Shown one piece after another: positions 1 through 64,000 of a stretch of 64,000 nt of DNA. The notes under the pieces were generated by a model. It did not search any database. It worked only from the letters and a program-made list of their open reading frames with translations, and had not been told where the DNA came from. How positions within the stretch are numbered: the stretch's first letter is position 1; each line of letters opens with the position of its first letter. Source of the DNA: Patescibacteria group bacterium (GTDB taxonomy: Bacteria; Patescibacteriota; Patescibacteriia; JAQUQO01). Location: contig JAQUQO010000001.1 of assembly GCA_028716045.1 (NCBI GenBank), forward strand, positions 384,942 through 448,941, written 5' to 3'. Position numbers and translations under genes: made by a program.

Positions 1-2
1 CG

Positions 3-287
3 GCCATACCGAAACTGGCGCACCTCCGCGAATCCGGTTCCATTGAGCAGGACGCCGATGTGGTAATGTTCATTTACCGCAAAGCCACGGATAGAAATTA
101 TAGCCTTGACGAAATTCCGCCGGAAGAAAAACATATTGCCGAAATTCATATTGCCAAACACCGCAACGGCCCTACCGGCTTGATTCGTTTATTTTTTGAC
201 CAAAACCGCGTGAGCTTTAAACCGCTGGACAAGCAAATGGGTCATTTTAGTCCTCCGCCGGAAGCAACAATTAACCCACAATTTTAA
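3..287 (+). CDS. dnaB: Replicative DNA helicase DnaB, C-terminal fragment (5' end lies outside the window)
   Basis: Frame-3 translation ...LRESGSIEQDADVVMFIYR...IAKHRNGPTG... matches the DnaB helicase C-terminus (motif H4/arginine finger region). Stop at 287 is followed by a hairpin terminator. Confidence 0.85.
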   Translation, partial: AIPKLAHLRESGSIEQDADVVMFIYRKATDRNYSLDEIPPEEKHIAEIHIAKHRNGPTGLIRLFFDQNRVSFKPLDKQMGHFSPPPEATINPQF

Positions 288-315
288 AAAAACTTCACAA
301 ATATAGACATCTAAT

Positions 316-345
316 CCCGAGTACTCGGGATTTTTTAACAAAATA
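316..345 (+). terminator. Intrinsic terminator of dnaB (hairpin cccgagtactcggg plus T-run); the adjacent hairpin gggggcagagaaaggtttctgccccc at 349-374 serves the minus strand
   Basis: Perfect GC stem followed by a T-run on each strand. The pair forms back-to-back terminators. Confidence 0.6.
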
Positions 346-399
346 AAGGGGGCAGAAACCTTTCTCTGCCCCCGAAAAGGTCGCGGCCGTGGCGTGGCG

Positions 400-507
400 C
401 TACTTTTCTCCGCAATTGCTCCCTCCCTCTTGCGAGGACTGAAGGAGACTTTCTTGAGAACTCTTCGTCGTGGTGTTCGCGACAGGACCTGCTGTTGAGT
501 AATTCAT
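400..507 (-). CDS. Possible 35-aa small ORF (MNYSTAGPVANTTTKSSQESLLQSSQEGGSNCGEK), not in the ORF track
   Basis: Perfect SD AAGGAGG lies 8 nt upstream of the ATG (minus strand). The ORF ends just before the minus-strand terminator at 349-374. The sequence is low-complexity with no homology I recognise. Confidence 0.25.
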   Translation of the reverse strand: MNYSTAGPVANTTTKSSQESLLQSSQEGGSNCGEK

Positions 508-663
508 TTTTCTTTACCTCCTTAATTCAGAGTTTCGCCTCTGCGCCCAAAACTACAACAGTGATTATAGAATAACACACAAACTCAAAAAAATAAAATT
601 AGATACCCACAGATTAAACTATCTCGCTGGCGACACCACTATGGTTTTTTAACCAATCCCCAA

Positions 664-752
664 TTGTCATTCTGAACGAGGTCAGCGAAGCTGACCGAAA
701 TGAAGAATCTGAATTTAGATTCTTCTCCCGAGTTCTCGGGGTCAGAATGACA
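664..752. repeat. Family-1 palindromic MITE-like element (outer inverted repeat TTGTCATTCTGA...TCAGAATGACA enclosing 3 internal hairpins)
   Basis: Outer inverted repeat ttgtcattctga/tcagaatgaca. Internal hairpins are gtcagcgaagctgac, gaatctgaatttagattc and cccgagttctcggg. The same architecture recurs at 6149-6310 and 29524-29595. Confidence 0.7.
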
Positions 753-1492
753 CTCCGCGCGGGGAGGCCCAAAAAATTCCTAAAATTAAAAGCCCTCGGA
801 TATAAATTTTCCGAGGGGCTTGATACATATTTTGCGGCCTTCTTTTGGCCGCTGGTTGTTGGGCAGTTTATGAACGGCGGTCTTACCCTGGACCCCGCGC
901 CGTTGTCGTCGGCTTATTCTCTAAAATTTGCGCTTTCGCGCATGCTCGGAGGTGCTCTCTTCATCTTTCTATCTCCTGCTTTTGGGGTTGTCGGTTAATA
1001 AACGCACACTATGTGCCGGATAAAACAAACAATCCAACCATTGTGGCATTCTTACCAATTTTGGTATTTTTACCAAATATATTGGCCGGGGTGTCAACCC
1101 GCTTTATTCTGAATGCGCTGACCAATCGATTTCTCCCGTTTTTGTTCGTATTGGTGACTTTGCCGTGTAGATGGTCGTATCCGTAAACTGGGCGATCACC
1201 TCACTCGGCGATTTTTTTTCGGCGATTTTTTCCACAAATTGGTTTCTTCCAACTTTCTGTCATTCTTTTGCTAAGTTAGCGACTACTGACATTTTACTGG
1301 CAGATTTATGCGCTGCTTAACAGGGGTGTCAACCCTACAAAGAATGCGGACCTCCTCTTACCTCCATTCTGGTTAAATCTTTACGCCAATATATAATTTT
1401 CAAACGTGGTTATATTATAACATAATGGCTAAAACCTGTCAAGAGTGTGGGGAAGGGAGATACTAATAACCGTCTAAAACCCAAGAAAAACA

Positions 1493-1830
1493 ACAAAAAA
1501 ACGAGAGTTAGTTAACTCTCGTAGGGCTCTGCTTCCCCAGGCTCATACCACATGGGATATACGCTCCCCGGCAGGCTTCCTTTTAGAAGGAAGGTGACCT
1601 CACAATGGGCCACTGACTCCTTACGTCACCATTTTATAGCAGGTGAACGCTAATTTTGTCTTTAAACTCTCCGCTAAAGAAATGGCATCTAAACCTCCTT
1701 TTCTCCTCGTAGTAGAGTTAACACTAATTTTTGCGCCGATTTACTAAATCCCATCCTACAGAAATGGCATTTTAAACCTCCTTAGCGCCTTTTTTCGTGT
1801 TAATAAATTATAAATCTCCTTAAAAGAGTT
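1493..1830 (-). ncRNA. Predicted roughly 340-nt small RNA of unknown class, carrying two SD-preceded MPFL mini-ORFs
   Basis: The minus strand carries a perfect promoter TTGACA-17-TATAAT (plus coordinates 1837-1865), then the transcript, then a 9-bp GC hairpin cgagagtta/taactctcg (1501-1522) followed by a U7 run. No protein ORF of 60 aa or more lies on this strand. There are two copies of AAGGAGGTTTArA-ATG-CCA-TTT-CTN-TAG. Confidence 0.55.
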
Positions 1831-1836
1831 GATTAT

Positions 1837-1865
1837 ATTATAGTACATTTTACTAATTTTGTCAA
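1837..1865 (-). promoter_or_regulatory. Sigma-70 promoter (TTGACA-17 nt-TATAAT) driving the minus-strand small RNA; the -35 box is contributed by a half-copy of the dispersed palindromic operator element
   Basis: Read directly from the sequence. The -35 box is plus 1860-1865 (complement) and the -10 box is plus 1837-1842 (complement). Confidence 0.6.
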
Positions 1866-1884
1866 GACCTGTCAGCCGCGACCC
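1859..1884. repeat. Partial copy of the dispersed TTGTCAAGACCCGTC...GCGAC palindromic operator/promoter element (copy 1 of 5)
   Basis: ttgtcaagacctgtcagccgcgaccc matches the left arm and centre of the 26-bp palindrome seen at 13566, 24838, 49138 and 56308. Confidence 0.6.
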
Positions 1885-1979
1885 TATTAAAAAGGCTTGA
1901 TTTAGCCAAAAGCGGGGCTATTCCAAATAATACTGAAATGTAATATAATAAATTCAATCTATAAATAATAAAACCCCAT

Positions 1980-2267
1980 ATGTTCAATAAGTTAAAACAA
2001 TACAAAGAACTGCGTGACCAAGCTAAAAAAATACAAAACGGCTTAGCCGAAGAACACGTGACGCTGGAAAACCACGGCATCAATTTAACTATGAACGGCA
2101 ATATGGAAGTGGAATTAATAAAATTAAATCCGGGATTAGACATAGAGTCGCAGGAAAAATATCTTCGCGAATTGTTAAATAACGCCACTAAAAAAGTCCA
2201 GCGTGTCATGGCTGAAAAAATGAAAAATATGGGCGGGCTGGGCAATTTTAATATTCCCGGAATGTAA
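1980..2267 (+). CDS. ybaB: Nucleoid-associated protein YbaB/EbfC
   Basis: 95 aa with the MFNKLKQ...KELRDQAKKIQ...MNGNMEV pattern typical of YbaB. It lies immediately upstream of recR, the conserved pairing. Confidence 0.85.
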   Translation: MFNKLKQYKELRDQAKKIQNGLAEEHVTLENHGINLTMNGNMEVELIKLNPGLDIESQEKYLRELLNNATKKVQRVMAEKMKNMGGLGNFNIPGM

Positions 2268-2360
2268 ATCACTGCCCCCCGATAAGAGGGATCGGGGGGT
2301 TAAGAAAGAAATCTTTTTTAAAACAACCCCCTTAATCCCCCTTATCATGGGGAAACAATT

Positions 2361-2957
2361 ATGCGGTTTCCTAAAGTCATCCAAAATTTAATTGACCAAT
2401 TCAATAAACTGCCCGGCATTGGACCCAAGACCTCCGAGCGGCTGGTTTTCTATCTGCTTAAACGCCCGAGGGAAGAACTGAAAGAATTTGCCGAAGCGCT
2501 GGAGAAAGTTTCCAACGCCACCACTGTTTGTTCAATATGCTATAACTTCACGGAAACCAACCCCTGTGAAATTTGCTCCGACAAAAAAAGAGATAAAAAC
2601 ATAATTTGCGTGGTGGCGGAAATCTTCGATTTGTTGGCCATAGAAAATACCGGAGAATATAACGGGCTGTATCACGTCCTGGGCGGAAATCTGAACCCGA
2701 TTGAGGGCATCACACCGGACGAATTGACTATCAAACAACTGCTCGCGCGCCTATCTAAAAACGGATTCCGGGAAATAATTCTAGCTCTCAATCCTGACAT
2801 TGAAGGCGAATCCACCACGCTTTATCTTTCTAAAATTTTAAAGCCCTACAAAATAAAAATCACCCGCTTGGCGCGGGGCCTGCCCATGGGCAGTAATCTG
2901 GAATACGCCGATGAAATTACTATTTCCAACGCGCTCAAGGGAAGGATGGAAATATAA
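2361..2957 (+). CDS. recR: Recombination protein RecR
   Basis: The N-terminus LPGIGPKTSERLVFYLL is a helix-hairpin-helix. A C4 zinc finger CSICYNFTETNPCEIC is present. The Toprim region VVAEIFDLLAIE follows. Confidence 0.95.
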   Translation: MRFPKVIQNLIDQFNKLPGIGPKTSERLVFYLLKRPREELKEFAEALEKVSNATTVCSICYNFTETNPCEICSDKKRDKNIICVVAEIFDLLAIENTGEYNGLYHVLGGNLNPIEGITPDELTIKQLLARLSKNGFREIILALNPDIEGESTTLYLSKILKPYKIKITRLARGLPMGSNLEYADEITISNALKGRMEI

Positions 2958-3019
2958 AACGGCTGACGGCTGATGGACCGGCTCATGGCTTACGGACTAC
3001 GGCTCATAGTGATAAAAAA

Positions 3020-3052
3020 CAAAAAATTCTCCTTTTTTGGGAGAATTTTTTT
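3020..3052. terminator. Bidirectional intrinsic terminator between the convergent recR and rplU genes
   Basis: aaaaaattctccttttttgggagaattttttt is a hairpin flanked by A/T runs on both sides. Confidence 0.6.
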
Positions 3053-3055
3053 ATA

Positions 3056-3379
3056 TTACTTACCAATCTTCTCAATTTTTATTTTGGTAAAATACTGCCT
3101 GTGACCGGCGTGCCGGCGGTAACGGGCCTTGCTTTTAAACTTTATCACCGCAATTTTTCTGTTTCTGCCCTGCTCCAAAATTGACGCTTCAACTTTGGCG
3201 CCTTTAATTTCCGGCATTCCGAGGTCAACGGATTTCCCCGCCTCATCAGCCAAAAGCAAAACTTTATCAAAAATAATCTTGCCGCCCTTGTCTCCGGCAA
3301 TTTTTTCTATTTTAAGAGTATTGCCCTCTTGAACTTTGTATTGCTTGCCGCCAGTTTTAATAACCGCGATATTAGCCAT
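3056..3379 (-). CDS. rplU: 50S ribosomal protein L21
   Basis: MANIAVIKTGGKQYKVQEGNTLKIEKI is a canonical L21 N-terminus. Confidence 0.95.
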   Translation of the reverse strand: MANIAVIKTGGKQYKVQEGNTLKIEKIAGDKGGKIIFDKVLLLADEAGKSVDLGMPEIKGAKVEASILEQGRNRKIAVIKFKSKARYRRHAGHRQYFTKIKIEKIGK

Positions 3380-3418
3380 ATCTAAAATTATTTATAAAAA
3401 ATATACATCTATATTAAC

Positions 3419-3874
3419 TTAATCAATTTTTTTTGTCAACACCTCAAATTTACCCCCTCTTTTAACACCCTCCTCCCCTGCCAATCCTCCCCTAATCTCC
3501 AAAACATAATCAACCGGCTGGGGTGGATAATATAGGGCCGTTTCGTCAAGATGGCTAACATTATGTTCAATACCTATAATTTCACCACCAGCAATCCAGA
3601 TTATATCAATATCAAACTTCATGCCCTTCATCCAAAATGGCAATGTGGAGCCATTTTTAAAAATAAACAACATGCCCTCGCCCTCCCCTATTTCTTCGCG
3701 TCCGGAAAGTCCCCTGGATATTTCGGCAGTGGAATCCGCTAACTCCGCTTCAATAACTAATTTGCCTTGGTCTAAAGAAATCCGCGCTTTGGCCGTTGAT
3801 GTTGCCCATAAAACAATAACTATCGCCCCAAAACATAAAAATAAAATAGCCACCAAAATTATCACTTTTTTCAT
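3419..3874 (-). CDS. DUF192 (COG1430) family protein with N-terminal membrane anchor
   Basis: MLFIFKNGSTLPFWMKGMKFDIDIIWI matches the DUF192 signature. Confidence 0.6.
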   Translation of the reverse strand: MKKVIILVAILFLCFGAIVIVLWATSTAKARISLDQGKLVIEAELADSTAEISRGLSGREEIGEGEGMLFIFKNGSTLPFWMKGMKFDIDIIWIAGGEIIGIEHNVSHLDETALYYPPQPVDYVLEIRGGLAGEEGVKRGGKFEVLTKKID

Positions 3875-4974
3875 AGACCCGCGCTTGATTTTGATTTTCT
3901 AACCGCTAAAATCGCCAAAACCAACATCACTAAAACTAAAATTGCCAAAGCCCAAAGCTTGCTCCGGCTCTGCAAGAACAGGGCGCCGGCGCCGAAAGAA
4001 ACTGATAAAAAATATAAAAATAAAACCGCGCCGCGATGTGAGAACCCCAAATTTAGCAGACGAAAATGTAGATGCTTAGCATCTCCCCGAAACGGCGATT
4101 TTTTTTCCACAAAAATCCTTCTTAAAATCACCCACAGCACATCCAAAACCGGAATGCCGACGACAAGAAGCGTGGTGGCGACTTTACTGCCGGAAATAAT
4201 ACCAAGAGCGCCAAGCATAAAACCGCAAAATAGACTTCCGCCCTCGCCCAAAAATATTTTAGCGGGATGCCAATTAAAAATTAAAAAACCCGCGCAGACG
4301 GCGGCTAAAATCAAAGCCAACGCCGCCACCTCCGGCTGGTACCACCGAGTCAGCAAACTCAAACCGGCGATAATCAAAGCGCCAATAATGGTAATGCCGG
4401 AAACCAATCCGTCCAATCCGTCCAAAAATTTTGTGGTATACATCATCCCCATCAGCCATAAAAAAGTGAAAACATCAGCCAATAAAGTAAATTTATACGC
4501 TATTCCATTGTGCCAAAATAAAATCCATTCATAGGTAGTAAAATCCAAAAGTCCGCCAAAGGGATTATTGATATAATGTATGCCAATACCCGAAACAATC
4601 ACAATAATTACCGCGGCCATCGGAAAAATAATCTGAAACTTCGGCGCTAAATTATATTTGTCATCTAAAAAACCGCCAATCATTAAAACAAGCCCGCCAA
4701 AAAATAAACCGGCTAAATTTTTGACTACTAACTGCTTATCCAAAATCATTTCCGGGTTTATAAAATAAATCACCGCCAAAACAATAAAAAAAGACAAAAA
4801 AAGAGCCAGACCGCCAAAAAGCGGGGTCGGCTCCTGATGGATTTTCCTACCGCCGGTGGGCTGGTCAAGAACATTAAAACGCAAAGCCAGACGGCGGATA
4901 AAAAAAGTAAGAACAATACTTATGACAAAAGAAAAAACCGTTAACCACAACATAAGGAGCATTATTTTTCGCAA
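3871..4974 (-). CDS. Polyprenyl-phosphate sugar-1-phosphate transferase, MraY/WecA family (glycosyltransferase family 4)
   Basis: Multi-TM protein with the GFLDDKYNLAPKFQ motif typical of MraY/WecA. Its start overlaps the downstream gene stop by 4 bp. Confidence 0.65.
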   Translation of the reverse strand: MRKIMLLMLWLTVFSFVISIVLTFFIRRLALRFNVLDQPTGGRKIHQEPTPLFGGLALFLSFFIVLAVIYFINPEMILDKQLVVKNLAGLFFGGLVLMIGGFLDDKYNLAPKFQIIFPMAAVIIVIVSGIGIHYINNPFGGLLDFTTYEWILFWHNGIAYKFTLLADVFTFLWLMGMMYTTKFLDGLDGLVSGITIIGALIIAGLSLLTRWYQPEVAALALILAAVCAGFLIFNWHPAKIFLGEGGSLFCGFMLGALGIISGSKVATTLLVVGIPVLDVLWVILRRIFVEKKSPFRGDAKHLHFRLLNLGFSHRGAVLFLYFLSVSFGAGALFLQSRSKLWALAILVLVMLVLAILAVRKSKSSAGL

Positions 4975-6071
4975 GTTGGATTAAGAAAACCTGAACACTC
5001 GTATCCAGCCGGGCATTGATAGTCCTCGGCGCAAGAATCCCCGGGTGATAATTTAGAATAACATTTGTTTATTGTATATCCTAAAAGAGTGTCAAGATTG
5101 CACCACTGCCCGGTTCCGCAATCATTTTGGCTGGAACAGCCCTCCCCTTGTTTTCTGCAATTATACCCCGCCCCCTCCTGCCGGCAAGTAAACCCCGGCG
5201 CGCATTTTTGGGAATTATTGCATGGAGCGCCGTCCATGCCATTTGAGCAAAGCCCACTCTCGCAAATTTTGCTTTCGCACTCCGAAGCATTGGAACAATC
5301 ACTACCCGCCGACCGGCCAGTAGAACCCTCACAAGAACCTATCCCCTTTTTAGGGTTAGCTTCCTCGTCACATTTAAATCCTTTCTGACAGTCGGCGTCG
5401 GTTAGGCAGGAAGACCCCTTGTCCCCGCCGCTGCAAAGGCCAGTGCCTCCCCCGCCGGCATTTTCAATACATTTTTGTCCTCGGGGGCAAGAATCCGAAA
5501 TTTTAAGGTCACATGTTTGCTCCGCTTTGGACGGGCAAACTATTTCCGTTTCTCCTGACAAACATTCATTCACTCTCGCGACATAGTCATTTCTATCTCC
5601 GCTAGCATTAACACCGGAGACGGGTTTACAGCAAATAGTTTTGGCTTTTTCTACTTCTGTAATCGTTCTGATTTCCGGCACTTTCAATTTTGTCAGATTG
5701 GGATTCACTGTATTTAAAATAAACCATGAGCCAAATACTAAAAATAGTCCTATCAACGCGCTGGCTATGTATTCTTTGGCATTCTTCACTCTATCCGGAC
5801 TGCCGCCGGCCGTCAGCCAAATCACTCCGCCGACGACTATCATCACAACTGCCACGATGCCGACTATGGAAAGGGCGTAATTATAAATAACGTTGATGTA
5901 ATCGGCAATATCAATTGACGCAATCATCGTGTCTTCATCATAACTCATCCCGGGAATGGGCACGGAAATTTTAACCTGCGGTTTCTCCGCGGCCAAAACA
6001 AAACCCGTGAGCAAAATTTGAAGTGCGAAAATAATGACGATGATAGATAAAATTCTTTTAGAAAAAAGCAT
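4962..6071 (-). CDS. Membrane-anchored surface protein: VirB2/TrbC-pilin-like double-TM N-terminal core fused to a long Cys-rich (EGF/Dickkopf-like) extracellular domain
   Basis: N-terminal TM segment, then the second hydrophobic segment IVGIVAVVMIVVGGVIWLTAGGSPDRVKNAKEYIASALIGLFLVFGSWFILNTV typical of TrbC/VirB2 pilins. This is followed by roughly 230 aa containing more than 40 Cys in repeated CxxGxxC modules. Confidence 0.55.
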   Translation of the reverse strand: MLFSKRILSIIVIIFALQILLTGFVLAAEKPQVKISVPIPGMSYDEDTMIASIDIADYINVIYNYALSIVGIVAVVMIVVGGVIWLTAGGSPDRVKNAKEYIASALIGLFLVFGSWFILNTVNPNLTKLKVPEIRTITEVEKAKTICCKPVSGVNASGDRNDYVARVNECLSGETEIVCPSKAEQTCDLKISDSCPRGQKCIENAGGGGTGLCSGGDKGSSCLTDADCQKGFKCDEEANPKKGIGSCEGSTGRSAGSDCSNASECESKICESGLCSNGMDGAPCNNSQKCAPGFTCRQEGAGYNCRKQGEGCSSQNDCGTGQWCNLDTLLGYTINKCYSKLSPGDSCAEDYQCPAGYECSGFLNPTCEK

Positions 6072-6148
6072 AGGGCTAAATTATAGATAAACTACTGCTT
6101 ACCGAATTTTGGCGTTAAAAAAGAATCCTTACTTTCTGTTTTTATTTA

Positions 6149-6310
6149 TTGTCATTCCGAGCGGAACGAATGAGCGATAGCGAATGAGTGCAGTCGAGGA
6201 ATCCCTTATACGCGGTTAAACGGATTGAACAAAATTTTAGCTTCTCCGAAGTTTAAGCGATTTCCTTCGGCAAGCTCAGGAGAGGCCCTCCACTTCGGTC
6301 GGAATGACAA
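6149..6310. repeat. Family-1 palindromic MITE-like element, long variant
   Basis: Outer inverted repeat ttgtcattccgagcgg...ccacttcggtcggaatgacaa with an internal structured insert. Confidence 0.65.
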
Positions 6311-6390
6311 AATATAAACAATACTCACAATTCTTACACTTTATTTTAGCATATTTTAGGGAAAATAAAAAACCGCGTTGCGTTGGCAAT

Positions 6391-6573
6391 TTGTCTTTGC
6401 GAGGCGTCCCGAGAATTCGGGACGACGAAGCAATCTGATCCGAGTGGTTATTCTGAATAAAGCAAAATCTACGGTTGTCGTCCTCGGCCTGCTAAACGTG
6501 GTCAAAATGGCACTAATCTCGCACCAGATTACTTCGCTCATCCCGCCGTGGCGGGATTCGCTCGCAAAGACAA
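6391..6573. repeat. Family-2 mosaic palindromic element (outer inverted repeat TTGTCTTTGCGAGG...CTCGCAAAGACAA with shared internal hairpin modules)
   Basis: Internal modules are cgtcccgag-N-ctcgggacg, gaagcaatctga...cagattacttc and tcccgccgtggcggga. The same modules recur at 29609-29775, 32320-32414 and 33854-33919. Confidence 0.65.
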
Positions 6574-6667
6574 TATGATATTATCGGTATTTAGAATTTA
6601 GTTATTAAAAAACCGCCCTGATATTAAATCAAAGCGGTTTAAAATGATTTTCTTGCTAAATTTTCAA

Positions 6668-6880
6668 TCAGGACTCCTCCAAAATTTCCTCGTTTTCCTC
6701 CGCGGTGGCGTTGTATCCCTGTAAAGCATAGGGAATGAGTGTGTTACTTCTGTATAAAAGACGGACGCAAACCTGCCTAGTCCTCACTCTTTCCCTCTGC
6801 AACATTTTAGGTAATTGAAACTGCTGGTAAAGTATTAACCCCACGCCCAAAATGATTAAAAAACCACAAACGTAAAGCAT
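6668..6880 (-). CDS. Small membrane protein downstream of tgt (position consistent with a degenerate YajC, but the motif is not conserved)
   Basis: 70 aa with a single N-terminal TM. tgt-yajC synteny is common, but the YajC GDxVxTxGG motif is absent. Confidence 0.3.
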   Translation of the reverse strand: MLYVCGFLIILGVGLILYQQFQLPKMLQRERVRTRQVCVRLLYRSNTLIPYALQGYNATAEENEEILEES

Positions 6881-6903
6881 TTTTCTTCCTCCTATATCTA
6901 ATT

Positions 6904-8022
<1,119 letters not shown>

Positions 8023-8087
8023 CTATTCGGCGGCGCTTTGCCCCGCCCTTTGAACAAACCCCAGTATTTATATTGGGAAGTCGGGGG

Positions 8088-8116
8088 TTGACTATAAAAA
8101 TTATTTCTATTATAAT
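8088..8116 (+). promoter_or_regulatory. Sigma-70 promoter TTGACT-17 nt-TATAAT for the CDP-alcohol phosphatidyltransferase gene
   Basis: Perfect spacing and a consensus -10 box, 40 bp upstream of the ATG. Confidence 0.55.
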
Positions 8117-8157
8117 ACCCGAAATTGCGTTCTTTGTCAATTTAAAAAGGAGGAAAA

Positions 8158-8775
8158 ATGGTCACAAAAAAATTTAGTGATTATCTTACGGAGAGAGACA
8201 AGCTCTGGCAAGAATGGATGAAAAAACACTGGCCCTGCCCCAGATATTTTACCGCTAACTTACTCACGATTGCCCGCTTCCCACTACTTATCCCCATTAT
8301 TGTTTTTATCCAAATGGGCAAAGAGTATTGGGCCCTGGCAATATTCTTTATCGCCTGCGGCGGAATCCTGGATATACTTGACGGTCCGGTAGCCAGAACG
8401 TTTAAGCAGGAAAGTGAGCTGGGAAAATTTTTAGACCCCCTAGCGGACAAACTCGTCATTCTCTTGCCGCTCTGGACTGCTGCTTTTCACAAAGAGGGGC
8501 TGGAAAGTTTGATTATTCTTATGGCGCTTACCGTTATTGAATCGCTTTTGATACTGAAAAGGATTCTTACTAAACTCGGCTGGGAAATCGGCTCACCGGA
8601 AATTAAAGCACGGCTTTCTGGAAAAATTAAATCTTATATCCAGTTTTTCGGAATCGGCGCTTATCTCATCGGACACGGAGTCAACTACGGCTGGCTCGTC
8701 CAATCCGGAATAGCTCTAATTGTTATCTCCACTTTGCTGGCCGCTATCAGCTTAAAAGACCATTTTGATTTTTAA
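8158..8775 (+). CDS. CDP-alcohol phosphatidyltransferase (PgsA-like)
   Basis: DILDGPVARTFKQESELGKFLDPLADK matches the DG(x)2AR(x)8G(x)3D(x)3D motif. The protein has multiple TM segments. Confidence 0.8.
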   Translation: MVTKKFSDYLTERDKLWQEWMKKHWPCPRYFTANLLTIARFPLLIPIIVFIQMGKEYWALAIFFIACGGILDILDGPVARTFKQESELGKFLDPLADKLVILLPLWTAAFHKEGLESLIILMALTVIESLLILKRILTKLGWEIGSPEIKARLSGKIKSYIQFFGIGAYLIGHGVNYGWLVQSGIALIVISTLLAAISLKDHFDF

Positions 8776-8887
8776 TTTCTTAAAACCCCGCTTAACGGGG
8801 TTTTTATTTTAAAAAAAATAATTTCTCTCGCGACAAGCTTAGAGAGAAATTATTTTCAGGACTGCCAATTTAACTTTTGTTTTTGTT

Positions 8888-9235
8888 TTATTTATAGGCA
8901 ACCGCTGTGCTCCCGGGAATAAGATAATCCACCTTGGAAACGGCCACCATATTTAATCCCTTAATTTTTTCCGCCAAATAACTATGCGATTGTAATTCCG
9001 CTATTTTTAATTCCAGATTTTTATTATCATCTTTCAGGGTTTCTATCCTTTTTTCTAAATCCTTAATTTCAAAACCTTTGGCCGCCACGCTGTTTATCTG
9101 AACTAAATATAAAAGTCCGGCTGCGACAATAAGAACCAAAATAATTACATTAAAATTAAGACCATTTATCCTTTTCCAAAAAGACCGTCGGCGCAACTCG
9201 TATTTAATTTTTTTGAGTCTTAAAAAACAGGTCAT
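8888..9235 (-). CDS. ftsL: Cell division protein FtsL / septum formation initiator-like
   Basis: Single TM plus a coiled coil (KDLEKRIETLKDDNKNLELKIAELQ). It lies immediately downstream of rsmH in the mraZ-rsmH-ftsL arrangement. Confidence 0.65.
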   Translation of the reverse strand: MTCFLRLKKIKYELRRRSFWKRINGLNFNVIILVLIVAAGLLYLVQINSVAAKGFEIKDLEKRIETLKDDNKNLELKIAELQSHSYLAEKIKGLNMVAVSKVDYLIPGSTAVAYK

Positions 9236-9250
9236 GTTTTTGTTTTATTT

Positions 9251-10189
9251 TTATATTTTTACCGCCACCCGCAGCTTGGCGCTGCGTGACGCCGGATTAA
9301 TTTTGAGCTCCCGTTCGCCCGGTTGAACGGCTTTTTTGGTTAATATTGTTAATGATGGCTTGTGGCCGCAGACACAGCGGGGAAATCTCGGCGGACAAAT
9401 ACATCCCCGCGCCGACTCTTTTAAAAAATTTTTCACTATTCTATCTTCCAGCGAATGGAAGGAAATAACCGCCACCCGTCCGCCCGGCGCTAAAAGTTCC
9501 AAAACGTCAGGCAAAACTTTTTTCAAATTATCAAGCTCGCCATTAACTTCTATCCGCAATGCCTGGAATGTTCTGGTGGCAAAATGGGTTTTATTGTGTA
9601 GATATCTGGGTGGGACCGACTGTTCTATAATTTTCACGAGCTCTGCGGTTGTGGTTATCCTTTTCTTCGCCCTTTCCCGAACTAAACTGCGGGCGATGCT
9701 TTTCGCGAACCGTTCCTCTCCATATTCGCGCAAAATCCGCGCTAATTCCTGCTCGCTGTAATTATTTACAATGTCCTCGGCCTTGAGTTCGCTTCGCTTG
9801 TCAAAACGCATGTCCAACGGACCAGCGCTTAAAAAAGAGAAGCCACGCTCCGGATCGTCGAGCTCACCTCGTGATAAGCCCAAGTCAAGTAATAAGCCGT
9901 CAAATTTAGAAAATCTGTTAGCATAAACGATATTTTTTAAGTTGGCAAAATTATCCCTGACTAAAATTATTCTGTTTTTGAATGGCTGAAGGCGGGTGGC
10001 CGCTTTTTTAAGCGCCCGCTCGTCTAAATCAATCCCGAGGAGTTTTCCCGCCGGCGAGGTTTTTTCTAAAATCGCTTCGCTGTGTCCCCCGTCGCCCAAA
10101 GTGCCGTCAATAAAATTTTCGTTCGGCTGAGGATTTAAATATCTAAGAACTTCCTCCTTGAGAACTGAATAATGAAATTGGCCTGCCAT
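9251..10189 (-). CDS. rsmH: 16S rRNA (cytosine1402-N4)-methyltransferase RsmH (MraW)
   Basis: FIDGTLGDGGHS and GGRVAVISFHSLEDRIVK motifs are present. Confidence 0.95.
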   Translation of the reverse strand: MAGQFHYSVLKEEVLRYLNPQPNENFIDGTLGDGGHSEAILEKTSPAGKLLGIDLDERALKKAATRLQPFKNRIILVRDNFANLKNIVYANRFSKFDGLLLDLGLSRGELDDPERGFSFLSAGPLDMRFDKRSELKAEDIVNNYSEQELARILREYGEERFAKSIARSLVRERAKKRITTTAELVKIIEQSVPPRYLHNKTHFATRTFQALRIEVNGELDNLKKVLPDVLELLAPGGRVAVISFHSLEDRIVKNFLKESARGCICPPRFPRCVCGHKPSLTILTKKAVQPGERELKINPASRSAKLRVAVKI

Positions 10190-10248
10190 AGTAAATTTTC
10201 GGGGAACAAATTATTTTGTATATTATCAAAACGAAAATGTGTATAGAT

Positions 10249-10284
10249 AGGAAAGAGGCAGAGTGAATCCGCCTCTTTCCTATA
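10249..10284. other. 12-bp perfect stem-loop in the mraZ-rsmH spacer
   Basis: taggaaagaggc-agagtgaatcc-gcctctttccta. It sits inside the operon between mraZ and rsmH, with no adjacent U-run. Confidence 0.4.
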
Positions 10285-10411
10285 GGACATATCTAAACTT
10301 TCCTCTTCCGCTGTCCGGTTAAATTTTTTGGTTTTTGATGATTTTGTTTTTATTTTAATCATCCAATACTTAACCGTCCAGCTTCGGGAAAAAATTTACA
10401 AATGTAAGGAG

Positions 10412-10873
10412 CTACACTTCGGCCTGGCCTAATTTTTCGGCAATCTCGCCTATGGATTTTTCGGTCTTCTCTTTATATGAATTCCATTTTCCTTCGTCCC
10501 AAATTTCCAAATGGTCATAGAGGCCGGTCACTATCACTTTTTTATTAAGCCCCGCGTATTTTCTCAAATACTCCGGCAAAACGATTCTCCCCTGCTTATC
10601 AATCTCCACGTCCATGGCTCCGGAAAGGCGGAGACGGGCGTAAGCTCTGTTATTCGCCTGATTGATAGAAAGTTTGGAAATATTTTCCGCCTCTTTTTGC
10701 CACTCCTCCAAAGTATGAATAAATAAACAATCGTCTAAACCTTTGGAAATCACCGCCCCCTTAGTTAAATCTGCCCTAAACTTGATTGGGACGGCCAAAC
10801 GGCCTTTTTCGTCTATGTTATGTGAATATTCTCCGATAAACATATTTGTTGATATTTTGATGGACTTATCCAC
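10412..10873 (-). CDS. mraZ: Transcriptional regulator MraZ
   Basis: MFIGEYSHNIDEKGRLAVPIKFR with a duplicated SpoVT/AbrB-like fold, upstream of rsmH. Confidence 0.95.
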   Translation of the reverse strand: MDKSIKISTNMFIGEYSHNIDEKGRLAVPIKFRADLTKGAVISKGLDDCLFIHTLEEWQKEAENISKLSINQANNRAYARLRLSGAMDVEIDKQGRIVLPEYLRKYAGLNKKVIVTGLYDHLEIWDEGKWNSYKEKTEKSIGEIAEKLGQAEV

Positions 10874-11100
10874 AGAATTTCTATCTTATCCCCACTTTTA
10901 TCCACCTAATACCATTATACACCATTTTAAACCATTTGGCAACCATCAAATGTGGGGATAACTCCACCGAGAAAATGTGCTCCGCGCTGGGTGTTTTACG
11001 GCTTTTATCGCTTGACATTATTTTGGGCTTATGTTAAAGTGCAACGTTCCCTATATTTGGGACCTTGAAAATAAAAATATCACTACCTTGGGAGGTTTTA

Positions 11101-11556
11101 ATGTTGATGACAAAAGAAACAAAGGATTATAAAGAAAAAGAATCGCCAAGTATTGAGAAGCTTCTCAAACGGATAAGAACAGAAGATACTTTGATGAGCG
11201 CCTTTCTTGTCCGCCGGAATCATAAGGAAGATTTGAAGAGATTATTGAAAGATTTGCCGAGTGAAGAATTTTCAAAAAGTTGCGGTGACCCGAGTTTAAA
11301 AACGCCGCTCTTAACTAAAATAAAACACTATGTATTCGGCAGTGAAACTGCGCTGAAAATAGCGCAAGCGCTAAACAAAATTGATGCCAATTATAAAAAA
11401 CTGGAAACGGAGTTGAAAAAATTTCAAAAGACGGACAGGCGAGTCTATTTTTATGTCCTTTCAACGGAAAACGGCGAGGTCTTTAGGGTTTTTGATGAAA
11501 TTACAGACGAAGCGAACAAAGAAATACGGGCCGCAAAAAAGAAAAAATTTTTCTGA
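11101..11556 (+). CDS. Hypothetical protein (charged, helical)
   Basis: Start chosen at an ATG preceded by GGGAGG. No motif I recognise. Confidence 0.4.
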   Translation: MLMTKETKDYKEKESPSIEKLLKRIRTEDTLMSAFLVRRNHKEDLKRLLKDLPSEEFSKSCGDPSLKTPLLTKIKHYVFGSETALKIAQALNKIDANYKKLETELKKFQKTDRRVYFYVLSTENGEVFRVFDEITDEANKEIRAAKKKKFF

Positions 11557-11624
11557 AAAATTCAAGGCAAAACAAAAGAGCCGTTTAACAAACGGCTCTT
11601 TTTAAATATCTTGTCTAATTGCCT

Positions 11625-12032
11625 TTACGCTTCCGGATTTAACGTATCCAATTCCGGGGTAATGCTTTTATTAAATACTTCTTCCCACTCATTACTTTTC
11701 TTGCCACGAAGTTCCCCTACCGTCTTCTCAATCATTTCGCCCCTCATCTTACTAATAAAAGAAATATTTTTAAAACTTAAATTTCTTCCCAAATAACTAT
11801 CAACCATCTTTTCCGCCCAAGCATGTAATTCTATTTCCTCCGCGGAAGCCTCTTTTCTTTCTAACTCTCCTGCCGTGGCTTTTCCAAAGGCTTTTTCAAT
11901 TTCTAAATCCAAATCCTTTTCAGCGCGGTGGCGTTCTATCTCTCCCGCTTTGGCAGAATTAATAGCATTCACAACCTCTTCCCCTGAAGGAAGTTCTTCT
12001 TTTTTCCCGAAAAGTTTTCTAAAAATATCCAT
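11625..12032 (-). CDS. Hypothetical protein
   Basis: 135-aa acidic helical ORF. A terminator-like hairpin lies at 11575-11605 downstream. Confidence 0.4.
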   Translation of the reverse strand: MDIFRKLFGKKEELPSGEEVVNAINSAKAGEIERHRAEKDLDLEIEKAFGKATAGELERKEASAEEIELHAWAEKMVDSYLGRNLSFKNISFISKMRGEMIEKTVGELRGKKSNEWEEVFNKSITPELDTLNPEA

Positions 12033-12213
12033 ATTATTTTTCCTCTCTTCCCGCCAGCTGGCGGATTATTTATCTTGATTTACAAATATAATTATAACAT
12101 ATTTTAGCGATTTTGTCAATACCCAACTATAATTTTAAAAAATCAATAAAATTGTTGCCTAAAAACAAAAACCCTGACTAAATCAGGGTTTTTGAAAAAG
12201 CTTGAAAAACTAA

Positions 12214-12495
12214 TTAGAGGACGGCTTCTTTGGCGGCCTTGGCTACGCGAAATTTCACAACGGTCTTGGCGGGAATAGTGATGGTGGCGCCAGTGGCCGG
12301 ATTGCGGCCCTGTCTCTCTTTGCGGTTAACCTTCACCAATTTGCCGATTCCCGGAACAACAAACTGCCCGCTTTTCTTGACTTCGCTGTAAGCCAGCTCG
12401 GTCATCTTCTCAAGAACCGTGCCAACATCCTTCTTGCTTACGCCGGCTTTCTCGGCCAACGCCTGCAAGATTTGGCTCTTTGTCATTTTTGACAT
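12214..12495 (-). CDS. hup: DNA-binding protein HU
   Basis: ILQALAEKAGVSKKDVGTVLE...VPGIGKLVKVNRKERQGRNPATGATITIPAKTVVKFR is the HU/IHF signature. Terminator at 12168-12195. Confidence 0.95.
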   Translation of the reverse strand: MSKMTKSQILQALAEKAGVSKKDVGTVLEKMTELAYSEVKKSGQFVVPGIGKLVKVNRKERQGRNPATGATITIPAKTVVKFRVAKAAKEAVL

Positions 12496-12707
12496 AGATT
12501 TCCTCTTAATTTTTAATTATTTTTAGTTAATTTGGCTAAAATTAGCAATTTTTACAATTTTCTTAGAAAATTTACACCCCCATTTCTAAAACCCCTTTAT
12601 TTATTGGCTTATTATAGCACAGTTAAAAAGTGCTGTCTAAACTGCGCAAGTGGATAAATAAAAAACCCGAACTTATAAAGTTCGGGTGTAATTTTCGGCT
12701 CTTGGAA

Positions 12708-13496
12708 TTAAAGCCCGTCCATATCGTCGTGATTCTCTTTATAAACAGAATGGACCAGTTGCGCAAGGTTAACTTCCGCACCCTCTTCTATCATTTCTTT
12801 ATGCAGAAAGTTAACTATATCAACCGCCGGACCAGTCGGAGAAGACACTTTCAGGACGGCTTCCTGCAGAGCGTTTTTGCCGTATCTGTTGATAACATTC
12901 AGAGCCGCTCCCCTTTCTCTTAAATGTTTTACATATCCGAAATCGGATATTGAGACCGCTTTCATAAGAGGAGTGTTGCCTTCATCGTCCTCCACCTCCA
13001 ACGACATTTCCCGCTTTATCATTTCTTCTACCACATATTCAAAAATTTGATTTTTCTGAGCAGTGGCGGGGACGGTAATGGCAATATGGAGCGGCGCTGC
13101 TTTTTCGCCAACCAGCTTAACAAGGGCGGCTCTTTTTTGGCAAAAGAATGTTACCATCTTTAAAATACCACCCTCAATCGCGACCGGAAGGGCTCTCTCG
13201 CCGCTCTTAGTAAGATGATTCAGGCTCCTATCATCAAAGGCGACGAAAAGCTTTTCTGCCATTTCAAGATACCCTTTAGCCGCGCAGATGATATAACACT
13301 CACTCCGCTCGTCCGGGGTTACATTGACAAGGACCCCCTTTTGAATAAAGTAATCAACAATATCACGGGCGTCGAGTCGCACGGCCTCCTTGAATTCCTC
13401 TGCCCTAACCGTTACCTCTGTCTCACCCTCTAGGTAGTATTTAATAAGTTTCAGGTTGCGATTACGAATAGCCGCCATTAAAATTTCATTTTCCAT
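12708..13496 (-). CDS. Ankyrin-repeat protein
   Basis: Several ANK-like repeats, for example DDEGNTPLMKAVSISDFGYVKHLRERGAALNVINRYGKNALQEAV. Terminator at 12661-12690. The promoter is embedded in palindromic element copy 2. Confidence 0.7.
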   Translation of the reverse strand: MENEILMAAIRNRNLKLIKYYLEGETEVTVRAEEFKEAVRLDARDIVDYFIQKGVLVNVTPDERSECYIICAAKGYLEMAEKLFVAFDDRSLNHLTKSGERALPVAIEGGILKMVTFFCQKRAALVKLVGEKAAPLHIAITVPATAQKNQIFEYVVEEMIKREMSLEVEDDEGNTPLMKAVSISDFGYVKHLRERGAALNVINRYGKNALQEAVLKVSSPTGPAVDIVNFLHKEMIEEGAEVNLAQLVHSVYKENHDDMDGL

Positions 13497-13565
13497 TCTT
13501 TTCTCTCCCTTACTATTTGATTGTCAAAAAATCCACTGCTGGCAATTTAACAGATTATTAAAAAT

Positions 13566-13604
13566 CTGTCAAGACCCGTCGGTCGCGATTGACGGGTCAA
13601 GTTC
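13566..13604. repeat. Palindromic operator/promoter element copy 2 (ctgtcaagacccgtcggtcgcgattgacgggtcaagttcc)
   Basis: Near-perfect palindrome. The minus-strand TTGACA lies 17 nt upstream of TAAATT, in front of the ankyrin gene. Confidence 0.7.
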
Positions 13605-13605
13605 C

Positions 13606-14805
13606 TTATTTTAACGCCAGAAGTTTTTTAATAATATCATCTCTTTGCTTCATGCTTAGAGCGTGTAAAACCACAATTATTTCCTTGCCCTTTTTCAGCG
13701 CCACATTTCTCTGCGCTTCCACTAAAAATCCGGTTTTAACTCCGTCAGGGTTAAAGCCGAGCAAACTGTAATTCCTGTTATTCACCTTAATGCTCCGCGA
13801 GGGAGTATTTATGACATACTCGGTGGATTTGGAAGTATCGGCTATTTCAGGAAAGGCAAAAGCGGTTTTGGCCAAAAGCGCCATCTCCTTGGGCGTACTG
13901 ACATTATGAGAATCAAGGCCGGTCATATCAAAAAATTTTGTCTTTTTAAGCCCAAAGCTCTCGGCTTTAGCGTTCATTAAATACACGAACTCCTCGCGCG
14001 GCAGGCCGGCGCTATCTGCCAGAGCCACCGCCGCCTGATTGGACGAGGCCACCAGCATGGCCACCCACAAATCGCGGAAGCTTACCCTGTCCCCTTCCTG
14101 CAAATCAACTTCGCTGGTCGCGTCCTCCCCGACTTTATCTTTGGGATAATTCAACGCGGCGGCGGTAATTATCACTTCCTTATTCCAATCCAGATTTAAG
14201 TCCAACAGCACTAAAGCGGTCATTAATTTTGTGAGCGAAGCCAGCGGCAAAATTTTATCAATATTACTGCCTTCCGCTTCGCTCTCATCCGTAAGTTTGG
14301 CGTAAGCCACGGAATTAAAAGTATAATCCGAGGTTATTTGGTCGCGATTCATCGGAATCTTCGCCAAATCTTTATTGGCAATCCCTTTGCCGAAACGGCG
14401 CATAATGGCAAAAGCTGACTGGCCGTCTTTCAGATAATATCGCAAGCCGTCCGCGGGATTAACATACCAGGCCTCGCCGCGGCTTTCCACTTGAATTAAA
14501 ATTTTACCTTTAACTCGCTCTACCAACTTTTTGTCCATTGTCTCTCCGGCTTTCTCGGGAATCTTCTCCAAATCTTTATTGGTGATACCCAACCCCAGCC
14601 GCCGCATCGCTTCGTAAGCGGCTGCGCCGTCTTTCAGATAATATCTCTCGCCGCTGGCGGGATTGACATACCAGGCCCGGCCATAGCTTTCTACCTGCAG
14701 TAAAATTCGGCCGGCAAAAATTTGGCTCAAATCCTTTTTTTCGGCCGCCCAAACAAAACTTGGGCAGAAAAGAAAAATTAAAAATAATAATAGCGCCTTT
14801 TTCAT
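13606..14805 (-). CDS. Serine-type D-Ala-D-Ala carboxypeptidase (PBP5/DacC family, peptidase S11) with two N-terminal tandem roughly 55-aa repeats
   Basis: SLTK (SxxK), SSN and KTG motifs are present. A signal peptide starts at MKKALLLFL. The duplicated module is ...ESYGRAWYVNPASGERYYLKDG...NKDLEKIP. Confidence 0.8.
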   Translation of the reverse strand: MKKALLLFLIFLFCPSFVWAAEKKDLSQIFAGRILLQVESYGRAWYVNPASGERYYLKDGAAAYEAMRRLGLGITNKDLEKIPEKAGETMDKKLVERVKGKILIQVESRGEAWYVNPADGLRYYLKDGQSAFAIMRRFGKGIANKDLAKIPMNRDQITSDYTFNSVAYAKLTDESEAEGSNIDKILPLASLTKLMTALVLLDLNLDWNKEVIITAAALNYPKDKVGEDATSEVDLQEGDRVSFRDLWVAMLVASSNQAAVALADSAGLPREEFVYLMNAKAESFGLKKTKFFDMTGLDSHNVSTPKEMALLAKTAFAFPEIADTSKSTEYVINTPSRSIKVNNRNYSLLGFNPDGVKTGFLVEAQRNVALKKGKEIIVVLHALSMKQRDDIIKKLLALK

Positions 14806-14848
14806 AGCGCTATTATTATACCAAAAAATTGTCGTTTCCGAAAGAAAA

Positions 14849-15208
14849 TTAAAATTTGAACTTGCTCGCGAGTTTACCAATCAACGGTAACTCTTTCTCT
14901 TTGCCGCCGGCCGCGTTTATCACTCCGATAATGAAAAGCGCCAATAGGCCAAGATGAAAAATCCAATAAATCTTCCACCAGACGTAAAAAGGCAGAACGG
15001 CGCTGATTACCCAAACAACCAAACAGGACAAAAAGAGCAACAAACCTTGCTTGACGTGAAACTTCACAAATGGGTCGTTCTTGGCGTCGGTCAAAAGCGG
15101 AATAAAGAAAAGAATGTAGGCGACAATTGCCATAGCCGTATTCTGCTTTTTGCCCGGCGCGGGGGGCGGATTTGTTTCCGGCTGATTTTGTTTCATCGGC
15201 TCTTCCAT
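14849..15208 (-). CDS. DUF4870-family small membrane protein
   Basis: DPFVKFHVKQGLLLF plus 3 TM segments. Confidence 0.55.
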   Translation of the reverse strand: MEEPMKQNQPETNPPPAPGKKQNTAMAIVAYILFFIPLLTDAKNDPFVKFHVKQGLLLFLSCLVVWVISAVLPFYVWWKIYWIFHLGLLALFIIGVINAAGGKEKELPLIGKLASKFKF

Positions 15209-15271
15209 AAATTGTTATTTATTTTTTAAAATAGTTTCTTTATTCGTATTTAAAAAATTATATTTGATTTA

Positions 15272-16186
15272 TTACGGTTGGAGAGCATCTTCTACCCGTC
15301 CGTTAACGGAAATAATCACTTCTTTGACTGTCGGAAATTGTTTGAGGGTTTCGGTAATTTGCGAGCGGATAGCCACCACACGACAGGAACCGCCGACTTG
15401 ATATTCTAATTGTTCATCAAACTCCGCCGTAGCCACGCCGTCTTTTATCGTCAAATTTTTCACCTTAACGCCGGAATTGATGTTAGAAAGATACCCCGCT
15501 GATTTTTCCGCTTCCGTCGGGCCTTTTAACAATTCTTCCAGCGCCGCCCGGCCGATGGCCTCGGTTCTGGGAATTTCCCGCTCCACGCTGAAAACTTTGG
15601 AGCAATCCAAAACCTCCGGGTCCAGCTTTTGATTGCCAAAAAATAATTTCATTTTAGACGTTTCCGATTTTTGAATCACTACCGGAATTTCAATTTTCTT
15701 CTCATTCTCCGGCAAACCCGAGGGATTATCATTCATTAATACCAAAGTACCGTTCTCTGATTTTAACGCCGTAAAAATCAAACTCCCCTTAAATGGCACC
15801 ATTTTCTCCGTCATCCACTCTCCCTCCGCCTCTACGCTCCCGCGGGCGATTTCCTCGCCGGCGTCATCTAAAAGTCGCGCCGGAAATGAGGCCTCAAAAA
15901 ACCAACTGCCGCGCGCCCGGCCGCTGATTTCCAAAGGACTTTTGATTCCCGCTCCCCGCGCCGGACTTTCCACCACGATTTCCTCGGATAAAACTGAATT
16001 CTCTTTTTTCTCCTCGCCGCAGCCCGACTCCGGCATAGCCGCTGACGGCTGGCCGTGTTTTATCCATTCGCCGTTCACGCAAATCCAAGAATCCTCGCCG
16101 GTAAAAATTCTTGCGCCGGCTATGGCTATTAAACCGACTGCTAAAATAATCAAAATAACTACGATAATTTTTTTCATATAATTCAA
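15272..16186 (-). CDS. Secreted/lipo-protein with Gmad2-like and GerMN domains
   Basis: N-terminal TM and signal. The C-terminal GSCRVVAIRSQITETLKQFPTVKEVIISVNGR is GerM-like. Confidence 0.55.
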   Translation of the reverse strand: MNYMKKIIVVILIILAVGLIAIAGARIFTGEDSWICVNGEWIKHGQPSAAMPESGCGEEKKENSVLSEEIVVESPARGAGIKSPLEISGRARGSWFFEASFPARLLDDAGEEIARGSVEAEGEWMTEKMVPFKGSLIFTALKSENGTLVLMNDNPSGLPENEKKIEIPVVIQKSETSKMKLFFGNQKLDPEVLDCSKVFSVEREIPRTEAIGRAALEELLKGPTEAEKSAGYLSNINSGVKVKNLTIKDGVATAEFDEQLEYQVGGSCRVVAIRSQITETLKQFPTVKEVIISVNGRVEDALQP

Positions 16187-16378
16187 TAATTATTTAATCC
16201 TTTTGTTTAAATATACCATAACCGGGTAAAATTAAAAGGAGCGCGCATTACGACGAATTTCTAGTAACGCCAAAACCGGCAGCTTAAGCTGCCGGTTTTT
16301 TATATTAAAGAGTTGAATATTTTTGTGTTTATAAAAAAGCTCCCACAAATGTGGGAGCTTAGAAAGCTCCGCTATCCT

Positions 16379-16678
16379 TTACCCTTTTCTTATTATTTTT
16401 CGAAACGTTTCCATTCTATCAACCTCAAAAATATTTGTGTAAGCCATGTCTATCAAAGAGCAAAGGTTCATTAGCTTCATAATTTCCCGATCGGTCAATC
16501 GCTCCGCTGACCTCACTATTTCCAGCTTTAGATCGGCATAGCGAAAAAGCCATTTTTTGGAATACTGAGATTTCTTACCACTTTTCCGACCCAAGGAGAG
16601 TTCTTTTGCAAGTTCTACAATGGAACTTTGCAATTCTCTGAATTCTTTCTTTCCCCTATCGCTCATCTTTCTCACCAC
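16379..16678 (-). CDS. Hypothetical protein
   Basis: 99-aa basic ORF with no recognised motif. Confidence 0.35.
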   Translation of the reverse strand: MVRKMSDRGKKEFRELQSSIVELAKELSLGRKSGKKSQYSKKWLFRYADLKLEIVRSAERLTDREIMKLMNLCSLIDMAYTNIFEVDRMETFRKIIRKG

Positions 16679-16738
16679 CTTTCTGATTTTGTTGAAGAAT
16701 GTAAATATAGTAGCACTCGTGGAGCCATTTTGTCAATT

Positions 16739-16812
16739 TGGCTCCGGGGCTTGGATTCGAACCAAGATAACATGCTCCAGAGGCATGTGTCCTACCATTA
16801 GACGATCCCGGA
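16739..16812 (-). tRNA. tRNA-Gln (anticodon CTG), CCA encoded
   Basis: Cloverleaf: acceptor TCCGGGA/CCCCGGA, anticodon stem CATGC/GCATG with loop CTCTGGA, T-arm CTTGG-TTCGAAT-CCAAG. Confidence 0.85.
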
Positions 16813-16873
16813 CCGCGCCCGCAACGCCTCGCAAGCTCGGCTTGCGATGGCGGGCGGAAAAATAAAAACAAAA

Positions 16874-18478
16874 TTATTCTATCACTTTCCCGCCGAATTC
16901 TTCAAGTATCTCACTGACTATCCCCTCCTGCGCCGTTTTTTCATCTTCCCCCGCCCTAAACCCCACATCGGCAACTATCGGCGTGATAATAATCTCTTCA
17001 CCAAAAACTTCTTGTAAAGTTTCCTCTATAATCGTCTTAATTTTGACTTCACCGGCTTTTTCTTGATGCAGTTTGTATTGAAAGCCGATACGCAGCTTAT
17101 CTTCGTCAAAATCCAAGGGCTGGCTAAGTTTCATAATAAACGGCAGAGAATGATTCTTGGCGCTGATTTTTTCCAAAAATTCCGGCCAGCGGGATTTTAT
17201 TTCTTCCGCGGTTATTTTTATTTTTTTCTTTCTCTTCACTTCTTTTTTCGCTTCAGCTTTTCCTTCTGCCGGCTCCTGTCGCATACCCTTCTCCTCCGCT
17301 TTAACAGAAGATTGACTGGCAACCGCCACGGATTCAATCCTTCCGGAGATTACATTTTCGTTGCTATTTAGTTTTTTTTTACTCTTGCCTGCGCTAATTT
17401 CAAAAATGGCTAACTCTAAAGGCAGTTGAACGATATCCGCATTTTTCAAAAGCGGAATTTTCTCCATAAAGACATTAATCATATTCAAAAGGTCAACTAC
17501 CTCAACGTAAGCGAGCAGATGCTTTATTTCTTTTTCGGTTTTTTCTTCAAAACCCTCGGCAAATTGCGCCAAGTCATTGCTAATTTTCACCAAAAGCATC
17601 TTGCGCAAAAATTCCACCGCGTCCTTGATAAACTGATTAAAATCCACCCCTTCATTTATAAGACGATTAACAAGTTCCAGCGCCTCTTTAGTCTTATCTA
17701 GAATCAAATATCCGACCAGCTCCGCCACCAGATTAAATTCCGAACGCGGAATCACGAGTTCGGCCGCGTCCTTAGTTATCTTTTTTTCTCCCAGGGAAAA
17801 AATCTGCCCAAGCAAGCTCTCGGCGTCGCGCAAACAGCCATCGCTATGGCGGGCGATATTTTCCAAAACTGCGTCTTCAATATCAATTTTTTCTTTCTGG
17901 GAAATCATTCTTAAACGCCCGACTAACTCGGCAGCGCCGATTTTTTTAAAATCAAAACGCTGGCAACGAGAAACAATAGTCAGGGGAATTTTGTGAACTT
18001 CAGTTGTGGCTAAAATAAAGATCACTCGGGCCGGCGGTTCTTCCAAAGTTTTAAGAAGAGCGTTAAAAGATGCCGTGGAAAGCATGTGCACCTCATCAAT
18101 AATAAAAACTTTATACTTGAGGCGCGACGGCGAAACGCGGGCGTTTTGGATAACGTTTTCACGGACATTATCAACCTGCGTATGCGTGGCCGCATCCATT
18201 TCAACAATATCCAGCGCGCGACCCTCGGTAATCTCGCGGCAAGCGGCGCACTCGTTGCAGGGCTCGGACTCCCCTTCTTGACGGCGCTCGCAATTAACGG
18301 CCTTGGCAAAAATACGCGCCATGGTGGTTTTGCCCACCCCGCGCGGTCCGGTAAATAAATAAGCGTGGGTGATATCGCCCGTTTCTATTTCGTGCTGCAA
18401 AGTAATCTTAATGTGGTTTTGATTAATAACGTCGGAAAAACTCTGCGGCCTGTATTTTCGGTAAAGTGTTTGAGACAT
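16874..18478 (-). CDS. dnaX: DNA polymerase III subunit gamma/tau
   Basis: YRPQSFSDVINQNH...LFTGPRGVGKTTMARIFAKAVNC gives the Walker A and Zn module. Confidence 0.95.
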   Translation of the reverse strand: MSQTLYRKYRPQSFSDVINQNHIKITLQHEIETGDITHAYLFTGPRGVGKTTMARIFAKAVNCERRQEGESEPCNECAACREITEGRALDIVEMDAATHTQVDNVRENVIQNARVSPSRLKYKVFIIDEVHMLSTASFNALLKTLEEPPARVIFILATTEVHKIPLTIVSRCQRFDFKKIGAAELVGRLRMISQKEKIDIEDAVLENIARHSDGCLRDAESLLGQIFSLGEKKITKDAAELVIPRSEFNLVAELVGYLILDKTKEALELVNRLINEGVDFNQFIKDAVEFLRKMLLVKISNDLAQFAEGFEEKTEKEIKHLLAYVEVVDLLNMINVFMEKIPLLKNADIVQLPLELAIFEISAGKSKKKLNSNENVISGRIESVAVASQSSVKAEEKGMRQEPAEGKAEAKKEVKRKKKIKITAEEIKSRWPEFLEKISAKNHSLPFIMKLSQPLDFDEDKLRIGFQYKLHQEKAGEVKIKTIIEETLQEVFGEEIIITPIVADVGFRAGEDEKTAQEGIVSEILEEFGGKVIE

Positions 18479-18632
18479 AGTTATATCTTAGTATAAATAT
18501 ATTAACTTATTATCTAAATAATATCAAGTAAATCGAAGAAATAGCTTATAACCTGAAACTTATAACTCCTAACTTAAAACGGCCTCTCGGCCGTTTTTTA
18601 TGTTATAAATTTGAGATACAAGTTATAAGTCT

Positions 18633-19244
18633 TTATTTCTTTATCACATTCTCCACCGCCGCCCAGGCGCTGCTCTTGTCTTTGGGAACAAGAATCACCA
18701 CATCATCTCCTTTTTCACCCTTAAAATACGACACGCTGGCTTTAAGAAGTTTGTATTTTCTATCTTCCACAATGGCAGAAAATTCTCCGGTATCGTCGTT
18801 CTCGAAAAGTTGACCCACCAGCCGTTCCCTTTCCACCGGACCGATTTGTTTATAGATGAAGGTGCCGCGCGCGGTGATGGTGAGTTTTAAAATATCTCCT
18901 TCAACTAATTTTGATTTGGAAGCATAATTCGCCGGCACGCTATATTGCTTGCCGTCGGGACCTATCATGTTCTGACCGTCAAAAACCCCCTCTACCGTCA
19001 TCCCCGTTTCTTTTTCCGCTGGCTTAATCAGGGTTTCGCCGCGGGTATCCAAACTCATCGGCAAATCCCCGCCCTTTTCTTCTAATAAGTCCAAAATCTG
19101 GCAAACAGAGCTTTTAATGTTTTCCAGCCGGCTTTTTATTTTAATCACTTCCGCGCTCGTCAAGGCCTCTTTTTCTTTGTTTTTATTTTCCTCTTCCTCG
19201 GCTTCCGTGTCACCAAGGTCTTCTTCTATAATTTTGCTTTTCAT
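18633..19244 (-). CDS. Hypothetical acidic protein
   Basis: 203 aa with a Glu-rich N-terminus. Terminator at 18574-18599. Confidence 0.4.
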   Translation of the reverse strand: MKSKIIEEDLGDTEAEEEENKNKEKEALTSAEVIKIKSRLENIKSSVCQILDLLEEKGGDLPMSLDTRGETLIKPAEKETGMTVEGVFDGQNMIGPDGKQYSVPANYASKSKLVEGDILKLTITARGTFIYKQIGPVERERLVGQLFENDDTGEFSAIVEDRKYKLLKASVSYFKGEKGDDVVILVPKDKSSAWAAVENVIKK

Positions 19245-19280
19245 ATTTTTATTTTTTAATTTTCTTTTATTTTGGAAACT

Positions 19281-21842
19281 TTATTCTCCCTCTCGCGTTT
19301 TTTTCTGTACCACCCTCGTCCTCTCCAAAACCTCCATCTCCACCACTTTGCGGCTGCGCCCATATTTGAGACGCGACAACTCTCTGATATTTTTTGCTAA
19401 TTCCGCGTCCGCCCGCGCAATCTCATCAAGCGAAATCGTCGCCATATTGAACGGCGGCGGATTGGCGTTATCAATCAAAAGCTTAGCGTAGGCGTTATAT
19501 TTAGGGATATTTAAAAAATCGCGAACGGAAAAAATCGGTGCGAACTCTTTGACCATATGTTCGGCGTCTTCCACACCGATACGGAAACAAACCTTAGTGC
19601 CGACATTGCCGAAAATGGCATCACGGATTCTCGTATCATTATTTTTGACCAACTGACTGATGTATTGATGGCCGATGGTCAGACAGAGGCGATATTTGCG
19701 CGCTTCGGAAAGAATAACATTAACACTTTCCGTGAGAAAATTTTGAAACTCGTCAATGTAGAGATAAAAATCCTTTCTCTCTTCTTCGGGTATGTCCGCC
19801 CTACCCAAAGACGCCATGAGAATTTTCCCGATGATAATCATGCCGAGCAGATTAGCGTTGATTTCTCCGATCTTTCCCTTAGCCAGATTGACCAAAATAA
19901 TTTTACGGGAATCCATGGCCTCGCGGAAATTAAAAGCGCTTTTCTGCTGGGCGATAATCAACCTTACGAGATCATTGGCGATGAAGGGCGTGAGCTTGGA
20001 AGTGATGTAAGGAACCATATTGGCCAGCGACGCTTCTCCACCAGCTTTCTGCGCTTCTTTCTCCCAAAAATCTTTCACCACCGGCGTGCGGCATTTGGAA
20101 AGTTTAAATTTTCTGAATTCTTCGTCAGCTAAAACTTTCGGCACTTCCAAAAGCGTGGAGCCGGACTCGGGGTCATCCATAATCAACATCAGGGCGTTGC
20201 GCATATATTGCTCAAACATCGGTCCGCCGGTAGCTTTAAGGTCGTACAACTTTTCAAAAATAGCTAAAAGCTCATTGATGACAAAAATTTTCTGGTCTTC
20301 CGAATAATATTCAAGGATATTCATGGCCAGCGGCCGCTCAAAATCCGACGGGTCAAAAATAATCACGTCTTCCGCGCGTTCTCTGGGGATACGCTCTAAA
20401 ATATGTTCAATGGCATCGCCGTGCGGGTCAATAAAACAAACGCCCTCACCGTTTTTAATATCCCGCACCGCCAGACCTTCCTGAAACCACGACTTGCCCG
20501 TACCCGTCATACCAATAACATAAAGATGCCGGCGGCGATCCTCTCTTTTTATTCTTACTTCTGTTTTCACCCCGCGATAAGTATTGACTCCTAAAAGCAG
20601 ACCCTCGCGAGGAATATTATTGGGCGCCGGCGCGCTGCGAGAAAGAAGCCAGGCGATGCGCGGCGTTTCCATGGTCGGCAGAGGAAAATGGTAAATACTC
20701 GCCATCTCCTCGGTATTTAAAATAATTTTTTTATTTTCATTAAAATGGCGATAAATGAATTCTTTGATAATTTTTTTCAAACTAGATGGCGCGCTCTGCC
20801 GAAAACCATTGCCGTATTGATAAATATTATACTGATTAAAAGAATTGACGATATTGTCCAAAATTATTTTGCCGGCCTCGCGGCTCTTAGCCGAAGCCAT
20901 TACGCGGATATTCACTTCCATCCCCGCTTTACTGCTCTTCTCTTCCAGACCCTTGACCATTTCCTCTTCCAAAGGAGAAAGGCGATAAGGTTCGTTCTGT
21001 TTTGGCGGAAGACCGGGTTTAGAAGCCGCCCCGCTGGAAGCCGCCGCTTTGAATGTTTTGCCCAACTCGCCCCAAGCGCTTTTCTTTTCCACGGCCGAGA
21101 GTTTTTTACCCTGCTGCATGGCCGTGGCAATATGCACGCCTTCCTTACGCCACTCTACCCCCGCCGGGCGAAGAACAATCTGAATCGCCGCGCCGCTTTC
21201 TTCGTCTATTTTCGACAAAGAGTTGGTTAAAGTATTAAGCGGGTCGGATTCAAGTTTGCGATAAGTTTTAATGGGAAAAGCATTTTTACGCGTCAAAGTA
21301 AGATAGGTGCCAAGAATGACGCCTTGCGGAGAAAAAATATTATAATCCTCAACTTCTTCTATCACCGAGTCGGGATACTGCGCCTGTATCTGCTGTTCCA
21401 AATAATCGCGCAAATAAAGCGGGCAGGCGACGTAAAAATAAATAAGTCCGCGCCAAACGACAATCTCCAGGGCAATTTGGTCTTGCCGGCCGAAAAACCA
21501 GGTTTTCCAACCTTTTTCCCTGCGCAACCCGCCGATGCCACTGAAAAACGTCTCGGCCACGGCAATCATCTCCTGAATTTTCTGCAATCCCGCCTGTTCT
21601 TTTTTTTCTTCCCCGCCTAAATCTTTGGGCATTCTTACCGCCAGCACCACTTTTTTAAATCCATAAATTGTCTGACCTTTCTGCCGCAAAAAATTTCTAA
21701 TCCAAAAGATGATAAAAAATAAGACAAAAAAACCAAGAAGCGCCAAAAGAAGAAAATCCAAAACAGACACCGCTTCTCCGGTTTCTAGGGTGAGTTCGCT
21801 ACCGCCCAAATTAATAGTCGTTTGCCAAAAACTTAAAAGCAT
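19281..21842 (-). CDS. VirD4/TraG/TraD-family type IV secretion coupling ATPase-like protein (membrane-anchored)
   Basis: N-terminal TMs. Walker A HLYVIGMTGTGKSWF. FIDPHGD...IIFDPSDFERPLAMNIL matches coupling-protein motifs. Walker B YLYIDEFQNF. Confidence 0.7.
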   Translation of the reverse strand: MLLSFWQTTINLGGSELTLETGEAVSVLDFLLLALLGFFVLFFIIFWIRNFLRQKGQTIYGFKKVVLAVRMPKDLGGEEKKEQAGLQKIQEMIAVAETFFSGIGGLRREKGWKTWFFGRQDQIALEIVVWRGLIYFYVACPLYLRDYLEQQIQAQYPDSVIEEVEDYNIFSPQGVILGTYLTLTRKNAFPIKTYRKLESDPLNTLTNSLSKIDEESGAAIQIVLRPAGVEWRKEGVHIATAMQQGKKLSAVEKKSAWGELGKTFKAAASSGAASKPGLPPKQNEPYRLSPLEEEMVKGLEEKSSKAGMEVNIRVMASAKSREAGKIILDNIVNSFNQYNIYQYGNGFRQSAPSSLKKIIKEFIYRHFNENKKIILNTEEMASIYHFPLPTMETPRIAWLLSRSAPAPNNIPREGLLLGVNTYRGVKTEVRIKREDRRRHLYVIGMTGTGKSWFQEGLAVRDIKNGEGVCFIDPHGDAIEHILERIPRERAEDVIIFDPSDFERPLAMNILEYYSEDQKIFVINELLAIFEKLYDLKATGGPMFEQYMRNALMLIMDDPESGSTLLEVPKVLADEEFRKFKLSKCRTPVVKDFWEKEAQKAGGEASLANMVPYITSKLTPFIANDLVRLIIAQQKSAFNFREAMDSRKIILVNLAKGKIGEINANLLGMIIIGKILMASLGRADIPEEERKDFYLYIDEFQNFLTESVNVILSEARKYRLCLTIGHQYISQLVKNNDTRIRDAIFGNVGTKVCFRIGVEDAEHMVKEFAPIFSVRDFLNIPKYNAYAKLLIDNANPPPFNMATISLDEIARADAELAKNIRELSRLKYGRSRKVVEMEVLERTRVVQKKTREGE

Positions 21843-21843
21843 T

Positions 21844-22341
21844 TTATTTTCTTTGGCTTAAATCTAAAATTTTGTCGGCCTTGATTTTAGCCTCCTGTTC
21901 CAGAAAAAATTGATTGACTCCCGGAATAATCTTCAGCCATTTTTTTATAAGATTCAAAATTTTATGCGCATTAATTCTGACTGCTTTAATCATTTTTTCT
22001 ATCCTGCTAGCCGTCTCCTCCCCGCGCTCTTTAAACTGTTTTCGCTTTTCCGGGGGCAAGCTAAAATAAACCTCGTCCAAATCCTCGGAGAGTATGTTTT
22101 CTATTTCCAAAAACGTCGGACTTTTGTAAGGAGTCGTCGGAGTTACCGGCGCACCACTCGGAATTTCCACTTTTCCCTCTCTTTTCTCGCCCTCCTCTTC
22201 CTTTTCTTGCGGTAAAAATTCTGGGGCTTTCTCGGGCGCGTTTTCTTTGACAACTTCTTTTTTGGGAAACTCCTCGGATTTTATTTCTTTTGAAAAATTC
22301 GCTTCTCCGGTTTCTATTTTTTTACTGTCATCTTCTGGCAT
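21844..22341 (-). CDS. Hypothetical Glu/Lys-rich protein
   Basis: 165 aa and low complexity. It abuts the ATPase gene. Confidence 0.35.
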   Translation of the reverse strand: MPEDDSKKIETGEANFSKEIKSEEFPKKEVVKENAPEKAPEFLPQEKEEEGEKREGKVEIPSGAPVTPTTPYKSPTFLEIENILSEDLDEVYFSLPPEKRKQFKERGEETASRIEKMIKAVRINAHKILNLIKKWLKIIPGVNQFFLEQEAKIKADKILDLSQRK

Positions 22342-22430
22342 AAATAACGGGAAAGGGTAATTTATTCACTATATTATAGCATTTTATAAAGAAAAAATAA
22401 AACAACGACAATTGATAAGCGGGTTGATTG

Positions 22431-23816
22431 TTATTCTAATCTTTTCACCTTTGTCCCCTGCTCCGTATCTTCCACCTCAAACCCCAATTTTTGTATTTCC
22501 TCGCGCCAGCGGTCGGATTCCGCCCAATCTTTACTTTGACGGGCTTTATCGCGTTTTTCTATTAATTCTTTGACTCTTGATGGTATTTTAATTTTTTCTT
22601 TCCTGACATCATCCAAGTTCAATCCTAATACTTCGTCAAACTTCAAGAGTGTTTTCTTTTTAGCGCGCCGGGAAATCTTTTCATCTTTCAAAAGTTCCCA
22701 CGCCACCGCCAAGGCCTGCGGGATATTTAGGTCGTCGTTAATCGCTTCACAAAATTGGCGCTCATAGTTCTCGTCCACCTTGCCAAACCAAAATCTGCCA
22801 AGCTCCGCTATTTTTTTATACAAATTATCCAGCGCGTTTTTGGCTCCCGCCAGCGACTCCCAACTAAATTCTACTGGATTATGATAATGAGTGTTTAAAA
22901 GCAGGTAACGATAAGCCAAGGCGTTAAAACCTTTTTTTTGAAGCGCGCCTAAAGTTAAAAAATTTTCCGCGGACTTAGCCATCTTTTCTCCGCCCTTTAA
23001 AATTACAAACTCATTATGTATCCAAAATTTAACCACCTCTTTGCCGGTCGCCGCCATATTCTGCGCCCGCTCATTGGTATGATGAACGGGAATGTGGTCA
23101 CGGCCGCCGGTATGAATATCAATGGCCTCGCCCAGATATTCCATAGACATAGCCGAGCATTCAATATGCCAGCCGGGAAACCCAACCCCCCAAGGGCTTT
23201 CCCATTCTTGCTGGCGCTTCTTGCCCGCTGGAGAAAATTTCCACAAAGCAAAATCGGTGGTATTTTTTTTATCGCAAAATTCTACCCTCTCCCCCGCCCG
23301 CAATCCTTCAACGTCTAACCCGGCCAGCCGCCCGTAGTCCTTAATTTTAGAAGTGTCAAAATAAATTCCATCTTTAGTGCGATAAGTATAGCCCTTGCTT
23401 TCCAATTTTTTTATCAGCTTGATTTGCTCTTCTAGGTGGTCTGTGGCTCGGCAAAAAATATCGGGAAAATTGATATTAAGATTTTTTAAATCCTTTAAAA
23501 ATGCCTCAGAGTAAAAACGAGCTATCTCTTGAGGCGATTTTCCTTCCCGCTCCGCGCCTTTCTCCAACTTATCTTCGCCTTCATCGGCGTCGGAAGTGAG
23601 ATGCCCGACATCGGTGATATTCATCACTTGTTTGACTTTATAGCCGTTGTATTTCAAAACGCGCACCAAAACATCGGCAAAAACGTAAGAACGCAAATTG
23701 CCGACGTGAGCGTAATTATAAACAGTCGGGCCACAGGTATAAATCCCGACTTTATTGTCATTTAGCGGCTTAAATTTTTCCTTACTGCGGGTTAAAGTAT
23801 TATAAAGATTCAGCAT
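22431..23816 (-). CDS. cysS: Cysteine--tRNA ligase
   Basis: [21 protein letters not shown] (HIGH region), KMAKSAENF (KMSKS) and a Zn-binding Cys are present. Confidence 0.95.
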
Positions 23817-23858
23817 ATTTTTAGCATAACAAAAAAGGGCCGTTTTGAACAGGCCCTT

Positions 23859-24806
23859 CTAATTGAATTTTTTAAAAGAAAAAAACCGAACCCTGGGACC
23901 TTCTTCTACCTTAACGGAGTTTTGACTTTCATAAATATCGCCGTCCACCGTGAACATCGTCTTCTCAAAACCAGCCAGTGTTATCTCTTCGGCCGAGCTA
24001 TTGATATACCTATCGCTTTTAGGGATTATCGCATAGGCCAAAAATGGAAGACGGCTGACGATAGCTAACGGAGAAACCGCGTAAGCCAAGAATCTGAATC
24101 CCCGCAAACCGTGAGTATCACGGAACGGGCGAAAGCCGAAAATGACGCGATGGATAACCGAACAGTAAAGAACCGTAAATTCTCTGCGCCCGATTTTAAC
24201 TCCGTCAATCTCCGCCGAGCATTCCAATTTTCTCAAAAATTCTTGAAATCTTACCGGCCAGCCGATTAAAACCGCCAAAATAGAAAAAATAAATATCTTG
24301 GCGACTTGCCATAATCCCTTGGGGCCGTTTTCATATTCTTTCAAAAAATTCACTGCCGGGCCCAAGGCCACTTCTAAACCGTACAAGTTTTCCGACTCGG
24401 AACCGGATACTTTAAGCAGAGATAGCCCGCGGCAAAATTTCTTCACATTTTCTTCTTTCCGCAATAAAGAAATTATTTTTGTCACGGCGTAAGCCGAATT
24501 ATGGGGAATCCCCAAAGCGGTGGCAGCAATATCCATTGTCCCGCCATGAAGAGGGACAAGCAAAGGAATTTCTGCTTCCTCGCCGAAAAAATTAAACCAA
24601 TCAGTCAGAAAACGGTGAAGAGTGCCATCGCCGCCATAGATAAATAAAACGTCAATCTTGTCCCGCCTTATTTTTTCCAATAATCCTCTTATCGCTTTTT
24701 CTTTTTTGGGAACATATAAAAAGGGTGGCGATTCCTGCAGCGTTATCCCATATAATTCCGCCCCCCGCCGACCGGCAAAAATATTGCCGTAAGTACCTAC
24801 TTTCAT
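23859..24806 (-). CDS. Diacylglycerol-kinase catalytic-domain (DAGK_cat/YegS-like) lipid kinase
   Basis: VLFIYGGDGTLHRF and LLVPLHGGTMDIA motifs are present. The promoter overlaps palindromic element copy 3. Confidence 0.6.
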   Translation of the reverse strand: MKVGTYGNIFAGRRGAELYGITLQESPPFLYVPKKEKAIRGLLEKIRRDKIDVLFIYGGDGTLHRFLTDWFNFFGEEAEIPLLVPLHGGTMDIAATALGIPHNSAYAVTKIISLLRKEENVKKFCRGLSLLKVSGSESENLYGLEVALGPAVNFLKEYENGPKGLWQVAKIFIFSILAVLIGWPVRFQEFLRKLECSAEIDGVKIGRREFTVLYCSVIHRVIFGFRPFRDTHGLRGFRFLAYAVSPLAIVSRLPFLAYAIIPKSDRYINSSAEEITLAGFEKTMFTVDGDIYESQNSVKVEEGPRVRFFSFKKFN

Positions 24807-24837
24807 TTTTACCTCCCTCCCCTATAATCTAGCGTGG

Positions 24838-24868
24838 GGCTTATCCCGTCAGTCGCGACTGACGGTTC
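24838..24868. repeat. Palindromic operator element copy 3 (core cccgtcagtcgcgactgacgg)
   Basis: Perfect 21-bp core palindrome lying 32 bp upstream of the kinase start codon. Confidence 0.65.
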
Positions 24869-24994
24869 TTAGTTTTTAATGAGCTTTAATTTAAAATAAA
24901 CCTACTGCCCCATCTTAACAAAACAGATATTTTTTATCAAGCATAAAAAAGGGGCCGTAAAGGCCCCTTTTATGTTTATTGAAAAAATCTAAAA

Positions 24995-26137
24995 CTATAA
25001 AGCGCAACAATACATCTTTAATACCGCGTTGTTAGCGTCTTTCTCAATACCGGCAACGTATTTATTTTCAGGACAAGTAAACTGCCCGACGCCGAACTGA
25101 ATGGGTGTCCAGGCACAGTTATCGCGAGTATTGCTCGAAGCACTTAAATTACCTTGAGTTGTTAAATCTCCACCCGCATTGATAGAACCGCTATTTGTAG
25201 TTATAGAACCAAATGTGCTGTTGATATTACCTTTTACGTAAACAGAAGCGGCATTGGGTTCAGCGTTTGGATCTATATAATAAGTACTGTCTGTGTCTAA
25301 AATAAAGGGTAATTTTATCCTGCCCGCCAAATTACCGGCATCACTGCTATTGGCCGGGTCTAAATAATAACTGGAATTGTCTTTATCTTGAAATTGTGTG
25401 CCATAAATAAGACCAGTAGACGTCAATTTATTTAGAGTCACCTCACCATTTATTATGTAATCGGCAGTAACCGAATCATCAGCTCTTTTTAAATAATAAC
25501 CATTGGCGCAATTAGTAATGTCTGAACAGGCTGTCTGACAAGATAAATCCTCGCACTGGATTGTGCTGATATCCGCCCAGTCCTCAATACAACCACGACC
25601 GTCGGATAAATCCGTATCCCAAGCATTAAGGCAAAGATAATCATCAACTCTCACTGCGTCACGGCCGCTATAATCGCGTAATTCCAGTTCTCCGCCAGCG
25701 CCATAATTGCTCTGAAGCGCGATTGAACCAACCCCGGAATAGATATTTACCCCGCTCTGACCTTTCACGGTGGCATAACTATTCCTGCTATATAAACTCG
25801 CGCTCCCCGTGGTCTCAAGATTAAGCGTGGAATTATCGCCAGTTCTCCATTCGCCGGCGACATTATCATACCCTGCCCTGATATACATCGGCGAGCTGAC
25901 GCCAAGCCACTTGTTGGCTATTTCGTTTATTTGGAGACCGCCCAAAATTAAATTTCCGGTTTTAGTTTGGATATCACTGCCGGCATTAAGCGGCGCGGCA
26001 ACGTTGTTCCCCGCCGGAGGGGCAGTCGGGCCCTGCCAGGCATAAAGATAATTTACCGAAAGAGCGCCGGCGACAAAAAGAAAAATAAACACCGCCACAA
26101 AAATTGACAGTTTGGTTAATTTAGTTAGTTTGGACAT
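24995..26137 (-). CDS. Secreted/membrane-anchored beta-rich protein with Cys-containing C-terminal region
   Basis: N-terminal TM anchor, Gly/Ser/Asn/Thr-rich region, and Cys pairs near the C-terminus. Confidence 0.45.
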   Translation of the reverse strand: MSKLTKLTKLSIFVAVFIFLFVAGALSVNYLYAWQGPTAPPAGNNVAAPLNAGSDIQTKTGNLILGGLQINEIANKWLGVSSPMYIRAGYDNVAGEWRTGDNSTLNLETTGSASLYSRNSYATVKGQSGVNIYSGVGSIALQSNYGAGGELELRDYSGRDAVRVDDYLCLNAWDTDLSDGRGCIEDWADISTIQCEDLSCQTACSDITNCANGYYLKRADDSVTADYIINGEVTLNKLTSTGLIYGTQFQDKDNSSYYLDPANSSDAGNLAGRIKLPFILDTDSTYYIDPNAEPNAASVYVKGNINSTFGSITTNSGSINAGGDLTTQGNLSASSNTRDNCAWTPIQFGVGQFTCPENKYVAGIEKDANNAVLKMYCCAL

Positions 26138-26155
26138 ACGATTTTATAATTATAT

Positions 26156-26716
26156 TTAATAAACTCTGATTTCTTTGGCGATAAAGGACTCGGACCAATA
26201 AATATCAGCTTCCGAGGAAACAGTAATCTTGTCTCCGACATTCAGGGATTCCAACGGATACACCATTTCCGTGAAAGTTTTCTGTCGGAGCGGCGTCTCG
26301 GTCCCGGCTTGCCGCGCGGCTTCCCTATTTTTTTCGTAAGCCAACTCTTCCGCGGCTAATTGGTCAGCCGACTTCTCAATGACTTTTATAATTGAATAAT
26401 TTTTATCAAGCGACGCCACTCTCTCAACCGGCGCCCGCGGAGCCAGTGGATTTTGACTGGGCTGTTCGGCGTTAAAGTATATTTTTTTATTAGCAACATC
26501 AATCTTGGTTATCTCGCCTTTTAAATTGAAAGCTGCTTCTTCTCCATCAGGAAAAACCCCGGTTTCATCAATCGCCTGTCCGGCCAAAGACCAGGCCTTA
26601 TCTGCTCCCGCCTGATAGCCGAAATAAAAACCCGTGTAGACAAACCCGAGAATGATGGTAACCCCGACCAAAATAGCAAGTAAAATTTTTAGCCCGAAAA
26701 GAATATGCTTTTGCAT
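26156..26716 (-). CDS. Membrane-anchored hypothetical protein
   Basis: 186 aa with an N-terminal TM. Confidence 0.4.
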   Translation of the reverse strand: MQKHILFGLKILLAILVGVTIILGFVYTGFYFGYQAGADKAWSLAGQAIDETGVFPDGEEAAFNLKGEITKIDVANKKIYFNAEQPSQNPLAPRAPVERVASLDKNYSIIKVIEKSADQLAAEELAYEKNREAARQAGTETPLRQKTFTEMVYPLESLNVGDKITVSSEADIYWSESFIAKEIRVY

Positions 26717-26794
26717 AGGTTTATGTTATCAATAATTTATATAATTATAGCACATGGAATGTAAAACTTATAATTTCTGGCTTGAAACCGCCAC

Positions 26795-27334
26795 CTATTC
26801 CCCTTCTTCCTCTTTGTCTCTAGCGAGAACAATGGCCACAATCGGCGCTACCAACCAAAAAAACCTCCCGGCGTCTCCCGTAAACACATCCTTGGTTAAA
26901 GGCGCTAGTTTGCTGACCGCCTCGGGAGCTAAATAGGACAAGACCACGCTGATTAAAAGGCCGACGTGTAAAAAGGAGAAGAGAATCACTTGCCACCATT
27001 TGCCCAGGCCGCGGGATTTGGCGATTGTTCCCATCAGCCCGCTGCGAGACAAGAGAAAAAAGAGAACCAAAAAAACACCTAAAAAGGTGGTTATTTTAAA
27101 AACAAAAAAATTGTTGATATTTATCTCCGCTTGAAGCCCCTTAATATAGGGGGCGGTATTAACGACCGCCAAAGCCATGTAAATACTTACTAAAATCACG
27201 ATTATCCTGTCGCGGCCCAAAGAAAGCCCGTAAAGCAGGGAAACCACTATAAAGAACACAAAAATAAGGAGGTCCCAACTTGGGTTTGACCAATTGACCG
27301 AACTTATCCACTTAACGATTGGCTCAAAATTCAT
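26795..27334 (-). CDS. Polytopic membrane protein
   Basis: 179 aa with 5-6 TM segments. Confidence 0.45.
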   Translation of the reverse strand: MNFEPIVKWISSVNWSNPSWDLLIFVFFIVVSLLYGLSLGRDRIIVILVSIYMALAVVNTAPYIKGLQAEININNFFVFKITTFLGVFLVLFFLLSRSGLMGTIAKSRGLGKWWQVILFSFLHVGLLISVVLSYLAPEAVSKLAPLTKDVFTGDAGRFFWLVAPIVAIVLARDKEEEGE

Positions 27335-27475
27335 CTGTTGATAATTTATGCTTACTGTATTTAGTATAGCAAAAAAAATAAAACAATAAAAGACACAACT
27401 ATTAGCTGTGTCTTACTAAAAAACTAAAACCATTACCAAAAAACCGTTTATCCCCCCATACTTTAAACATCCCTT

Positions 27476-27808
27476 TTACATGCAACCCTTTGACAATACA
27501 GATAAAACAATAATAATTACCCCGATTTGAACATAAAGTGGCTGGTCGGATAGGTCGACTTTAGGTGAAGAAGCAATTTTCACAATGGTTGCTATTACAA
27601 GAACGGCAATAGGAAGGCCAAAAATACAACCCATAATTTCTCTGCCTGACCAGTTTTTTTCTTTTTTTTCCTCTACGCGTTTGGCAGCTAAATTTCCCAT
27701 AGGCGGGCTATCCCATCTTGGCTCTTTATTTAACCCTTGACCTTCGGCGGGTTTAAAAGGGTCGGGTGGCGGTTTAATGTTAGAATCTTTTGGACCAAAA
27801 TTACCCAT
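27476..27808 (-). CDS. Small double-TM membrane protein
   Basis: 110 aa with a Pro-rich N-terminus and two hydrophobic segments. Confidence 0.35.
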   Translation of the reverse strand: MGNFGPKDSNIKPPPDPFKPAEGQGLNKEPRWDSPPMGNLAAKRVEEKKEKNWSGREIMGCIFGLPIAVLVIATIVKIASSPKVDLSDQPLYVQIGVIIIVLSVLSKGCM

Positions 27809-27976
27809 TATTATTTCTCCTTTTCTTCAAAAATTCTTTCCTAAAAGTTTATTTTAATTGTCAAATAACGTTTCTTTCTCCGCCTATATTATAAACAAAA
27901 GAGACGGGAAAGTCAAGGTTTAGCAAAATAAAAAAGCGCGATTGGCGAACCGCGCTTAAAAGTAGAAAGTAAAAAA

Positions 27977-28162
27977 TTATTCTTCACCGGTTTCGGCTTC
28001 GTCTTTGCCGTGGCTTACTATAAGCGTAGCCAACATGACAAATAATATCAGGATTTTAACCGCCCCCCGCAAAATTATTTCGCCGACCCGTTTGAAAAAA
28101 TCAGCGAAACGGTCAGCTATCCTGTAATCCGGCAAGACAATTTCACCTTGTTTCGTACCCAT
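27977..28162 (-). CDS. Small single-TM protein
   Basis: 61 aa. A hairpin terminator lies at 27930-27958 downstream. Confidence 0.3.
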   Translation of the reverse strand: MGTKQGEIVLPDYRIADRFADFFKRVGEIILRGAVKILILFVMLATLIVSHGKDEAETGEE

Positions 28163-28283
28163 CGTTCCTCCTTTTAAAAATGTTTACAAAACGAACTTTT
28201 TTATTGATATTTATTATAGAATAAAGCAGGGAAAATGTCAATAGTAAACAACCGCTGACCAAAAACAATAATCAATTTTTAAG

Positions 28284-29375
28284 TTATTCTTTCCCCCACT
28301 CCTCCAGCATCTTTTTTTGTTTCCGGGTGAGATTTTTCGGCACTTCCACTTTCACGGTTACGAGCTGGTCCCCGCGCCCCGAACCGCGAAGTTTCGGCAC
28401 CCCGCGTCCCTTGATTCTGAAAATTGTTCCTGACTGCGTGCCGGCCGGAATTTTTAAATTAACCGAACCGTCAATGGTGCTGACTTCAACCTTATCACCT
28501 AACGCCGCCTGCGGGAAAGAAATAGTGATAGTATTTAAAATATCAAAGGCGTCACGGGAAAATTCCGGATGCGGCTTAACGTTAAAATTAACATAAAGAT
28601 TGCCGGCTAAACCATCGCGGCCAACCGCTTCGCCCTTGCCCGAGTATTTGACAGTGTCGCCGCTATTTATCCCCGCCGGAATTTTGACTTTTATCTTCTC
28701 GTTCCCCTTTTTAATCCCCGCTCCGCGGCATTCCGAGCAGAGCTTCTCCGGCTTATTACCCGCTCCGCGGCATTCCGGACAAACAGAAGATGTTTCCATG
28801 GCGCCTAAAAAAGTCCGCTGGACTTTGCGAACTCTGCCCGCTCCACCGCAAGAGACGCAAGAAATTATTTTACTCCCCGGCTCCGCGCCACTGCCGCCGC
28901 AACGCTCACAAATTATATTTTTATATAACTCTAATTCTTTCTCACCACCGAACACCGCTTCGCGAAAATCAATCTGCAAATCAACTTCTATATCGCGTCC
29001 TTTGGCGCGGGTGGCCGTTTTGGTTCTCTGCCCGCCGAACGAACCGCCAAAAATATCTCCAAGTCCGCCAAACAAATCACCCAAATCATCCATGTTAATG
29101 TTAAACCCGCCGCTTTGGAATCCGCCAAACGGATTTCCTCCGCCAAATCCGCCGGCTCCCATATTTTCAAAGGTGGTGCCGAATTGGTCATACTGTTTTC
29201 TTTTTTCCAAATTGCCCAAAACCTGATAGGCCTCGTTTATTTCTTTGAACTTCGCCTCATCGCCGCCCTCTTTATCTGGATGGTATTTATGCGCCAGTTG
29301 CCTAAAAGCGCGCTTGACCTCTTCAGCCGAAGCGCTTTTTTCTATTCCTAAAATTTTATAATAATCTTTGGACAT
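28284..29375 (-). CDS. dnaJ: Chaperone DnaJ
   Basis: J-domain YYKILGI...HKYHPDK, G/F region, and four CxxCxGxG zinc-finger repeats. Confidence 0.95.
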   Translation of the reverse strand: MSKDYYKILGIEKSASAEEVKRAFRQLAHKYHPDKEGGDEAKFKEINEAYQVLGNLEKRKQYDQFGTTFENMGAGGFGGGNPFGGFQSGGFNINMDDLGDLFGGLGDIFGGSFGGQRTKTATRAKGRDIEVDLQIDFREAVFGGEKELELYKNIICERCGGSGAEPGSKIISCVSCGGAGRVRKVQRTFLGAMETSSVCPECRGAGNKPEKLCSECRGAGIKKGNEKIKVKIPAGINSGDTVKYSGKGEAVGRDGLAGNLYVNFNVKPHPEFSRDAFDILNTITISFPQAALGDKVEVSTIDGSVNLKIPAGTQSGTIFRIKGRGVPKLRGSGRGDQLVTVKVEVPKNLTRKQKKMLEEWGKE

Positions 29376-29385
29376 AACTTGAAAC

Positions 29386-29448
29386 TCACAACTTGTAACT
29401 TAAAACTTGAAACATATAACCTAAAATTTGAAACTTAATCCCTTCCTT
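29386..29448. repeat. AACTTGAAA-type short tandem/imperfect repeats
   Basis: aacttgaaactcacaacttgtaacttaaaacttgaaacatataacctaaaatttgaaactt. Similar ATAAC/AACTT motifs occur at 18549-18632 and 32416-32446. Confidence 0.5.
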
Positions 29449-29523
29449 AAACAAGCCTGCCTACGGTTCGACTGAGCTCACCAAAGTCCGGCAGGCAGGG
29501 AGGGGTTGGGGTAGAAAGAAACA

Positions 29524-29595
29524 TTGTCATCCTGAGCGTAGCGAAGGATCTCTGTCTAGATTCTTCGCCCCGAGAACTCGGGATCAGAATGACAA
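29524..29595. repeat. Family-1 palindromic MITE-like element (short copy)
   Basis: ttgtcatcctga...gaatc-tctgtcta-gattc...cccgagaactcggg...tcagaatgacaa. Confidence 0.7.
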
Positions 29596-29608
29596 TTGAC
29601 CTTTTTTA

Positions 29609-29775
29609 CTGTCTTTGCGAGGAGTCCCGCCGTGGCGGGACGACGCCTGCCTGCCGGCAGGCAGGAAGCAATCTCTAATACAGCGCCCTTGCCCAAAGCT
29701 ACGTATTAGAGATTGCTTCCCCCTCGACGACTCGACTGAGCTCGCCGAAGTCAAGCTCGGGGTCGCAATGACAGC
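29609..29775. repeat. Family-2 mosaic palindromic element filling the dnaK-dnaJ spacer
   Basis: Modules are tgtctttgcgagg, cgtcccgcc/ggcgggacg, gcctgcc/ggcaggc, gaagcaatctctaatac/gtattagagattgcttc and gggtcgcaatgacagc. Confidence 0.65.
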
Positions 29776-31668
<1,893 letters not shown>

Positions 31669-31750
31669 TTATTTCAATGTTATTTGTTAATTATTTCCAA
31701 ATTCCCGCCCCGCTGAAAATTTACCAACGGAGCGGTATATTTGCTAACAA

Positions 31751-32221
31751 TTATTTTTTCTTTTTGGCCACGGCTTTTTTAGCGGGAGCCGATTTTTTGG
31801 CAATTGTAATTTTTTTGACTTCTTTGGGCGCTCCAACCTTGGGAATGCTGATTTTTAAAAGCCCGTTCTCCGATACTGCCTTGGCTTTATCAGCATCAAC
31901 ATGGGCCGGCAGGGCCACGGTGCGGTAAAAATTTCCATAACGCACCTCTTTACGGTAAAAATTTTTCTCCTCTACCTCGGATTTGTGCTCGCTCTTCCCC
32001 TTAATCGTTAACACATCGTTTTCAATGGTAATTTCAACGTCTTTGGGGTCAACTCCCACCAACGGAGTTTCCACCATCAGATTTCCGTCTTTTTCATAAA
32101 CATCAATGGCCGGAATAAATCCTTTGACTTTAGCCGGGACCAAAGAAAAAGCATCATCTCCAAAAGCCCCTTCAAAATCCTCAAAGGGCTCAAAAAATGG
32201 TTTCCATGGAATGAGTGACAT
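31751..32221 (-). CDS. Hsp20/alpha-crystallin family small heat-shock protein
   Basis: ACD fold region ...PAIDVYEKDGNLMVETPLVGVDPKDVEITIENDVLTIKG. Confidence 0.85.
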   Translation of the reverse strand: MSLIPWKPFFEPFEDFEGAFGDDAFSLVPAKVKGFIPAIDVYEKDGNLMVETPLVGVDPKDVEITIENDVLTIKGKSEHKSEVEEKNFYRKEVRYGNFYRTVALPAHVDADKAKAVSENGLLKISIPKVGAPKEVKKITIAKKSAPAKKAVAKKKK

Positions 32222-32319
32222 ATAAAACTCCTCGATTCGACTGACATTTAATGTCTGGCCGAGATTATTTATAAAAAGATTACAACTAAGGGATTATCGA
32301 CTACCGTTTCTAAACAAAG

Positions 32320-32414
32320 CTGTCATTGCGATCCCGCCTTGGCGGGAGAAGCAATCTCTAATACGTTTAGATTGCTTCGTCGTCCCGAGCGTTCGGGACT
32401 CCTCGCAAAGACAG
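32320..32414. repeat. Family-2 mosaic palindromic element (inverted orientation) in the hsp20-grpE spacer
   Basis: gtcattgcgatccc, gccttggcggga, gaagcaatctctaatacgtttagattgcttc, gtcgtcccgagcgttcgggac and cctcgcaaagacag. Confidence 0.65.
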
Positions 32415-32446
32415 AAAAAAGTTATAAACTATAAGTTATAAAATCC

Positions 32447-32959
32447 CTACTCTGCCACGACCACTTTTGCCGGAATCAGCGCTTTATCGCCCATCTTATA
32501 TCCACTGCCTACTTCTTCCAAAATAATATCCGGCTCTTTTCCTTCTTCTTTACGCTTGCCAACGGCTTCGTGCCATTCGGGATTAAACTTTTCTCCAACT
32601 GTTTTTATCTCCTCCAACCCCAGCCCCTTCAAAAAATCATCAATCTGTTTTTTTGTCTGAAAAATTCCCGCCACCCAACCGACGTCTTTTTGCTCTTCGG
32701 GAATATGCGTTATGGCCTTTTTAAAACTGTCAATAATAGGCAAAAGCCCGAACAATATATTAGCTGTCACAAATTTAATGAGCTCTTTCTGTTTCTCCTC
32801 GGCTTCTCTTTTCAAATTTATATAATCGGCTTTGGCTCTTTTCCAACCGTCCAAATTTTCTTCCGCCCGTTTTTCCAATTTAACAACTTTCTCCCGCAAT
32901 TCATCAAGCTCGCTTTTGGCGTTATCCTGCTTGGCTCCTTTTTTATCTTCGTCGGCCAT
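32447..32959 (-). CDS. grpE: Nucleotide exchange factor GrpE
   Basis: Coiled-coil N-terminus plus the C-terminal beta-domain. It sits in the hrcA-grpE-dnaK order. Confidence 0.9.
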   Translation of the reverse strand: MADEDKKGAKQDNAKSELDELREKVVKLEKRAEENLDGWKRAKADYINLKREAEEKQKELIKFVTANILFGLLPIIDSFKKAITHIPEEQKDVGWVAGIFQTKKQIDDFLKGLGLEEIKTVGEKFNPEWHEAVGKRKEEGKEPDIILEEVGSGYKMGDKALIPAKVVVAE

Positions 32960-32968
32960 AATTAAAAT

Positions 32969-33667
32969 CTATTTATTATTGATGAGTTCTCGCGTGTATT
33001 TTAAAAGCGAATAATTGGCGCTGTAATTCATGCGCATCGGCCCCAAAATTCCGAGAACGCCCTCCGTGTCATCTAAATTATATTTAGCTAAAACGCTTCC
33101 GCAATTTTCGGCAAAAGGATTTTCTTTGCCGAGAAAAATATGGATATCGTCAATCTCTTTAAATATTTTATCAAAACCCTCGTCCAATTGGTCAATCACT
33201 AAAGATATATCACAAACCAAATTGTAATCGCGAAATTCCGGCTGGGAAAAAAGATTAGCGATGCCGGTGTAATAAAAATTGCGCGGCTCAAACCCGACGA
33301 TGACGGCCGTGCCGGAAAGTTCAGCCAAGGCCTTGGCCATGGCTTTGAGAAGTTCGGAGTGCGGGCGGCCGGTTTCATGAAGGATTTTTTCCACCGTCTT
33401 TTTTTCTTCTTTAGTTAAATCAATTTCCCGCAAAAAATTTTTGATATAAAAATTAAAACCTTTTTCCGTAGGCACGCGGCCGGCGGAAGTATGCGGTTGA
33501 TGGATATAGCCGTCTTTCTCCAGCCCGGCCATTTCATTGCGCAGGGTCGCGGGGCTGAAATTAAGCTTAGACCGTGAGGCCAAACTTTTAGACCCGACCG
33601 GCTCAGCCGTTCTGACATATTCGTCAATGATTAAATTGAGCAGAGTTTTTTGTCTGTTGGTAATCAT
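32969..33667 (-). CDS. hrcA: Heat-inducible transcription repressor HrcA (short form)
   Basis: N-terminal wHTH TLLNLIIDEYVRTAEPVGSKSLA. CIRCE lies directly upstream. Confidence 0.8.
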   Translation of the reverse strand: MITNRQKTLLNLIIDEYVRTAEPVGSKSLASRSKLNFSPATLRNEMAGLEKDGYIHQPHTSAGRVPTEKGFNFYIKNFLREIDLTKEEKKTVEKILHETGRPHSELLKAMAKALAELSGTAVIVGFEPRNFYYTGIANLFSQPEFRDYNLVCDISLVIDQLDEGFDKIFKEIDDIHIFLGKENPFAENCGSVLAKYNLDDTEGVLGILGPMRMNYSANYSLLKYTRELINNK

Positions 33668-33677
33668 AGATTTCTAT

Positions 33678-33704
33678 TTAGCACTCTCACTCTATGAGTG
33701 CTAA
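33678..33704. promoter_or_regulatory. CIRCE operator (TTAGCACTC-N9-GAGTGCTAA), HrcA binding site upstream of hrcA
   Basis: Exact match to the CIRCE consensus inverted repeat, 11 bp upstream of the hrcA start. Confidence 0.9.
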
Positions 33705-33853
33705 TTTCATTATACCCCCCGCCCAAAAGCTTGTCAAGAATCAGTTTTTCTCCCACCACCCCACCCCTCGACAAGCTCGGGGCGAAGTACCCCTCCTCTG
33801 GCAGTAGGGGAAATTTCTTGGTTATTAATGTTTAAAATTGGCTATTTCAGATA

Positions 33854-33919
33854 TTGTCTTTGCGAGTGAACTGCCAGCTAGCCCCATCAGCTGGCGGGGA
33901 GCGAAGCAATCTGAACCCC
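33854..33919. repeat. Family-2 mosaic element, partial copy
   Basis: ttgtctttgcgag...gcgaagcaatctgaacccc. Confidence 0.5.
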
Positions 33920-34027
33920 AATCCCCAGCAACTAACACCCATAAATTTAAATCCTCCCCTTACCCAAATAAAAAATCCCGCTCCGAAATTGTCCGGAAAC
34001 GGGATTTATCTTTTAGATTAGCGATGG

Positions 34028-34681
34028 CTATTTACAGCCATTTTCCTTAAGCTTTTTTTGAAGCGTAACTGCTTCGTTAAGGTAGCCAACGGCTTTGTCT
34101 GTTTGCCTGGGCGTCAGCAGGGCAGTTTCAAGATTGATTTCCGCTGCCTCCGCTGCTATTTTGTCCGCTTCGCAACTGGCAATCTTACCCTTCGTTTTTA
34201 TAGTGTCAAGGGCATAATACATGGAAAATGTAATTATAGCCAAGATAACAACTAGCGCTGTTTTTCTCTTCTCGCTTTTTCTTTCTTTTTCCGCCGCTTC
34301 GCTTGCTTTTTTGTATCCTTCTTCCCCCTCTTCTTCATTAAATATCGATGCCGGGGCGGAAGTACTTTCCACCAGAGGTTCTTTCCCTGGAAGCGGTGGC
34401 GGAGGATTTTGACTTACCAGCGGCGGGCGGTCGGGCTCGGTTTTTGGCGCCGTTGCCGCTTCACTGCTGTTACCATAAAGATTATTGACTTCTTCATCCG
34501 GAATATTGCTAAATGGGTTGCCCTCCCCCGGAGTTTTTGGCTTCAGGGCTGTATCAGGTGAAATTTCCTCCGCTGCTTTTTTTCGACAATTTTCGCAAGA
34601 ACCATCAGCTGATAGAGTGTTGTCACAAATAGAACATACCAAAATCTCCACGGGTTTTTTATCTTTATCTACATCTGCCAT
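34028..34681 (-). CDS. Zinc-ribbon membrane protein (N-terminal CxxC...CxxC, Pro-rich linker, single TM)
   Basis: CSICDNTLSADGSCENCRK, then a low-complexity linker, then a TM segment. Confidence 0.45.
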   Translation of the reverse strand: MADVDKDKKPVEILVCSICDNTLSADGSCENCRKKAAEEISPDTALKPKTPGEGNPFSNIPDEEVNNLYGNSSEAATAPKTEPDRPPLVSQNPPPPLPGKEPLVESTSAPASIFNEEEGEEGYKKASEAAEKERKSEKRKTALVVILAIITFSMYYALDTIKTKGKIASCEADKIAAEAAEINLETALLTPRQTDKAVGYLNEAVTLQKKLKENGCK

Positions 34682-34772
34682 TTTTTCTCCCTTTCTCTAT
34701 TGTAAATAATGTTAATTTTAAAACAACAAGTTTTCGCCGTATTTTAGCATAGCGGCTAAAAAATGTCAAGCG

Positions 34773-36026
34773 CTACTCATGTCTCAAGGCCTCAATGGAA
34801 TTTAAATTCGCCGCGCGGCGGGCGGGATATAAACCAAAAATCAACCCGACGGCGACGGAAAAACTAACTGACAAAAATATGGAAAACCAGGAAACATTAA
34901 ACCCCCAGTCAAAACCGCTAAACGCCGCCGCGTAGGAAATGAGTAGAGCGACAACGGTCCCGAAAATAATGCCAAAAATCCCGCCAAAAAACGTAACGAC
35001 GATTGCTTCCAATAAAAACTGATACAAAACATCCTGCCGCGTCGCCCCCAGGGCTTTGCGCAAACCAATCTCATAAGTGCGCTCGGCCACGTTCACATAC
35101 ATAATATTCATAATGCCGACACCGCCCACGATAAGCGAAATGGAAGCGAGCACCACCAGCAAAATCGTGATGCCGCCGAGAATCGTATCCATCATCTCTT
35201 TTGCCTCCTCCATAGTCATCACCGCAAAGTCGTCTTTATCGGGGTCGGTAATTCCATGTTGTTCGCGCATAATGGCAGTAAGCTCCTCAGCGGTGACATC
35301 TCCTGCCGCCGGGTCTTTCATTTTTGCCATAATAAAACTGACATAATCTATGCCGGAAATTTTTTTCTGCAAAGTGCGCACGGGAACAAAAATCAAATTA
35401 TCAAAATCGAAAAAAGCAACCACTCCCCTTTCCTCCATCACCCCGACAACTTTGTAATTTTTCCCGCCGATTTTAACATTCGCGCCCAAAGCTTCGGAGT
35501 CTCCAAAAAGTTTTTCTTTTACCTTGTGCCCAAGCACAACGACTTGAGATAAACTTTTATCTTCTTCCCCGGTAAAAAATCTGCCGAACTCAACTTCCCC
35601 GGTATCTATTTCTGTAAAATCCGCCGACACTCCAAAAATCATAGTTTTCTTAATTTCCCCCCCGACTGAAACCAAATCCTGCGACAAAACTCCGGCATAC
35701 CAATAGCTGATATTCGGATGTTTGGCTATGGCCTCGGCATCTTCTATTTTTAAAGTGGTAATAACCGCTCCCATAGCCATACTCGTCGCGTTTTCCGTAG
35801 AAGTATGCGCGGTGTTAGGCGTCTTCACCTCTATTTCTATGGCATCGGAGCCGAAGGCCTCCACCTGCCCGACAATATATCTTTCTATGCCCTGGCCGGC
35901 GGACATCACGATAATCACCGCCGCGATACCAATGACAATTCCTAAAATAGTCAAAATCGCCCGTCCCTTATTGATACGGAGAGAATTTATCGCCAACTTT
36001 AAATTATTGGAAATTATATTCAGCAT
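34773..36026 (-). CDS. ABC transporter permease, FtsX/MacB family
   Basis: N-terminal TM, large periplasmic domain and a C-terminal 3-TM FtsX domain. Start trimmed to an internal Met to remove the overlap with the upstream gene. Confidence 0.8.
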   Translation of the reverse strand: MLNIISNNLKLAINSLRINKGRAILTILGIVIGIAAVIIVMSAGQGIERYIVGQVEAFGSDAIEIEVKTPNTAHTSTENATSMAMGAVITTLKIEDAEAIAKHPNISYWYAGVLSQDLVSVGGEIKKTMIFGVSADFTEIDTGEVEFGRFFTGEEDKSLSQVVVLGHKVKEKLFGDSEALGANVKIGGKNYKVVGVMEERGVVAFFDFDNLIFVPVRTLQKKISGIDYVSFIMAKMKDPAAGDVTAEELTAIMREQHGITDPDKDDFAVMTMEEAKEMMDTILGGITILLVVLASISLIVGGVGIMNIMYVNVAERTYEIGLRKALGATRQDVLYQFLLEAIVVTFFGGIFGIIFGTVVALLISYAAAFSGFDWGFNVSWFSIFLSVSFSVAVGLIFGLYPARRAANLNSIEALRHE

Positions 36027-36033
36027 ATAAAAA

Positions 36034-37272
36034 TTATTCGTGGCGCAGGGCCTCAATCGGATGTAAATCAGCCGCTCTTTTTGCCGGAGCAAGTCCAAAC
36101 ACAAGACCAACCGCTAAAGATACTCCGATACCCAAAACAATAGACAACAGAGAAATAACAAAATCCCATTCGTAGGCGAGATAGCGCATTACCGCCGCCA
36201 CTAAAGCGGAAAATAAAGTCCCGATAATAAAACCGATTATCCCGCCGGCCAAAGTTATGGCAATTGTTTCTAGAAGAATCTGGGATAAAATATCGGTTTT
36301 AGTGGCGCCGACCGCTTTGCGCAGACCGATTTCGCGCGTGCGTTCGGTCACCGAAGCGAGCATGATATTCATCACGCCCACGCCTCCGACAATCAGAGAA
36401 ATTGCGGCAATAGCCGCTAGGAAAAATTTTAAAGCATTGGTGACGTTATTTAGAGCATCCATGGCTTGAAGCTGGGAACGGACGGTAAAATCGTCCTGCG
36501 ACGGGTCAGGGATATCATGTTCCTCTCTTAAAACTATTTTAATATCCTCCATGCTTTGGTCTATGTTTTCAGCGCTGTCAACTCTGAACCGAGCCAAAGT
36601 TATGTGATTAATGCCTAAAAGTAACTTTTGAGCGGTATAGAGAGGAAGATAAATCTGATTGTCAAGATTTTGAAACCCCGACGTGCCCCTTGACTCCATT
36701 AATCCAATGACCCGAAAACTTTCTTTTTTAATTCTAATTGTCTGACCAATCGGGTCAGCGCCGGAAAAAAGATTATCAACAACTTCCGAACCAAGAACTG
36801 CCACCCGCGCCATATTCTTTTCTTCTTCTTGGGTAAAAAATCTACCCCTGACCACGTCGGTTTCCTCAACTGACAAATAACTGGCGGTAGTACCAGTAAA
36901 ATTTGTATCTATACTGCGATTATACCAGGAAGTAGTGGCAGTCCCCTGCACATAGGAAGCCCCGGCTACAATATGTAAAGCCCGTCCCGGTTTTAAAACC
37001 GCCTCAATATTATCGTAAGTCAGAGTTGTTATGCTAATACCCATTACCGACGCCGGCGGGCCTTCCTCTTCCGAAGCTCCGGGCAAAACGCCGATAAGAT
37101 TGACACCGGCGCTTTTAATCTGGTTTAAAATTAAACTTTGCGCTCCCGCCCCCACCGACATAACAATAACCACCGCCGCGATGCCGATAATCACTCCGAG
37201 CATAGTCAAAAAAGACCGGGACTTTTTTGACCTTAATGACCGCAAGGAAATTTTTAGGTAAGCTGAGAGCAT
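36034..37272 (-). CDS. ABC transporter permease, FtsX/MacB family (paralog)
   Basis: Same architecture as 34773-36026. Confidence 0.8.
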   Translation of the reverse strand: MLSAYLKISLRSLRSKKSRSFLTMLGVIIGIAAVVIVMSVGAGAQSLILNQIKSAGVNLIGVLPGASEEEGPPASVMGISITTLTYDNIEAVLKPGRALHIVAGASYVQGTATTSWYNRSIDTNFTGTTASYLSVEETDVVRGRFFTQEEEKNMARVAVLGSEVVDNLFSGADPIGQTIRIKKESFRVIGLMESRGTSGFQNLDNQIYLPLYTAQKLLLGINHITLARFRVDSAENIDQSMEDIKIVLREEHDIPDPSQDDFTVRSQLQAMDALNNVTNALKFFLAAIAAISLIVGGVGVMNIMLASVTERTREIGLRKAVGATKTDILSQILLETIAITLAGGIIGFIIGTLFSALVAAVMRYLAYEWDFVISLLSIVLGIGVSLAVGLVFGLAPAKRAADLHPIEALRHE

Positions 37273-37334
37273 ATTTTAACTATAAACCCAGCCTCATTTA
37301 AGAATGGATTGCTGGGTCTTTTTCAAGCATATTT

Positions 37335-38057
37335 TTATTTTATAAATCCGCCATTCTTGGCGCTGCGCCTTTCCACCACTTTGTAATCGCCGACTATTTC
37401 TCCATCTTTGATTTTAATGATACGGTCAGCGTGCTCGGCAGTGTAAGATTCATGAGTAACCAAAATTATAGTATGCCCCTCGGCATTTAAATCCTCAAGG
37501 ATTTCCATAATTTGCTGGCCGGATTTGCTGTCCAAATTACCCGTTGGCTCGTCCGCCAAAATCAGCGCCGGATTGTTGACCAGCGCCCGCGCAATCGCCA
37601 CTCTTTGCTTTTCTCCGCCCGAAAGCTGGTTGGACAAATAATCTGTGCGGTGTGTCAAACCAACGGCCTCTAACGCTTCACGGGCGATGGGTTCCGGATT
37701 TTTAACGCCCTTGGCGTAAACGAGCGGCAGCATAACATTTTCCAAAACGGTGGTGCGGGGTAGAAGATTAAATGATTGAAAAACAAAACCGATGTCAAAA
37801 TTTCTGATACCCGCCATTTCCTTATCCGAAAGCTGACTCACATCCTGACCCTTAAAATAAAATTTTCCGCCGGTAGGCGTATCCAAAAATCCGAGAATAT
37901 ACATCAAGGTAGATTTGCCGGAACCCGACGGCCCCATGATGGCCACAAACTCGCCCTGATTAATAGTAAAATTAAGGCCGTGCAACACTTCAGTTACCAG
38001 GCCATCGTTATAATAATTCTTTATTAAATTTTCCGCCCTGATTAACGTCTCGGCCAT
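37335..38057 (-). CDS. ABC transporter ATP-binding protein (MacB/LolD type)
   Basis: Walker [10 protein letters not shown], signature [15 protein letters not shown], Walker [12 protein letters not shown]. Confidence 0.95.
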
Positions 38058-39967
38058 TATTTTTTCTCTTTTATATAAGCTACAACTTCTTCGCCCTCTT
38101 TCAACCCGGACAAAACTTCTACTAAGCCCTCATCGGCGCGCAAACCAATTTGCACCGGAATCTCTCTGACTTCTTTCTTCTCAAGTATTCGCACCATCTG
38201 CTCATTATTCTGGCGGATAATGGCGCGCCCGGGAATACATAAAACATTATCCCGACGAGCGGTTAAAATATCCGTATTGGCAGTCATGCCCGGTTTTATT
38301 TCTTCTTTCCCGCCATCAATACTGACATTCACTCTGTAATAAACCACGTCGTCAATAATTGTTTCCGCCGGTTCAACCGAGGTAACCTTGCCGGAATAAA
38401 CCCGGTCTTCGCCAAAAGCGTCAAAAGTAATTTTCACTTCATTGCCGGATTTGACTTTTGATATGTCCGACTCGGAAATATCAACCTCTACTTTTAATTC
38501 TCCTTCGTTGCCAACCATGGAAATAGCCGGTTTAGTTAAGCTGATTTGTTCTCCAACCTCATATTCCACGGAAGTAATTACCCCCGCTGCCGGAGCTTTT
38601 ATTTTAGTATTTTCTAAATTTTGTTCCGCCAGATTAAGAGCGGCGCGGGCTTCGCTCACCTGCGCTTCAAGAGAAGCCAAGTCTGCTTGCCGTGGCGGAG
38701 CTTTTTTATAAGCCAAAGACGCTTCCGCCGCCGCTAAAGCGGAACGCATTATCTCCACCTGATTAACGGCCGCTTTGTAAGCATTATCGGCATCAACTTT
38801 AGCCGTGGTCAAACTCTGCTCCGCGGAAGCTAAATTGTCTTCAGCCGTTTCCACCGCCGAAGTATAAGTGTCCACGTGCTTATTATAATTAAGCTCGGCC
38901 GTCAGAATCGCCTGCTCTTTGGTTTGCAATGAAGTCGATTCCGTGTTGATAGACGACCGGTCGGTATTAATTGTCGTCTTAAGCGTATTTAGAGAAGAAA
39001 GTGTTAAACCGGTGCCGGTGATAGTGCTGTCAAGCATTGTTCTCGTTTTACTCAAAGCGTCGCTCGCCAAAGAAAGCAAATCTTTCATATTACTGACTAC
39101 GATTTTTATTTCATCGTAAGAACTGTCTGCGTCCAAAACTCCTACCCACGGCTCCACGGTTTCCTTTTTGGTGGCAGTTAACTTATAAGCGTCCTCGGCG
39201 TTAATCTTTGTTTGTAATCTTAAGATACCCAACAAACTTTCAAAATCGTCGTTAATCCCCCGATTATCGATGCCCAAAATATTATCCATGTCATTCATGG
39301 CCGTGCTTAGGGCGACTAAATTTCCCAATAAGGTTGTGCGGGCGTCTTCGTAAGCGTTTCCTATTTCTTGAGTGTCTGTCTTTTTAGAATTTTCCAAATC
39401 CGCTTTGGCGGAAGCTAAAGCCGTCTCGTATTTGGCAACATTCAACTCCGCCTCCCTGACGCTTTCCTCATTGGACTTTTTAGTATTGTCCAAATCCGTC
39501 TGTACTTTTTTTAGATTGCTTTTGGCTTTAGCCACGTCTTCTTCGTAAACTTTAATTGACTCGCGGCTTTCTCCAATAATTTTAAGATTCAGATTGGCAT
39601 TGGCCGAAGCCAAAGAAGAACGCGCTTTTTCCACTTCCAACAGAGCGTCGGTGGCGTCCAATTCGGACAAAATTTGGCCCGCTTCAACCTTATCACCAAC
39701 CTTGACGTGATTTTTAAATAACTTGCCGGTGACTTTGAAACTCAAATCCATATCTGTTTCCGGCTTCACCGACCCCGTGGCTTCCACGGTCTGGGTCAGA
39801 TTACCCCGCTTTACTTTCTCGGTAGTATATTCAAAATCCGGTCCGCGGGTTTTCGTAAAAGCAAAAACCGAAACCGCCGTAACTAAAAATCCGGCAATGG
39901 CCACGATGATAATTTTCTTTGCCCCGATTTTTTTCTTTCCCGGGGTTCCCGCAATTATATTATCCAT
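38057..39967 (-). CDS. HlyD/MacA-family periplasmic adaptor with very long coiled coil
   Basis: N-terminal TM, roughly 350 aa of coiled coil, and C-terminal beta-barrel/lipoyl domains (ITFDAFGEDRVYSGKVTSVEP). Confidence 0.8.
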   Translation of the reverse strand: MDNIIAGTPGKKKIGAKKIIIVAIAGFLVTAVSVFAFTKTRGPDFEYTTEKVKRGNLTQTVEATGSVKPETDMDLSFKVTGKLFKNHVKVGDKVEAGQILSELDATDALLEVEKARSSLASANANLNLKIIGESRESIKVYEEDVAKAKSNLKKVQTDLDNTKKSNEESVREAELNVAKYETALASAKADLENSKKTDTQEIGNAYEDARTTLLGNLVALSTAMNDMDNILGIDNRGINDDFESLLGILRLQTKINAEDAYKLTATKKETVEPWVGVLDADSSYDEIKIVVSNMKDLLSLASDALSKTRTMLDSTITGTGLTLSSLNTLKTTINTDRSSINTESTSLQTKEQAILTAELNYNKHVDTYTSAVETAEDNLASAEQSLTTAKVDADNAYKAAVNQVEIMRSALAAAEASLAYKKAPPRQADLASLEAQVSEARAALNLAEQNLENTKIKAPAAGVITSVEYEVGEQISLTKPAISMVGNEGELKVEVDISESDISKVKSGNEVKITFDAFGEDRVYSGKVTSVEPAETIIDDVVYYRVNVSIDGGKEEIKPGMTANTDILTARRDNVLCIPGRAIIRQNNEQMVRILEKKEVREIPVQIGLRADEGLVEVLSGLKEGEEVVAYIKEKK

Positions 39968-39971
39968 ATTA

Positions 39972-40601
39972 TTAATTTTGCTCCTTCCTGCCGCTGTCCC
40001 ATAATAAGACACGATTATAAATAGCTAAAAGCAAGAAGGACCCGCTAAGCGTGATAATGGAAGTTAAATAAAAAATAAAATTAAATCCGAGACGCTCGGC
40101 TAAAAGTCCGCCGATGGCGGCGCAGATACCGGCGGTAATGCCGGTAGCCGTGTCATAAACCGCCCATTCATAGGCCTCGTGAAATTTATCAATATGCCTC
40201 GTGAAAAGCGCGAACCAAGTGGTGAAAGACATCGCCGCGCCAATTCCATAAACCACTTGCAATAAATAAATATGCCAAGGAAAAGTGCTGAAAGAATAAA
40301 GGATGGGGACAATGGCTATAAGAAGCGACCCCACCACCAAAAACCAAAAATCGTTTTTGTCCTTTCTGTCTTTGTCCACATATCGGCCGATGGGAATCTG
40401 CAACGAGGCCTTGACCAAAAGATAAATTGCCGCAGCAATACCGGCTACCTCCAAACTTCCTCCGATAATATTATCATTGATAAAAATGGCAAAAATGGGG
40501 TTGAGAAATCCAAAAGAGCCAAGTATTAAAACATCGGAAAAAATCAAAATTTTGATAATTTTATTAATTTTGGGAAGGGCGGGAGACTCGGGATTAGCCA
40601 T
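39972..40601 (-). CDS. 6-TM membrane protein (MFS half-like)
   Basis: IGRYVDKDRK resembles an MFS loop motif. Six hydrophobic segments. Confidence 0.45.
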   Translation of the reverse strand: MANPESPALPKINKIIKILIFSDVLILGSFGFLNPIFAIFINDNIIGGSLEVAGIAAAIYLLVKASLQIPIGRYVDKDRKDKNDFWFLVVGSLLIAIVPILYSFSTFPWHIYLLQVVYGIGAAMSFTTWFALFTRHIDKFHEAYEWAVYDTATGITAGICAAIGGLLAERLGFNFIFYLTSIITLSGSFLLLAIYNRVLLWDSGRKEQN

Positions 40602-40725
40602 AATATCTAAGATAATTTATTATATTTCACCTTTCTTCTATTATATCCTTTTGATATGGAGAAATCAATAAGTCCCGTTATCGGCGATTAAAAAAGCCCT
40701 GTCTTTAATACGACAGGGCTTTAAT

Positions 40726-41100
40726 TCATAGGTTTTCTAAAAATTCTTCAAATTTGTCAAAAAATGTCGATTTAACTATCGCATGGCTACAGCCAGCCGA
40801 CAGAAGAAGGTTATTATAACTATCCTGGTCGGAAATGGCTACCATCGGTCCGCTGAAATCCCGCCGAAATAACTTCACGAGTTCTATGGTGTCCGGCTCG
40901 GTTCCTCCGGAAGTCAGACGACCGTCCACAAGCATAAGGTCAACATCAGGATTATCTTTGAACAACCTCTTGGCTGCGCTTTCTGAAGCGGCTTCAAGAA
41001 CTTCAACTTCAGCGCCGGCGAAAATCTTTATCACGCTCACAATACCCCTACGCGATAAAGCATTATCCTCAACCAAAAGAACCTTTTTAATCTCTTTCAT
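40726..41100 (-). CDS. Stand-alone response-regulator receiver domain (CheY-like)
   Basis: VLLVEDNALSRR...DLMLVDGRL...VAISDQ receiver motifs with phospho-accepting Asp. No output domain. Confidence 0.7.
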   Translation of the reverse strand: MKEIKKVLLVEDNALSRRGIVSVIKIFAGAEVEVLEAASESAAKRLFKDNPDVDLMLVDGRLTSGGTEPDTIELVKLFRRDFSGPMVAISDQDSYNNLLLSAGCSHAIVKSTFFDKFEEFLENL

Positions 41101-41338
41101 TTTCAATCCTCCTCTTAATTTTACAAACCTCATCCTTAGATGTTATCACATCTCCACGGATTTGTCAAGACAAGTTCAAGCGGCTGTTGCTCAGCATCAT
41201 TTTTACGACCTAAGTATATAAGTAACCAAAACGTAATTTTATCTTGCCATTCCCCCTTGACAACTTAGCTAACTTATGATAAATTACTTTATTCTGGATT
41301 GTTCTAGAATTACGCACTATTTACAATTTATTTGTTAC

Positions 41339-41365
41339 TTCCGCGGCAAAAATTTTGCCGCGGAA
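41339..41365. promoter_or_regulatory. 27-bp near-perfect palindrome (TTCCGCGGCAAAA-A-TTTTGCCGCGGAA) between a TTGACA promoter and the RBS of the 41380 gene
   Basis: 13-bp arms in the position of an operator or 5'-UTR hairpin. Confidence 0.45.
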
Positions 41366-41379
41366 AGAAGAGGTAAAAG

Positions 41380-41844
41380 ATGGACGAAAAAACAAAAAAC
41401 TATATTGCGGTCGTCAACCTTATTACGGGCTTCGTTATAGGTTGTTTAGTGGCTACTCTCGTCGTAATTTTGGTATTAGAAGATGCAGAAACAACCGCCC
41501 AAACCACTACCTGCCCCGAGTCAAAACCTTGTCCGGTGTGTCAAGAACAGCCCGCCCCTAACTGCACCAACCTACCGATGGTGGTAGGAGAGGTGGAGGA
41601 AAAGGGTAGGTATGTTGGGTGGACTAGCCCCGATACATGTTGGCTAAAAATCTCATTTGTAGCCCTGCCAGAATGGGGTTTCAATGACAGAACAGTGACG
41701 TATATCTTTGTTGACGTGCCAAATGAACAATCCGTCATCTGCCAGGCTAAAATCGGCGACACATTACCTCTACGTTACGACGTGAAGACCAAAAAGGTCA
41801 TTCTCAACTTCAACAATGAAGTTGAAATACGAGTCAAAGAGTAA
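41380..41844 (+). CDS. Secreted/membrane-anchored Cys-containing hypothetical protein
   Basis: N-terminal TM plus six Cys. GC content is higher than in the flanks. Confidence 0.45.
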   Translation: MDEKTKNYIAVVNLITGFVIGCLVATLVVILVLEDAETTAQTTTCPESKPCPVCQEQPAPNCTNLPMVVGEVEEKGRYVGWTSPDTCWLKISFVALPEWGFNDRTVTYIFVDVPNEQSVICQAKIGDTLPLRYDVKTKKVILNFNNEVEIRVKE

Positions 41845-41994
41845 CTCAATTTCTATTGAAGATGCTTACGGGCGCGAGATGATAAAATTTATCCCCGCCC
41901 GTTTTTTATTTTTTCTTAATAATATTATTTTAGGGCTCGGCCTGCGCGAGATAAAATAGCCCTAGTTTATTAATATAAATTAGGGCTATAAAAA

Positions 41995-42393
41995 TTACGA
42001 AACTAAACTCAAAAACTTAAGTAAAAGGCTGATTAAAAAATAGGCAATCATTAATAAAGCAAGAAGGAAACAACCAATTGTTAACGGCGATATGTGGGAA
42101 TCTTCTCCTATTGTCCATATCACATTCAGGATTATTAAAATAACAGAAAAAATGAGTAACAGAAAATAATCAAACGGTCCAATCGGCCCTCCGGGCTGCC
42201 AATGGCTTGCAAGAATAGCTAATAACATTAAACCGCCGGGAAAGATGATGGCAACAATGACTGCTAAAACATGGCAAAGCCAACACCATATATAGTCAAC
42301 CCATAAATCTGCTATTTTTCTTGTTAGTTTCATTATTATTCCTCCTTTTAGATATTGTGTTTTAAAATAACATCTGGTTAAATTATTTAACAA
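41995..42393 (-). CDS. Small polytopic membrane protein
   Basis: Four hydrophobic segments. Confidence 0.4.
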   Translation of the reverse strand: MLNNLTRCYFKTQYLKGGIIMKLTRKIADLWVDYIWCWLCHVLAVIVAIIFPGGLMLLAILASHWQPGGPIGPFDYFLLLIFSVILIILNVIWTIGEDSHISPLTIGCFLLALLMIAYFLISLLLKFLSLVS

Positions 42394-42579
42394 ATATTGA
42401 TTTTTGTCAAACGAGCGAACGGCAAGCAGGCAGATGATATTCTGACATGGTTACTAATGGGTTGACATTTATATTATATTATGTTAATTTTCCACCGTGA
42501 ACATTGATAATTATTTTGAATGGAGATTTAACGAGCTTTTTGGCTCATAGAGGGGTAAACCCCGAAAGGAGAACATTGG

Positions 42580-44457
42580 ATGATTAAAAAACCACCTCAA
42601 AATTGGGGAGAAATGACCAACATTGAGAAAGACATCTGGTGGCGCGATAACGTCTACCAGGAGGACATGCCCCAGCTCACACTGCGCGCCGCTTGTACGG
42701 GTGCCGTGGTGGGGGCCCTACTCTCGCTTGTCAACTTGTATATTGGAATCAAGACGGGGTTCGCCGTCGGAATGGGTGTAACCGCCGTGGTACTCGCCTT
42801 TTTGGCGTTCGGTATCCTATCCAAACTTGGCATTGCCAAACAAATTACCCTGCTGGAAAACAATATAGCGCAAAGCGCGGCTACTGCCGCCGGCTATATG
42901 ACAGGATTACTGACTGCCTCATTGCCAGCGTACATGCTGGTAACGGGCGTAGTGTTCCCGATATGGCAAGCTATTATCTGGGCCATTGCCCTCGCCATAT
43001 TGGGCGTGCTGTTTGCTTTTCCCTGGAAGAAACGGTTTATTAATTGGAATGACTATCCGTTTCCCGAAGGTACGGCGGCGGCTATTGTGATGGACGGATT
43101 GCACGGCGACAACGTAGGGGAAAAAATTAAGGCCAAAATCTTGGCGTACGGCGGCATTTTCGCAGCAATCTGGCAATTCATCATAAACGGAAAAATTGCG
43201 CTTATGATTAAAGACAAAGCTTACACCGCCGGAGAAAACCTCTTAAACTGGATACCAGCAATTAAAGGCGTTGAAGTACAAAAATGGTCGGTAAATATCG
43301 GCACTGATATGGCCATGATTGGGATAGGCGGTATCATTGGCATTCGTACTGCTATTTCGTGGGCTATAGGAGGACTGATTAGCTTCTTGATTTTGCCGCC
43401 TCTGCTGGTAAAGTACGGCGTGTTTACAACATTTGAAGAACTCAACTACCGCAGCATCATCGCCTGGACAATGTGGTTGGGTATAGCCATGATTACCTTG
43501 GCCTCGCTGTATCCCTTCATCACGAAACTCGATATGATAAAAAGCGCCTTCGCTGGTTTGCGACGCAAAGGAAAGAAAGAAGAAGATGTACTTAGGGAAA
43601 TTGAACTGCCTAAATTGGTGTTTTGGGTGGGAATTCCGCTAGTAAGCATCGTGGTGATTGCCTTGGGATATTTCTTTTTCGGCATTAGTATAGAAATGGG
43701 GGTAGGCGCGATATTGCTTATCGCGATTTTCACGCTTATAGCCGTGAATTCCACGGCTCTTACTTCCTTTACGCCAGTCGGGGCGTTGGCGAAACTATCC
43801 CAACTCTACGCAGCCTTGCTATCGCCCGGCAATGCTCCGGTTAACTTGGCCACCGGCAGTATCACTGCCGAGGTAACCAGTAATGCCAGCAACCTGCTTA
43901 TGAATATCAAGGCCGGCTTTATGCTTGGCGCCAAGCCACGTCTTCAGGCAATTGCCCATATTCTGGGAGCTATTTCCGGCGCCCTGGCTGCGACCACTCT
44001 CTTCTATTACCTTATCTTCAATCGCCTCGGAGGCGATGTTAGCCAGTTCGGCAGTAACACTATGCCTTTGCCAAGCGCTAAAATTTGGCAGGGTTTAGCC
44101 GTGGTGCTTAACCAAGGTCTGTCGGCCATTCCAATCTCGGCACGTTGGGCTATTTTGGCCGGCGCCTTGGTGGGCGTGGCACTGATGTGGATTGACGACC
44201 AATTTAAAGTCAAATACAAAAAACGCTTCCCTATTTGCCCGATTGGTCTTTCTCTCGGTTTTGTGGTGCCGTTTAACTATAGCGCTACTATTGCCCTGGG
44301 TGCCGTGCTGTTCTGGCTCGGTCAAAAGTTGGCTAAAAAGAAGACGGGTGGACTGCTTGACCGTTTCTTCAAACAGGACGAAGGCGGCGTGACGCTGGCC
44401 TCCGGACTCATTGCCGGAGCTGGTATTGCCGGCATCATTATCCTCTGTCTTGGATAA
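42580..44457 (+). CDS. OPT-family oligopeptide transporter
   Basis: 625 aa with about 16 TM. The conserved OPT N-terminal block is NIEKDIWWRDNVYQEDMPQLTLRAACTGAVVGALLSLVNLYIGIKTGF. GC is noticeably higher than in neighbouring genes. Confidence 0.8.
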   Translation: MIKKPPQNWGEMTNIEKDIWWRDNVYQEDMPQLTLRAACTGAVVGALLSLVNLYIGIKTGFAVGMGVTAVVLAFLAFGILSKLGIAKQITLLENNIAQSAATAAGYMTGLLTASLPAYMLVTGVVFPIWQAIIWAIALAILGVLFAFPWKKRFINWNDYPFPEGTAAAIVMDGLHGDNVGEKIKAKILAYGGIFAAIWQFIINGKIALMIKDKAYTAGENLLNWIPAIKGVEVQKWSVNIGTDMAMIGIGGIIGIRTAISWAIGGLISFLILPPLLVKYGVFTTFEELNYRSIIAWTMWLGIAMITLASLYPFITKLDMIKSAFAGLRRKGKKEEDVLREIELPKLVFWVGIPLVSIVVIALGYFFFGISIEMGVGAILLIAIFTLIAVNSTALTSFTPVGALAKLSQLYAALLSPGNAPVNLATGSITAEVTSNASNLLMNIKAGFMLGAKPRLQAIAHILGAISGALAATTLFYYLIFNRLGGDVSQFGSNTMPLPSAKIWQGLAVVLNQGLSAIPISARWAILAGALVGVALMWIDDQFKVKYKKRFPICPIGLSLGFVVPFNYSATIALGAVLFWLGQKLAKKKTGGLLDRFFKQDEGGVTLASGLIAGAGIAGIIILCLG

Positions 44458-44576
44458 CACTGCATCTCCAGACAAATTGGGGAAAAAATCTAGACCGCTC
44501 ACAACTCGTGAGTGGTTTTTTATTTTTATTTAGCGCTAAGTCGCCCAACCTCCTTTTTGCGATCTAAGTATACGAG

Positions 44577-45305
44577 TTATTTCCAATACCCTGTTTCTGG
44601 GTCAATCCCTCGAGGATCATCGCCATACATACTTGTCGCAACTACATAGTTAATATAGTTATCATAAGTTAATTCTGTAATTTTACTAGCTGCCACATAT
44701 ACACCCAATGCTAAATAAGTGGGTTCTGTATCTTTTAGAGTTTTTAGCTCTAATTCAAGTCTTTTAATTTCTTCTTCGTCAGTATTATTCAATCCCTGGT
44801 GAGCATCGTTAATAATTTGATTTGTCATCTCTTCCATTGAGGGTAATGAACTTCTGGCCATATTTTTTCTCTTTTCTAACGCCCCTTCTAATGAATCTAC
44901 AACTTGGATCCTCATTCTTCCTGAACCATGTCTAGAATCTAACATAAAAGGAACTAAATCATATCTATTTACGATGGTTTTTACTTCTTCCTCACTTAAT
45001 AATTTTGAGAATGATATGACTACAGATATTTTATCATTTGGATGATTATGAATAACATAACAAATCCGTCGGTCACTCTCTTCTAAAGCTTGTTCTAATA
45101 AATCTTCATCATCATGCAAGTCCGGAATAATTTCTGCCTTGGGGCATTCTAAGTAAATGCCAGTTTTAACTGATTCTTCTTTTTTACAAGTCACTACAAA
45201 AAATAGTGATAACAAAATTAAAATTAATACCAATATAATAAAAGCTAATTTTAAATTCTTTGTGAGCATATATTTAAAGAGTGAGAGATACATTAAATCG
45301 CCCAA
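44577..45305 (-). CDS. Membrane-anchored hypothetical protein (very AT-rich)
   Basis: N-terminal TM and an acidic region. Codon usage is strongly AT-skewed relative to the window. Confidence 0.4.
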   Translation of the reverse strand: MGDLMYLSLFKYMLTKNLKLAFIILVLILILLSLFFVVTCKKEESVKTGIYLECPKAEIIPDLHDDEDLLEQALEESDRRICYVIHNHPNDKISVVISFSKLLSEEEVKTIVNRYDLVPFMLDSRHGSGRMRIQVVDSLEGALEKRKNMARSSLPSMEEMTNQIINDAHQGLNNTDEEEIKRLELELKTLKDTEPTYLALGVYVAASKITELTYDNYINYVVATSMYGDDPRGIDPETGYWK

Positions 45306-45348
45306 TCTCTTTATTGCGTCTGCGCAGTAATTTTAAAAAATTTGATAT

Positions 45349-45423
45349 TGGTACCGCCACGGGGAATTGAACCCCGATTACCAGGATGAGAACCTGGCGT
45401 CCTAACCGTTAGACGATGGCGGC
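45349..45423 (-). tRNA. tRNA-Glu (anticodon CTC), CCA encoded
   Basis: GCCGCCA acceptor, anticodon loop TTCTCAT, T-arm CGGGG-TTCAATT-CCCCG. Confidence 0.85.
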
Positions 45424-45505
45424 AAACGTATAAACATACTAACAAAAAAATAACCCGCTAGTCAAGGGGGTTATTTGTATATTTGTAATAAATTGGCAAC
45501 TAGTA

Positions 45506-46798
45506 TTACTTTTTCTCCCACGCTTCATCCTGCCTCACTAAAAGTTCTTTGGCGCGCAACGGTTCAGCCATCACTTCCTTGGTAACTTTTTCCATTCTCA
45601 TTCCCTGTGAACCCTTAATTAAAATCACATCCCCTTTTTCCATCAAATCCTGTAAATATCTTCCGGCCTCTTCGGCAAAATCAAAAGAAGCGACTTTTCC
45701 CTCCTCCATACCCATCTTTTTCGCCTCTTCGGCGATAAACCGAGCGCGTTCTCCGACGGTTATCAAAAAATCAAGATGATTTTCCGCCAACCTCCGACCA
45801 ACTGCTCTATGCCCCTCTTCCGTAAAATCTCCGAGCTCCAGCATATCGCCCAACACGGCGATTCTTTTGGCGCGCTCTCCGATATTCACGTCGCGCAGCG
45901 CGTCCAAAGCGGCTAACGTTGCCAAAGGAGAAGAATTATACGTATCGTCAATCAAGACGGTCTGCTTAATTCCGGAAATTATATTCATTCTCCCCGGAGG
46001 TGCTTTATAATTTTTCAGGGCTTCGGCTGTTTCAACCAGATTCATCCCGAAAGAAGTTCCGACAGCCATGGCGGCAATCGCGGAATAAATATGCTGCCGA
46101 CCCAAAACTCCCGACAAATAAACTGGCACGGTGCTGCCGGAAAAAGAAACTTTAAAACTCACACCTCCATCTATCACTCCGTTTTCATTCCTTAAATTTG
46201 ACGAAAATTCCAAAGCCTTAACGTCAGCTCCGTCCTCAAAACCGAAAGTCATGAAACGGCATTTCGCGGCCTTGCTCATATTAAGAACGTTCTTGTCATC
46301 ATAATTCAAAACAGCCGCTCCGTCAGCGGGTAAAGAGTTGATTAAAATCTGTTTTTCTTTGATAATCCCCTCTAAACTTCCAAAAAATTCCACGTGCACC
46401 GGCGCAATAGCCGTAACGACCCCAATATTCGGCCGAGCGATTTCCGTCAGATACTTTATATCTCCTTTTTTATCAGCGCCCATTTCCAAAACAAGCACGT
46501 CCGGATAATTTTTATTTCTCTTGATAAGCAATTTTTTTGCCGCCCAAAATATCCCCAGCCATTTGAAAAAGGATTTATTGCCCGAGGGCGCGCCGATTAT
46601 GGACAAAGGCAAACCAATTTCATTATTGTAATTTCCGGAACTGGCGCGCGTTCTGAATTTAGTTTTAAGGACGGCGAAAATAGCTTCCTTGGTGGAGCTT
46701 TTCCCCACCGAGCCCGTAATGCCAATAATTTTTGGCTGGTATTTTTTAATGATTCTTTTGGCAAAAAATCGCAGGCAATTCTCTAAAATTTTTTTCAT
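45506..46798 (-). CDS. murF: UDP-N-acetylmuramoyl-tripeptide--D-alanyl-D-alanine ligase
   Basis: P-loop GITGSVGKSSTKE and Mur ligase middle and C-terminal domains. Downstream of ftsI. Confidence 0.9.
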   Translation of the reverse strand: MKKILENCLRFFAKRIIKKYQPKIIGITGSVGKSSTKEAIFAVLKTKFRTRASSGNYNNEIGLPLSIIGAPSGNKSFFKWLGIFWAAKKLLIKRNKNYPDVLVLEMGADKKGDIKYLTEIARPNIGVVTAIAPVHVEFFGSLEGIIKEKQILINSLPADGAAVLNYDDKNVLNMSKAAKCRFMTFGFEDGADVKALEFSSNLRNENGVIDGGVSFKVSFSGSTVPVYLSGVLGRQHIYSAIAAMAVGTSFGMNLVETAEALKNYKAPPGRMNIISGIKQTVLIDDTYNSSPLATLAALDALRDVNIGERAKRIAVLGDMLELGDFTEEGHRAVGRRLAENHLDFLITVGERARFIAEEAKKMGMEEGKVASFDFAEEAGRYLQDLMEKGDVILIKGSQGMRMEKVTKEVMAEPLRAKELLVRQDEAWEKK

Positions 46799-46806
46799 AA
46801 TTATTT

Positions 46807-48678
46807 TTATTCACTTTTCTCGTCCGGTGGTATCTGATAATATTTTAGCACAAAATCGGCAATTTCGCCAAATAACGGCGCCACGGAAGAATCGGCAAAG
46901 GGTACGGACTTGGGATCGTCCAAACGCACCGTCGCGACAAAACGCGGATTATCTACTGGTGCAAAACCGACAAAGGAATGGATGGTGCGGCTGCCATATT
47001 TGCCTGTTCCTTTCTCCGCTACCTGCGCCGTTCCGGTCTTTCCGGCAATATAATAACCCTTAACGCCCGCTCTTTTCGGATGGCCTTCGCGCACCACGGA
47101 GACAAGCATTCCGGATACCAGAGTGGCGGCGCGGGGTGAAATAACCTGCCGCAAAACCTGCGGTTTGGTTTCAATAACTTCGCCGCTCTTTCTGACAACT
47201 TTTTTAACTATGTAAGGAGACATTAATTTACCCTGATTGGCTATGGCGCCGTAAGCCACCGTCATTTGAAGAGGGGTGGCTGTAATGCCCTGCCCAAAAG
47301 AAGCGGTGGCCATGTAAATTTCGCTGTCCTTATTAAGCGAAGAGATATTGCTGGTGCTTTCTGTTTCCAGCTCAATACCGCTCAGAGCGCCAAAACCAAA
47401 ATCTTCCACGTATTTTTGAAAAAGTTTCGGACCGATTTGTCGGGCGACAAAAATCGCTCCAGTGTTGATGGAATTATTAAGCACCCCAATCATATCGCTT
47501 TGCCCATAAACCTTATCAGCGGCATTCTTAATCGTGTATTCGCCGATTTTTACAAACCCCTCGTCAACGTAAGTAGTACTCGGCACAACTTTTTCCTGGT
47601 CAATCGCCGCCGCCATGGTGATTGACTTAAAAATTGAACCCGGCTCATATTGTCCGAAAATCGCCTGATTATTAAAATAGTCTATATTTTTTACTTCCGA
47701 ATATTTATTAGGGTCAAAATCCGGGTAAGAACACATGGCAAGAATCGCTCCGGTGGCCGGGTCCATAATGACGACTGACCCGGAATCGGCCCCATGGCGC
47801 AAGGCGTATTCGTTTAATTTTGCGCAGGCGAAATATTCTATATTATGGTCAATAGTCAGGACAATATCATCGCCATCAACAGCCGGCGTAAATTCTTTCT
47901 CGGTTAAAGCAATCCACCGCCCGGCCGCGTCCCTTTCCGAGCGCAAAGAGCCCTGACTGCCGGATAATTCTTTGTTAAAATATCCCTCTATGCCGTAATG
48001 GCCGACTTTTTTCTCACCAGTTAAACTTAAAAAACCAATTACATGGCTGCCGATATTTTTCTCCGGATAATATCTCCAACTTTCTTTGGCAAATCTGATT
48101 CCCGGGGACTCAAGCTCTTCAACTTTTTTCTTTAACTCCTCGCTCACCATGCTTTTTATCGGTTCATAAGGGTCATCTGCCTTGGAAAGCTTGGCAACCA
48201 ATTCTTCTTTGATGTTGGCTAAAGCCACGACCCGTCGCGCCTCGGCCAACTTTTTTTCATCAGTGATGCTGTCCACGCTTTTGTTGTAAGCGTTCGGTCC
48301 GGATAAAAATTCATCATCATTATACAAAACTTCAATAAGCTGTTCCGCGGTTTGGTCCGGGTTAATAACATTTTTTGGTTCGGCGTAAACCAGATAAAAA
48401 TCTTTGTTGGTGGCCGCGGGAAAAAGCTCTTCCCGTCCCGCCCGCGTATCTTGGGTATAAATCTTGCCGCGCTCCGGAAATAATTTTTGATAAATCTCGT
48501 GCTGGCCAGAAGCTAAGGCGGAATAAAAACTATGCTGTAAAACCTGTAACTGAAATAATCTCAAAATCACAAAAACGGACACTAAAAAAATAGTCGCCAT
48601 AATTAAAATCAGGCGCCTATCTACGGATTCCGAAGAAATATGAAATCCGCTTCTTTTTTTACTAAAAGTTAAAATCAT
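46807..48678 (-). CDS. ftsI: Peptidoglycan D,D-transpeptidase (class B PBP, FtsI/PBP2-like)
   Basis: N-terminal TM, dimerisation domain, and the transpeptidase motifs SIFK (SxxK), SIN and KTGTA. Confidence 0.9.
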   Translation of the reverse strand: MILTFSKKRSGFHISSESVDRRLILIMATIFLVSVFVILRLFQLQVLQHSFYSALASGQHEIYQKLFPERGKIYTQDTRAGREELFPAATNKDFYLVYAEPKNVINPDQTAEQLIEVLYNDDEFLSGPNAYNKSVDSITDEKKLAEARRVVALANIKEELVAKLSKADDPYEPIKSMVSEELKKKVEELESPGIRFAKESWRYYPEKNIGSHVIGFLSLTGEKKVGHYGIEGYFNKELSGSQGSLRSERDAAGRWIALTEKEFTPAVDGDDIVLTIDHNIEYFACAKLNEYALRHGADSGSVVIMDPATGAILAMCSYPDFDPNKYSEVKNIDYFNNQAIFGQYEPGSIFKSITMAAAIDQEKVVPSTTYVDEGFVKIGEYTIKNAADKVYGQSDMIGVLNNSINTGAIFVARQIGPKLFQKYVEDFGFGALSGIELETESTSNISSLNKDSEIYMATASFGQGITATPLQMTVAYGAIANQGKLMSPYIVKKVVRKSGEVIETKPQVLRQVISPRAATLVSGMLVSVVREGHPKRAGVKGYYIAGKTGTAQVAEKGTGKYGSRTIHSFVGFAPVDNPRFVATVRLDDPKSVPFADSSVAPLFGEIADFVLKYYQIPPDEKSE

Positions 48679-48698
48679 TCTAACTTTTAAATCTAGAA

Positions 48699-49028
48699 TT
48701 ATTCAAAACTACTGGCTTCCATTTCCTCCCATTCCCCTCTCGCTTCATTCCATTTATACGCCCGGAACTTATGGGAAAATTCGGAATCGGAATAAATATA
48801 TTTGACTGCCGTTTCTCCGCCGATTCTTTTGGAGCCGACGGTTTTTTTATCTAAGACAATCGGCCGGCTAAAACGCTCCAGCTTGATTTTCCCGAGCGGC
48901 CCGTTGAAAACTATAAATTCCACAAACCCCGGTCCACTTTCTTCTCCCAAATCCTCTTTTTTTGATTCCAAAACTTCAAATTCGTCTTTAACTCTGCCGA
49001 CTAAATTTTGCCATTTTTCATCTTGCAT
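48699..49028 (-). CDS. Hypothetical protein
   Basis: 109 aa with no recognised motif. Confidence 0.4.
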   Translation of the reverse strand: MQDEKWQNLVGRVKDEFEVLESKKEDLGEESGPGFVEFIVFNGPLGKIKLERFSRPIVLDKKTVGSKRIGGETAVKYIYSDSEFSHKFRAYKWNEARGEWEEMEASSFE

Positions 49029-49100
49029 ACGAAATAATTATAGCAGAAATAAAGAGGAAAATCAAATTTAAAAAATAGGCGAGGCATCATCCTAAAAATT

Positions 49101-49128
49101 GTAGGCGAGAATTCGAATTCTCGCCTAC
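49101..49128. repeat. 28-bp perfect palindrome GTAGGCGAGAATTCGAATTCTCGCCTAC (copy 1)
   Basis: Exact repeat of the copy at 49588-49615. Contains two EcoRI sites. Confidence 0.8.
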
Positions 49129-49137
49129 GCACAAGGG

Positions 49138-49177
49138 CCTGACCCGTCGGTCGCGACTGACGGGTCTTGACAAATTT
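49138..49177. repeat. Palindromic operator/promoter element copy 4 (inverted orientation)
   Basis: cctgacccgtcggtcgcgactgacgggtcttgacaaattt. Its TTGACA (49167-49172) forms the -35 box, 17 nt upstream of TATGGT. Confidence 0.7.
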
Positions 49178-49281
49178 TTAAATATATGGTATGGTAGAGC
49201 ATACTTGGTTTTTGTTCGTTTAGCTACCCCATAGACTTGTAAAAGACATAATCCTTAACCTTATTTAGAAAGGAAAATACT

Positions 49282-49452
49282 ATGGGGAAAAACAAAAAAA
49301 GAAAGCCTCAAAAAAGAGAAGGGTGGAAACCTCCTAAAAATTACTGGGAAAATTTAAAAAAAGAAGTGCTGAGAGATCGGCACGAGTTAGAAGAAGCGGA
49401 TAAACAGGCCGCAAAAGCAATTAGTGAGGCATGGAATCTACTAACCAAGTAA
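49282..49452 (+). CDS. Small basic protein (56 aa, MGKNKKRKPQKREGWKPPKNYWENLKKEVLRDRHELEEADKQAAKAISEAWNLLTK), not in the ORF track
   Basis: RBS GAAAGGAAAA precedes the ATG. A promoter from element copy 4 lies upstream. An intrinsic terminator (agcaccgacataaatcggtgct plus T-run) lies downstream at 49463-49500. Confidence 0.55.
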   Translation: MGKNKKRKPQKREGWKPPKNYWENLKKEVLRDRHELEEADKQAAKAISEAWNLLTK

Positions 49453-49587
49453 TCCAATCGCAAAAGCACCGACATAAATCGGTGCTTCTTTTATTATTTT
49501 TCGTAGGCGAGGTCGTCCTGGTTATTCAACGAGATAAACGCGACCTCGTCTATAATTTCGGAGAAAAGGCATGTCTTAAGTTTCATC

Positions 49588-49615
49588 GTAGGCGAGAATT
49601 CGAATTCTCGCCTAC
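49588..49615. repeat. 28-bp perfect palindrome GTAGGCGAGAATTCGAATTCTCGCCTAC (copy 2)
   Basis: Identical to copy 1. It lies between the converging small ORF and rarA. Confidence 0.8.
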
Positions 49616-49639
49616 TTAACCATAACGGCTTAAACGATT

Positions 49640-50908
49640 TTAACGTTCACCCTTAAGATACTTTCTCCCATTCAATTCCGGCGGCAGATAATCCTGAATA
49701 TCGCCTTTGTAATTATGCTCGGGATTATATTTGTAATCCTTGCCGTAGCCGATTTCTTTCATAAACTTAGTTGGGGCGTTGCGGAGGTGTAAGGGCACTC
49801 CGAGATGCGAAGTATTGCGCGCGTCCTCGGCGGCTTTACTATAAGCAGTGTAAAGCAAATTTGATTTGGACGACTTAGCGCAATAAACCACCGCCTGCGC
49901 CAGATGCACGCTGCATTCCGGCATACCGAGTTTATGGCAAGCGTCGTAAACGGCGTTGGCCTGAACCAAGGCCTCGCTATTAGCCATACCCACATCCTCA
50001 CTCGCGAAGCGCACCACCCGCCGCGCGATATAAAGCGGGTCAGCTCCGCCTTCCAGCATCCGCGCCAGCCAATAAAGAGCCGCGTCAGGGTCAGAACCTC
50101 TCATGGATTTATGGAGAGCGGAAATCAGATTATAAAATTCCTCTCCTTTTTTATCAAAAATCAAATGCGTCCTTTGCAGGGCTTCTTTAATATCTTCTTT
50201 TTCTATTTTAATATTCCCCTTGCCGCGGGATTTTGCCTTGAAAGCCAGCTCTAACCCATTTAAGGCCACGCGCGCGTCTCCGCCGGAAAGCTCGGCTAAA
50301 CATTCCAGCACTTCGGCGCTGATATTTATTTTATAATCGCCCAGTCCTTTTTCTTTATCGCTCAACGCCCTTTTTATAATTTTAATAATATCTTTATCCC
50401 CGAGCGGTTTTAAAATAAAAACCCGCGAACGCGACAAAAGCGCTCCGATAATTTCAAAAGAAGGATTTTCCGTGGTGGCGCCGATAAGTGTGATAACCCC
50501 CTTCTCCACGTACGGCAAAAGCGCATCCTGCTGGGCCTTGTTCCAGCGATGTATTTCATCAATAAATAAAATCGTTCTCCGACTGACTTCATTTAAATTC
50601 TTTTCCGCCCGCTTAACCGCCTCCTTTAAATCGTCCTTACCGCTCATCACTCCGGAGAGCACAATAAAATCGGAGTCAGTTTCTTTGGCAATGATATTGG
50701 CCAAAGTGGTTTTACCCACTCCGGGCGGGCCCCAAAAAATCAGCGAGGGCAAACTGTCTTTCTCAACCATCCGCCGCAACATTTTGCCTTTGCCAACGAT
50801 GTGCTCTTGGCCAAAAAATTCATCAAAATTCTCCGACCGCATCCGGTCGGCCAACGGGGCATTTTTGGACCTAACTTGCTCGCCTTGGTATTGGAATAAA
50901 TCGCTCAT
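49640..50908 (-). CDS. rarA: Replication-associated recombination protein A (AAA+ RarA/MgsA)
   Basis: Walker A GPPGVGKTT, Walker B LFIDEIHR, and the C-terminal MgsA domain. Confidence 0.9.
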   Translation of the reverse strand: MSDLFQYQGEQVRSKNAPLADRMRSENFDEFFGQEHIVGKGKMLRRMVEKDSLPSLIFWGPPGVGKTTLANIIAKETDSDFIVLSGVMSGKDDLKEAVKRAEKNLNEVSRRTILFIDEIHRWNKAQQDALLPYVEKGVITLIGATTENPSFEIIGALLSRSRVFILKPLGDKDIIKIIKRALSDKEKGLGDYKINISAEVLECLAELSGGDARVALNGLELAFKAKSRGKGNIKIEKEDIKEALQRTHLIFDKKGEEFYNLISALHKSMRGSDPDAALYWLARMLEGGADPLYIARRVVRFASEDVGMANSEALVQANAVYDACHKLGMPECSVHLAQAVVYCAKSSKSNLLYTAYSKAAEDARNTSHLGVPLHLRNAPTKFMKEIGYGKDYKYNPEHNYKGDIQDYLPPELNGRKYLKGER

Positions 50909-51043
50909 ATAAATAATGTTTAGCGTTTATATTTTACTACAAAATCCAAAGTCGGTCAAAATATAAAACTTGACTAAATTTAGCAAATGTTATAAAGTTT
51001 AAAATTGTTCTTTTCTACCAACCCCCCGACAAAAGGAGAGAAA

Positions 51044-51280
51044 ATGGGAGCTAATATTTGTGAATGCGGCAAACCCGCCAACGACAGTGTGTCTGAACAG
51101 GATAAAGATGGGCGCACCATAACTCTTTTCGGCTGTCCGTGCCAAAAAGTATGGGTCGTGACAGAATGCCATCATTGCGGAAGCGTAATAGACGAACGCG
51201 AAAAGCCGAAAAAATGTTCGTGTTGCGGACACTTTATTTGCCCGAAATGCGGCAGGTGTTCGCCAAACTGCGAACATTAA
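51044..51280 (+). CDS. Small Cys-rich zinc-ribbon-like protein (78 aa, about 16 Cys)
   Basis: RBS AAAGGAGAG. CECGKP...CPCQK...CHHCG...CSCCGHFICPKCGRCSPNC. Confidence 0.5.
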   Translation: MGANICECGKPANDSVSEQDKDGRTITLFGCPCQKVWVVTECHHCGSVIDEREKPKKCSCCGHFICPKCGRCSPNCEH

Positions 51281-51381
51281 AATTCCCCCAAGAAAATACA
51301 GAGGCGCTGGGTCGCCTCTTTTTTATTGACTAAATATAAAAAATAATATAAACTTAAATCATTATTAATTATCAGTTATTT

Positions 51382-51454
51382 CGGGCTGTAGCGCAGTTGG
51401 TAGCGCGCATCGTTCGGGACGATGAGGCCGGAGGTTCAAGTCCTCTCAGCCCGA
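51382..51454 (+). tRNA. tRNA-Pro (anticodon CGG), CCA not encoded
   Basis: Acceptor CGGGCTG/CAGCCCG, anticodon loop TTCGGGA, T-arm GGAGG-TTCAAGT-CCTCT. Confidence 0.85.
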
Positions 51455-51543
51455 CTGGGTCAAAAGTTAACAAAATAAAATGTCCCGCTCTATTGGGGCG
51501 ATCGGAGGTTTCCGCCAAAGGCGGATCAGGTCGAATGACCTGA

Positions 51544-51564
51544 CAAGTCCTCTCAGCCCGACCA
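51544..51564 (+). repeat. Direct repeat of the tRNA-Pro 3' end (caagtcctctcagcccga) followed by CCA
   Basis: An 18-nt exact copy of tRNA positions 56-73 lies 90 bp downstream of the gene. This copy is followed by CCA, whereas the gene is not. Confidence 0.6.
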
Positions 51565-51598
51565 TTCGACTTCGTTCTTTGAGAAAGGAGAAATTTAA

Positions 51599-52207
51599 AT
51601 GAATATCGAAAATCTTGTTCAAGGAAAGATAGAAAAATACGAGACAAAAAACGGGCTTGGCCATACGGCAAAAATTTTTTTAGCCCTTAGCTCCGTTAAC
51701 CATCCGGAGGTGAAGGAACATAATGAAAGAGTTGCCTTACTGGCCGAAGCGATAGCGGGGAAATTGAAAAAAGATAAAAAAGCGGCTTTTTTTGGCGGGC
51801 TTCTCCACGACGTAGGAAAAATATTATTCCCCTATAAATTATTTGACGGGCACGACATAACCGGAGAGGAATATGAAGAAATTAAAAAGCACGCCCTCGC
51901 CGGCTTCAATGCCCTCAAAAATTTTCACGCTTTTACCGCGCTCTGCGCCGGGCTCCACCATGCTCTTTATATGAGAGGTTATGGTCTAAAAATTGATGAC
52001 TTCCCGAAAAAGTGGGGGCTCCATACTATTAAAAAAGTTCTGGAAATTTCTGCTATTATTTCCGTGGCTGACTTTATTGACGCCGCCACCCACCGCCAGA
52101 CAATACTGAAAGACGCGCCGGGAGACAAATCTTGGGAAACAATTTTGCGAGAGAAATATCCGGAAGACCAACTCATTATAGATACGGCCCTATCTCTGAA
52201 CCGATGA
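51599..52207 (+). CDS. HD-domain phosphohydrolase
   Basis: H...HD motif LLHDVGKILF plus further metal-binding His. Confidence 0.7.
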   Translation: MNIENLVQGKIEKYETKNGLGHTAKIFLALSSVNHPEVKEHNERVALLAEAIAGKLKKDKKAAFFGGLLHDVGKILFPYKLFDGHDITGEEYEEIKKHALAGFNALKNFHAFTALCAGLHHALYMRGYGLKIDDFPKKWGLHTIKKVLEISAIISVADFIDAATHRQTILKDAPGDKSWETILREKYPEDQLIIDTALSLNR

Positions 52208-52360
52208 TAAAAATAACCGCCCCGAAACTCGGGACGGTTATTTATTTCTAAACGTTTGACACCTTTAAATAAAAATGATATCGTGTCATATTGTCCTAAT
52301 TTTTGGACAATTTTAATAATCTTTGGTCTTTTAAAAACTATAAATAAAGGAGAAACTGAA

Positions 52361-53560
52361 ATGAGAAAGTTAACTGGTTTTGAAAAGGAACGACGCCAAT
52401 GGTTAGTGAAAGAACTTCGTTATTTAGGGCTAACCACTCCGGAAATCGCCAAGGCCATCAATTTTAGCGAATCCCTGGTTCACGCCATTCTTAAAGAATG
52501 TAAAGTTAATAAAAATAAGCAAAAAAGAACCGAAACCTTCGGTTTGGCGTTTCGGCGTTATGCTGAACTAGAAACGACAGAACTGAAAACAAGGCAAGAG
52601 GAAGAACTTTGTTGTATTTTGAGAAAATGGCTGGGGATTGAGAGAAAACGCATTGTCGATTTTTTTGAAGGCGTTGTTGAAACTTTGCAAGAGCTTACCA
52701 TTCTTTTCTACCCGCCCGGATGTGAAGCGTACATCAATCTTCTCCGCGTGGTGTTCGGCGAAAAAATTTACCAAGGCATATTCTCTTCGGGAATTATGAA
52801 TGATGAAATGCTTCTTAAGTATTTGCAGGAAGAAATAGACGATGAAATTGCTAAACGGTGGGAAAAATATTTGAAAGAAGTCGCCGATGGCGCTATCCCG
52901 CCTCCCCATTCTCTCGCAGGAGCAAAAGCGCCCCTAATGAGAGAATATCTTGCTGAATATCGTTCTCAAATTATGCCCACCCTAACTGACACTTCTCTCA
53001 AATACATTGACGCCATTATCTCGAGCACTCTGACTGAACGCGAAGCGCGAATTATTCGCCTGCGGTTTGGCTTAAAAGATGGTGGCGTTCCTCACACCTT
53101 GAAAGAAATTGGACAAAAGCTTGGTGTTACTCTAGAGCGTATCCGCCAGATTGAGGGCAAAGCACTCCGAAAACTCCGCCATCCGTCAAAGGGGCTTAAA
53201 TATCTTGGACGACCGCTTCACAGCACTCTTGAAAAAGAGATTAAAGAAAAAACAAGGGAAATAGAAGCGGCGCTAAGGATCGCTGAAATGACAACCTTAT
53301 CAAAAAAATACCCCCTGTTACCAATGCTTCTAAGACCAACAGAGGAGATAAAGTTCTCAATCCGCGCCTCTAACTGTTTAAGAAATGCTGACATTAAATA
53401 TATCGGCGAACTTGTCCAAAAAACGGAAAAAGAATTGCTCAAGACCAGATACTTCGGGCGTAAATCACTCCGTGAGATAGAAGAAGTTCTAGCGGACATG
53501 GGGCTTTCTCTCGGTATGAATCTTGACGATGAACTGAAAGAAGCAATAAAACAACTCTGA
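52361..53560 (+). CDS. Chimeric transcription protein: N-terminal domain of unknown function, then sigma-70 region-4 HTH, then RNA polymerase alpha-subunit C-terminal domain (alpha-CTD)
   Basis: [15 protein letters not shown]...[31 protein letters not shown] aligns with RpoD region 4.2 at about 60% identity. [53 protein letters not shown] aligns with E. coli RpoA alpha-CTD at about 60% identity. No sigma region 2 or alpha N-terminal domain is present. Start chosen at an ATG after AAAGGAGAAA. Confidence 0.75.
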
Positions 53561-53629
53561 GACAGAAAAATGTAATTGCGCAACGAACACAAAAGACCCC
53601 GACAACGAAGGGGTCTTTTTTAATTTAAA

Positions 53630-54097
53630 TTAATAATGATAACTCCTGCCGGTGGAAATCATAACGGCGCGGTAGAGTTGTTCTAAAAGCACCACCCGCG
53701 CCAGTTCGTGCGGCAGAGTCATTTTGGAGAGCGACATTTTTTGGCCGACGCGAGTAAGAACGGCGCTATCAAACCCCAGTGCTCCGCCGATGACAAAAAT
53801 AAAATGCCGGTTTTTATTTTCCAAATATCCCGCGAATTCCACGGACGAAAATTCTTTCCCGCGTTCATCTAGAATAATAACTTCCTCCGCGGGAAATTTT
53901 TCTAAAAAATCCATAATCCTCTCTGCTTCTACTTTCTTTGATTTCTCTTTGTCCGAATCGCGTTTAAACGGCTCGGATTTTAATTCGCACACGTTAATTT
54001 TCGCGTAAGGTTTCAAACGCTTTAAATATTCCGAGATCGCATCGCTCCAATATTTTTCTTTAATTTTGCCGACAGCTAAAATTGTGATTCTAAACAT
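53630..54097 (-). CDS. rlmH: 23S rRNA (pseudouridine1915-N3)-methyltransferase RlmH (SPOUT)
   Basis: ITILAVGKIK...IFVIGGALGFD...LPHELARVVLLEQLYRA. Confidence 0.9.
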   Translation of the reverse strand: MFRITILAVGKIKEKYWSDAISEYLKRLKPYAKINVCELKSEPFKRDSDKEKSKKVEAERIMDFLEKFPAEEVIILDERGKEFSSVEFAGYLENKNRHFIFVIGGALGFDSAVLTRVGQKMSLSKMTLPHELARVVLLEQLYRAVMISTGRSYHY

Positions 54098-54141
54098 AAA
54101 AACAAAAAGCCCCGAACTGACGCCGGAGCTTTTAAATTATA

Positions 54142-54705
54142 TTATTCTAAACTCTTGCTGTAATTAATGTTTATCTGGGTTAAGGAAGAAAACATCTCTT
54201 CGGTGTCAACACTGACCGAAACTGAAGCGCCGTCTTTTTCCGCGTCCACGGAATAAGAACTGCCTTCACTTGACTGGCTGGTTATTTTCCAGCCGTCGGC
54301 GAATAACTTTTGATAAAAACTCTTTGCCTTGGCAAATTCATCGGTTGTCTTAACGGTAACGTCAAAACTTAATTCGTAATCACTGGAATTATCGGAAACT
54401 CCGGTCACTTTGCTATCTGAAGTATAGGCCAACTCCTTGGGAAATTTTGCCGGCAAATCCAAGGACTCGGCTTTCTCAAATTCCAAAAGCTCGTACTTCT
54501 GACTTACTTTGGCTAAATTTTCCAGGGCCTTACCAGCGTCTTCCGTATCCCCTTCACCTAAGGCCTTACCTAAATCGCCCAACTCTTGCGTAGCTTTGTA
54601 CTGGTCTAAAATTGACGGCTCGCCGGTGGTTTTACCACAACCGCTAAATAATACGGCGCAAAGCGGCAGCAGGAGAACTAAACCTAAAACTTTTTTGTTT
54701 AGCAT
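54142..54705 (-). CDS. Lipoprotein (hypothetical)
   Basis: Lipobox LFSGCGK and an acidic mature chain. Confidence 0.5.
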   Translation of the reverse strand: MLNKKVLGLVLLLPLCAVLFSGCGKTTGEPSILDQYKATQELGDLGKALGEGDTEDAGKALENLAKVSQKYELLEFEKAESLDLPAKFPKELAYTSDSKVTGVSDNSSDYELSFDVTVKTTDEFAKAKSFYQKLFADGWKITSQSSEGSSYSVDAEKDGASVSVSVDTEEMFSSLTQININYSKSLE

Positions 54706-54757
54706 AACTTATTGAGTTAATAATATTAGTTAATTATAAAATTGCCCGGCCGAAACG

Positions 54758-55534
54758 TCAAATGAAAATTTTTATCCCCACCGGGCAATGGTCGGAGCCC
54801 TTAACTTCATTTAAAATAAAAGCGTCTGCTAATTTGTTTTTTAACTTTGCTGATGCCAAAAAATAATCAATGCGCCAGCCGATATTTCTCGGTCGGGCGT
54901 TGAATTTATAACTCCACCACGAATACTGGATTTTCTTCGGATAAAAATGGCGGAAGGTATCAATAAAACCGGCGGATAAAAAATCATCCATACCGCTCCG
55001 CTCTTCGTCAGTAAAGCCAGCATTACCCCTATTGGGCTCGGGATTTTTTAAATCAATTTCTCTGTGCGCCACATTGAAATCGCCGCAAATAACCACCGGC
55101 TTTTTCTTTTCCAATCTTCGAACGTACTGTAAAACCCCTTTGTTAAAATTAATTTTATAACCAAGTCGCGACAACTCGTGAGTGGCATTGGGAAAATAAA
55201 CGTTCAAAAAATAAAATTTTTCAAATTCCAAGGTCTGCACTCTACCCTCAACGTCAAACTCCCTAACGCCAATCTTCTCAAAATAGCCAACCGGCTTTAT
55301 TCCTTTTTTTAATAAAACCGCCGTGCCGCTGTATCCCGGACGGACCGCCGGATTCCAATACTCGTCATAATCCCGAAAGTCAAATTTTTCCTTGAGTCGG
55401 GCCTCGTTGGTTATTTTTATTTCCTGAATTCCTAAAATATCCGGCTGGTATTTATCTAAAAAATCAACAAAACCATTCCGCACCGCCGCGCGGATACCGT
55501 TGACGTTCCAAGACATTAGTAAGAGATTTCCCAT
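54758..55534 (-). CDS. xth: Exodeoxyribonuclease III (AP endonuclease)
   Basis: MSWNVNGIRA, QEIK, and the C-terminal SDHCPV. Confidence 0.9.
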   Translation of the reverse strand: MGNLLLMSWNVNGIRAAVRNGFVDFLDKYQPDILGIQEIKITNEARLKEKFDFRDYDEYWNPAVRPGYSGTAVLLKKGIKPVGYFEKIGVREFDVEGRVQTLEFEKFYFLNVYFPNATHELSRLGYKINFNKGVLQYVRRLEKKKPVVICGDFNVAHREIDLKNPEPNRGNAGFTDEERSGMDDFLSAGFIDTFRHFYPKKIQYSWWSYKFNARPRNIGWRIDYFLASAKLKNKLADAFILNEVKGSDHCPVGIKIFI

Positions 55535-55560
55535 ATTTATTCAGTATAACAAAAAATCGC

Positions 55561-56241
55561 CTAGGCGGCGATTTTATTAAATTTTTTTAATTCCTCCAAA
55601 CCGTGTTCAAAAAACCTCACGGCTCTGGCGGGATTTTTGCTTTCCTTGCCCCTTACCAAATCTTTCTTAGCACAAGACAAAATTTCCGGGGATAAACGTT
55701 TGGCCAGCGAACCTATTTTTCCGGCTAATTCCTTCTCCAGTAATTCGCGGCGTTCCTGCCATACTTCGTATTCTCTCTTTTGTCTTTCCGTCGCTTCCAC
55801 GGCGGCATCCAGCTTCCGCGAGTTTTCTTCCGCCCGCCGCTTCGCTTCCTCTTTTGCTCGTTTCTCTTTCGCTTCAACTTCTCTTTTGAAACGCTCTTCT
55901 TCCATCTCGTGATGGCTTATCTCCTCCTGCGCCGCTTTTATTATTTCCCCATCGCGTTCACTACTTTTCAAAAGTGCGGCATAAGTTATACGAGGGTTCC
56001 AAAACGCCTTAAAAATATTGGGCTTAAATTCCGGGCGAAGCAACCTTTGCGTCTTCCATACCCATAATATAACGTAATAATAAGCAACAAACGCCCATAA
56101 AAAATGGCCCAGCAAAACTCCTAGAAAAAGATAAGGGTCCTGTCCAGCGTATAAACCGACCAAAAATACGAGTACTCCAAGTATGATAATAGCAATGGAA
56201 ATACCCCTGTTTCTCTTTGCCCAGCTAAGTCTTTTTTCCAT
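55561..56241 (-). CDS. Membrane protein with C-terminal coiled coil (hypothetical)
   Basis: Two TM segments and a Glu/Lys/Arg-rich coiled coil. The promoter is provided by palindromic element copy 5. Confidence 0.4.
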   Translation of the reverse strand: MEKRLSWAKRNRGISIAIIILGVLVFLVGLYAGQDPYLFLGVLLGHFLWAFVAYYYVILWVWKTQRLLRPEFKPNIFKAFWNPRITYAALLKSSERDGEIIKAAQEEISHHEMEEERFKREVEAKEKRAKEEAKRRAEENSRKLDAAVEATERQKREYEVWQERRELLEKELAGKIGSLAKRLSPEILSCAKKDLVRGKESKNPARAVRFFEHGLEELKKFNKIAA

Positions 56242-56307
56242 TTTGTTCCTCCTTGATTTTTTGATTTTGAAAAGAGCTTACTAAATATACTATAAAAAAT
56301 CTGCCAA

Positions 56308-56374
56308 TCTGTCAAGACCCGTCAGTCGCGACTGACGGGTCAAGACACGTCGATTGCGACCGACATGTCAAGCG
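56308..56374. repeat. Palindromic operator/promoter element copy 5, with a degenerate second tandem copy
   Basis: ctgtcaagacccgtcagtcgcgactgacgggtcaagac followed by acgtcgattgcgaccgacatgtcaagcg. The minus-strand TTGACA lies 17 nt upstream of TAGTAT, in front of the 55561-56241 gene. Confidence 0.75.
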
Positions 56375-56384
56375 TCCATAAAAA

Positions 56385-56930
56385 TTACGCCGACCGTAGC
56401 GAATACCGGCAGCCGCAATAGTTTTGGCGGTAGATTTTTCTTTCGGCAATCATTTTTTGCGCCCTTTCCTGCCGCCCGACGGTTTTCCAGTCAGCTTCAT
56501 AAAATTTAATGCCATATCTCTCACCCAACTCCAAACCGATGGGATTTATCACCTCGGCTTTTTTGTTGTGGCCGCTGGTCAAACTTGTCCCAAAATAATC
56601 AAAACTATTATCTTTGCCGTAACGCGCCGCTCTCTCCAAACGCAGGTTAAAACAGGCCGCACACCGCGCTCCGCCCTCGGGCTCATTTTCCAAACCACGA
56701 ATCGCCTCCTCCCAATCCGCCGGCTCGTAATCCATGTCAATCATTGGAATCCCCCACTCGCGGCAAACGCGCACTACCTCCGCTTTACGTTTTAGATATT
56801 CCTCTTCCGGAAAAATATTAGGATTATAGAAAAAAACAGTTAGGTCAAACCGTTCTTTCAGCTCTTCAATAATAACAATACTGCAAGGCGCGCAACAAGT
56901 ATGGAGTAAAAACTTTTGAAACATAATCAT
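56385..56930 (-). CDS. queH: Epoxyqueuosine reductase QueH (DUF208)
   Basis: LLHTCCAPCS and the C-terminal CGC cluster are conserved QueH motifs. Confidence 0.8.
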   Translation of the reverse strand: MIMFQKFLLHTCCAPCSIVIIEELKERFDLTVFFYNPNIFPEEEYLKRKAEVVRVCREWGIPMIDMDYEPADWEEAIRGLENEPEGGARCAACFNLRLERAARYGKDNSFDYFGTSLTSGHNKKAEVINPIGLELGERYGIKFYEADWKTVGRQERAQKMIAERKIYRQNYCGCRYSLRSA

Positions 56931-56978
56931 TCCTCTAAAATAATAAAAAATGGGCGCGATGATTTTCGACAAAATCGA

Positions 56979-58769
56979 CTACTCTTTATGTCTGGCAAAT
57001 CTCACTCTGTCTATATCAGTCAAAAGTTTTTTGCGCAGACGGACGCTCTTGGGGGTAATTTCCAGATACTCATCCTCGGCCATTACCTCCATACCGCGCT
57101 CCAAGGTCAGGGGCAAAGGCGGAGTAAGTTGAATGGCAATGTCCGCGTTAGAGGAACGCATATTGGTCAAATGTTTACCCTTGATTGGATTAACCGTCAA
57201 TTCCTGCCCCTTGGCGGTATTGCCGATAACCTGTCCTTCATATACTTCCACATTCGGGGCTACATAAAGCACACCCCTTTCCTGAAGATTGGAAAGAGAG
57301 TAAGCCAGCACCTTGCCCGTTTCGCCGGAAATCATGGAACCGACATCTCTCTTTTCAATTTCTCCGACATAAGGGTAAAAACCAATAAATTCACTGCACA
57401 AAATTCCCTCCCCGCGAGTGTCCACTATAAATTCGTTGCGATAGCCGAGCAAGCCGCGAGTGGGTATTTTATAAATTAGCCGCGCGTGATTTTGTTCGGG
57501 GCGCATTTCTATCATCTGGCCTTTTCTTTTGGACATCTTTTCTATAACCGGACCGGCAACATTTTGATTAATATCAATGGTGACTTGCTCAAACGGCTCA
57601 TGCCGCACGCCGTCAATCTCTTTGATAATCACTTGCGGTTGGGAAACCTGCAATTCAAATCCTTCGCGGCGCATATTTTCCAGCAAGATGGCGATATGCA
57701 ATTCTCCACGGCCATAAACTTTGTAATATTCCACCGGAGAAAAATCTATTTTTAAACCAACATTCACTTCCAGCTCTTTTTTTAAACGCTCCTTAAGTCG
57801 GCGGCTGGTCACATATTTTCCTTCCAGACCGGCGAAAGGAGAATTGTTCACTAAAAAATTCAAGGAAATAGTCGGCTCGTCAATTTTAATCGCCGGCAAT
57901 AATTCCTGGTCAGCTTGCGAGCAAACCGTATCCCCGATGTAAATATCCGGCAAGCCGGCCATCATCACAATGTCCCCGGCTAAAACTTCCGGCATTTCTT
58001 TTCTTGTAATGCCTTCAAAAGTAAATAATTTAGTAATGGCTCCGGGAATAATCTCGCCGCTATGTTTTTTTATGAATACTTTGTCGCCGACACCAATCCG
58101 CCCGTCATAAACTCGGCCGATGCCCAAACGCCCCAAATAATTATCATAAGCCAAATTAAACGGCTGAAAAGCAAACGGCAAAGTTATATCTGTCTTCACC
58201 GGAGGGACTTTGGCGAGAATCGTGTCTAAAAGCGGCACCAAATTTTCGGACTCGTCCTGCAACTTCATTTTAGCGATGCCTTGCTTGGCAATCGTGTACA
58301 CTGTGGTGAAATTAAGCTGTTCGTCATTGGCACCTAAATCCATAAAAAGCTCTAAAACTTTTTCCTGCGCCCACTCCGGCCGAGCCGCCGGTTTGTCAAT
58401 TTTATTTAAAACCACAATGGGCTTAAGGCCTAGTTCCAATGATTTTCTCAAAACAAACTTGGTTTGCGGCATCGGACCCTCCTGGGCGTCAACCACCAGC
58501 AATACCGAATCAATGGAACGTAAAACCCGCTCCACCTCCGAACCAAAATCAGCATGGCCCGGTGTGTCCACGATATTAATCTTTGTTCCCTTATAAAATA
58601 CGGACGTATTTTTGGAATAGATGGTAATCCCGCGCTCCATCTCCAAAGCGTTGGAATCCATGCTGATACTATCATCGCTAACCATGCCGGTTTGGCGCAT
58701 CAAAGCATCGGTCAATTTGGTTTTGCCGTGGTCAACATGGGCGATAATTGCGATATTTCTTATTTCCAT
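56979..58769 (-). CDS. typA: Translational GTPase TypA/BipA
   Basis: [34 protein letters not shown] and BipA C-terminal domains. Confidence 0.95.
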
Positions 58770-59004
58770 AAAATGTCTAAAGGAGGTTAAACTATAAGTA
58801 TATATTAAAATGGAAAAAATATCAAGACTATTTTAAAACCACCCGAGGGCGGCTTTAAATACTTCCTCAATATCACGTTTTTAAATCTGACCGATAATCA
58901 TGTTAGGATATTTGCGACTAGACAGCGTTCTAACATACAATTTGGCTACGAGAATTAAAGGTGTTAGCATTTTAGGTTGTTTGTTTTATCATTTATCAAT
59001 CGTA

Positions 59005-59673
59005 TCATAATTTCACACCAAGCTTTGATATCTTCATATCGTGTGGAATAAAAATCTGCCGATTAGTTCTTAAATTCTCAGCTACGGCCTTTCTTAATGA
59101 ATATTGCAAGATCACATCGCCACTTCCTGAATGATGACCCAAAGCTCTAGTTGTAGAATCAAGACCGTTTCTTTCTTCTTTAATATTCACTGGCTTTATC
59201 GGCACTTTCTGTCCTCGAAATTTAGCAACAATTAGTCGTCCTGACACAATCGAAAAATTAAATGAAATCAGGCCAAAATAATCATTTGCATTAAGAACGA
59301 CATCAAGCGGGGTTATTTGCTTCTGATATTTTGGCAATTCATTAAAGTTTTTAATTAAATCTTTTAGTATCTCCTGAAAACCAATCTCTGATATTTTTTG
59401 TCTCTCCCCGCATTTTTGAACAATGATATATTTTTCGCCATCATTATTTTTGTGTTTTATACTCACACGGCCACTAGCATGCCACGATACGTGATCTATC
59501 TCCTTTTTAACTTCATCGTTCTGGCTATCTATAAACTTAGTAGATGGTATGTATAAAATATCTCCCGTATATGTTCTAATAATAATCGTCCCGACGTTAA
59601 AATAATCCTCCCTAGATTTAATAATAACCTTATAGTCAACTGATTTTTTAATTTTCCCGGCAATTTCTTCCAT
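59005..59673 (-). CDS. Hypothetical protein (AT-rich gene)
   Basis: 222 aa with no recognised motif. Composition differs from the core genes. Confidence 0.4.
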   Translation of the reverse strand: MEEIAGKIKKSVDYKVIIKSREDYFNVGTIIIRTYTGDILYIPSTKFIDSQNDEVKKEIDHVSWHASGRVSIKHKNNDGEKYIIVQKCGERQKISEIGFQEILKDLIKNFNELPKYQKQITPLDVVLNANDYFGLISFNFSIVSGRLIVAKFRGQKVPIKPVNIKEERNGLDSTTRALGHHSGSGDVILQYSLRKAVAENLRTNRQIFIPHDMKISKLGVKL

Positions 59674-59774
59674 AGTTATGAGAGAAAAAACTTTTCTTTT
59701 TTATAAACTCTTGTCAGCTTTTCTCTCTATCTTCTGTCAACTTCTATCAATTTTGCTGCGGATAATAGACGATG

Positions 59775-60227
59775 TTAAAACCTGCCTAGCGCTTCTTTCG
59801 CATAAAACTTAACAGCGGGACTAATATCAAATTCGGATTTCTCCAAATCTTCTTTGCTAAACCATCTTATATCTTTGTGCTCCACTTCATTAAATATAAA
59901 TTTATCTGATTTAGCTTTCGCAAAATATACAAGCCCTACGTGTTGATGGGTTTCTGAAATTTTATGAATATCTAAAAATGACGGAGTATATAAAAATTTA
60001 GTCCCCTTGGATTCAATGGTTGGTTTTTCGCTTAAAACTTCTATTTCTAATCCGCATTCTTCTTTCGTCTCTCTAAATAGGGCTTCTTCCAGATCTTCGT
60101 TCAATTCAATGTGCCCACCTATAGGCAACCACCTATTAAGCTGCCTATGATATATTAAAAGCACCTTATCTTCATGAACAATAAATATACTTACTATAAA
60201 ATCTATGAGATCGTGAATGTGTGACAT
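59775..60227 (-). CDS. NUDIX hydrolase
   Basis: Nudix box GGHIELNEDLEEALFRETKEECGLEI. Confidence 0.8.
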   Translation of the reverse strand: MSHIHDLIDFIVSIFIVHEDKVLLIYHRQLNRWLPIGGHIELNEDLEEALFRETKEECGLEIEVLSEKPTIESKGTKFLYTPSFLDIHKISETHQHVGLVYFAKAKSDKFIFNEVEHKDIRWFSKEDLEKSEFDISPAVKFYAKEALGRF

Positions 60228-60439
60228 GTTTGTATTTTATTTTAATAACAATCTTCCAACTCTTTAGGTTCGCAAATTCTTTCCAACTTTTTCGTTTATC
60301 CCCTACTTAATCCCATCAACTTTACTCCGAACGCTGAACAAAATCCGGAAAGGGGCATAATATTTAGCATAAATTAAATCTCCCCGTATCGTGAACAATA
60401 TTAAAATCTGAATCTGCCCAAGCCAATTTAGTTGTTGAT

Positions 60440-62443
60440 CTAATTACCCTGATTAGGTTGTGGCGGTTGTTGGGGCTGATTAGGTGGCGCGGGCGGGCTG
60501 GGCTGTGTGGGTTGAGTTGGCGGCGTGGGCTGGGCGGGCGGAGTTGGTTGGGTCGGTAATGTTGGCTGGCTGGGCGGAGTCGGCTTAGCGGGTTTAGCGG
60601 GCTGCTCTGACTCTCCGGACTGCGTCGGTTTAGCGGGCTTACTAGGTTTAGTGGGCTGTTCGGGCGGAGTCGGTGGCGTTGGTTGACCGGATTCTGTGGA
60701 TGGAACGGGTTGAGTGGTCTGTTCCGGTTTGACGGGCTTGGCCGCCTTTTGACAGTTCATTACACAAACATCCTTGTTAGTCGTACAGGCGGAGCTTTTC
60801 GCGGTAACTAGAGCGTGACAAGCGGTCTCTGCTGAATCGCATACCCTGGCAATACACGCACGCATCACTTCTGCTGTCGAACGGTTACCTTCAGCGTCTT
60901 TGGTCTCACATGTTACTTCTCTGCAATACTGTCCTTGTGAACGGCAAGCCTCGGTCTCCACACTTAGTGCAGAGATACAATCTCTTCCAGTTAATTCACA
61001 ATCTTCAATACACTTCACCGGATTGGGATTAGTATTCTGACCTTGTCCTCCTCCTTGACCAGAACCCGGATTAAAACCCTCGCCTTGATTGGGACCGCTA
61101 TTACTCGGACCACCATCTTGGCCCCCGCCGCCTTGTCCCTGCTCTCGATCACCTTGACTACCTTGATTTTGTCCATCTTGACCCTCTGGACGAGCCGGAG
61201 GAATTGGGGTAAATGATTCAAAACAAGTTTTCATTTGTGTGCCGATGGTTGGGTTGGGCATCACGCTTCCGCTTTTTAATTTTTCAATGGTATCTGCGCC
61301 TAAAGAGGAAGTCAGACAAACCGAAATTTCCGCCGGCATATTATTAAGAGATTCTTGTATTTTTTGTTGGCCTTCCTGCATGGTCTTCTGGTCTTCCTCG
61401 GAAATCATGCCATTGTCTTTGGCAAAATTGAAACAAACTTCGGAATTGGCCGCGGCGTTGCAAAAGGCGTCGCATTCTTCCTTAGTTTTACATCCGCCGG
61501 GACCTTCACCGCCGGTTTTCATGGCCGCTTGCGCTTCATCGGTAGTCATTGCTCCCGTGGCCTCGGCAAATTTAACGCATTCTTCAAAATGGGCCTCTTG
61601 AGAACAATAATCCTGGCATCCCTCTTCGCCGCAGCCGGGGAGCTCGACTCCTTCTTCCATGGCATTAAGCATTTTTTGCAATTGTCTCATCTTTGGAGGA
61701 GATAGGATTCCCGCTGTTGTAGCAAAACTTCCGCATTCGGCCGCGTGTTCCGAACCTTCGCGACAATAAACTTCACATTCAGTACCATGACACGGAGGCA
61801 CGGCGCCATTTTTTATGGCGGTTAAAACTTTTCGCGCGTTTTCCTGCTCCGCGGCCGGCAAAATTCCGGCTTCGGTGCCGAAGTTTATGCACGCTTCCAT
61901 GCCTTTGGCGGACGCGCAATAATTTTCACAATCTTTCCGGCCGGTGCAGCTTAAGGGCTTAACGCCGCTTTTAACGGCGGTGACAATCTTCTTAGCTTCT
62001 TGTAAATCTTCTTCGGGCAGTAACTCGTTTTTCTCCGCGAAAGCAACGCAGGTTTCCAGATTGTCTTTGTTATCGCAATAATCCTCGCAAGCGTCCGTTC
62101 CCTGGCATTCGCCGGGGCCGGTCATGCCGACGGCCTGGAACTTTTTGGCCGCGGATACCTCTTCCGCCTTCATTAAGCCGTGGTCTTCGCCGAAGGCGAG
62201 ACAGACATCGGTATTCTTCGTCTCATTGCAAAAAACTTTGCAATCTTCCCTGTCTTTGCAATTTCCCAATTCCTTGACGGGATACTGAACGCTTTCCACG
62301 GCGGTTTGATTTTGAGCTTGAGGTGTCTCTGTTTTAACCTCTTCTTGCGCCATTGCGAATGAGCCGATGACAAAAACGGAGATGATCGCAAACGAAACTA
62401 CGATTAAAACTCTAAAAATATTTTTGTTCATATTTTTATTCAA
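60440..62443 (-). CDS. Secreted surface protein with six tandem roughly 45-aa four-Cys repeats, a Gly/Gln-rich segment, a second Cys-rich module and a Pro/Thr-rich C-terminal tail
   Basis: Signal peptide. Repeats follow the pattern C-x5-C-x3-C-x9-C...(F/V)(A/G)(E/T)xxG(L/I/M), for example GNCKDREDCKVFCNETKNTDVCLAFGEDHGLM. The tail is PTPPTPPEQPTKPSKPAKP... Confidence 0.6.
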   Translation of the reverse strand: MNKNMNKNIFRVLIVVSFAIISVFVIGSFAMAQEEVKTETPQAQNQTAVESVQYPVKELGNCKDREDCKVFCNETKNTDVCLAFGEDHGLMKAEEVSAAKKFQAVGMTGPGECQGTDACEDYCDNKDNLETCVAFAEKNELLPEEDLQEAKKIVTAVKSGVKPLSCTGRKDCENYCASAKGMEACINFGTEAGILPAAEQENARKVLTAIKNGAVPPCHGTECEVYCREGSEHAAECGSFATTAGILSPPKMRQLQKMLNAMEEGVELPGCGEEGCQDYCSQEAHFEECVKFAEATGAMTTDEAQAAMKTGGEGPGGCKTKEECDAFCNAAANSEVCFNFAKDNGMISEEDQKTMQEGQQKIQESLNNMPAEISVCLTSSLGADTIEKLKSGSVMPNPTIGTQMKTCFESFTPIPPARPEGQDGQNQGSQGDREQGQGGGGQDGGPSNSGPNQGEGFNPGSGQGGGQGQNTNPNPVKCIEDCELTGRDCISALSVETEACRSQGQYCREVTCETKDAEGNRSTAEVMRACIARVCDSAETACHALVTAKSSACTTNKDVCVMNCQKAAKPVKPEQTTQPVPSTESGQPTPPTPPEQPTKPSKPAKPTQSGESEQPAKPAKPTPPSQPTLPTQPTPPAQPTPPTQPTQPSPPAPPNQPQQPPQPNQGN

Positions 62444-62723
62444 AAGGATTAGTTTTTATATTTGAAAAAGGATTGGTATTTTTATACGGATTGGCGTCGG
62501 GAACATCTTCCAACGGATTAATTACTACGGCGTCCATGTCCGGCAAAACGCCCTTGGCCACGCCTTGGTTGATGGATTCGACCGCTTCTTGAATATCCGT
62601 AACCGCTTGTTCGGCTTGTTTGGTAACGGAAGGTTTGTGAAATTTAATCCACAAAAAACAACCTCCTCCGGCCAAGCCCAGGATTAACATCGCCAAAACG
62701 ACGATTAATAATTTTTTGTTCAT
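62436..62723 (-). CDS. Small secreted protein
   Basis: Signal peptide plus a 60-aa mature chain. Confidence 0.4.
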   Translation of the reverse strand: MNKKLLIVVLAMLILGLAGGGCFLWIKFHKPSVTKQAEQAVTDIQEAVESINQGVAKGVLPDMDAVVINPLEDVPDANPYKNTNPFSNIKTNPFE

Positions 62724-62983
62724 ATGGTTTTTTATTTATATGGTCCTTTTATAATTAAATTTATTTAAAAATAAAACATAAACTATTGCTAAAAATGATC
62801 AAGTCACTCCGTAGCTATACTACGCTATTTCATAGCTACGTAGTAGCGACGGATAACCTTAGTGAAGGATGGCTCCCCCGCCACAACTTTTTTCGAACCC
62901 AGTGTTTAAACCGTTTTCTTGCAACATCGAGAATAACGAGTCGATTTTAGGGTTATATAATACCTGTTCGAACTCGTACGTTC

Positions 62984-63060
62984 CAGCTCCGGGACTTGGA
63001 TTCGAACCAAGATAAGCAGCTTCCTCGCCAAAGGCGAGTGCGCCTCGGGCGCAAAAGGCT
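62984..63060 (-). pseudogene. 3' half of a tRNA-Gln(TTG) (from anticodon-loop A37 to the acceptor end) preceded by a roughly 38-nt structured module
   Basis: Minus strand: AGCCTTTTGCGCCCGAGGCGCACTCGCCTTTGGCGAGG then AAGCTGCTTATCTTGGTTCGAATCCAAGTCCCGGAGCTG. The last 39 nt are identical to the 3' half of the intact tRNA at 63073-63143. Confidence 0.7.
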
Positions 63061-63072
63061 TTGTCAGCACAG

Positions 63073-63143
63073 CTCCGGGACTTGGATTCGAACCAAGATA
63101 AGCAGCTTCAAAGGCTGCTGTCCTACCATTAGACGATCCCGGA
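63073..63143 (-). tRNA. tRNA-Gln (anticodon TTG), CCA not encoded; 11-nt leader and trailer are perfectly complementary
   Basis: TCCGGGA...GCAGC-CTTTGAA-GCTGC...CTTGG-TTCGAAT-CCAAG-TCCCGGA-G. Flanks are TGTCAGCACAGC (5') and CTGTGCTGACA (3'). Confidence 0.85.
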
Positions 63144-63156
63144 GCTGTGCTGACAA

Positions 63157-63396
63157 TTATTTCAAAATTTGATCTAAAAATTTTCTCCCTTGCCCTGACT
63201 TCAAAAATTTTTCTCTTTGCATGGCCTCTGCCCGCGTTAGATAATCTTCTCTATAAATTAGTTGCCACGGACGATGTCCTTTAGTAAATCTATAATCGCC
63301 CTTATTGTGACGCCGCAATCTCTCGCCGGCATCTTTTCCACTCCCGACATAACGTTTGCCATCTTTCAAACTTTTTAAAACGTAGGTTTGATACAT
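63157..63396 (-). CDS. GIY-YIG family nuclease (stand-alone, 79 aa)
   Basis: MYQTYVLKS...GKRYVGSG...RLRRHNKG...LIYRE...REKFLK shows the GIY-YIG catalytic core pattern (Y..Y.G...R...H...E). Confidence 0.8.
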   Translation of the reverse strand: MYQTYVLKSLKDGKRYVGSGKDAGERLRRHNKGDYRFTKGHRPWQLIYREDYLTRAEAMQREKFLKSGQGRKFLDQILK

Positions 63397-63410
63397 ATCA
63401 ATCTTATGGG

Positions 63411-63530
63411 TCGCTTCCTCGCCAGAGACGAGTGCGCCGAAGGCGCAAAAGGCTGCTGTCCTACCACATTTAGCCTGCCCGCGGTCGCGGGACGCGGCCA
63501 GGGACGATTCCGGAAGAAATAACCAACGGC
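63411..63530 (-). pseudogene. Diverged 5' half of tRNA-Gln(TTG) (acceptor to anticodon U35, with about 30-nt insertion in the D-loop) fused to a second copy of the 38-nt structured module
   Basis: Minus strand: TCCGGAATCGTC[CCTGGCCGCGTCCCGCGACCGCGGGCAGG]CTAAATGTGGTAGGACAGCAGCCTTT then TGCGCCTTCGGCGCACTCGTCTCTGGCGAGGAAGC, running directly into the GIY-YIG ORF. Confidence 0.6.
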
Positions 63531-63544
63531 TGACAGCTGCTATT

Positions 63545-63952
63545 TTATATCTTTTTTAACGCTTTGTCAATCGCTTCGTTTACCAAAAAATCAGCATCTT
63601 TGTTATCTTCTCGATAGATATGCTTAAAGGTGACTTTTTTAAAGCCCATGGTCAGATTCCAAACTTTCACAAACAACGGTGCCAAATCTTTGTCTTTTAC
63701 TTTATATTCCCTGTTCATCTGTTTAGCCACCAATTCGCTGTCCAAAAAACATTCCACTTCCACGGCTTTTAATTCTTTGGCTTTTTCTAAACCAAAAATC
63801 AGCGCTTTATATTCCGCTTGGTTATTAGTCGTTTCTCCGATATATTTCCCCGCTGACCAAAGGACTTTTTTTAAATCTTTTATTACCGCCCCAATTCCTG
63901 CCGGCCCCGGATTACCTCGCGCCCCGCCATCGGTATATACTTTTAATTTCAT
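63545..63952 (-). CDS. rnhA: Ribonuclease HI
   Basis: VYTDGGARGNPGPAGIGAV...TNNQAEYKALIFGLE...DN are the RNase H catalytic DEDD residues and context. Confidence 0.9.
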   Translation of the reverse strand: MKLKVYTDGGARGNPGPAGIGAVIKDLKKVLWSAGKYIGETTNNQAEYKALIFGLEKAKELKAVEVECFLDSELVAKQMNREYKVKDKDLAPLFVKVWNLTMGFKKVTFKHIYREDNKDADFLVNEAIDKALKKI

Positions 63953-64000
63953 ATACTTTCGTATTATATTTTTTGTATATCCACCATCTTGAATTGCAAT

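What the first reader, a model, noticed from the sequence alone, without database searches (positions are those of the whole stretch)
1493..1830. Promoter-to-terminator transcription unit with no protein gene but two identical SD-ATG-CCA-TTT-CTN-TAG (MPFL) mini-ORFs
On the minus strand a textbook TTGACA-17-TATAAT promoter (its -35 donated by the palindromic element) is followed about 335 nt later by a 9-bp GC hairpin plus U7. Between them there is no ORF of 60 aa or more. There are two copies of a perfect Shine-Dalgarno AAGGAGG, 6-7 nt spacer, then ATG CCA TTT CTG/CTT TAG, encoding the tetrapeptide MPFL twice. A structured 3' region follows: GGTGAC...GTCACC, a ttccttctaaaaggaa hairpin and GC-rich helices. 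It does not fit tmRNA, SRP, 6S or RNase P signatures. Candidate functions are a regulatory RNA whose mini-ORFs recruit or stall ribosomes, a minigene or leader-peptide sensor of translation stress, or a precursor of a very short secreted peptide. It lies inside an unusually long 1.7-kb non-coding region for this compact genome.
Basis: seen in the sequence. Interest (0 to 1): 0.8.

Follow-up and report, generated by a model that had tools for sequence, protein, structure and literature searches.

The report
Orphan RNA with twin four-codon minigenes
A candidate-phyla-radiation bacterium carries a lineage-specific, promoter-to-terminator unit of about 337 bases with no real protein gene but two tandem, near-perfect ribosome-binding sites, each followed by the four-codon reading frame Met-Pro-Phe-Leu; the sequence features are real and very probably capture ribosomes, but no relative could be found, so its function is only inferred.

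Summary
On the minus strand there is a 12/12 TTGACA-17-TATAAT promoter (1865-1837), an intrinsic terminator (1522-1494), no ORF above 34 aa, and two copies of AAGGAGG-5/6 nt-ATG CCA TTT CTN TAG. No Rfam family, tmRNA or tRNA matches.

New facts:
- The unit lies in a 1.7-kb island between dnaB and ybaB. Relatives with YbaB identity of 67% or less have only 150-210 nt there.
- The nearest relative (71%) keeps the divergent promoter, but its contig ends there.
- The two mini-ORFs belong to an ~82-nt tandem duplication. The SD-ORF block is its best-kept part, and the only coding difference is synonymous.
- AAGGAG occurs four times in 337 nt, about 30-fold enriched.
- Both SDs are predicted to be accessible.
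- The 3' half is not unusually structured.
- The 33-codon GTG ORF has no homologue, and its start is predicted to be buried.
- The one interesting outside match (Acidobacteria) is the C-terminus of a conserved 17-codon leader peptide. Homology is unproven.

Best reading, at low confidence: a ribosome-loading minigene RNA, acting as a roadblock on its own transcript or by titrating the translation machinery. A neutral relic of acquired DNA remains a serious rival. Interest is moderate.

The parts
1837..1865 (-). Sigma-70-type promoter: TTGACA (1865-1860), 17 nt, TATAAT (1842-1837). The inferred transcription start is near 1830.
   Evidence: 12/12 match. An orthologous promoter with 12/17 identical spacer bases lies at the same distance from ybaB in L115, whose YbaB is 71% identical.
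1494..1830 (-). Inferred transcript, unit A, about 337 nt.
   Evidence: Bounded by the promoter and the terminator. No ORF above 34 aa. No Rfam hit. MFE z = -2.2.
1814..1822 (-). Degenerate third SD-like copy (TAAGGAGAT) at about +9 to +17, with no start codon after it.
   Evidence: 88% identical over 16 nt to the SD1 region (family D8). Predicted to pair with the mini-ORF 2 region.
1777..1783 (-). Shine-Dalgarno 1: AAGGAGG. In context it reads TAAGGAGGT, 9 nt complementary to the canonical 16S 3' end.
   Evidence: Mean unpaired probability 0.72.
1756..1770 (-). Mini-ORF 1: ATG CCA TTT CTG TAG (MPFL-stop).
1694..1700 (-). Shine-Dalgarno 2: AAGGAGG.
   Evidence: Mean unpaired probability 0.64.
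1674..1688 (-). Mini-ORF 2: ATG CCA TTT CTT TAG (MPFL-stop). An in-frame TAG lies immediately before the ATG, so it cannot be part of a longer ORF.
1628..1792 (-). Tandem duplication of an ~82-nt unit. Each copy holds the SD-ORF block (26 of 28 columns identical) and a second conserved block AAAATTAG(T/C)GTT(A/C)AC (1731-1717 and 1657-1643).
   Evidence: Alignment A2. Repeat families D3, D6 and D11. nhmmer finds only these two copies in the window.
1512..1622 (-). AAGGAG (1622-1617), 3 nt, then a 33-codon GTG ORF (1613-1512) that ends inside the terminator stem. Probably not translated.
   Evidence: GUG unpaired probability 0.01. No Pfam or PHROG match. The only hit among 1.84 billion proteins is a spurious repeat ORF.
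1576..1630 (-).
   Evidence: The 150-nt 3' part gives z = -0.41 against shuffles.
1494..1522 (-). Intrinsic terminator: a 9-10-bp stem (ACGAGAGTTA/TAACTCTCGT) followed by T7.
288..1979 (.). Lineage-specific 1.7-kb island between dnaB and ybaB. Unit A is its first transcription unit; units B and C follow on the same strand.
   Evidence: Relatives have dnaB-ybaB gaps of 150-210 nt.

Best explanation
Unit A is a strongly transcribed short RNA, found only in this lineage, whose working parts are ribosome-capture sites. There are two accessible, near-perfect Shine-Dalgarno/ATG modules, each opening a four-codon ORF (MPFL-stop), plus two further AAGGAG sites.

If the RNA is made, 30S/70S ribosomes should load on it efficiently. 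They would translate four codons while still tethered to the strong SD, terminate at UAG and reload.

The most likely consequence is in cis. Ribosomes parked near the 5' part would act as a roadblock that protects and stabilises the RNA, as with minigene and STAB-SD-type 5' stabilisers. A trans effect on the translation machinery (titration of 30S subunits, or peptidyl-tRNA drop-off) is the alternative output of the same mechanism.

Shown: the sequence anatomy, its non-random nature, and the lineage specificity. Inferred: transcription, ribosome loading and every downstream effect.
For: - The promoter is a perfect consensus match. This genome uses such promoters in front of ordinary-looking ORFs. 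Its orthologue is kept in the nearest relative, L115.
- The terminator is canonical.
- AAGGAGG followed by ATG at 4-9 nt occurs seven times in the window. The other five sites open ORFs of 35-226 aa, four of them 61 aa or longer.
- AAGGAG occurs four times in 337 nt, against 47 in 128 kb counting both strands.
- SD1 and SD2 are predicted to be mostly unpaired, at 0.72 and 0.64.
- Within the ~82-nt tandem duplication, the SD-spacer-ORF-stop block is the best-conserved segment (26 of 28 columns). Its only coding difference is synonymous (CTG/CTT), while the flanks have diverged.
- The same sequence appears in three independent assemblies.
- There is precedent for strong-SD mini-ORFs that stabilise or tune transcripts, and for reloading on strong-SD minigenes (PMC8708949). 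There is also precedent for 5' ribosome roadblocks against RNase J (PMC3997798).
Against: - There is no expression data of any kind.
- No homologue exists anywhere else, so selection can be judged only from two paralogous copies.
- The duplication could be recent and short, in which case the high identity of the SD-ORF block needs no selection.
- A stabiliser needs something worth stabilising. The 3' half is not significantly structured, and its 33-codon ORF looks closed and has no homologue.
- The whole island is absent from relatives with YbaB identity of 67% or less.
- Whether the genome has RNase J or Y was not checked.
Confidence: 0.35

Rival explanations
1. Neutral relic. The 1.7-kb island is recently acquired or decaying DNA, for example from a phage or another mobile element. 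Its promoters, SDs and truncated gene starts survive by chance. The twin MPFL frames are a recent local duplication of a former gene start and have no selected function.
For: - The island is absent from all relatives with YbaB identity of 67% or less.
- No homologue was found in any collection.
- The 3' half is not structured beyond chance.
- A third SD copy at the 5' end has already lost its start codon.
- REP/MITE-like palindromes lie inside the island.
Against: - The six-frame translation of the unit finds no protein remnant among 5.8 billion sequences.
- The genome is small and densely packed.
- Three consecutive units on the same strand each keep a -10 region and a terminator hairpin, and units A and B also keep a perfect -35.
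- The promoter is conserved in L115.
- Both mini-ORFs keep SD, spacing, ATG, frame and stop, while the surrounding unit has diverged.
Confidence: 0.25
2. Trans-acting RNA that needs no translation. The four AAGGAG(G) motifs would be purine-rich seeds that sponge a C-rich (CCUCC-type) small RNA, an RNA-binding protein that recognises GGA motifs (CsrA-like), or free 30S subunits.
For: - SD-like motifs are about 30-fold enriched.
- The motifs lie in predicted loops or unpaired stretches.
- G-rich sponge RNAs for C-rich sRNAs are known, for example RosA in B. subtilis (PMC8216469, listed).
- The neighbouring unit B contains a CACCTCC stretch.
Against: - A pure sponge does not need an ATG at optimal spacing, a conserved four-codon frame and a stop, yet these are exactly what the two copies share.
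- No partner was identified.
- A regular-expression search of the window and of L001 (about 72 kb in all) for three short strings recalled from the CsrA consensus found nothing. This is a crude check that covers less than a tenth of the genome.
- The two repeat units have no shared secondary structure.
Confidence: 0.2
3. Small-protein mRNA. The product would be the 33-aa peptide (GTG 1613 to 1512), with the two MPFL frames as upstream ORFs controlling it.
For: - AAGGAG lies just upstream of the GTG.
- The ORF ends in the terminator, as small genes often do.
- Unit C of the same island does carry a plausible 35-codon gene with a perfect SD.
Against: - The SD-start spacing is only 3 nt.
- The GUG has an unpaired probability of 0.01, with or without ribosomes on the mini-ORFs.
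- ORFs of the same length occur on the opposite strand here by chance.
- There is no family or homologue.
Confidence: 0.07
4. The tetrapeptide itself, (f)Met-Pro-Phe-Leu, is the product. It could act on the translating ribosome, like the short peptides encoded by rRNA-borne mini-genes that confer macrolide resistance, or as a released signal.
For: - The two copies differ only by a synonymous Leu codon.
- The gene dosage is doubled and the promoter is very strong.
- Translated mini-genes of 3-6 codons with a function in cis are known (own knowledge: Tenson, DeBlasio and Mankin 1996).
Against: - One synonymous site between two paralogues is negligible statistics.
- MPFL does not fit the published consensus for macrolide-resistance peptides (own knowledge).
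- There is no export or modification gene nearby.
- No second lineage shows peptide-level conservation of a four-codon ORF.
Confidence: 0.05

Closest known systems
Toxic or regulatory minigenes (lambda bar minigenes; synthetic 2-6-codon minigenes)
   Same: A strong SD is followed by ATG, a very few sense codons and a stop, all transcribed from a strong promoter. With a strong SD the ribosome can reinitiate without leaving the RNA (PMC8708949; the bar minigenes are from own knowledge).
   Different: - Bar minigenes have two codons and lie inside phage transcripts. Here there are two four-codon frames on a dedicated, terminated transcript in a cellular genome.
- The frames end in UAG, which is reported to be less toxic than UAA.
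- Toxicity and Pth dependence are untested.
Mini-ORFs in mRNA leaders (six-codon mini-ORF of EHEC LEE4; two-codon minigenes of LEE1 and axe-txe)
   Same: A short ORF with a strong RBS whose occupancy by ribosomes protects or tunes the same transcript (PMC8708949).
   Different: Those sit upstream of a real cistron. Unit A ends at a terminator with no credible downstream gene.
STAB-SD / 5' ribosome roadblock stabilisers of Gram-positive bacteria (cryIIIA, ermC, hbs)
   Same: An extended SD-like sequence near the 5' end that binds the 30S subunit and blocks 5'-to-3' decay (PMC3997798; PMC4113751). The 5'-proximal TAAGGAG here has no start codon, as in STAB-SD.
   Different: STAB-SD stabilises a long protein-coding mRNA, whereas here the protected RNA has no known function. 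The presence of RNase J in this genome was not tested.
Conserved 17-codon leader peptide of Pyrinomonadaceae
   Same: - It contains the same string: GGAGGTT..ATG CCA TTT CTT TAG CGGAG.
- It is about 80% identical over about 45 nt to mini-ORF copy 2.
- It ends in (M/L)-P-F-(L/F/R)-stop.
   Different: - There the string is the C-terminus of a 17-codon ORF.
- GGAGG encodes Arg-Arg, and the inner 'ATG' is CTG or TTG in some members.
- The stop abuts the SD of a conserved 78-aa gene.
- The window has no such long frame and no 78-aa homologue.
- After allowing for the pattern used to find it, the similarity is of borderline significance (roughly p = 0.01-0.04 by my estimate).
G-rich sponge RNAs (for example RosA of B. 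subtilis) and CsrB/RsmZ-type protein sponges
   Same: A stand-alone small transcript with several purine-rich, SD-like motifs (PMC8216469 is listed).
   Different: No partner sRNA or protein was identified. The motifs here are complete translation starts with a conserved frame and stop.

Membership tests
Known structured RNA families (tmRNA, SRP RNA, 6S, RNase P, riboswitches, leaders; Rfam 15) | Covariance-model match at or near the family's gathering score | tested here: not met
   cmscan of the window at gathering score finds only 4 tRNAs. cmscan of 280-2000 at E<=10 finds nothing on unit A.
tmRNA | tRNA-like domain plus tag reading frame | tested here: not met
   ARAGORN finds 4 tRNAs and no tmRNA in the window.
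Minigene (bar-type) | SD, start codon, 1 to about 5 sense codons and a stop, in an accessible context | tested here: met
   Two copies are present. SD unpaired probabilities are 0.72 and 0.64.
Minigene (bar-type) | Expression inhibits growth through peptidyl-tRNA drop-off when Pth is limiting | not testable with these tools
   Needs expression in a pth(ts) host.
Leader peptide / uORF attenuator | The short ORF lies upstream of a regulated gene on the same transcript | tested here: not met
   A terminator lies about 150 nt after mini-ORF 2. The only ORF in between is a 33-codon GTG frame with no homologue.
Leader peptide / uORF attenuator | Ribosome position on the short ORF switches an alternative structure (terminator/antiterminator, or SD-sequestering helix) | tested here: inconclusive
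   Constrained folding shows no change at the terminator or at SD3/GUG when the mini-ORFs are masked. This is prediction from a single sequence only.
STAB-SD / 5' roadblock stabiliser | Extended complementarity to the 16S 3' end close to the 5' end of the transcript | tested here: met
   TAAGGAG lies at about +9 and TAAGGAGGT at about +47. The 16S sequence of this genome is not in the window, so the canonical anti-SD is assumed.
STAB-SD / 5' roadblock stabiliser | Stabilises the downstream RNA against a 5'-to-3' exonuclease present in the organism | not tested
   No RNase J or Y search was possible on the whole genome, and there are no half-life data.
CsrB/RsmZ-type sponge | A cognate CsrA-family protein is encoded in the genome | tested here: inconclusive
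   A regular-expression search for three strings recalled from the CsrA consensus found nothing in the 64-kb window plus L001. This is a crude check, and the rest of the >=812-kb genome was not available.
Pyrinomonadaceae 17-codon leader peptide | A 17-codon ORF with a conserved start, ending in RR(F/L)x(E/D)(M/L)PFx-stop | tested here: not met
   Copy 2 has an in-frame TAG directly before its ATG. The frame of copy 1 is open upstream only to an ATG inside the promoter spacer. Compare alignment A4.
Pyrinomonadaceae 17-codon leader peptide | The stop codon abuts the SD of the conserved 78-aa gene | tested here: not met
   Copy 2 keeps TAG-CGGAG but no gene follows. tblastn of the 78-aa protein against the window finds nothing below E = 3.5.
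Chromosomal replication origin (considered because of the long gap next to dnaB) | GC-skew switch and a cluster of DnaA boxes | tested here: not met
   GC skew is negative in 31 of the 32 two-kb bins, with no switch of sign. The island contains one 1-mismatch DnaA box.

The most novel reading that the evidence does not exclude
Unit A may be a dedicated 'minigene RNA': a stand-alone, highly expressed transcript whose only job is to trap ribosomes on two reloading four-codon ORFs. By titrating 30S subunits, peptidyl-tRNA hydrolase or tRNA-Leu, it would act in trans as a global brake on translation. That could serve growth or dormancy control, or act as a weapon or defence in conflict with a phage or host, in a CPR bacterium with few conventional regulators. 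No cellular minigene RNA with such a physiological role is known to me.
Probability: 0.1. Interest if true: 0.8.

Novelty: new variant of a known kind. Interest (0 to 1): 0.45.

Why it matters
If the RNA is made and loaded with ribosomes as predicted, it would be a natural, chromosomally encoded, stand-alone minigene transcript. So far, minigenes are known as parts of phage transcripts or mRNA leaders, or as laboratory constructs. It would also be one of very few candidate regulatory RNAs in the candidate phyla radiation, whose regulation is almost unexplored. It gives a simple, testable object: a 337-nt RNA with two identical four-codon ORFs. With it one could ask whether ribosome trapping is used physiologically. 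If it is a relic instead, it still documents how a compact CPR genome carries a 1.7-kb island of strongly signalled but gene-poor DNA.

Tried and rejected
1. Known RNA families: Rfam at gathering score and at E<=10, and ARAGORN, found nothing.

2. Synteny: 80 RecR loci from GTDB species representatives and YbaB homologues were examined. The order dnaB-ybaB-recR-rplU is conserved, but the gap is 55-635 nt and unrelated. nhmmer with units A, B and C found nothing.

3. BLASTN (distant mode) of the island against phage and plasmid collections gave no match.

4. Pattern scans:
- Viral contigs gave 0 hits for three patterns.
- Metagenome contigs gave 27 single-copy hits. Of these, 23 lie inside open frames of 100 or more codons, and only L111 was interesting.

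5. Six-frame translation of 1460-1900 against 5.8 billion proteins, to catch pseudogenes or edge ORFs of relatives, gave nothing at E<=10.

6. The L111 lead was followed through the 78-aa protein family into L118-L127. The 'mini-ORF' there is the end of a 17-codon leader peptide, so it is not a four-codon minigene, and homology to the window is unproven. There is no Rfam family there either.

7. The 33-aa ORF has no Pfam or PHROG match. One spurious repeat hit came from 1.84 billion proteins.

8. Origin of replication: rejected by GC skew and DnaA-box counts.

9. A shared secondary structure for the two repeat units: none found. Further copies in the window: none.

10. uORF-to-ORF coupling by constrained folding showed no effect.

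11. Alternative genetic code: all three stop codons end long ORFs, so the standard table 11 applies.

12. The longer 30-aa frame through mini-ORF 1 (MYYN...RRFKMPFL) was rejected because its ATG lies inside the promoter spacer and has no SD.

Full report
**Source and setting**

The window is part of contig JAQTRY010000001.1 of GCA_028711565.1, a Patescibacteria (CPR) metagenome-assembled genome. The closest RecR and YbaB relatives are Candidatus Falkowbacteria-like MAGs at 72% and 74% amino-acid identity or less.

The finding lies in a 1.7-kb stretch (288-1979) between the end of dnaB (plus strand, ends at 287) and ybaB (plus strand, starts at 1980). ybaB is followed by recR and a minus-strand rplU. 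Two Logan assemblies from other sequencing runs reproduce the region at 100% identity, so the sequence is not an assembly artefact. They also provide no variation to work with.

**Check of the observation**

On the minus strand:
- The promoter is TTGACA (1865-1860), 17 nt, TATAAT (1842-1837), a 12/12 match.
- A hairpin at 1522-1501 followed by T7 is a canonical intrinsic terminator, although only 4 of its 9-10 pairs are G-C.
- Between them no ORF on either strand exceeds 34 aa.
- The two modules are AAGGAGG(1783-1777)-TTTAAA-ATG CCA TTT CTG TAG(1770-1756) and AAGGAGG(1700-1694)-TTTAG-ATG CCA TTT CTT TAG(1688-1674).
- The 26-nt motif was never seen in shuffled sequence.

The window holds only five perfect TTGACA-17-TATAAT sites, all on the minus (leading) strand. 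Two head units A and B of this island, and the three outside the island are followed by ordinary-looking ORFs. The promoter call is therefore credible.

AAGGAGG followed by ATG at 4-9 nt occurs seven times in 64 kb. The other five sites open ORFs of 35-226 aa, four of them 61 aa or longer, and the remaining two are the MPFL frames. In this genome that signal looks like a marker of translation starts.

- The 3' part is not more stable than shuffled sequence (z = -0.41). The whole unit gives z = -2.2.
- There is a 33-codon GTG ORF (1613-1512).
- A degenerate third SD copy lies at +9 of the transcript.

**Anatomy found here**

The two mini-ORFs are part of a tandem duplication of an ~82-nt unit (alignment A2).
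- The SD-spacer-ATG-ORF-stop block is identical in 26 of 28 columns. It has one indel in the spacer and one synonymous difference (CTG/CTT).
- A second block, AAAATTAG(T/C)GTT(A/C)AC, is also kept.
- The rest of the unit has diverged.

AAGGAG occurs four times in the 337-nt unit, against 47 times in 128 kb counting both strands. About 0.12 would be expected.

In the predicted ensemble both SDs are mostly single-stranded (0.72 and 0.64). The 5'-terminal 17 nt pair with the mini-ORF 2 region.

The GUG of the 33-codon ORF is paired in essentially all structures, with or without the mini-ORFs masked as ribosome-occupied. That ORF has no family and no real homologue. The two repeat units share no convincing secondary structure.

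**What it is not**

- Rfam 15 gives nothing on the unit at gathering score or at E<=10, and ARAGORN finds no tmRNA.
- It is not an origin of replication. GC skew is negative in 31 of the 32 two-kb bins with no switch of sign, and DnaA boxes do not cluster here.
- It shows no sign of being a decayed protein gene. A six-frame concatenate of 1460-1900 finds nothing among 5.8 billion proteins.
- The genome uses all three stop codons, so the standard code applies.

**Comparative evidence**

The order dnaB-ybaB-recR-rplU is conserved in relatives. The dnaB-ybaB gap is 55-210 nt in seven of the relatives examined and 635 nt in L006, where the minus strand holds an unrelated 114-codon ORF (not characterised). 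nhmmer with units A, B and C finds nothing in 80 related loci. The 1.7-kb island is therefore lineage-specific.

There is one informative exception. L115 (ENA ERZ27293400, YbaB 71% identical) keeps an orthologous divergent TTGACA-17-TATAAT promoter at the same distance from ybaB, with 12 of 17 spacer bases identical. Its 531-nt contig ends 7 nt after the -10 box. The promoter is thus older than this genome, but the transcript of the relative is unseen.

Phage and plasmid collections, IMG/VR pattern scans and a JGI metagenome pattern scan gave no homologue of the unit.

**The one outside lead**

Among the 27 metagenome hits to GGAGG-N4-9-ATGCCATTTCTNTAG, 23 lie inside open frames of 100 or more codons and look like chance.

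L111 is intergenic and matches mini-ORF copy 2 well beyond the search pattern:
- L111: ..ATGCCATTTCTTTAGCGGAGGTGCTAAAGAAAATGAGC
- Window copy 2: ..ATGCCATTTCTTTAGCGGAGAGTTTAAAGACAAAATTAGC

L111 is a Pyrinomonadaceae (Acidobacteriota) locus in which the string precedes a conserved 78-aa hypothetical gene. Homologous loci L118, L119, L120 and L127 keep it, with codon-level variation:
- codon 2 is CCA, CCT or CCG;
- the last sense codon is CTT, TTC or CGT;
- the stop is TAG, TAA or TGA.

However, alignment A4 shows that the true unit there is a 17-codon ORF. It has an invariant upstream ATG, the same length in all five loci, and the consensus M-x7-R-R-(F/L)-(F/C)-(E/D)-(M/L)-P-F-(L/F/R)-stop. GGAGG encodes Arg-Arg, and the inner 'ATG' is TTG or CTG in two members.

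The acidobacterial element is therefore a leader peptide, not a four-codon minigene. The window has neither the long frame (copy 2 has a TAG directly before its ATG) nor the 78-aa gene. After allowing for the search pattern, the residual similarity is of borderline significance by my estimate (about 0.01-0.04). I treat it as an unproven parallel, interesting in its own right.

**Mechanism**

What is shown is sequence anatomy. What follows is inference.

Given a consensus promoter, accessible consensus SDs at optimal spacing, ATG starts and a strong terminator, the simplest prediction is an abundant ~337-nt RNA on which ribosomes load at two sites, make fMet-Pro-Phe-Leu, terminate at UAG and reload. 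Published work on minigenes reports the following (PMC8708949):
- strong SDs favour reinitiation without dissociation;
- ribosome occupancy of strong-RBS mini-ORFs can protect transcripts, as with the six-codon mini-ORF of LEE4;
- very short ORFs can be toxic through peptidyl-tRNA drop-off.

5'-proximal ribosomes are known roadblocks for RNase J (PMC3997798).

I therefore favour a ribosome-loading minigene RNA (confidence 0.35). Cis stabilisation is the conservative output, and titration of the translation machinery in trans is the more novel one (0.1).

The main rival is a neutral relic of acquired DNA (0.25). It is favoured by lineage restriction, the lack of homologues and the unremarkable 3' half. 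It is disfavoured by the conserved promoter, the compact genome and the selective retention of the complete SD-ORF-stop blocks.

The other rivals are a translation-independent sponge or base-pairing RNA (0.2), a 33-aa protein mRNA (0.07) and a functional tetrapeptide (0.05). All are listed with their tests.

**Verdict**

The finding is real and not explained by any known family. It is an orphan seen in one lineage, with no expression or conservation data. Its 'structured RNA' and 'leader sensor' aspects are not supported. It is best filed as a new variant of the minigene / SD-roadblock theme. Interest is moderate (0.45). The decisive step is recovering the orthologous region behind the conserved promoter of L115.

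Noticed in passing
window 785-1442, minus strand: Unit B is a second orphan unit directly downstream of unit A.
- It has a perfect TTGACA-17-TATAAT promoter with a TG extension (1442-1414).
- It ends in a hairpin (819-811 / 800-792) with a T-rich tail.
- It is about 620 nt long, with no ORF above 43 aa on the minus strand. Two longer plus-strand ORFs overlap it antisense: 747-998 (83 aa, the one GenBank calls) and 845-1186 (113 aa).
- Its predicted fold is strong (z = -4.2).
- It contains two identical GGGTTGACACCCC hairpins (1335-1323 and 1100-1088) and a 16-codon ORF with an AGGAG SD (ATG at 964).
- It has no Rfam match.
   Followed up: partly
window 348-575, minus strand: Unit C contains a 35-codon ORF (507-400, MNYSTAGPVANTTTKSSQESLLQSSQEGGSNCGEK) with AAGGAGG-9 nt-ATG and a strong terminator (373-348). 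It is not annotated in the GenBank record and has no Pfam or PHROG match. It is probably a real small-protein gene.
   Followed up: partly
window 665-752, 310-332 and 29557-29594: A nested palindromic element (TGTCATTCTGA...TCAGAATGACA) has a CCCGAG(T/A)(A/T)CTCGGG core. The core recurs after dnaB and at 29.6 kb. It looks like a REP/MITE-like repeat or a shared terminator.
   Followed up: no
L111:490-565, L118/L119/L120/L127:1425-1500: Pyrinomonadaceae (Acidobacteriota) carry a conserved 17-codon leader ORF with the consensus M-x7-R-R-(F/L)-(F/C)-(E/D)-(M/L)-P-F-(L/F/R)-stop. Its stop codon abuts the GGAGG SD of a conserved 78-aa hypothetical protein (the P0095 family, with at least 80 cluster representatives). 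In four of the five loci the gene lies between an isochorismatase gene and uvrD/pcrA (L127 has other neighbours). No Rfam, Pfam or NCBIfam entry covers it. It is a candidate regulatory or arrest leader peptide. A distant homologue of the 78-aa protein (P0171, 59% identical), in a locus with an HNH endonuclease gene and a run of small ORFs that looks phage-like (L121), lacks the leader.
   Followed up: partly
L115:1-40 versus window 1830-1866: The nearest relative (YbaB 71% identical) keeps the divergent perfect promoter facing away from ybaB. The contig breaks 7 nt after the -10 box, so its transcript is unknown.
   Followed up: partly
window 10866-10961: A cluster of DnaA-box-like repeats (TTATCCACA, TTATCCCCA, TTATCCACC) sits just upstream of mraZ (10873-10412, minus strand). 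On the coding strand they read as GTGGATAA and GTGGGGATAA repeats. They are probably an MraZ operator rather than an origin, since GC skew shows no switch.
   Followed up: partly
window, whole: All five perfect TTGACA-17-TATAAT promoters, and 13 of the 16 AAGGAGG sites, are on the minus strand. GC skew is negative in 31 of the 32 two-kb bins, which I read as the minus strand being the leading strand. dnaB, ybaB and recR lie on the other strand.
   Followed up: no
L006:5049-5684: One relative (RecR 67% identical) has a 635-nt dnaB-ybaB gap with an unrelated 114-codon ORF on the opposite strand (not characterised). This intergenic site seems to accept insertions repeatedly.
   Followed up: no

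Follow-up and report, generated by a model that had tools for sequence, protein, structure and literature searches.

A cysteine-rich long pilin of a Patescibacteria bacterium, predicted to display a disulfide-stabilised ectodomain via its pilin hairpin

What kind of protein is encoded by a gene whose product joins a pilin-like N-terminus to a long cysteine-rich region, and what could it do for an ultra-small bacterium of the CPR/Patescibacteria? A sequence-only reading had taken it for a TrbC/VirB2-type pilin core carrying an EGF-like ectodomain for host attachment. We analysed the gene in its 64-kb window (the whole stretch of DNA that was analysed, 64,000 nucleotides) and compared it with relatives from other genomes. 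The protein carries a pilin hairpin of another family, PF18895, and its best reading is that of a disulfide-stabilised ectodomain displayed via the pilin module.

The gene and its upstream region

The gene lies on the minus strand, and the following features were located in and ahead of it.

4962..6071, minus strand: cysteine-rich long pilin gene (369 aa, ATG at 6071, stop codon at 4962-4964)
6080..6085, minus strand: perfect TATAAT -10 box, 8 nt ahead of the ATG
6141..6318: palindromic element 1, intergenic (ends TTGTCATTCCGA... and ...TCGGAATGACAA)
6391..6573: palindromic element 2, intergenic (ends TTGTCTTTGCGAG and CTCGCAAAGACAA)
6610..6640, minus strand: terminator-like hairpin followed by a U-run, found as an inverted pair with a fold; the consensus terminator scan did not list it

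The open reading frame at 4962-6071 is real, and its 369-aa product is identical to the MAG protein PHD51_01075 (GCA_028711565.1), annotated as "hypothetical protein" from Patescibacteria, so the CPR origin surmised earlier was right. One NCBI genome assembly and two sequencing runs together yielded four contigs with the identical protein; a spurious reading frame was rejected on these four occurrences and on the conserved Cys pattern. Among the relatives recovered by a genome scan the best identity to this protein was 26-51%, with no close orthologue among them.

The -10 box lies 8 nt ahead of the ATG, where it had been proposed, and no Shine-Dalgarno motif was found between the two. Since no -35 element accompanies the box, the sigma-70 consensus scan missed it. 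The box contains an in-frame TAA, which leaves no start further upstream. Judged from the sequence, this arrangement would be compatible with a leaderless or near-leaderless mRNA.

About 830 bp of repeat-filled, non-coding DNA (6072-6903) had been said to follow the gene; because the gene is on the minus strand, this DNA lies upstream of it instead. About 230 bp of it is probably taken up by a 70-aa gene (6668-6880) that has a Shine-Dalgarno motif, and about 600 bp is truly intergenic. The word "repeat-filled" applies to the two palindromic elements of about 180 nt, which belong to a dispersed family, and in no other sense; element 2 is related to copies at 29610-29775, 32321-32413 and 33854. 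The hairpin at 6610..6640 would end the upstream unit of tgt and the 70-aa reading frame. Comparing this upstream intergenic DNA with Rfam brought no credible match.

The pilin module and the cysteine-rich ectodomain

The N-terminal part of the protein was divided into four features.

5988..6071, minus strand: Sec-type signal peptide, aa 1-28 (hydropathy; small-x-small motif at the same place in homologues)
5904..5987, minus strand: short acidic N-terminal segment, aa 29-56 (conserved KP...VPIPG motif; predicted outside the cell)
5709..5903, minus strand: T4SS_pilin domain PF18895, aa 57-121 (Pfam match, AlphaFold hairpin, conservation)
5634..5708, minus strand: linker after TM2, aa 122-146 (NPNLTKLKVPEIRTITEVEKAKTI; pLDDT below 50; NPxL..L part conserved in the family)

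Hydropathy analysis gave three hydrophobic segments, namely the signal-peptide-like aa 1-28 and then aa 58-92 and aa 100-123, which bears out the two-segment layout noticed earlier. The signal peptide has an n-region with K5 and R6, an h-region at 7-25 and L-A-A at 26-28, and cleavage is predicted before E29. PF18895 matched aa 57-121 at 48.6 bits (gathering score 26.6; E-value 8.5e-13), and the match spans positions 7-70 of the 71 in the profile. In the domain, TM1 (about aa 59-87) is joined by the loop TAGGSPDRVKNAKE to TM2 (about aa 100-122), and an NPxL motif stands at its end. AlphaFold modelled a helical hairpin with helices at 53-87 and 92-122 and a block-mean pLDDT of 77-91 over aa 61-120. 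In an alignment of 14 homologues P31 and P40 are invariant, and G89 and G90 of the loop, the glycine motif already pointed out, are invariant or nearly so; among 18 proteins the hairpin is 32-69% identical and keeps the GG..WLTAGG loop motif. With three K/R in its 13 residues the loop is basic and the N-terminal segment is acidic, in agreement with the positive-inside rule.

The proposal of a T4SS pilin core thus stood as far as PF18895 is concerned, above its gathering score, and failed for TrbC/VirB2 proper. A Pfam search of the protein gave no match to PF04956 (TrbC/VirB2) at E<=10, and genuine VirB2 proteins scored 65-68 bits on PF04956 and did not match PF18895. Aligning the pilin profile with VirB2/TrbC by hhalign gave a probability of 1%, with a shallow VirB2 profile of only 2 sequences, both from plasmids and verified at 100% identity; a larger VirB2 profile may yet reveal a relationship. 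When a profile of 18 pilin domains was searched against PDB sequences, no VirB2, TraA or other pilin was found, and the matches that did come up were chance ones to transmembrane segments (FXYD proteins, E>=0.29). Searched with the model of the whole protein, Foldseek returned nothing below E 0.78; what the hairpin matched were helical hairpins of a generic kind, ATP-synthase subunit c among them. As far as these tests and the genomic context go, the TrbC/VirB2 conjugative-pilin reading is refuted.

The TrbC/VirB2/TraA pilins of diderm T4SS (PF04956) share their layout with our protein, a leader peptide (cleavage being predicted in ours) followed by a pair of hydrophobic helices with a short, basic loop, but no sequence or profile similarity is detectable and the cell envelope differs. 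To our knowledge, no large ectodomain occurs in that family. In the solved F- and T-pilus both pilin termini lie on the outer face of the fibre, so a C-terminal fusion would point outwards. The Mbov_0395 family, a pilin-like conjugal transfer protein of Mycoplasma ICEs (NF045849), is likewise from monoderms and gave a weak full-length hairpin match (aa 54-122 against profile positions 8-76 of 80, E 3.3e-4); at 20.3 bits against a cut-off of 40 the long pilin is not a member, and the family proteins have about 80 aa and lack an ectodomain.

The C-terminal region has 225 aa and 28 Cys, not the more than 40 first estimated, and every Cys of the protein falls within aa 147-367. It is made up of two parts.

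5427..5633, minus strand: 8-Cys head, aa 147-215 (C147, 148, 170, 179, 187, 195, 201 and 213)
4965..5426, minus strand: five tandem 4-Cys modules, aa 216-369 (G-x-x-C-x5-C-x(4-5)-C-x(4-12)-C)

The Cys positions of the head are conserved in the relatives P0015, P0021, P0024 and P0025, and 18 Cys are invariant in the five proteins of exactly the same architecture (these four and the query). This conservation indicates that the C-terminal part is a genuine conserved Cys-rich domain. The CxxGxxC motifs reported earlier are present, five times. The label "EGF-like" had to be dropped: no EGF family matched at E<=10 in Pfam, and the modules have four Cys each, spaced C-x5-C-x(4-5)-C-x(4-12)-C.

The Pfam matches were sub-threshold for Dickkopf_N (PF04706, 19.5 against 25), EB (19.7 against 24.3), DUF7107 (8 against 24.6) and Lustrin, as was the NCBIfam match to TIGR04201, the Myxococcales Cys-rich repeat (15.5 against a cut-off of 25); one relative (L034) is just above the Dickkopf_N cut-off, at 25.8. 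The structure predictions for the ectodomain were of low confidence (mean pLDDT 58 and 65). Using the model of mean pLDDT 65, Foldseek placed Dkk1 first (3s8v_X, E 0.033, TM-score on target 0.65), followed by Dkk4, MIT1 and the double-knot toxin DkTx, none at E<=0.001. The Cys modules may weakly resemble Dickkopf or knottin modules. Dickkopf_N, DUF7107, EB, TIGR04201 and colipase-fold or knottin mini-domains also have tandem small modules with C-x5-C-x5-C spacing, and bacterial Dickkopf_N/DUF7107 proteins were recovered by the ectodomain sequence search, but the long pilin stays below all Pfam and NCBIfam thresholds and has four Cys per module; the Dkk Cys-1 domain has 10. A word-indexed search with the ectodomain alone or with a five-sequence ectodomain profile returned only the query and P0024, and the family of the ectodomain was found only by exhaustive HMMER search.

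Genomic neighbourhood and the long-pilin class

Two further genes of the window bear on the context of the pilin gene.

3871..4974, minus strand: downstream Glycos_transf_4 gene (MraY/WecA family), abutting or overlapping the pilin stop codon
19281..21842, minus strand: T4CP/VirD4-like ATPase of 853 aa, the only T4SS-related gene in the window, 13 kb from the pilin gene

Because they abut or overlap, the pilin and Glycos_transf_4 genes are probably co-transcribed. The pilin gene stands alone among housekeeping genes (tgt, the mraY-like gene, DUF192 and L21). No other T4SS genes surround the T4CP/VirD4-like ATPase in the window; orphan T4CP homologues are common in Patescibacteria (PMC12102498). 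The 64-kb window holds no VirB4, PrgI, TraC-like or VirB6-type gene, an iterated VirB4 HMM included, and a family-HMM search of it gave no further pilin paralogue or short pilin gene. Neither DsbA nor POR was detected there (DsbA HMM; phmmer with POR proteins), unlike in the related loci, 51 of 74 of which have DsbA.

To place the protein among its relatives, a motif scan of 185,579 species genomes was used, which gave 532 relatives; the loci statistics are from the best 80 of the 532. In these loci 128 of 153 complete pilin-domain ORFs have at least 200 aa, and 107 of the 153 have at least 6 Cys C-terminal of the pilin domain. The Cys count is even in 98 of these 107 Cys-rich extensions (p ~5e-20). 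We define a long Cys-rich pilin as a PF18895 hairpin with an extracellular extension of 100 aa or more whose Cys set is even and conserved; the class takes in these 107 of the 153 ORFs, and the query falls into it, with 28 Cys, all C-terminal of the hairpin and 18 of them invariant. A gene for a DsbA-like oxidoreductase lies within 10 kb in 51 of 74 loci, co-directional and often 4-28 nt upstream. VirB4 lies within 10 kb in only 4 of the 74, and the co-occurrence with VirB4 that had been put forward as a check is thus poor.

The extra domains of the homologues are N- or C-terminal of the hairpin, both positions being predicted outside the cell. The ectodomains of most homologues are not alignable with one another, and set against this divergence the hairpin is more conserved than a passive membrane anchor needs. 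Other close homologues carry SLT, Peptidase_C39_2 or M15 domains, which are VirB1-like activities. P0024, which has the best-aligning Cys-rich domain among relatives with an examined locus, lies inside a T4SS cluster, in the order PrgI, TraC-like, VirB4, P0024, DsbA gene, and a second pilin fused to Peptidase_M15_4. POR operons were found beside long pilins in relatives, and short pilins of 110-170 aa form arrays of up to 12 in three loci (L087-L089). The fusion is thus not unique; it belongs to a widespread class of uncharacterised "long pilins". The class is best explained by a conserved hairpin as carrier and a fast-diverging outside domain as cargo, mostly Cys-rich and sometimes a cell-wall hydrolase.

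Possible function of the long pilin

We consider it about evenly balanced whether the following account, the best explanation at hand, is correct: a Sec-exported protein whose pilin hairpin carries a knotted ectodomain, and which acts as a T4SS or pilus subunit binding a partner or host. With regard to topology, disulfides, pilus incorporation and an adhesin role, we infer that the PF18895 hairpin would sit in the membrane with its basic loop in the cytoplasm and both hairpin ends outside, the C-terminal end bearing about 225 aa of small disulfide-knotted modules with up to 14 disulfides. Through its hairpin the protein would enter the T4SS or the pilus assembly route of Patescibacteria and become one of the subunits, probably a minor one, with the ectodomain attached. 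Standing out from the surface of the cell or fibre, this knotted domain, stabilised by oxidation, would bind a partner or the surface of a host cell.

We favour this account because PF18895 is above threshold and the AlphaFold hairpin is confident, because five proteins share the architecture and the 18 invariant Cys, because P0024 is in a T4SS cluster and the relatives show even Cys counts and DsbA linkage, and because close homologues are fused to SLT, Peptidase_C39_2 and M15 domains. The literature also speaks for it, since VirB2-like pilins are essential in Ca. Southlakia epibionticum (PMC10633639; PMC12857230), where strain ML1 has an essential six-gene pilin array in its T4SS locus (PMC10633639; PMC12857230; PMC12102498). 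Counting against it are a window without VirB4, PrgI, VirB6-type, short pilin or DsbA genes, the rarity of VirB4 at related loci (4/74) and the low-confidence ectodomain models. On geometric grounds, moreover, a VirB2-type fibre would become crowded if each of its subunits bore a domain of 25 kDa. For PF18895 proteins, no pilus has yet been shown for any member (PMC12857230), which likewise counts against it.

It is quite possible, though with rather less than an even chance, that the protein is a T4SS-independent surface protein, in which the pilin fold was co-opted as a two-helix anchor and an ectodomain oxidised by a DsbA/MdbA-type enzyme never polymerises, serving as adhesin, receptor or coat on the membrane or wall. 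Large ectodomains are atypical of polymerising VirB2-type pilins, the genes are mostly far from VirB4, and they are tightly linked to DsbA and housekeeping genes (POR operons in relatives, tgt and the mraY-like gene here), all of which would fit such an anchor. Against it, the hairpin is strongly conserved, GG..WLTAGG loop motif included, P0024 and a hydrolase-fused paralogue are inside a T4SS cluster, and Patescibacteria can have scattered T4SS genes (PMC12102498).

A tethered pro-form of secreted knottin- or Dickkopf-like peptides, whose Cys modules would be released by cleavage to affect the host cell as a toxin, inhibitor or signalling ligand, is improbable: the fold matches to MIT1, the double-knot toxin and Dkk1/4 and the sub-threshold Dickkopf_N and EB matches point in this direction, but every fold match has E>=0.03 and comes from a model of mean pLDDT 65, no processing sites or protease partners were found, and the modules are contiguous, without obvious spacers. 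It is highly improbable that the Cys form a metal-binding or redox-active cluster (metallothionein-like or Fe-S/Zn) rather than disulfides; the C-terminal extension is 12% Cys and repeats the CxxGxxC spacing, but the region is predicted outside the cell, the sequence lacks the His or Cys-pair motifs usual at Zn or Fe-S sites, and even Cys counts and linked DsbA genes prevail among the relatives. That the gene encodes a classical TrbC/VirB2 major pilin of a chromosomally integrated conjugative element is hardly conceivable, since its signal peptide and two hydrophobic helices have that layout but the PF04956, profile-profile and PDB searches speak against it, the scanned ORFs include no relaxase, integrase or other mobile-element gene, and the neighbours are the housekeeping genes named above.

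Compared with known systems, the protein is nearest to the Patescibacterial VirB2-like pilins (PF18895), with which it shares the Pfam family, the signal peptide and helical hairpin, and a monoderm CPR host. The described ones are regarded as small proteins (PMC12102498) and occur in tandem arrays, for the most part close to virB4; ours, unlike them, has 369 aa with a 225-aa Cys-rich ectodomain and is solitary, and the 64 kb around it contain no virB4. MdbA/DsbA-dependent pilins of Gram-positive bacteria (Actinomyces oris FimA) are also surface-fibre subunits whose folding needs an extracytoplasmic thiol-disulfide oxidoreductase, comparable to the DsbA at long-pilin loci, and a CPR-enriched MdbA-like oxidoreductase has been proposed to fold pilins (bioRxiv 10.1101/335083); those pilins, however, are sortase-linked or type IV (T4P), not T4SS-type hairpins, and the query window lacks a DsbA gene.

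So far a single genetically tractable Patescibacterium has been studied, and it cannot do without its T4SS and VirB2-like pilins; surveys of Patescibacterial T4SS found no adhesin and usually no VirB1 (PMC10633639, PMC12102498). A bolder proposal, which we think unlikely but not far-fetched, is that the VirB2-like hairpin serves Patescibacteria generally for display and assembly: by themselves or together with short ones, long pilins would polymerise to give a T4SS-dependent fibre on the monoderm cell, from which DsbA-oxidised, fast-evolving knotted ectodomains (cell-wall hydrolase domains in paralogues) would project like a bottle-brush, supplying the missing adhesin and VirB1-like functions and setting the host specificity of the episymbiosis.

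In the query and several hundred relatives, the pilin hairpin very often accounts for just the first quarter of a far larger protein, and annotation as a mere "pilin" or "hypothetical protein" conceals about three quarters of it. The remainder is a predicted extracellular disulfide-rich or cell-wall-hydrolysing domain, commonly encoded beside a DsbA gene. The prediction is an ectodomain on the surface of the cell or fibre that is anchored by the pilin and depends on DsbA. Long pilins are thereby concrete candidates for the host-contact surface of these episymbionts and may be a route for displaying binding domains.

The pilin-domain protein and its Cys-rich ectodomain

The open reading frame at window 4962-6071 was recovered with exact coordinates on the minus strand (ATG at 6071, stop codon 4962-4964, 369 aa). 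A Patescibacteria-group MAG (GCA_028711565.1, contig JAQTRY010000001.1) encodes an identical protein, annotated as "hypothetical protein PHD51_01075", which is also present in two independent read-set assemblies. Hydropathy analysis showed three hydrophobic stretches, the last two of which form the N-terminal layout described in the sequence-only reading. The CxxGxxC motifs it reported were also found (5 occurrences); its count of more than 40 Cys fell to 28, all within aa 147-367.

Segments of the 369-aa protein
aa 1-28, signal-peptide-like segment with K5/R6, hydrophobic core and L-A-A at 26-28 (hydropathy)
aa 58-92 and aa 100-123, two long hydrophobic segments with the loop TAGGSPDRVKNAKE between them (hydropathy)
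aa 147-215, 8-Cys head (module parsing)
aa 216-369, five tandem 4-Cys modules, G-x-x-C-x5-C-x(4-5)-C-x(4-12)-C (module parsing)

Pfam searches placed a PF18895 T4SS_pilin domain at aa 57-121 (48.6 bits against a gathering score of 26.6, E 8.5e-13). The full-length AlphaFold2 model, built on a 14-sequence alignment, contained helices at 53-87 and 92-122. Block-mean pLDDT was 77-91 over aa 61-120, and the remainder was poor (mean pLDDT 58). The loop of this hairpin carries three K/R and the segment before the first transmembrane helix is acidic, which by the positive-inside rule would put the loop in the cytoplasm and both hairpin termini outside the cell. The proposed T4SS pilin fold was upheld by PF18895, and its VirB2/TrbC identity was not: the TrbC/VirB2 profile PF04956 did not match the query at E<=10 in Pfam, hhalign of an 18-sequence hairpin profile against a two-sequence VirB2 set gave a probability of 1%, and the same profile recovered no pilin among PDB sequences. 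Two genuine VirB2/TrbC proteins, taken from plasmid records, scored 65-68 bits on PF04956 and did not match PF18895. From these comparisons we assign the protein to PF18895; at the level of sequence profiles, homology to TrbC/VirB2 cannot be demonstrated here. PF18895 has been treated as "VirB2-like" because of its layout, its predicted structure and the context of its genes (PMC12102498, PMC10633639). The query resembles the Mycoplasma ICE pilin-like family NF045849 (NCBIfam) at a sub-threshold level only.

When the ectodomain was used in word-indexed searches, the query itself and one relative, P0024, were the only matches; an HMMER scan run exhaustively over 1.84 billion representative proteins gave 12. 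The two-part architecture is common to the HMMER matches P0015, P0021, P0024 and P0025 and to P0002 from the first search. All five carry an N-terminal PF18895 domain, four of them reaching the gathering score and P0021 falling just short (26.3 against 26.6), and 18 Cys are invariant in the alignment of the query with P0015, P0021, P0024 and P0025. These results show that a conserved pilin hairpin is followed by a conserved-Cys ectodomain. Other HMMER matches include bacterial Cys-repeat proteins of the Dickkopf_N/DUF7107/EB-module type without a pilin domain; these three families score below threshold for the query in Pfam. The top PDB matches found by Foldseek for the ectodomain-only AlphaFold model (mean pLDDT 65) were the Dkk1 C-terminal domain (E 0.033, target TM-score 0.65), MIT1, Dkk4 and double-knot toxin, none at E<=0.001. 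Since these fold matches are weak and no EGF profile was among the Pfam matches of the query, the description of the ectodomain as "EGF-like" is unsupported; at most, its modules bear a weak resemblance to Dickkopf or knottin modules. In several long pilins a 40-100 aa Ala/Gly-rich hydrophobic insert, absent from the window protein, lies in mid-ectodomain (e.g. ...GGAVTGATLGMAGGVLGSVIGGVEGYKAGG...): P0002 (locus L007, 2947-4374), L054 9749-11845, L069 93-2063 and L091 6068-8608.

The gene start and its surroundings

The -10 box reported 8 nt before the ATG was confirmed as TATAAT at 6080-6085, with no Shine-Dalgarno motif or -35 element; an in-frame TAA inside it rules out a longer ORF. Such a start fits a transcript that is leaderless or nearly so. 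A Shine-Dalgarno-like motif precedes only ~13/56 gene starts in the window, and TANNNT boxes lie 6-11 nt upstream of many (e.g. 16874-18478, 22431-23816, 24995-26137, 40726-41133 and 54758-55534), so the arrangement is not special to the pilin gene. Judged from these starts, leaderless or very-short-leader mRNAs may be the norm in the source genome.

The 830 bp of non-coding DNA said to follow the gene (6072-6903) lie upstream of it. About 230 bp are a plausible 70-aa gene, leaving ~600 bp of intergenic DNA, and the "repeat-filled" description holds for two palindromic elements that share termini with copies elsewhere in the window. The ~600 bp fold far better than shuffled sequence (z = -5.6) and gave no credible Rfam match.

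Elements upstream of the pilin gene
6141-6318 and 6391-6573, two palindromic elements of ~180 nt
6610-6640, terminator-like hairpin and U-run, for the upstream operon
6668-6880, plausible 70-aa gene with Shine-Dalgarno motif

The two elements belong to a dispersed intergenic palindromic family of 75-185 nt, with further copies at 665-761, 29525-29597, 29610-29775, 32321-32413 and 33854-~33915. Its termini are TTGTCATTC(C/T)GA... or TTGTCTTTGCGAG...CTCGCAAAGACAA, and it contains the mini-hairpins GTCCCGAGAATTCGGGAC, CCCGCCGTGGCGGG and GAAGCAATC. The family has no Rfam match and looks like MITE or REP elements.

The neighbours of the pilin gene are housekeeping genes (tgt, the 70-aa ORF, Glycos_transf_4, DUF192, L21 and RecR), and the downstream Glycos_transf_4 (MraY/WecA-family) gene abuts or overlaps it. 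The cell-division/cell-wall (dcw) cluster is split within 3871-10873: its MraY-family gene (3871-4974) is separated from mraZ, rsmH and a DivIC/FtsL-like gene (8888-10873) by a CDP-OH_P_transf gene, tgt, the 70-aa ORF, the palindromic elements and the pilin gene. The pilin gene may have been inserted into the cluster, and it may share a transcript with the MraY-like gene. Pfam on ~50 ORFs and purpose-built HMMs found no VirB4, PrgI, TraC-like, DsbA or POR gene and no second pilin in the 64-kb window. The sole T4SS-type gene encodes an 853-aa T4CP/VirD4-like ATPase (19281-21842, minus strand) with an N-terminal membrane segment and unrelated neighbours; orphan T4CP homologues are reported to occur throughout Patescibacteria, mostly at a distance from virB4, and to be non-essential in Ca. 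Southlakia epibionticum (PMC12102498).

Other genes of the window
18633-19244 and 21844-22341, acidic Lys/Glu-rich proteins without Pfam match, flanking the ATPase gene
24995-26137 (minus), 380-aa protein with N-terminal hydrophobic segment, no Pfam match and C-terminus ...MYCCAL; perfect TATAAT 11 nt before its ATG, then three membrane/unknown genes at 26156-27808
52256-53560 (plus), 434-aa protein with the unusual pairing of Sigma70_r4 (aa 258-309) and RNA-polymerase alpha C-terminal domain (aa 357-413)
54758-55534, Exo_endo_phos orthologue without DsbA or POR gene beside it

Long pilins in related genomes

All 13 nearest hairpin homologues are long proteins (228-619 aa), and in those inspected the extra domains sit N- or C-terminal of the hairpin: Cys-rich regions, SLT (P0010), Peptidase_C39_2 (P0006) and Peptidase_M15_4 (locus L004). 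Scanning 185,579 species, each represented by one genome, for the motif turned up 532 relatives. Analysis covered the 80 best loci, which come from Falkow-, Uhr-, Buchanan- and Magasanikbacteria and Parcubacteria; chosen for similarity to the query, these loci describe its own subfamily. Of their 153 complete pilin-domain ORFs, 128 reach 200 aa or more (median 358 aa), and 107 carry 6 or more Cys on the C-terminal side of the hairpin. Pfam found PF18895 in ten long proteins from related loci, 8/10 reaching the gathering score; apart from one borderline Dickkopf_N match, no Pfam family exceeded its cut-off in the Cys-rich parts of these ten. These results show that the protein is genuine and one of a widespread class, not a unique oddity.

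The Cys count is even in 98/107 Cys-rich forms (binomial p about 5e-20), a signature of paired disulfides. A DsbA-like gene occurs in 51/74 non-redundant loci among these 80, same-strand upstream in at least 35, enrichment being gauged on an assumed background frequency of a few percent per 20 kb. It either adjoins the pilin gene directly (4-28 nt) or lies ~2 kb upstream, separated from the pilins by porG-fer4-porA, with the pilins placed before porB (~26 loci). In the relatives, Cys parity and DsbA synteny are strong arguments that disulfide bonds form outside the cytoplasm.

In the porB-linked arrangement, a POR operon holds one or two Cys-rich pilin genes (porG-fer4-porA-pilin(s)-porB) downstream of DsbA and a divergent Exo_endo_phos gene, as in L005, L006, L008, L014, L015, L023, L026, L029-L031, L035, L037-L040, L048, L049, L058, L065, L070 and L080. 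In L008, two bAvd-like genes (PF22296/PF05635; 7094-7462 and 13676-14035) flank a pair of long pilin genes. bAvd proteins are found with diversity-generating retroelements; this locus showed no reverse transcriptase.

Pilus pathway or membrane anchor

Linkage to VirB4, proposed as a check on the pilin assignment, proved poor: an iterated VirB4 HMM found the gene within 10 kb in only 4/74 of the related loci, and the window has none. Together with the housekeeping context in the window and the steric cost of a 25-kDa domain on every fibre subunit, this favours the main alternative, a T4SS-independent, membrane-anchored surface protein, which we consider possible but rather doubtful. The hairpin would do more than anchor the protein, because it is 32-69% identical across proteins with unalignable ectodomains and keeps the GG..WLTAGG loop motif. 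P0024, which shares the Cys-rich domain of the query, sits within a canonical Patescibacterial T4SS cluster (PrgI, TraC-like, VirB4, four genes of unknown function, P0024, one unknown, DsbA and a pilin-Peptidase_M15_4 fusion). The best reading as a whole, held with middling confidence, is that the hairpin would direct the protein into a T4SS or pilus pathway, with the ectodomain projecting outward and binding a partner surface; topology, pathway and binding are all inferred.

Earlier work has already described PF18895 pilins, the arrays they form and their essentiality; we found no description of long Cys-rich or hydrolase-fused forms, or of DsbA linkage, in the literature, of which our coverage was incomplete. 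In an earlier CPR study, an MdbA-like oxidoreductase was put forward as the folding factor of pilins (bioRxiv 10.1101/335083), but these were type IV (T4P) pilins, unlike the PF18895 long pilins. The pilus-pathway reading agrees with surveys of Patescibacterial T4SS that reported no adhesin and usually no VirB1 (PMC10633639, PMC12102498), and pilin fusions to Cys-rich and cell-wall-hydrolase domains could supply adhesin and VirB1-like functions.

Follow-up and report, generated by a model that had tools for sequence, protein, structure and literature searches.

What are the palindromic repeats that fill spacers of a heat-shock operon in a Patescibacteria genome of about 0.8 Mb, and do they serve this operon or do they belong to the genome at large? 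An earlier note on the 64-kb stretch of DNA that we analyzed (hereafter the window) had listed seven copies of such repeats, divided them into two families and compared them with both MITEs and BIME mosaics, with possible consequences for the fate of the mRNA. We report here that the chaperone-operon repeats are members of an already described and very widespread class of REPs, those tagged with CGTC or TGTC, and are therefore not a new operon-specific device. The account that we favor as a whole, in which the window repeats are (C/T)GTC-tagged REPs of the "CGTC" superfamily described by Di Nocera et al. (2013) and carried as passengers, is in our judgment likely to be correct.

Copies and architecture of the tagged units

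All seven copies are present (Table 1) and comparison of their termini with shuffled sequences places them above chance. Indeed, TTGTCATYCYGA (at most one mismatch) is found six times, always as inverted pairs (664/753, 6149/6310 and 29524/29595), against a mean of 0.9 in shuffles, none of 100 shuffles reaching six. Similarly, TGTCTTTGCGAGG (at most two mismatches) is matched five times for 1.5 expected, at 6392, 6572 (minus strand), 29610, 32413 (minus strand) and 33855, with its A-variant TGTCATTGCGA at the remaining ends, 29773 (minus strand) and 32321. The copies bear the outer inverted repeats ascribed to them, except for the one at 33854–33919, which is a solo half-unit and not a doublet. 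Five separate intergenic regions of the 64 kb carry units, none of which is located within a gene. A generic scan of the window found no copies beyond those known, nor were units found in 17.6 kb of flanking sequence, of which only 1.4 kb is non-coding. A GTAG-tagged palindrome, at 49101 and 49588, is a different and separate repeat.

Table 1. Repeats and heat-shock operon features of the window.
Feature	Positions	Strand	Remarks
Family-1 doublet	664–753		downstream of dnaB and the dnaB terminator; three hairpins, one being GGTCAGC-GAA-GCTGACC
Family-1 doublet	6149–6310		ATTCC/GGAAT stems, Neisseria dRS3-like
Family-2 doublet	6391–6573		80 nt from the 6149–6310 element
dnaJ	28284–29375	-	Pfam
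AT-rich degenerate heptad tandem	29376–29436	-	8.7 copies of AACTTGA read on the + strand; abuts the dnaJ start codon on its 5' side
Untagged hairpin module CCTGCCTACGG...CCGGCAGGCAGG	about 29455–29499		absent from the earlier list
Family-1 doublet	29524–29595		dnaK-dnaJ spacer
Family-2 doublet	29609–29775		half-units from 29610 (+) and 29773 (-), tags outward
dnaK	29776–31665	-	Pfam
hsp20	31751–32221	-	Pfam
Family-2 doublet	32320–32414		grpE-hsp20 spacer; followed on the sense strand by CUUUGUUU
grpE	32447–32959	-	Pfam
hrcA, short form (232 aa)	32969–33667	-	Pfam
hrcA promoter and CIRCE	33678–33737	-	TTGACA 33737–33732, 17-nt spacer, TATAAT 33714–33709
Solo half-unit TGTCTTTGCGA...GAAGCAATCTG	33854–33919	+	between the terminator of gene 34028–34681 and the hrcA promoter

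The copies are made of half-units of ~30–65 nt comprising, in this order, an unpaired TGTC tag, a 5-bp stem, GA, a swappable GC-rich hairpin, GAA, the complementary 5-mer and a CTN tail. The window contains 13 half-units, arranged as six tags-outward inverted doublets and one solo, and all 13 share both this architecture and the TGTC start. Inserts of 6–44 nt are nested in the slot flanked by GA and GAA, and the 3-nt tail is CTN in 11 half-units, the other two having CCC and CGC. The stem exists as ATTGC, ATTCT, ATCCT, ATTCC and TTTGC variants. In an alignment of the half-units, it is paired in 90.8% of cells with compensatory double changes at three of its five pairs (GC/CG, CG/UA and UA/CG); none of 500 shuffles equalled the alignment in either covariation score or percentage of pairing, and sliding the register makes the pairing collapse. 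Stem position 2 is U-A in every unit and position 1 is A-U in eight, the five units with the TTTGC variant having a T for A at the first position, which results in a T-T mismatch. Although both proposed terminus patterns are found, the two "families" are thus variants within one superfamily with a single half-unit architecture and a covarying 5-bp stem.

The copies differ by the hairpins that they enclose. In the 6149–6310 doublet, the left half contains three tandem GAGCGnAnCGAAT mini-hairpins and an AT-rich spacer separates the halves. The 29524–29595 doublet combines a left half-unit with an ATCCT/AGGAT stem and a minimal GCGTAGC inner hairpin and a right one with an ATTCT/AGAAT stem and a CCCGAGTTCTCGGG hairpin, the compensatory change being inside one half-unit and not across the doublet. 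The frame of the 29609–29775 doublet, TGTC(T/A)TTGCGA...GAAGCAATCTC, holds the nested hairpins TCCCGCCGTGGCGGGA and CCTGCCTGCCGGCAGGCAGG and a central 18-bp stem, GGAAGCAATCTCTAATAC/GTATTAGAGATTGCTTCC. TCCCGCCGTGGCGGGA is present at 29625 and at 6541, and the inner hairpin of the 6391–6573 doublet, TCCCGCCACGGCGGGA, corresponds to the 29625 hairpin with its loop flipped. Shuffling of internal modules, as suggested earlier, is borne out by stretches of 19–45 nt shared between copies at 89–100% identity (6392–6436 with 32413–32369, 89% over 45 nt; 29609–29629 with 32414–32394, 100% over 21 nt; 29701–29719 with 32348–32366, 100% over 19 nt). The copies would swap and nest these modules by recombination or insertion, and part of their spread appears to be local. 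The dnaK-dnaJ spacer does contain both families together with a tandem motif, and additionally the untagged module of Table 1, which encloses TCGACTGAGCTCACCAAAGTC, a sequence found again with 90% identity at 29732–29752. The AACTTGA(AA) tandem itself is genuine, though weak (8.7 copies of period 7, 66% matches).

Regarding folding, the sense strand of the 400-nt dnaK-dnaJ spacer reaches -166.5 kcal/mol (z = -8.1), and single copies have z values from -4.6 to -8.4 on both strands, as RNA or as DNA. The listed doublets therefore fold well beyond shuffled sequence, but not the solo copy at 33854–33919, for which folding alone is insignificant (z -0.4 and -1.6). In the folds predicted for isolated half-units, both as DNA and as RNA, the tag is unpaired and is followed by the 5-bp stem, an internal loop and the inner hairpin; nearest-neighbor energies do not discriminate between DNA and RNA.

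Repeats in and around the heat-shock operon

As originally proposed, the minus strand carries the genes in the order hrcA-grpE-hsp20-dnaK-dnaJ, in agreement with Pfam. Upstream of hrcA is a single, perfect promoter followed by a CIRCE operator (TTAGCACTC-N9-GAGTGCTAA at 33704–33678), and no promoter-like site was found on the sense strand of the dnaK-dnaJ spacer. Because the copy at 33854 is located upstream of this promoter and of CIRCE, and so outside the operon transcript, only two of the four internal spacers are occupied (grpE-hsp20 and dnaK-dnaJ), and not three as had been counted.

Could the repeats primarily be a selected cis-regulatory RNA of the heat-shock operon, i.e., a stabilizer, processing site, attenuator or thermosensor that sets the DnaK:DnaJ and GrpE:Hsp20 ratios, their repetitiveness being secondary? 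The sense-strand folds are very stable and, on the mRNA strand, the tag of the 29609–29775 doublet starts 2 nt past the dnaK stop codon (29776–29778), that of the 32320–32414 doublet being 33 nt past the grpE stop codon and its far end 99 nt before the hsp20 ATG. Moreover, seven of the 13 half-units and three of the five occupied intergenic regions of the window are at this operon, and in relatives the dnaK-dnaJ spacer has about twice the unit density of the remaining non-coding DNA. There are also precedents for such a function: in Bacillus subtilis, a dnaK-dnaJ stem-loop shapes transcript stability and, in E. coli, the REPs of malEFG stabilize the mRNA upstream. However, like units are found at unrelated loci (664 and 6149–6573) and upstream of the promoter (33854), folding is equal on both strands and, among the matches listed, solo units elsewhere exhibit no orientation bias with respect to gene direction (63 vs 55, p = 0.52). 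In addition, the Shine-Dalgarno sequence of hsp20 (GAGGAG), at a distance of ~90 nt, is not sequestered by the element, and no Rfam family was found in the window at gathering score or E-value threshold, the best weak matches being chance matches to miRNA models.

Comparison with related Patescibacteria points in the same direction. The gene order is kept, but the dnaK-dnaJ spacer measures anywhere between 0 and 2673 bp. Of 45 distinct spacers from relatives, 38 have no tagged units; the seven that do (about one expected by chance) have different stems. Across these genomes, unit density is 0.56–1.2 per kb in non-coding DNA vs 0.05 per kb in coding DNA. The best DnaJ relatives are 73%, 69%, 64% and 62% identical and differ in local gene content, JGI metagenome relatives reach at most 60% identity, and assemblies from the same population, including Logan contigs from two runs, are 100% identical. 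Considering both sides, it is unlikely that the repeats are primarily regulatory RNA. The presence of seven of the 13 half-units at the operon and the enrichment in the relatives' spacer nonetheless leave room for selection on the units at this location.

Several more specific functions were considered. The dnaK-dnaJ elements are not intrinsic terminators, for they have no U-tract behind them on the sense strand; such a role is possible for the grpE-hsp20 element. An RNA thermometer (ROSE or fourU) or another Rfam cis-regulator was rejected, with no match to a curated model and a free hsp20 Shine-Dalgarno sequence. Outward promoters at the TGACA ends were ruled out, no -10 box being rightly spaced on the gene strand, as was a hammerhead or other small ribozyme, the CUGANGA/GAAA core being absent and no Rfam match being found. 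Upstream of dnaJ, no good Shine-Dalgarno sequence was found.

An effect of the elements on mRNA stability or processing is plausible by analogy with known repeats. The grpE-hsp20 and dnaK-dnaJ doublets would be co-transcribed and would form very stable branched folds shortly past the upstream genes. These folded doublets would shield the upstream mRNA from 3' exonucleases or serve as pause or processing sites, so that DnaK output would be favored over DnaJ.

Relationship to known repeats and distribution

REPs with a CGTC tag, often changed to TGTC, have been described (Di Nocera, De Gregorio and Rocco, 2013, BMC Genomics 14:522; PMC3733652). Their 8–9-bp stems open with A-T pairs, enclose a 4–5-nt loop and are followed by a 3-nt tail with the consensus CCA, HH dimers predominate with spacers that have complementary ends, and no dedicated transposase is associated with them (PMC3733652). 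The window repeats likewise have an unpaired (C/T)GTC tag at one hairpin end, a stem that starts with A-T and then T-A and a short tail, and they occur mostly as tags-outward (HH) dimers with complementary spacer ends, in intergenic DNA and without an associated transposase. They differ by their 5-bp stem, by a "loop" that is in fact the GA/GAA slot with its nested hairpins, by their CTN tail and by their host, since the five phyla reported in 2013 did not include Patescibacteria (PMC3733652). Simple TGTC units with an 8–9-bp stem are present in related Patescibacteria. Furthermore, a Novosphingobium resinovorum plasmid carries an HH dimer of CGTCATTGCGAGCGAAGCGAAGCAA(T/C)CCAGGG... whose core, ATTGC-GA...GAA-GCAAT, is identical to that of the window, and sphingomonads are listed among the classical CGTC-REP hosts (PMC3733652), the class also counting the Rickettsia elements RPE-4 and RPE-6 among its members (PMC3733652). 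Our literature search found no prior REP or REPIN description in Patescibacteria, and searching by repeat sequence strings returned nothing relevant.

The distribution of these units is broad. Exact-pattern scans retrieved the 12-nt core in at least 120 stretches of bacterial genomes from more than 15 phyla, cultured Flavobacterium included, and units in at least 120 stretches of IMG/VR contigs, many of which come from tailed phages that encode capsid, portal and terminase. Among the matches listed, the letter preceding GTC in 514 ATTGC-type units is T in 83% and C in 11%; GA follows the stem in 93%, GAA precedes the 3' arm in 74%, and the tail is CTC (56%), CCC (9%) or CCA (9%). The same matches comprise 282 solo units, 74 HH, 56 HT and 28 TT arrangements; GCGAAGC is their commonest inner hairpin, and C(GNA)G accounts for 159 of 265 triloops, GNRA and UNCG tetraloops being rare. 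With unrelated loci, phages and many phyla as hosts, no orientation bias and absence from the spacer of most relatives, a function as mRNA stabilizer or processing site does not define the TGTC-tagged elements.

By definition, MITEs descend from DDE transposons by deletion and possess terminal inverted repeats as well as target-site duplications. The outer inverted repeats of 11–13 bp, the small size and intergenic location of the elements and their 5'-TG...CA-3' termini, common to many DDE elements, would fit classical MITEs, that is, deleted derivatives of a DDE-type IS with TGTC...GACA terminal inverted repeats and a transposase elsewhere in the genome. Yet none of the six doublets is flanked by a consistent direct repeat (CCCAAT/CTCCGC, ATTTAT/AAATAT, GCAATT/ATATGA, AACAT/ATTGA, TTAC/GCTT and AAGC/GAAA), the supposed terminal inverted repeat makes up one half of a local hairpin that covaries, half-units that are solo or in tandem are frequent elsewhere among the matches listed, and a 12-nt core found in so many phyla is unlike IS-specific terminal repeats. 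No Y1_Tnp (PF01797) or other transposase domain was found in the window genes or in the 17.6 kb of flanks. Correia elements, RUP and Rickettsia RPEs are also small, structured, intergenic and multi-copy, and their co-transcription can alter mRNA fate, but Correia-type MITEs have long terminal inverted repeats, TA target duplications and a transposon descent, in contrast with the present repeats, for which neither duplication nor parent element was found. The MITE comparison of the earlier note is not supported and this origin is highly improbable.

The BIME-like part of the description, on the other hand, stands, as these are doublets of REP-type hairpins with a tetranucleotide tag, like REP/BIME/REPIN and the Neisseria NIMEs. 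As in the REPINs and REP-BIMEs of Pseudomonas and E. coli, which go with RAYTs (TnpA_REP), Y1 transposases with their own REPs on either side of the gene, two inverted REP hairpins lie on the two sides of a short spacer, the foot of the hairpin bears a tetranucleotide tag, adjacent elements form mosaics and a role as 3' mRNA stabilizer is possible; the tag, however, is TGTC instead of GTAG, and there is no RAYT gene in the window or in its 17.6 kb of flanks. We know of no RAYT or other mobilizing enzyme for CGTC-type REPs.

As for NIMEs, in which dRS3 flanks RS units, they share with the window repeats GC-rich tagged hairpins that bracket variable modules in shuffled mosaics. dRS3 (ATTCCC-N8-GGGAAT) is a CGTC-1 REP (PMC3733652) and the integration site of filamentous prophages, and has been proposed as a recombinase site (PMC1797815). 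The window repeats might by the same logic be recombination or integration targets of a site-specific recombinase, of phage or IS110 type, their mosaics arising from repeated recombination with incoming DNA. Besides this kinship, the dRS3-like ATTCC...GGAAT arms of one doublet (6149–6310, in the unit at 6150), the modules shuffled between copies and the abundance of units in phage contigs would fit such targets. But NIMEs are long arrays next to surface-antigen genes, whereas the window has isolated doublets in housekeeping spacers, with two loci holding two adjacent elements and no long array; no recombinase or prophage was found adjoining any copy in the window, and recombination would account for the mosaicism but not for the origin of the units. 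We thus consider a role as recombinase targets very unlikely.

Dispersal and significance

In the passenger account that we favor, the repeats would be non-coding, non-autonomous genomic passengers that have built up in a small number of intergenic spacers where they are tolerated. Two inverted half-units with tags outward represent an HH dimer, a layout equivalent to that of a REPIN. By analogy with GTAG-REPs and their RAYTs and with IS200/IS605, dispersal would most likely proceed via single-stranded DNA hairpins whose 5' tag is recognized by an enzyme acting in trans. As DNA, d(GCGNAGC) mini-hairpins have exceptional stability. The excess of C(GNA)G triloops, the absent orientation bias and the absent target-site duplications are hints of hairpins formed at the DNA level. 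ORF clustering of 240 unit-bearing loci listed revealed phage capsid, portal, terminase and a small HTH protein as recurrent, and no transposase among the recurrent clusters. It is rather unlikely, though worth considering, that the frame (T/C)GTC-ATTGC-GA...GAA-GCAAT-CTC, with its interchangeable hairpins, is spread or kept up by a conserved housekeeping activity on single-stranded DNA (replication, repair or recombination) instead of a dedicated transposase, or else by an unrecognized mobilizing enzyme.

What appeared to be a device of the heat-shock operon is thus explained away as generic REP doublets in tolerant spacers, which may, by analogy, secondarily uncouple dnaK from dnaJ expression. 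The range of CGTC/TGTC-tagged REPs is now extended to Patescibacteria and to tailed-phage genomes, with one 12-nt frame common to many phyla. On the practical side, TGTC-tagged units create spurious ORFs and break short-read assemblies. How CGTC REPs spread without a known transposase was raised as an open question in 2013 (PMC3733652), and a unit-bearing genome of this size is a convenient place to seek the activity behind it. Should a housekeeping or unrecognized enzyme prove to be responsible, the minimal CPR genome would give a very short list of candidates for the "RAYT" of CGTC REPs.

Half-unit structure of the repeats

The dispersed palindromic repeats that the earlier note described in the window are confirmed by terminus counts, module sharing and folding. 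In the window, the family-1 terminus TTGTCATYCYGA has six matches forming three inverted pairs, against 0.9 expected, and that of family 2 was found at all five places where it had been reported, its A-variant forming the other ends of two elements. When each copy was searched against the window by short-word BLAST, the sharing and shuffling of modules between copies was reproduced. Whether computed as RNA or DNA, and on both strands, complete copies fold with z-scores between -4.6 and -8.4, and the 400-nt dnaK-dnaJ spacer reaches z = -8.1; the copy at 33854-33919 is half an element and shows no significant folding alone. A generic scan for tagged hairpins returned no further copy in the window, and the 17.6 kb beyond it, whose non-coding share is only 1.4 kb, holds no unit.

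Once all termini are read in the same orientation, the two families come down to a single building block. This half-unit opens with a TGTC tag and a 5-mer (ATTGC, ATTCT, ATCCT, ATTCC or TTTGC), followed by GA and a 6-44-nt insert, in nearly all cases one or two GC-rich hairpins; (G/C)(A/G)A then leads to the 5-mer's reverse complement and a CTN tail. The window totals 13 half-units, namely six inverted pairs with tags outward (doublets) and one solo. Between copies, the 5-mer covaries with its partner, the two being paired in 90.8% of cells with double compensatory changes in three of the five stem pairs; the observed covariation score was reached by none of 500 shuffles, and shifted registers collapse. 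In this alignment the last column, which is unpaired, was altered in two rows, since identical core rows would otherwise merge, and no pair was touched. At 29524-29595, a compensatory change (ATCCT/AGGAT versus ATTCT/AGAAT) sits within a half-unit and leaves the outer termini mismatched, hence the evolving module is the half-unit and not the doublet. Inner hairpins are interchangeable between copies: TCCCGCC-NN-GGCGGGA occurs three times, with the loops GT, TT and AC (AC being the flip of GT), CCCGAG-NN-CTCGGG is present in both orientations, and a frameless hairpin of the latter kind is the dnaB terminator (316-329).

In the deposited annotation, the start codon of an 83-aa ORF (747-998, +) falls within the right-hand arm of the repeat at 664-753; this ORF matches no Pfam family and is likely an annotation artefact that the repeat gave rise to.

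Repeats in the heat-shock operon

Genes, promoter and operator of the heat-shock operon
Feature	Position	Strand	Basis
hrcA	32969-33667	-	Pfam
grpE	32447-32959	-	Pfam
hsp20	31751-32221	-	Pfam
dnaK	29776-31665	-	Pfam
dnaJ	28284-29375	-	Pfam
sigma-70 promoter (perfect), upstream of hrcA	TTGACA 33737-33732, 17-nt spacer, TATAAT 33714-33709	-	sequence
CIRCE operator (canonical), after the hrcA promoter	33704-33678	-	sequence

The internal spacers of the operon measure 9 nt (hrcA-grpE), 225 nt (grpE-hsp20), 85 nt (hsp20-dnaK) and 400 nt (dnaK-dnaJ), and repeats occupy two of them, not three as had been claimed. The AACTTGA heptad tandem adjoining the dnaJ start is real, yet degenerate. Short AT-rich degenerate tandems with a period of ~7, among them AACTTGA, AGTTATAA, TTCGTAA and GATTTGG, are recurrent beside start or stop codons in the heat-shock operon spacers of many Patescibacteria; examples are 29376-29436 and 32415-32446 in the window and spacers of six related loci (L257, L265, L274, L278, L316 and L326).

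Because one promoter lies upstream of hrcA and a scan of the dnaK-dnaJ spacer returned no promoter-like site on the sense strand, the operon doublets are, judging from the sequence, probably co-transcribed. The tags start 2 nt (dnaK) and 33 nt (grpE) past the preceding stop codons; in the sense direction, no U-tract accompanies the dnaK-dnaJ elements, and CUUUGUUU comes after the grpE-hsp20 element. It is plausible by analogy that the elements would act as a 3'-exonuclease barrier, a pause site or a processing site, lowering dnaJ relative to dnaK. Precedents come from REPs (repetitive extragenic palindromes) within operons of E. coli and, in B. subtilis, from the stem-loop between dnaK and dnaJ.

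The gene order hrcA-grpE-(hsp20)-dnaK-dnaJ is kept in 52 related loci, with a dnaK-dnaJ interval of 0 to 2673 bp. In ~40% of related Patescibacteria loci (L243, L258, L279, L293 and others; 7101-7950 in L326), a DUF3467 gene encoding a ~95-aa protein lies between dnaK and dnaJ, and in one locus, L326, the interval also holds a gene for an NYN/YacP nuclease-domain protein. The dnaK-dnaJ spacer of the window has neither gene, repeats occupying that position. Tagged units are present in 7 of 45 distinct dnaK-dnaJ spacers of relatives, versus ~1 expected by chance, and their stems are unrelated; the structures are therefore lineage-specific occupants and not a conserved regulatory RNA. Among relatives, unit density per kb of non-coding DNA is 1.2 in the dnaK-dnaJ spacer versus 0.56 in other non-coding DNA, the coding background being ~ten-fold lower (0.05 units per kb). 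This ~2-fold higher density and the clustering of 7 of the 13 window half-units at the heat-shock operon would still accommodate some selection or local hopping there.

Other features of the window

A separate family, a ~26-nt near-perfect palindrome (GACCCGTCRGTCGCGAYTGACGGGTC), lies at 13571-13597, 24841-24866, 49140-49166, 56314-56340 and 56342-56368. Several copies directly abut a plausible promoter at its TTGACA -35 box (for instance 49166-49171, with TATGGT 17 nt on; minus strand at 13563 and 56306), and from its sequence this palindrome could serve as an operator, as a site for an activator or as a terminator-promoter cassette. A GTAG-tagged perfect palindrome of 28 nt, GTAGGCGAGAATTCGAATTCTCGCCTAC, is present twice (49101-49128 and 49588-49615; diverged copy near 49503), and the two copies bracket a small lysine-rich ORF (~49283-49452, +) with its own promoter-like site and terminator; the 600-nt intergenic region holding them has no Rfam match.

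Moreover, a 434-aa protein (52256-53560, +) carries both a Sigma-70 region 4 domain (residues 258-309) and, at 357-413, an RNA polymerase alpha C-terminal domain, which is an unusual fusion. At tRNA-Gln(TTG) (63072-63143, -), a 40-nt segment is duplicated 86 nt away with 100% identity (62984-63023 versus 63070-63109), possibly a scar left when an element integrated into the tRNA gene. The window also encodes a VirD4/TraG-like coupling protein (DUF8128/DUF87/TraG-D_C; 19281-21842, -) and a T4SS pilin-domain protein (4962-6071, -), both typical for Patescibacteria.

Class, distribution and proposed spread of the units

The CGTC-tagged REP superfamily was defined by Di Nocera et al. 2013 (PMC3733652). 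Its tag is "changed to TGTC ... in many repeats", its tail has 3 nt, the spacers inside its dimers often carry complementary ends, and the repeats "apparently lack a dedicated transposase"; its members include CGTC-1 of Neisseria, identical to the NIME repeats dRS3, and the Rickettsia repeats RPE-4 and RPE-6. The window elements belong to this known CGTC/TGTC-tagged class, the host lineage being new, and no prior description of REPs in Patescibacteria was found in the literature. The REP/BIME-like reading of the earlier note stands, whereas its MITE-like part is not supported, as no direct duplication flanks any of the six doublets and no transposase is encoded in the window or its flanks. Unlike the published consensus, the window units have a short stem, nested inserts and a CTN tail. 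In related Patescibacteria, this composite type occurs along with simple TGTC hairpins whose stems have 8-9 bp, so that there is a gradation between the two forms. Novosphingobium resinovorum pSA1 carries CGTCATTGCGAGCGAAGCGAAGCAA(T/C)CCAGGG...CCCTGGGTTGCTTCGCTTCGCTCGCAATGACG as a tags-outward dimer, with the same ATTGC-GA...GAA-GCAAT core as window family 2; the core is also found on plasmids of Novosphingobium, Methylosinus and several cyanobacteria.

Scans of public collections, whose counts are lower bounds, extend this distribution. Exact matches to TGTCATTGCGA-N(4-34)-GAAGCAATCT were found in at least 120 stretches of IMG/VR and, among the matches listed, many contigs belong to tailed phages and carry genes for capsid, portal and terminase. 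The rarer T-variant occurs in at least 120 stretches of the species-representative genome set, the matches listed including Chloroflexota, Bacteroidota (with cultured Flavobacterium), Cloacimonadota, Patescibacteria, Desulfobacterota, Legionella, Nitrospirota, Planctomycetota, Firmicutes, Omnitrophota and Atribacterota. The 514 units in the matches listed show strong conservation of the frame, with T or C preceding GTC in 94%, GA in 93%, GAA in 74% and a CTC tail in 56%; as to arrangement in these matches, 282 units are solo, 74 have tags outward, 56 stand in tandem and 28 have tags inward. A group of related tailed-phage contigs (IMG/VR loci L014, L007, L052, L017 and ~35 others) is dense in these TGTC-tagged units, with at least five in 6.6 kb of L014. 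The contigs encode an SPP1-like portal, an HK97-type capsid and a large terminase, and in 5 of 10 loci their small HTH protein lies between units.

A conserved, predicted-unpaired tag on hairpin modules, stem covariation and a doublet layout, without target duplications, are established. By analogy with GTAG-tagged REPs and their RAYT transposase, and with IS200/IS605, the units of this transposase-less, pan-bacterial class may spread as single-stranded DNA hairpins via a trans-acting activity. Among the matches listed, GCGAAGC and C(GNA)G triloops predominate, RNA-type tetraloops are scarce, and solo units are oriented 63:55 with respect to transcription, with no bias. DNA hairpins of the d(GCGNAGC) type are known for exceptional stability. 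Triloop preference and lack of orientation bias are hints towards the DNA level.
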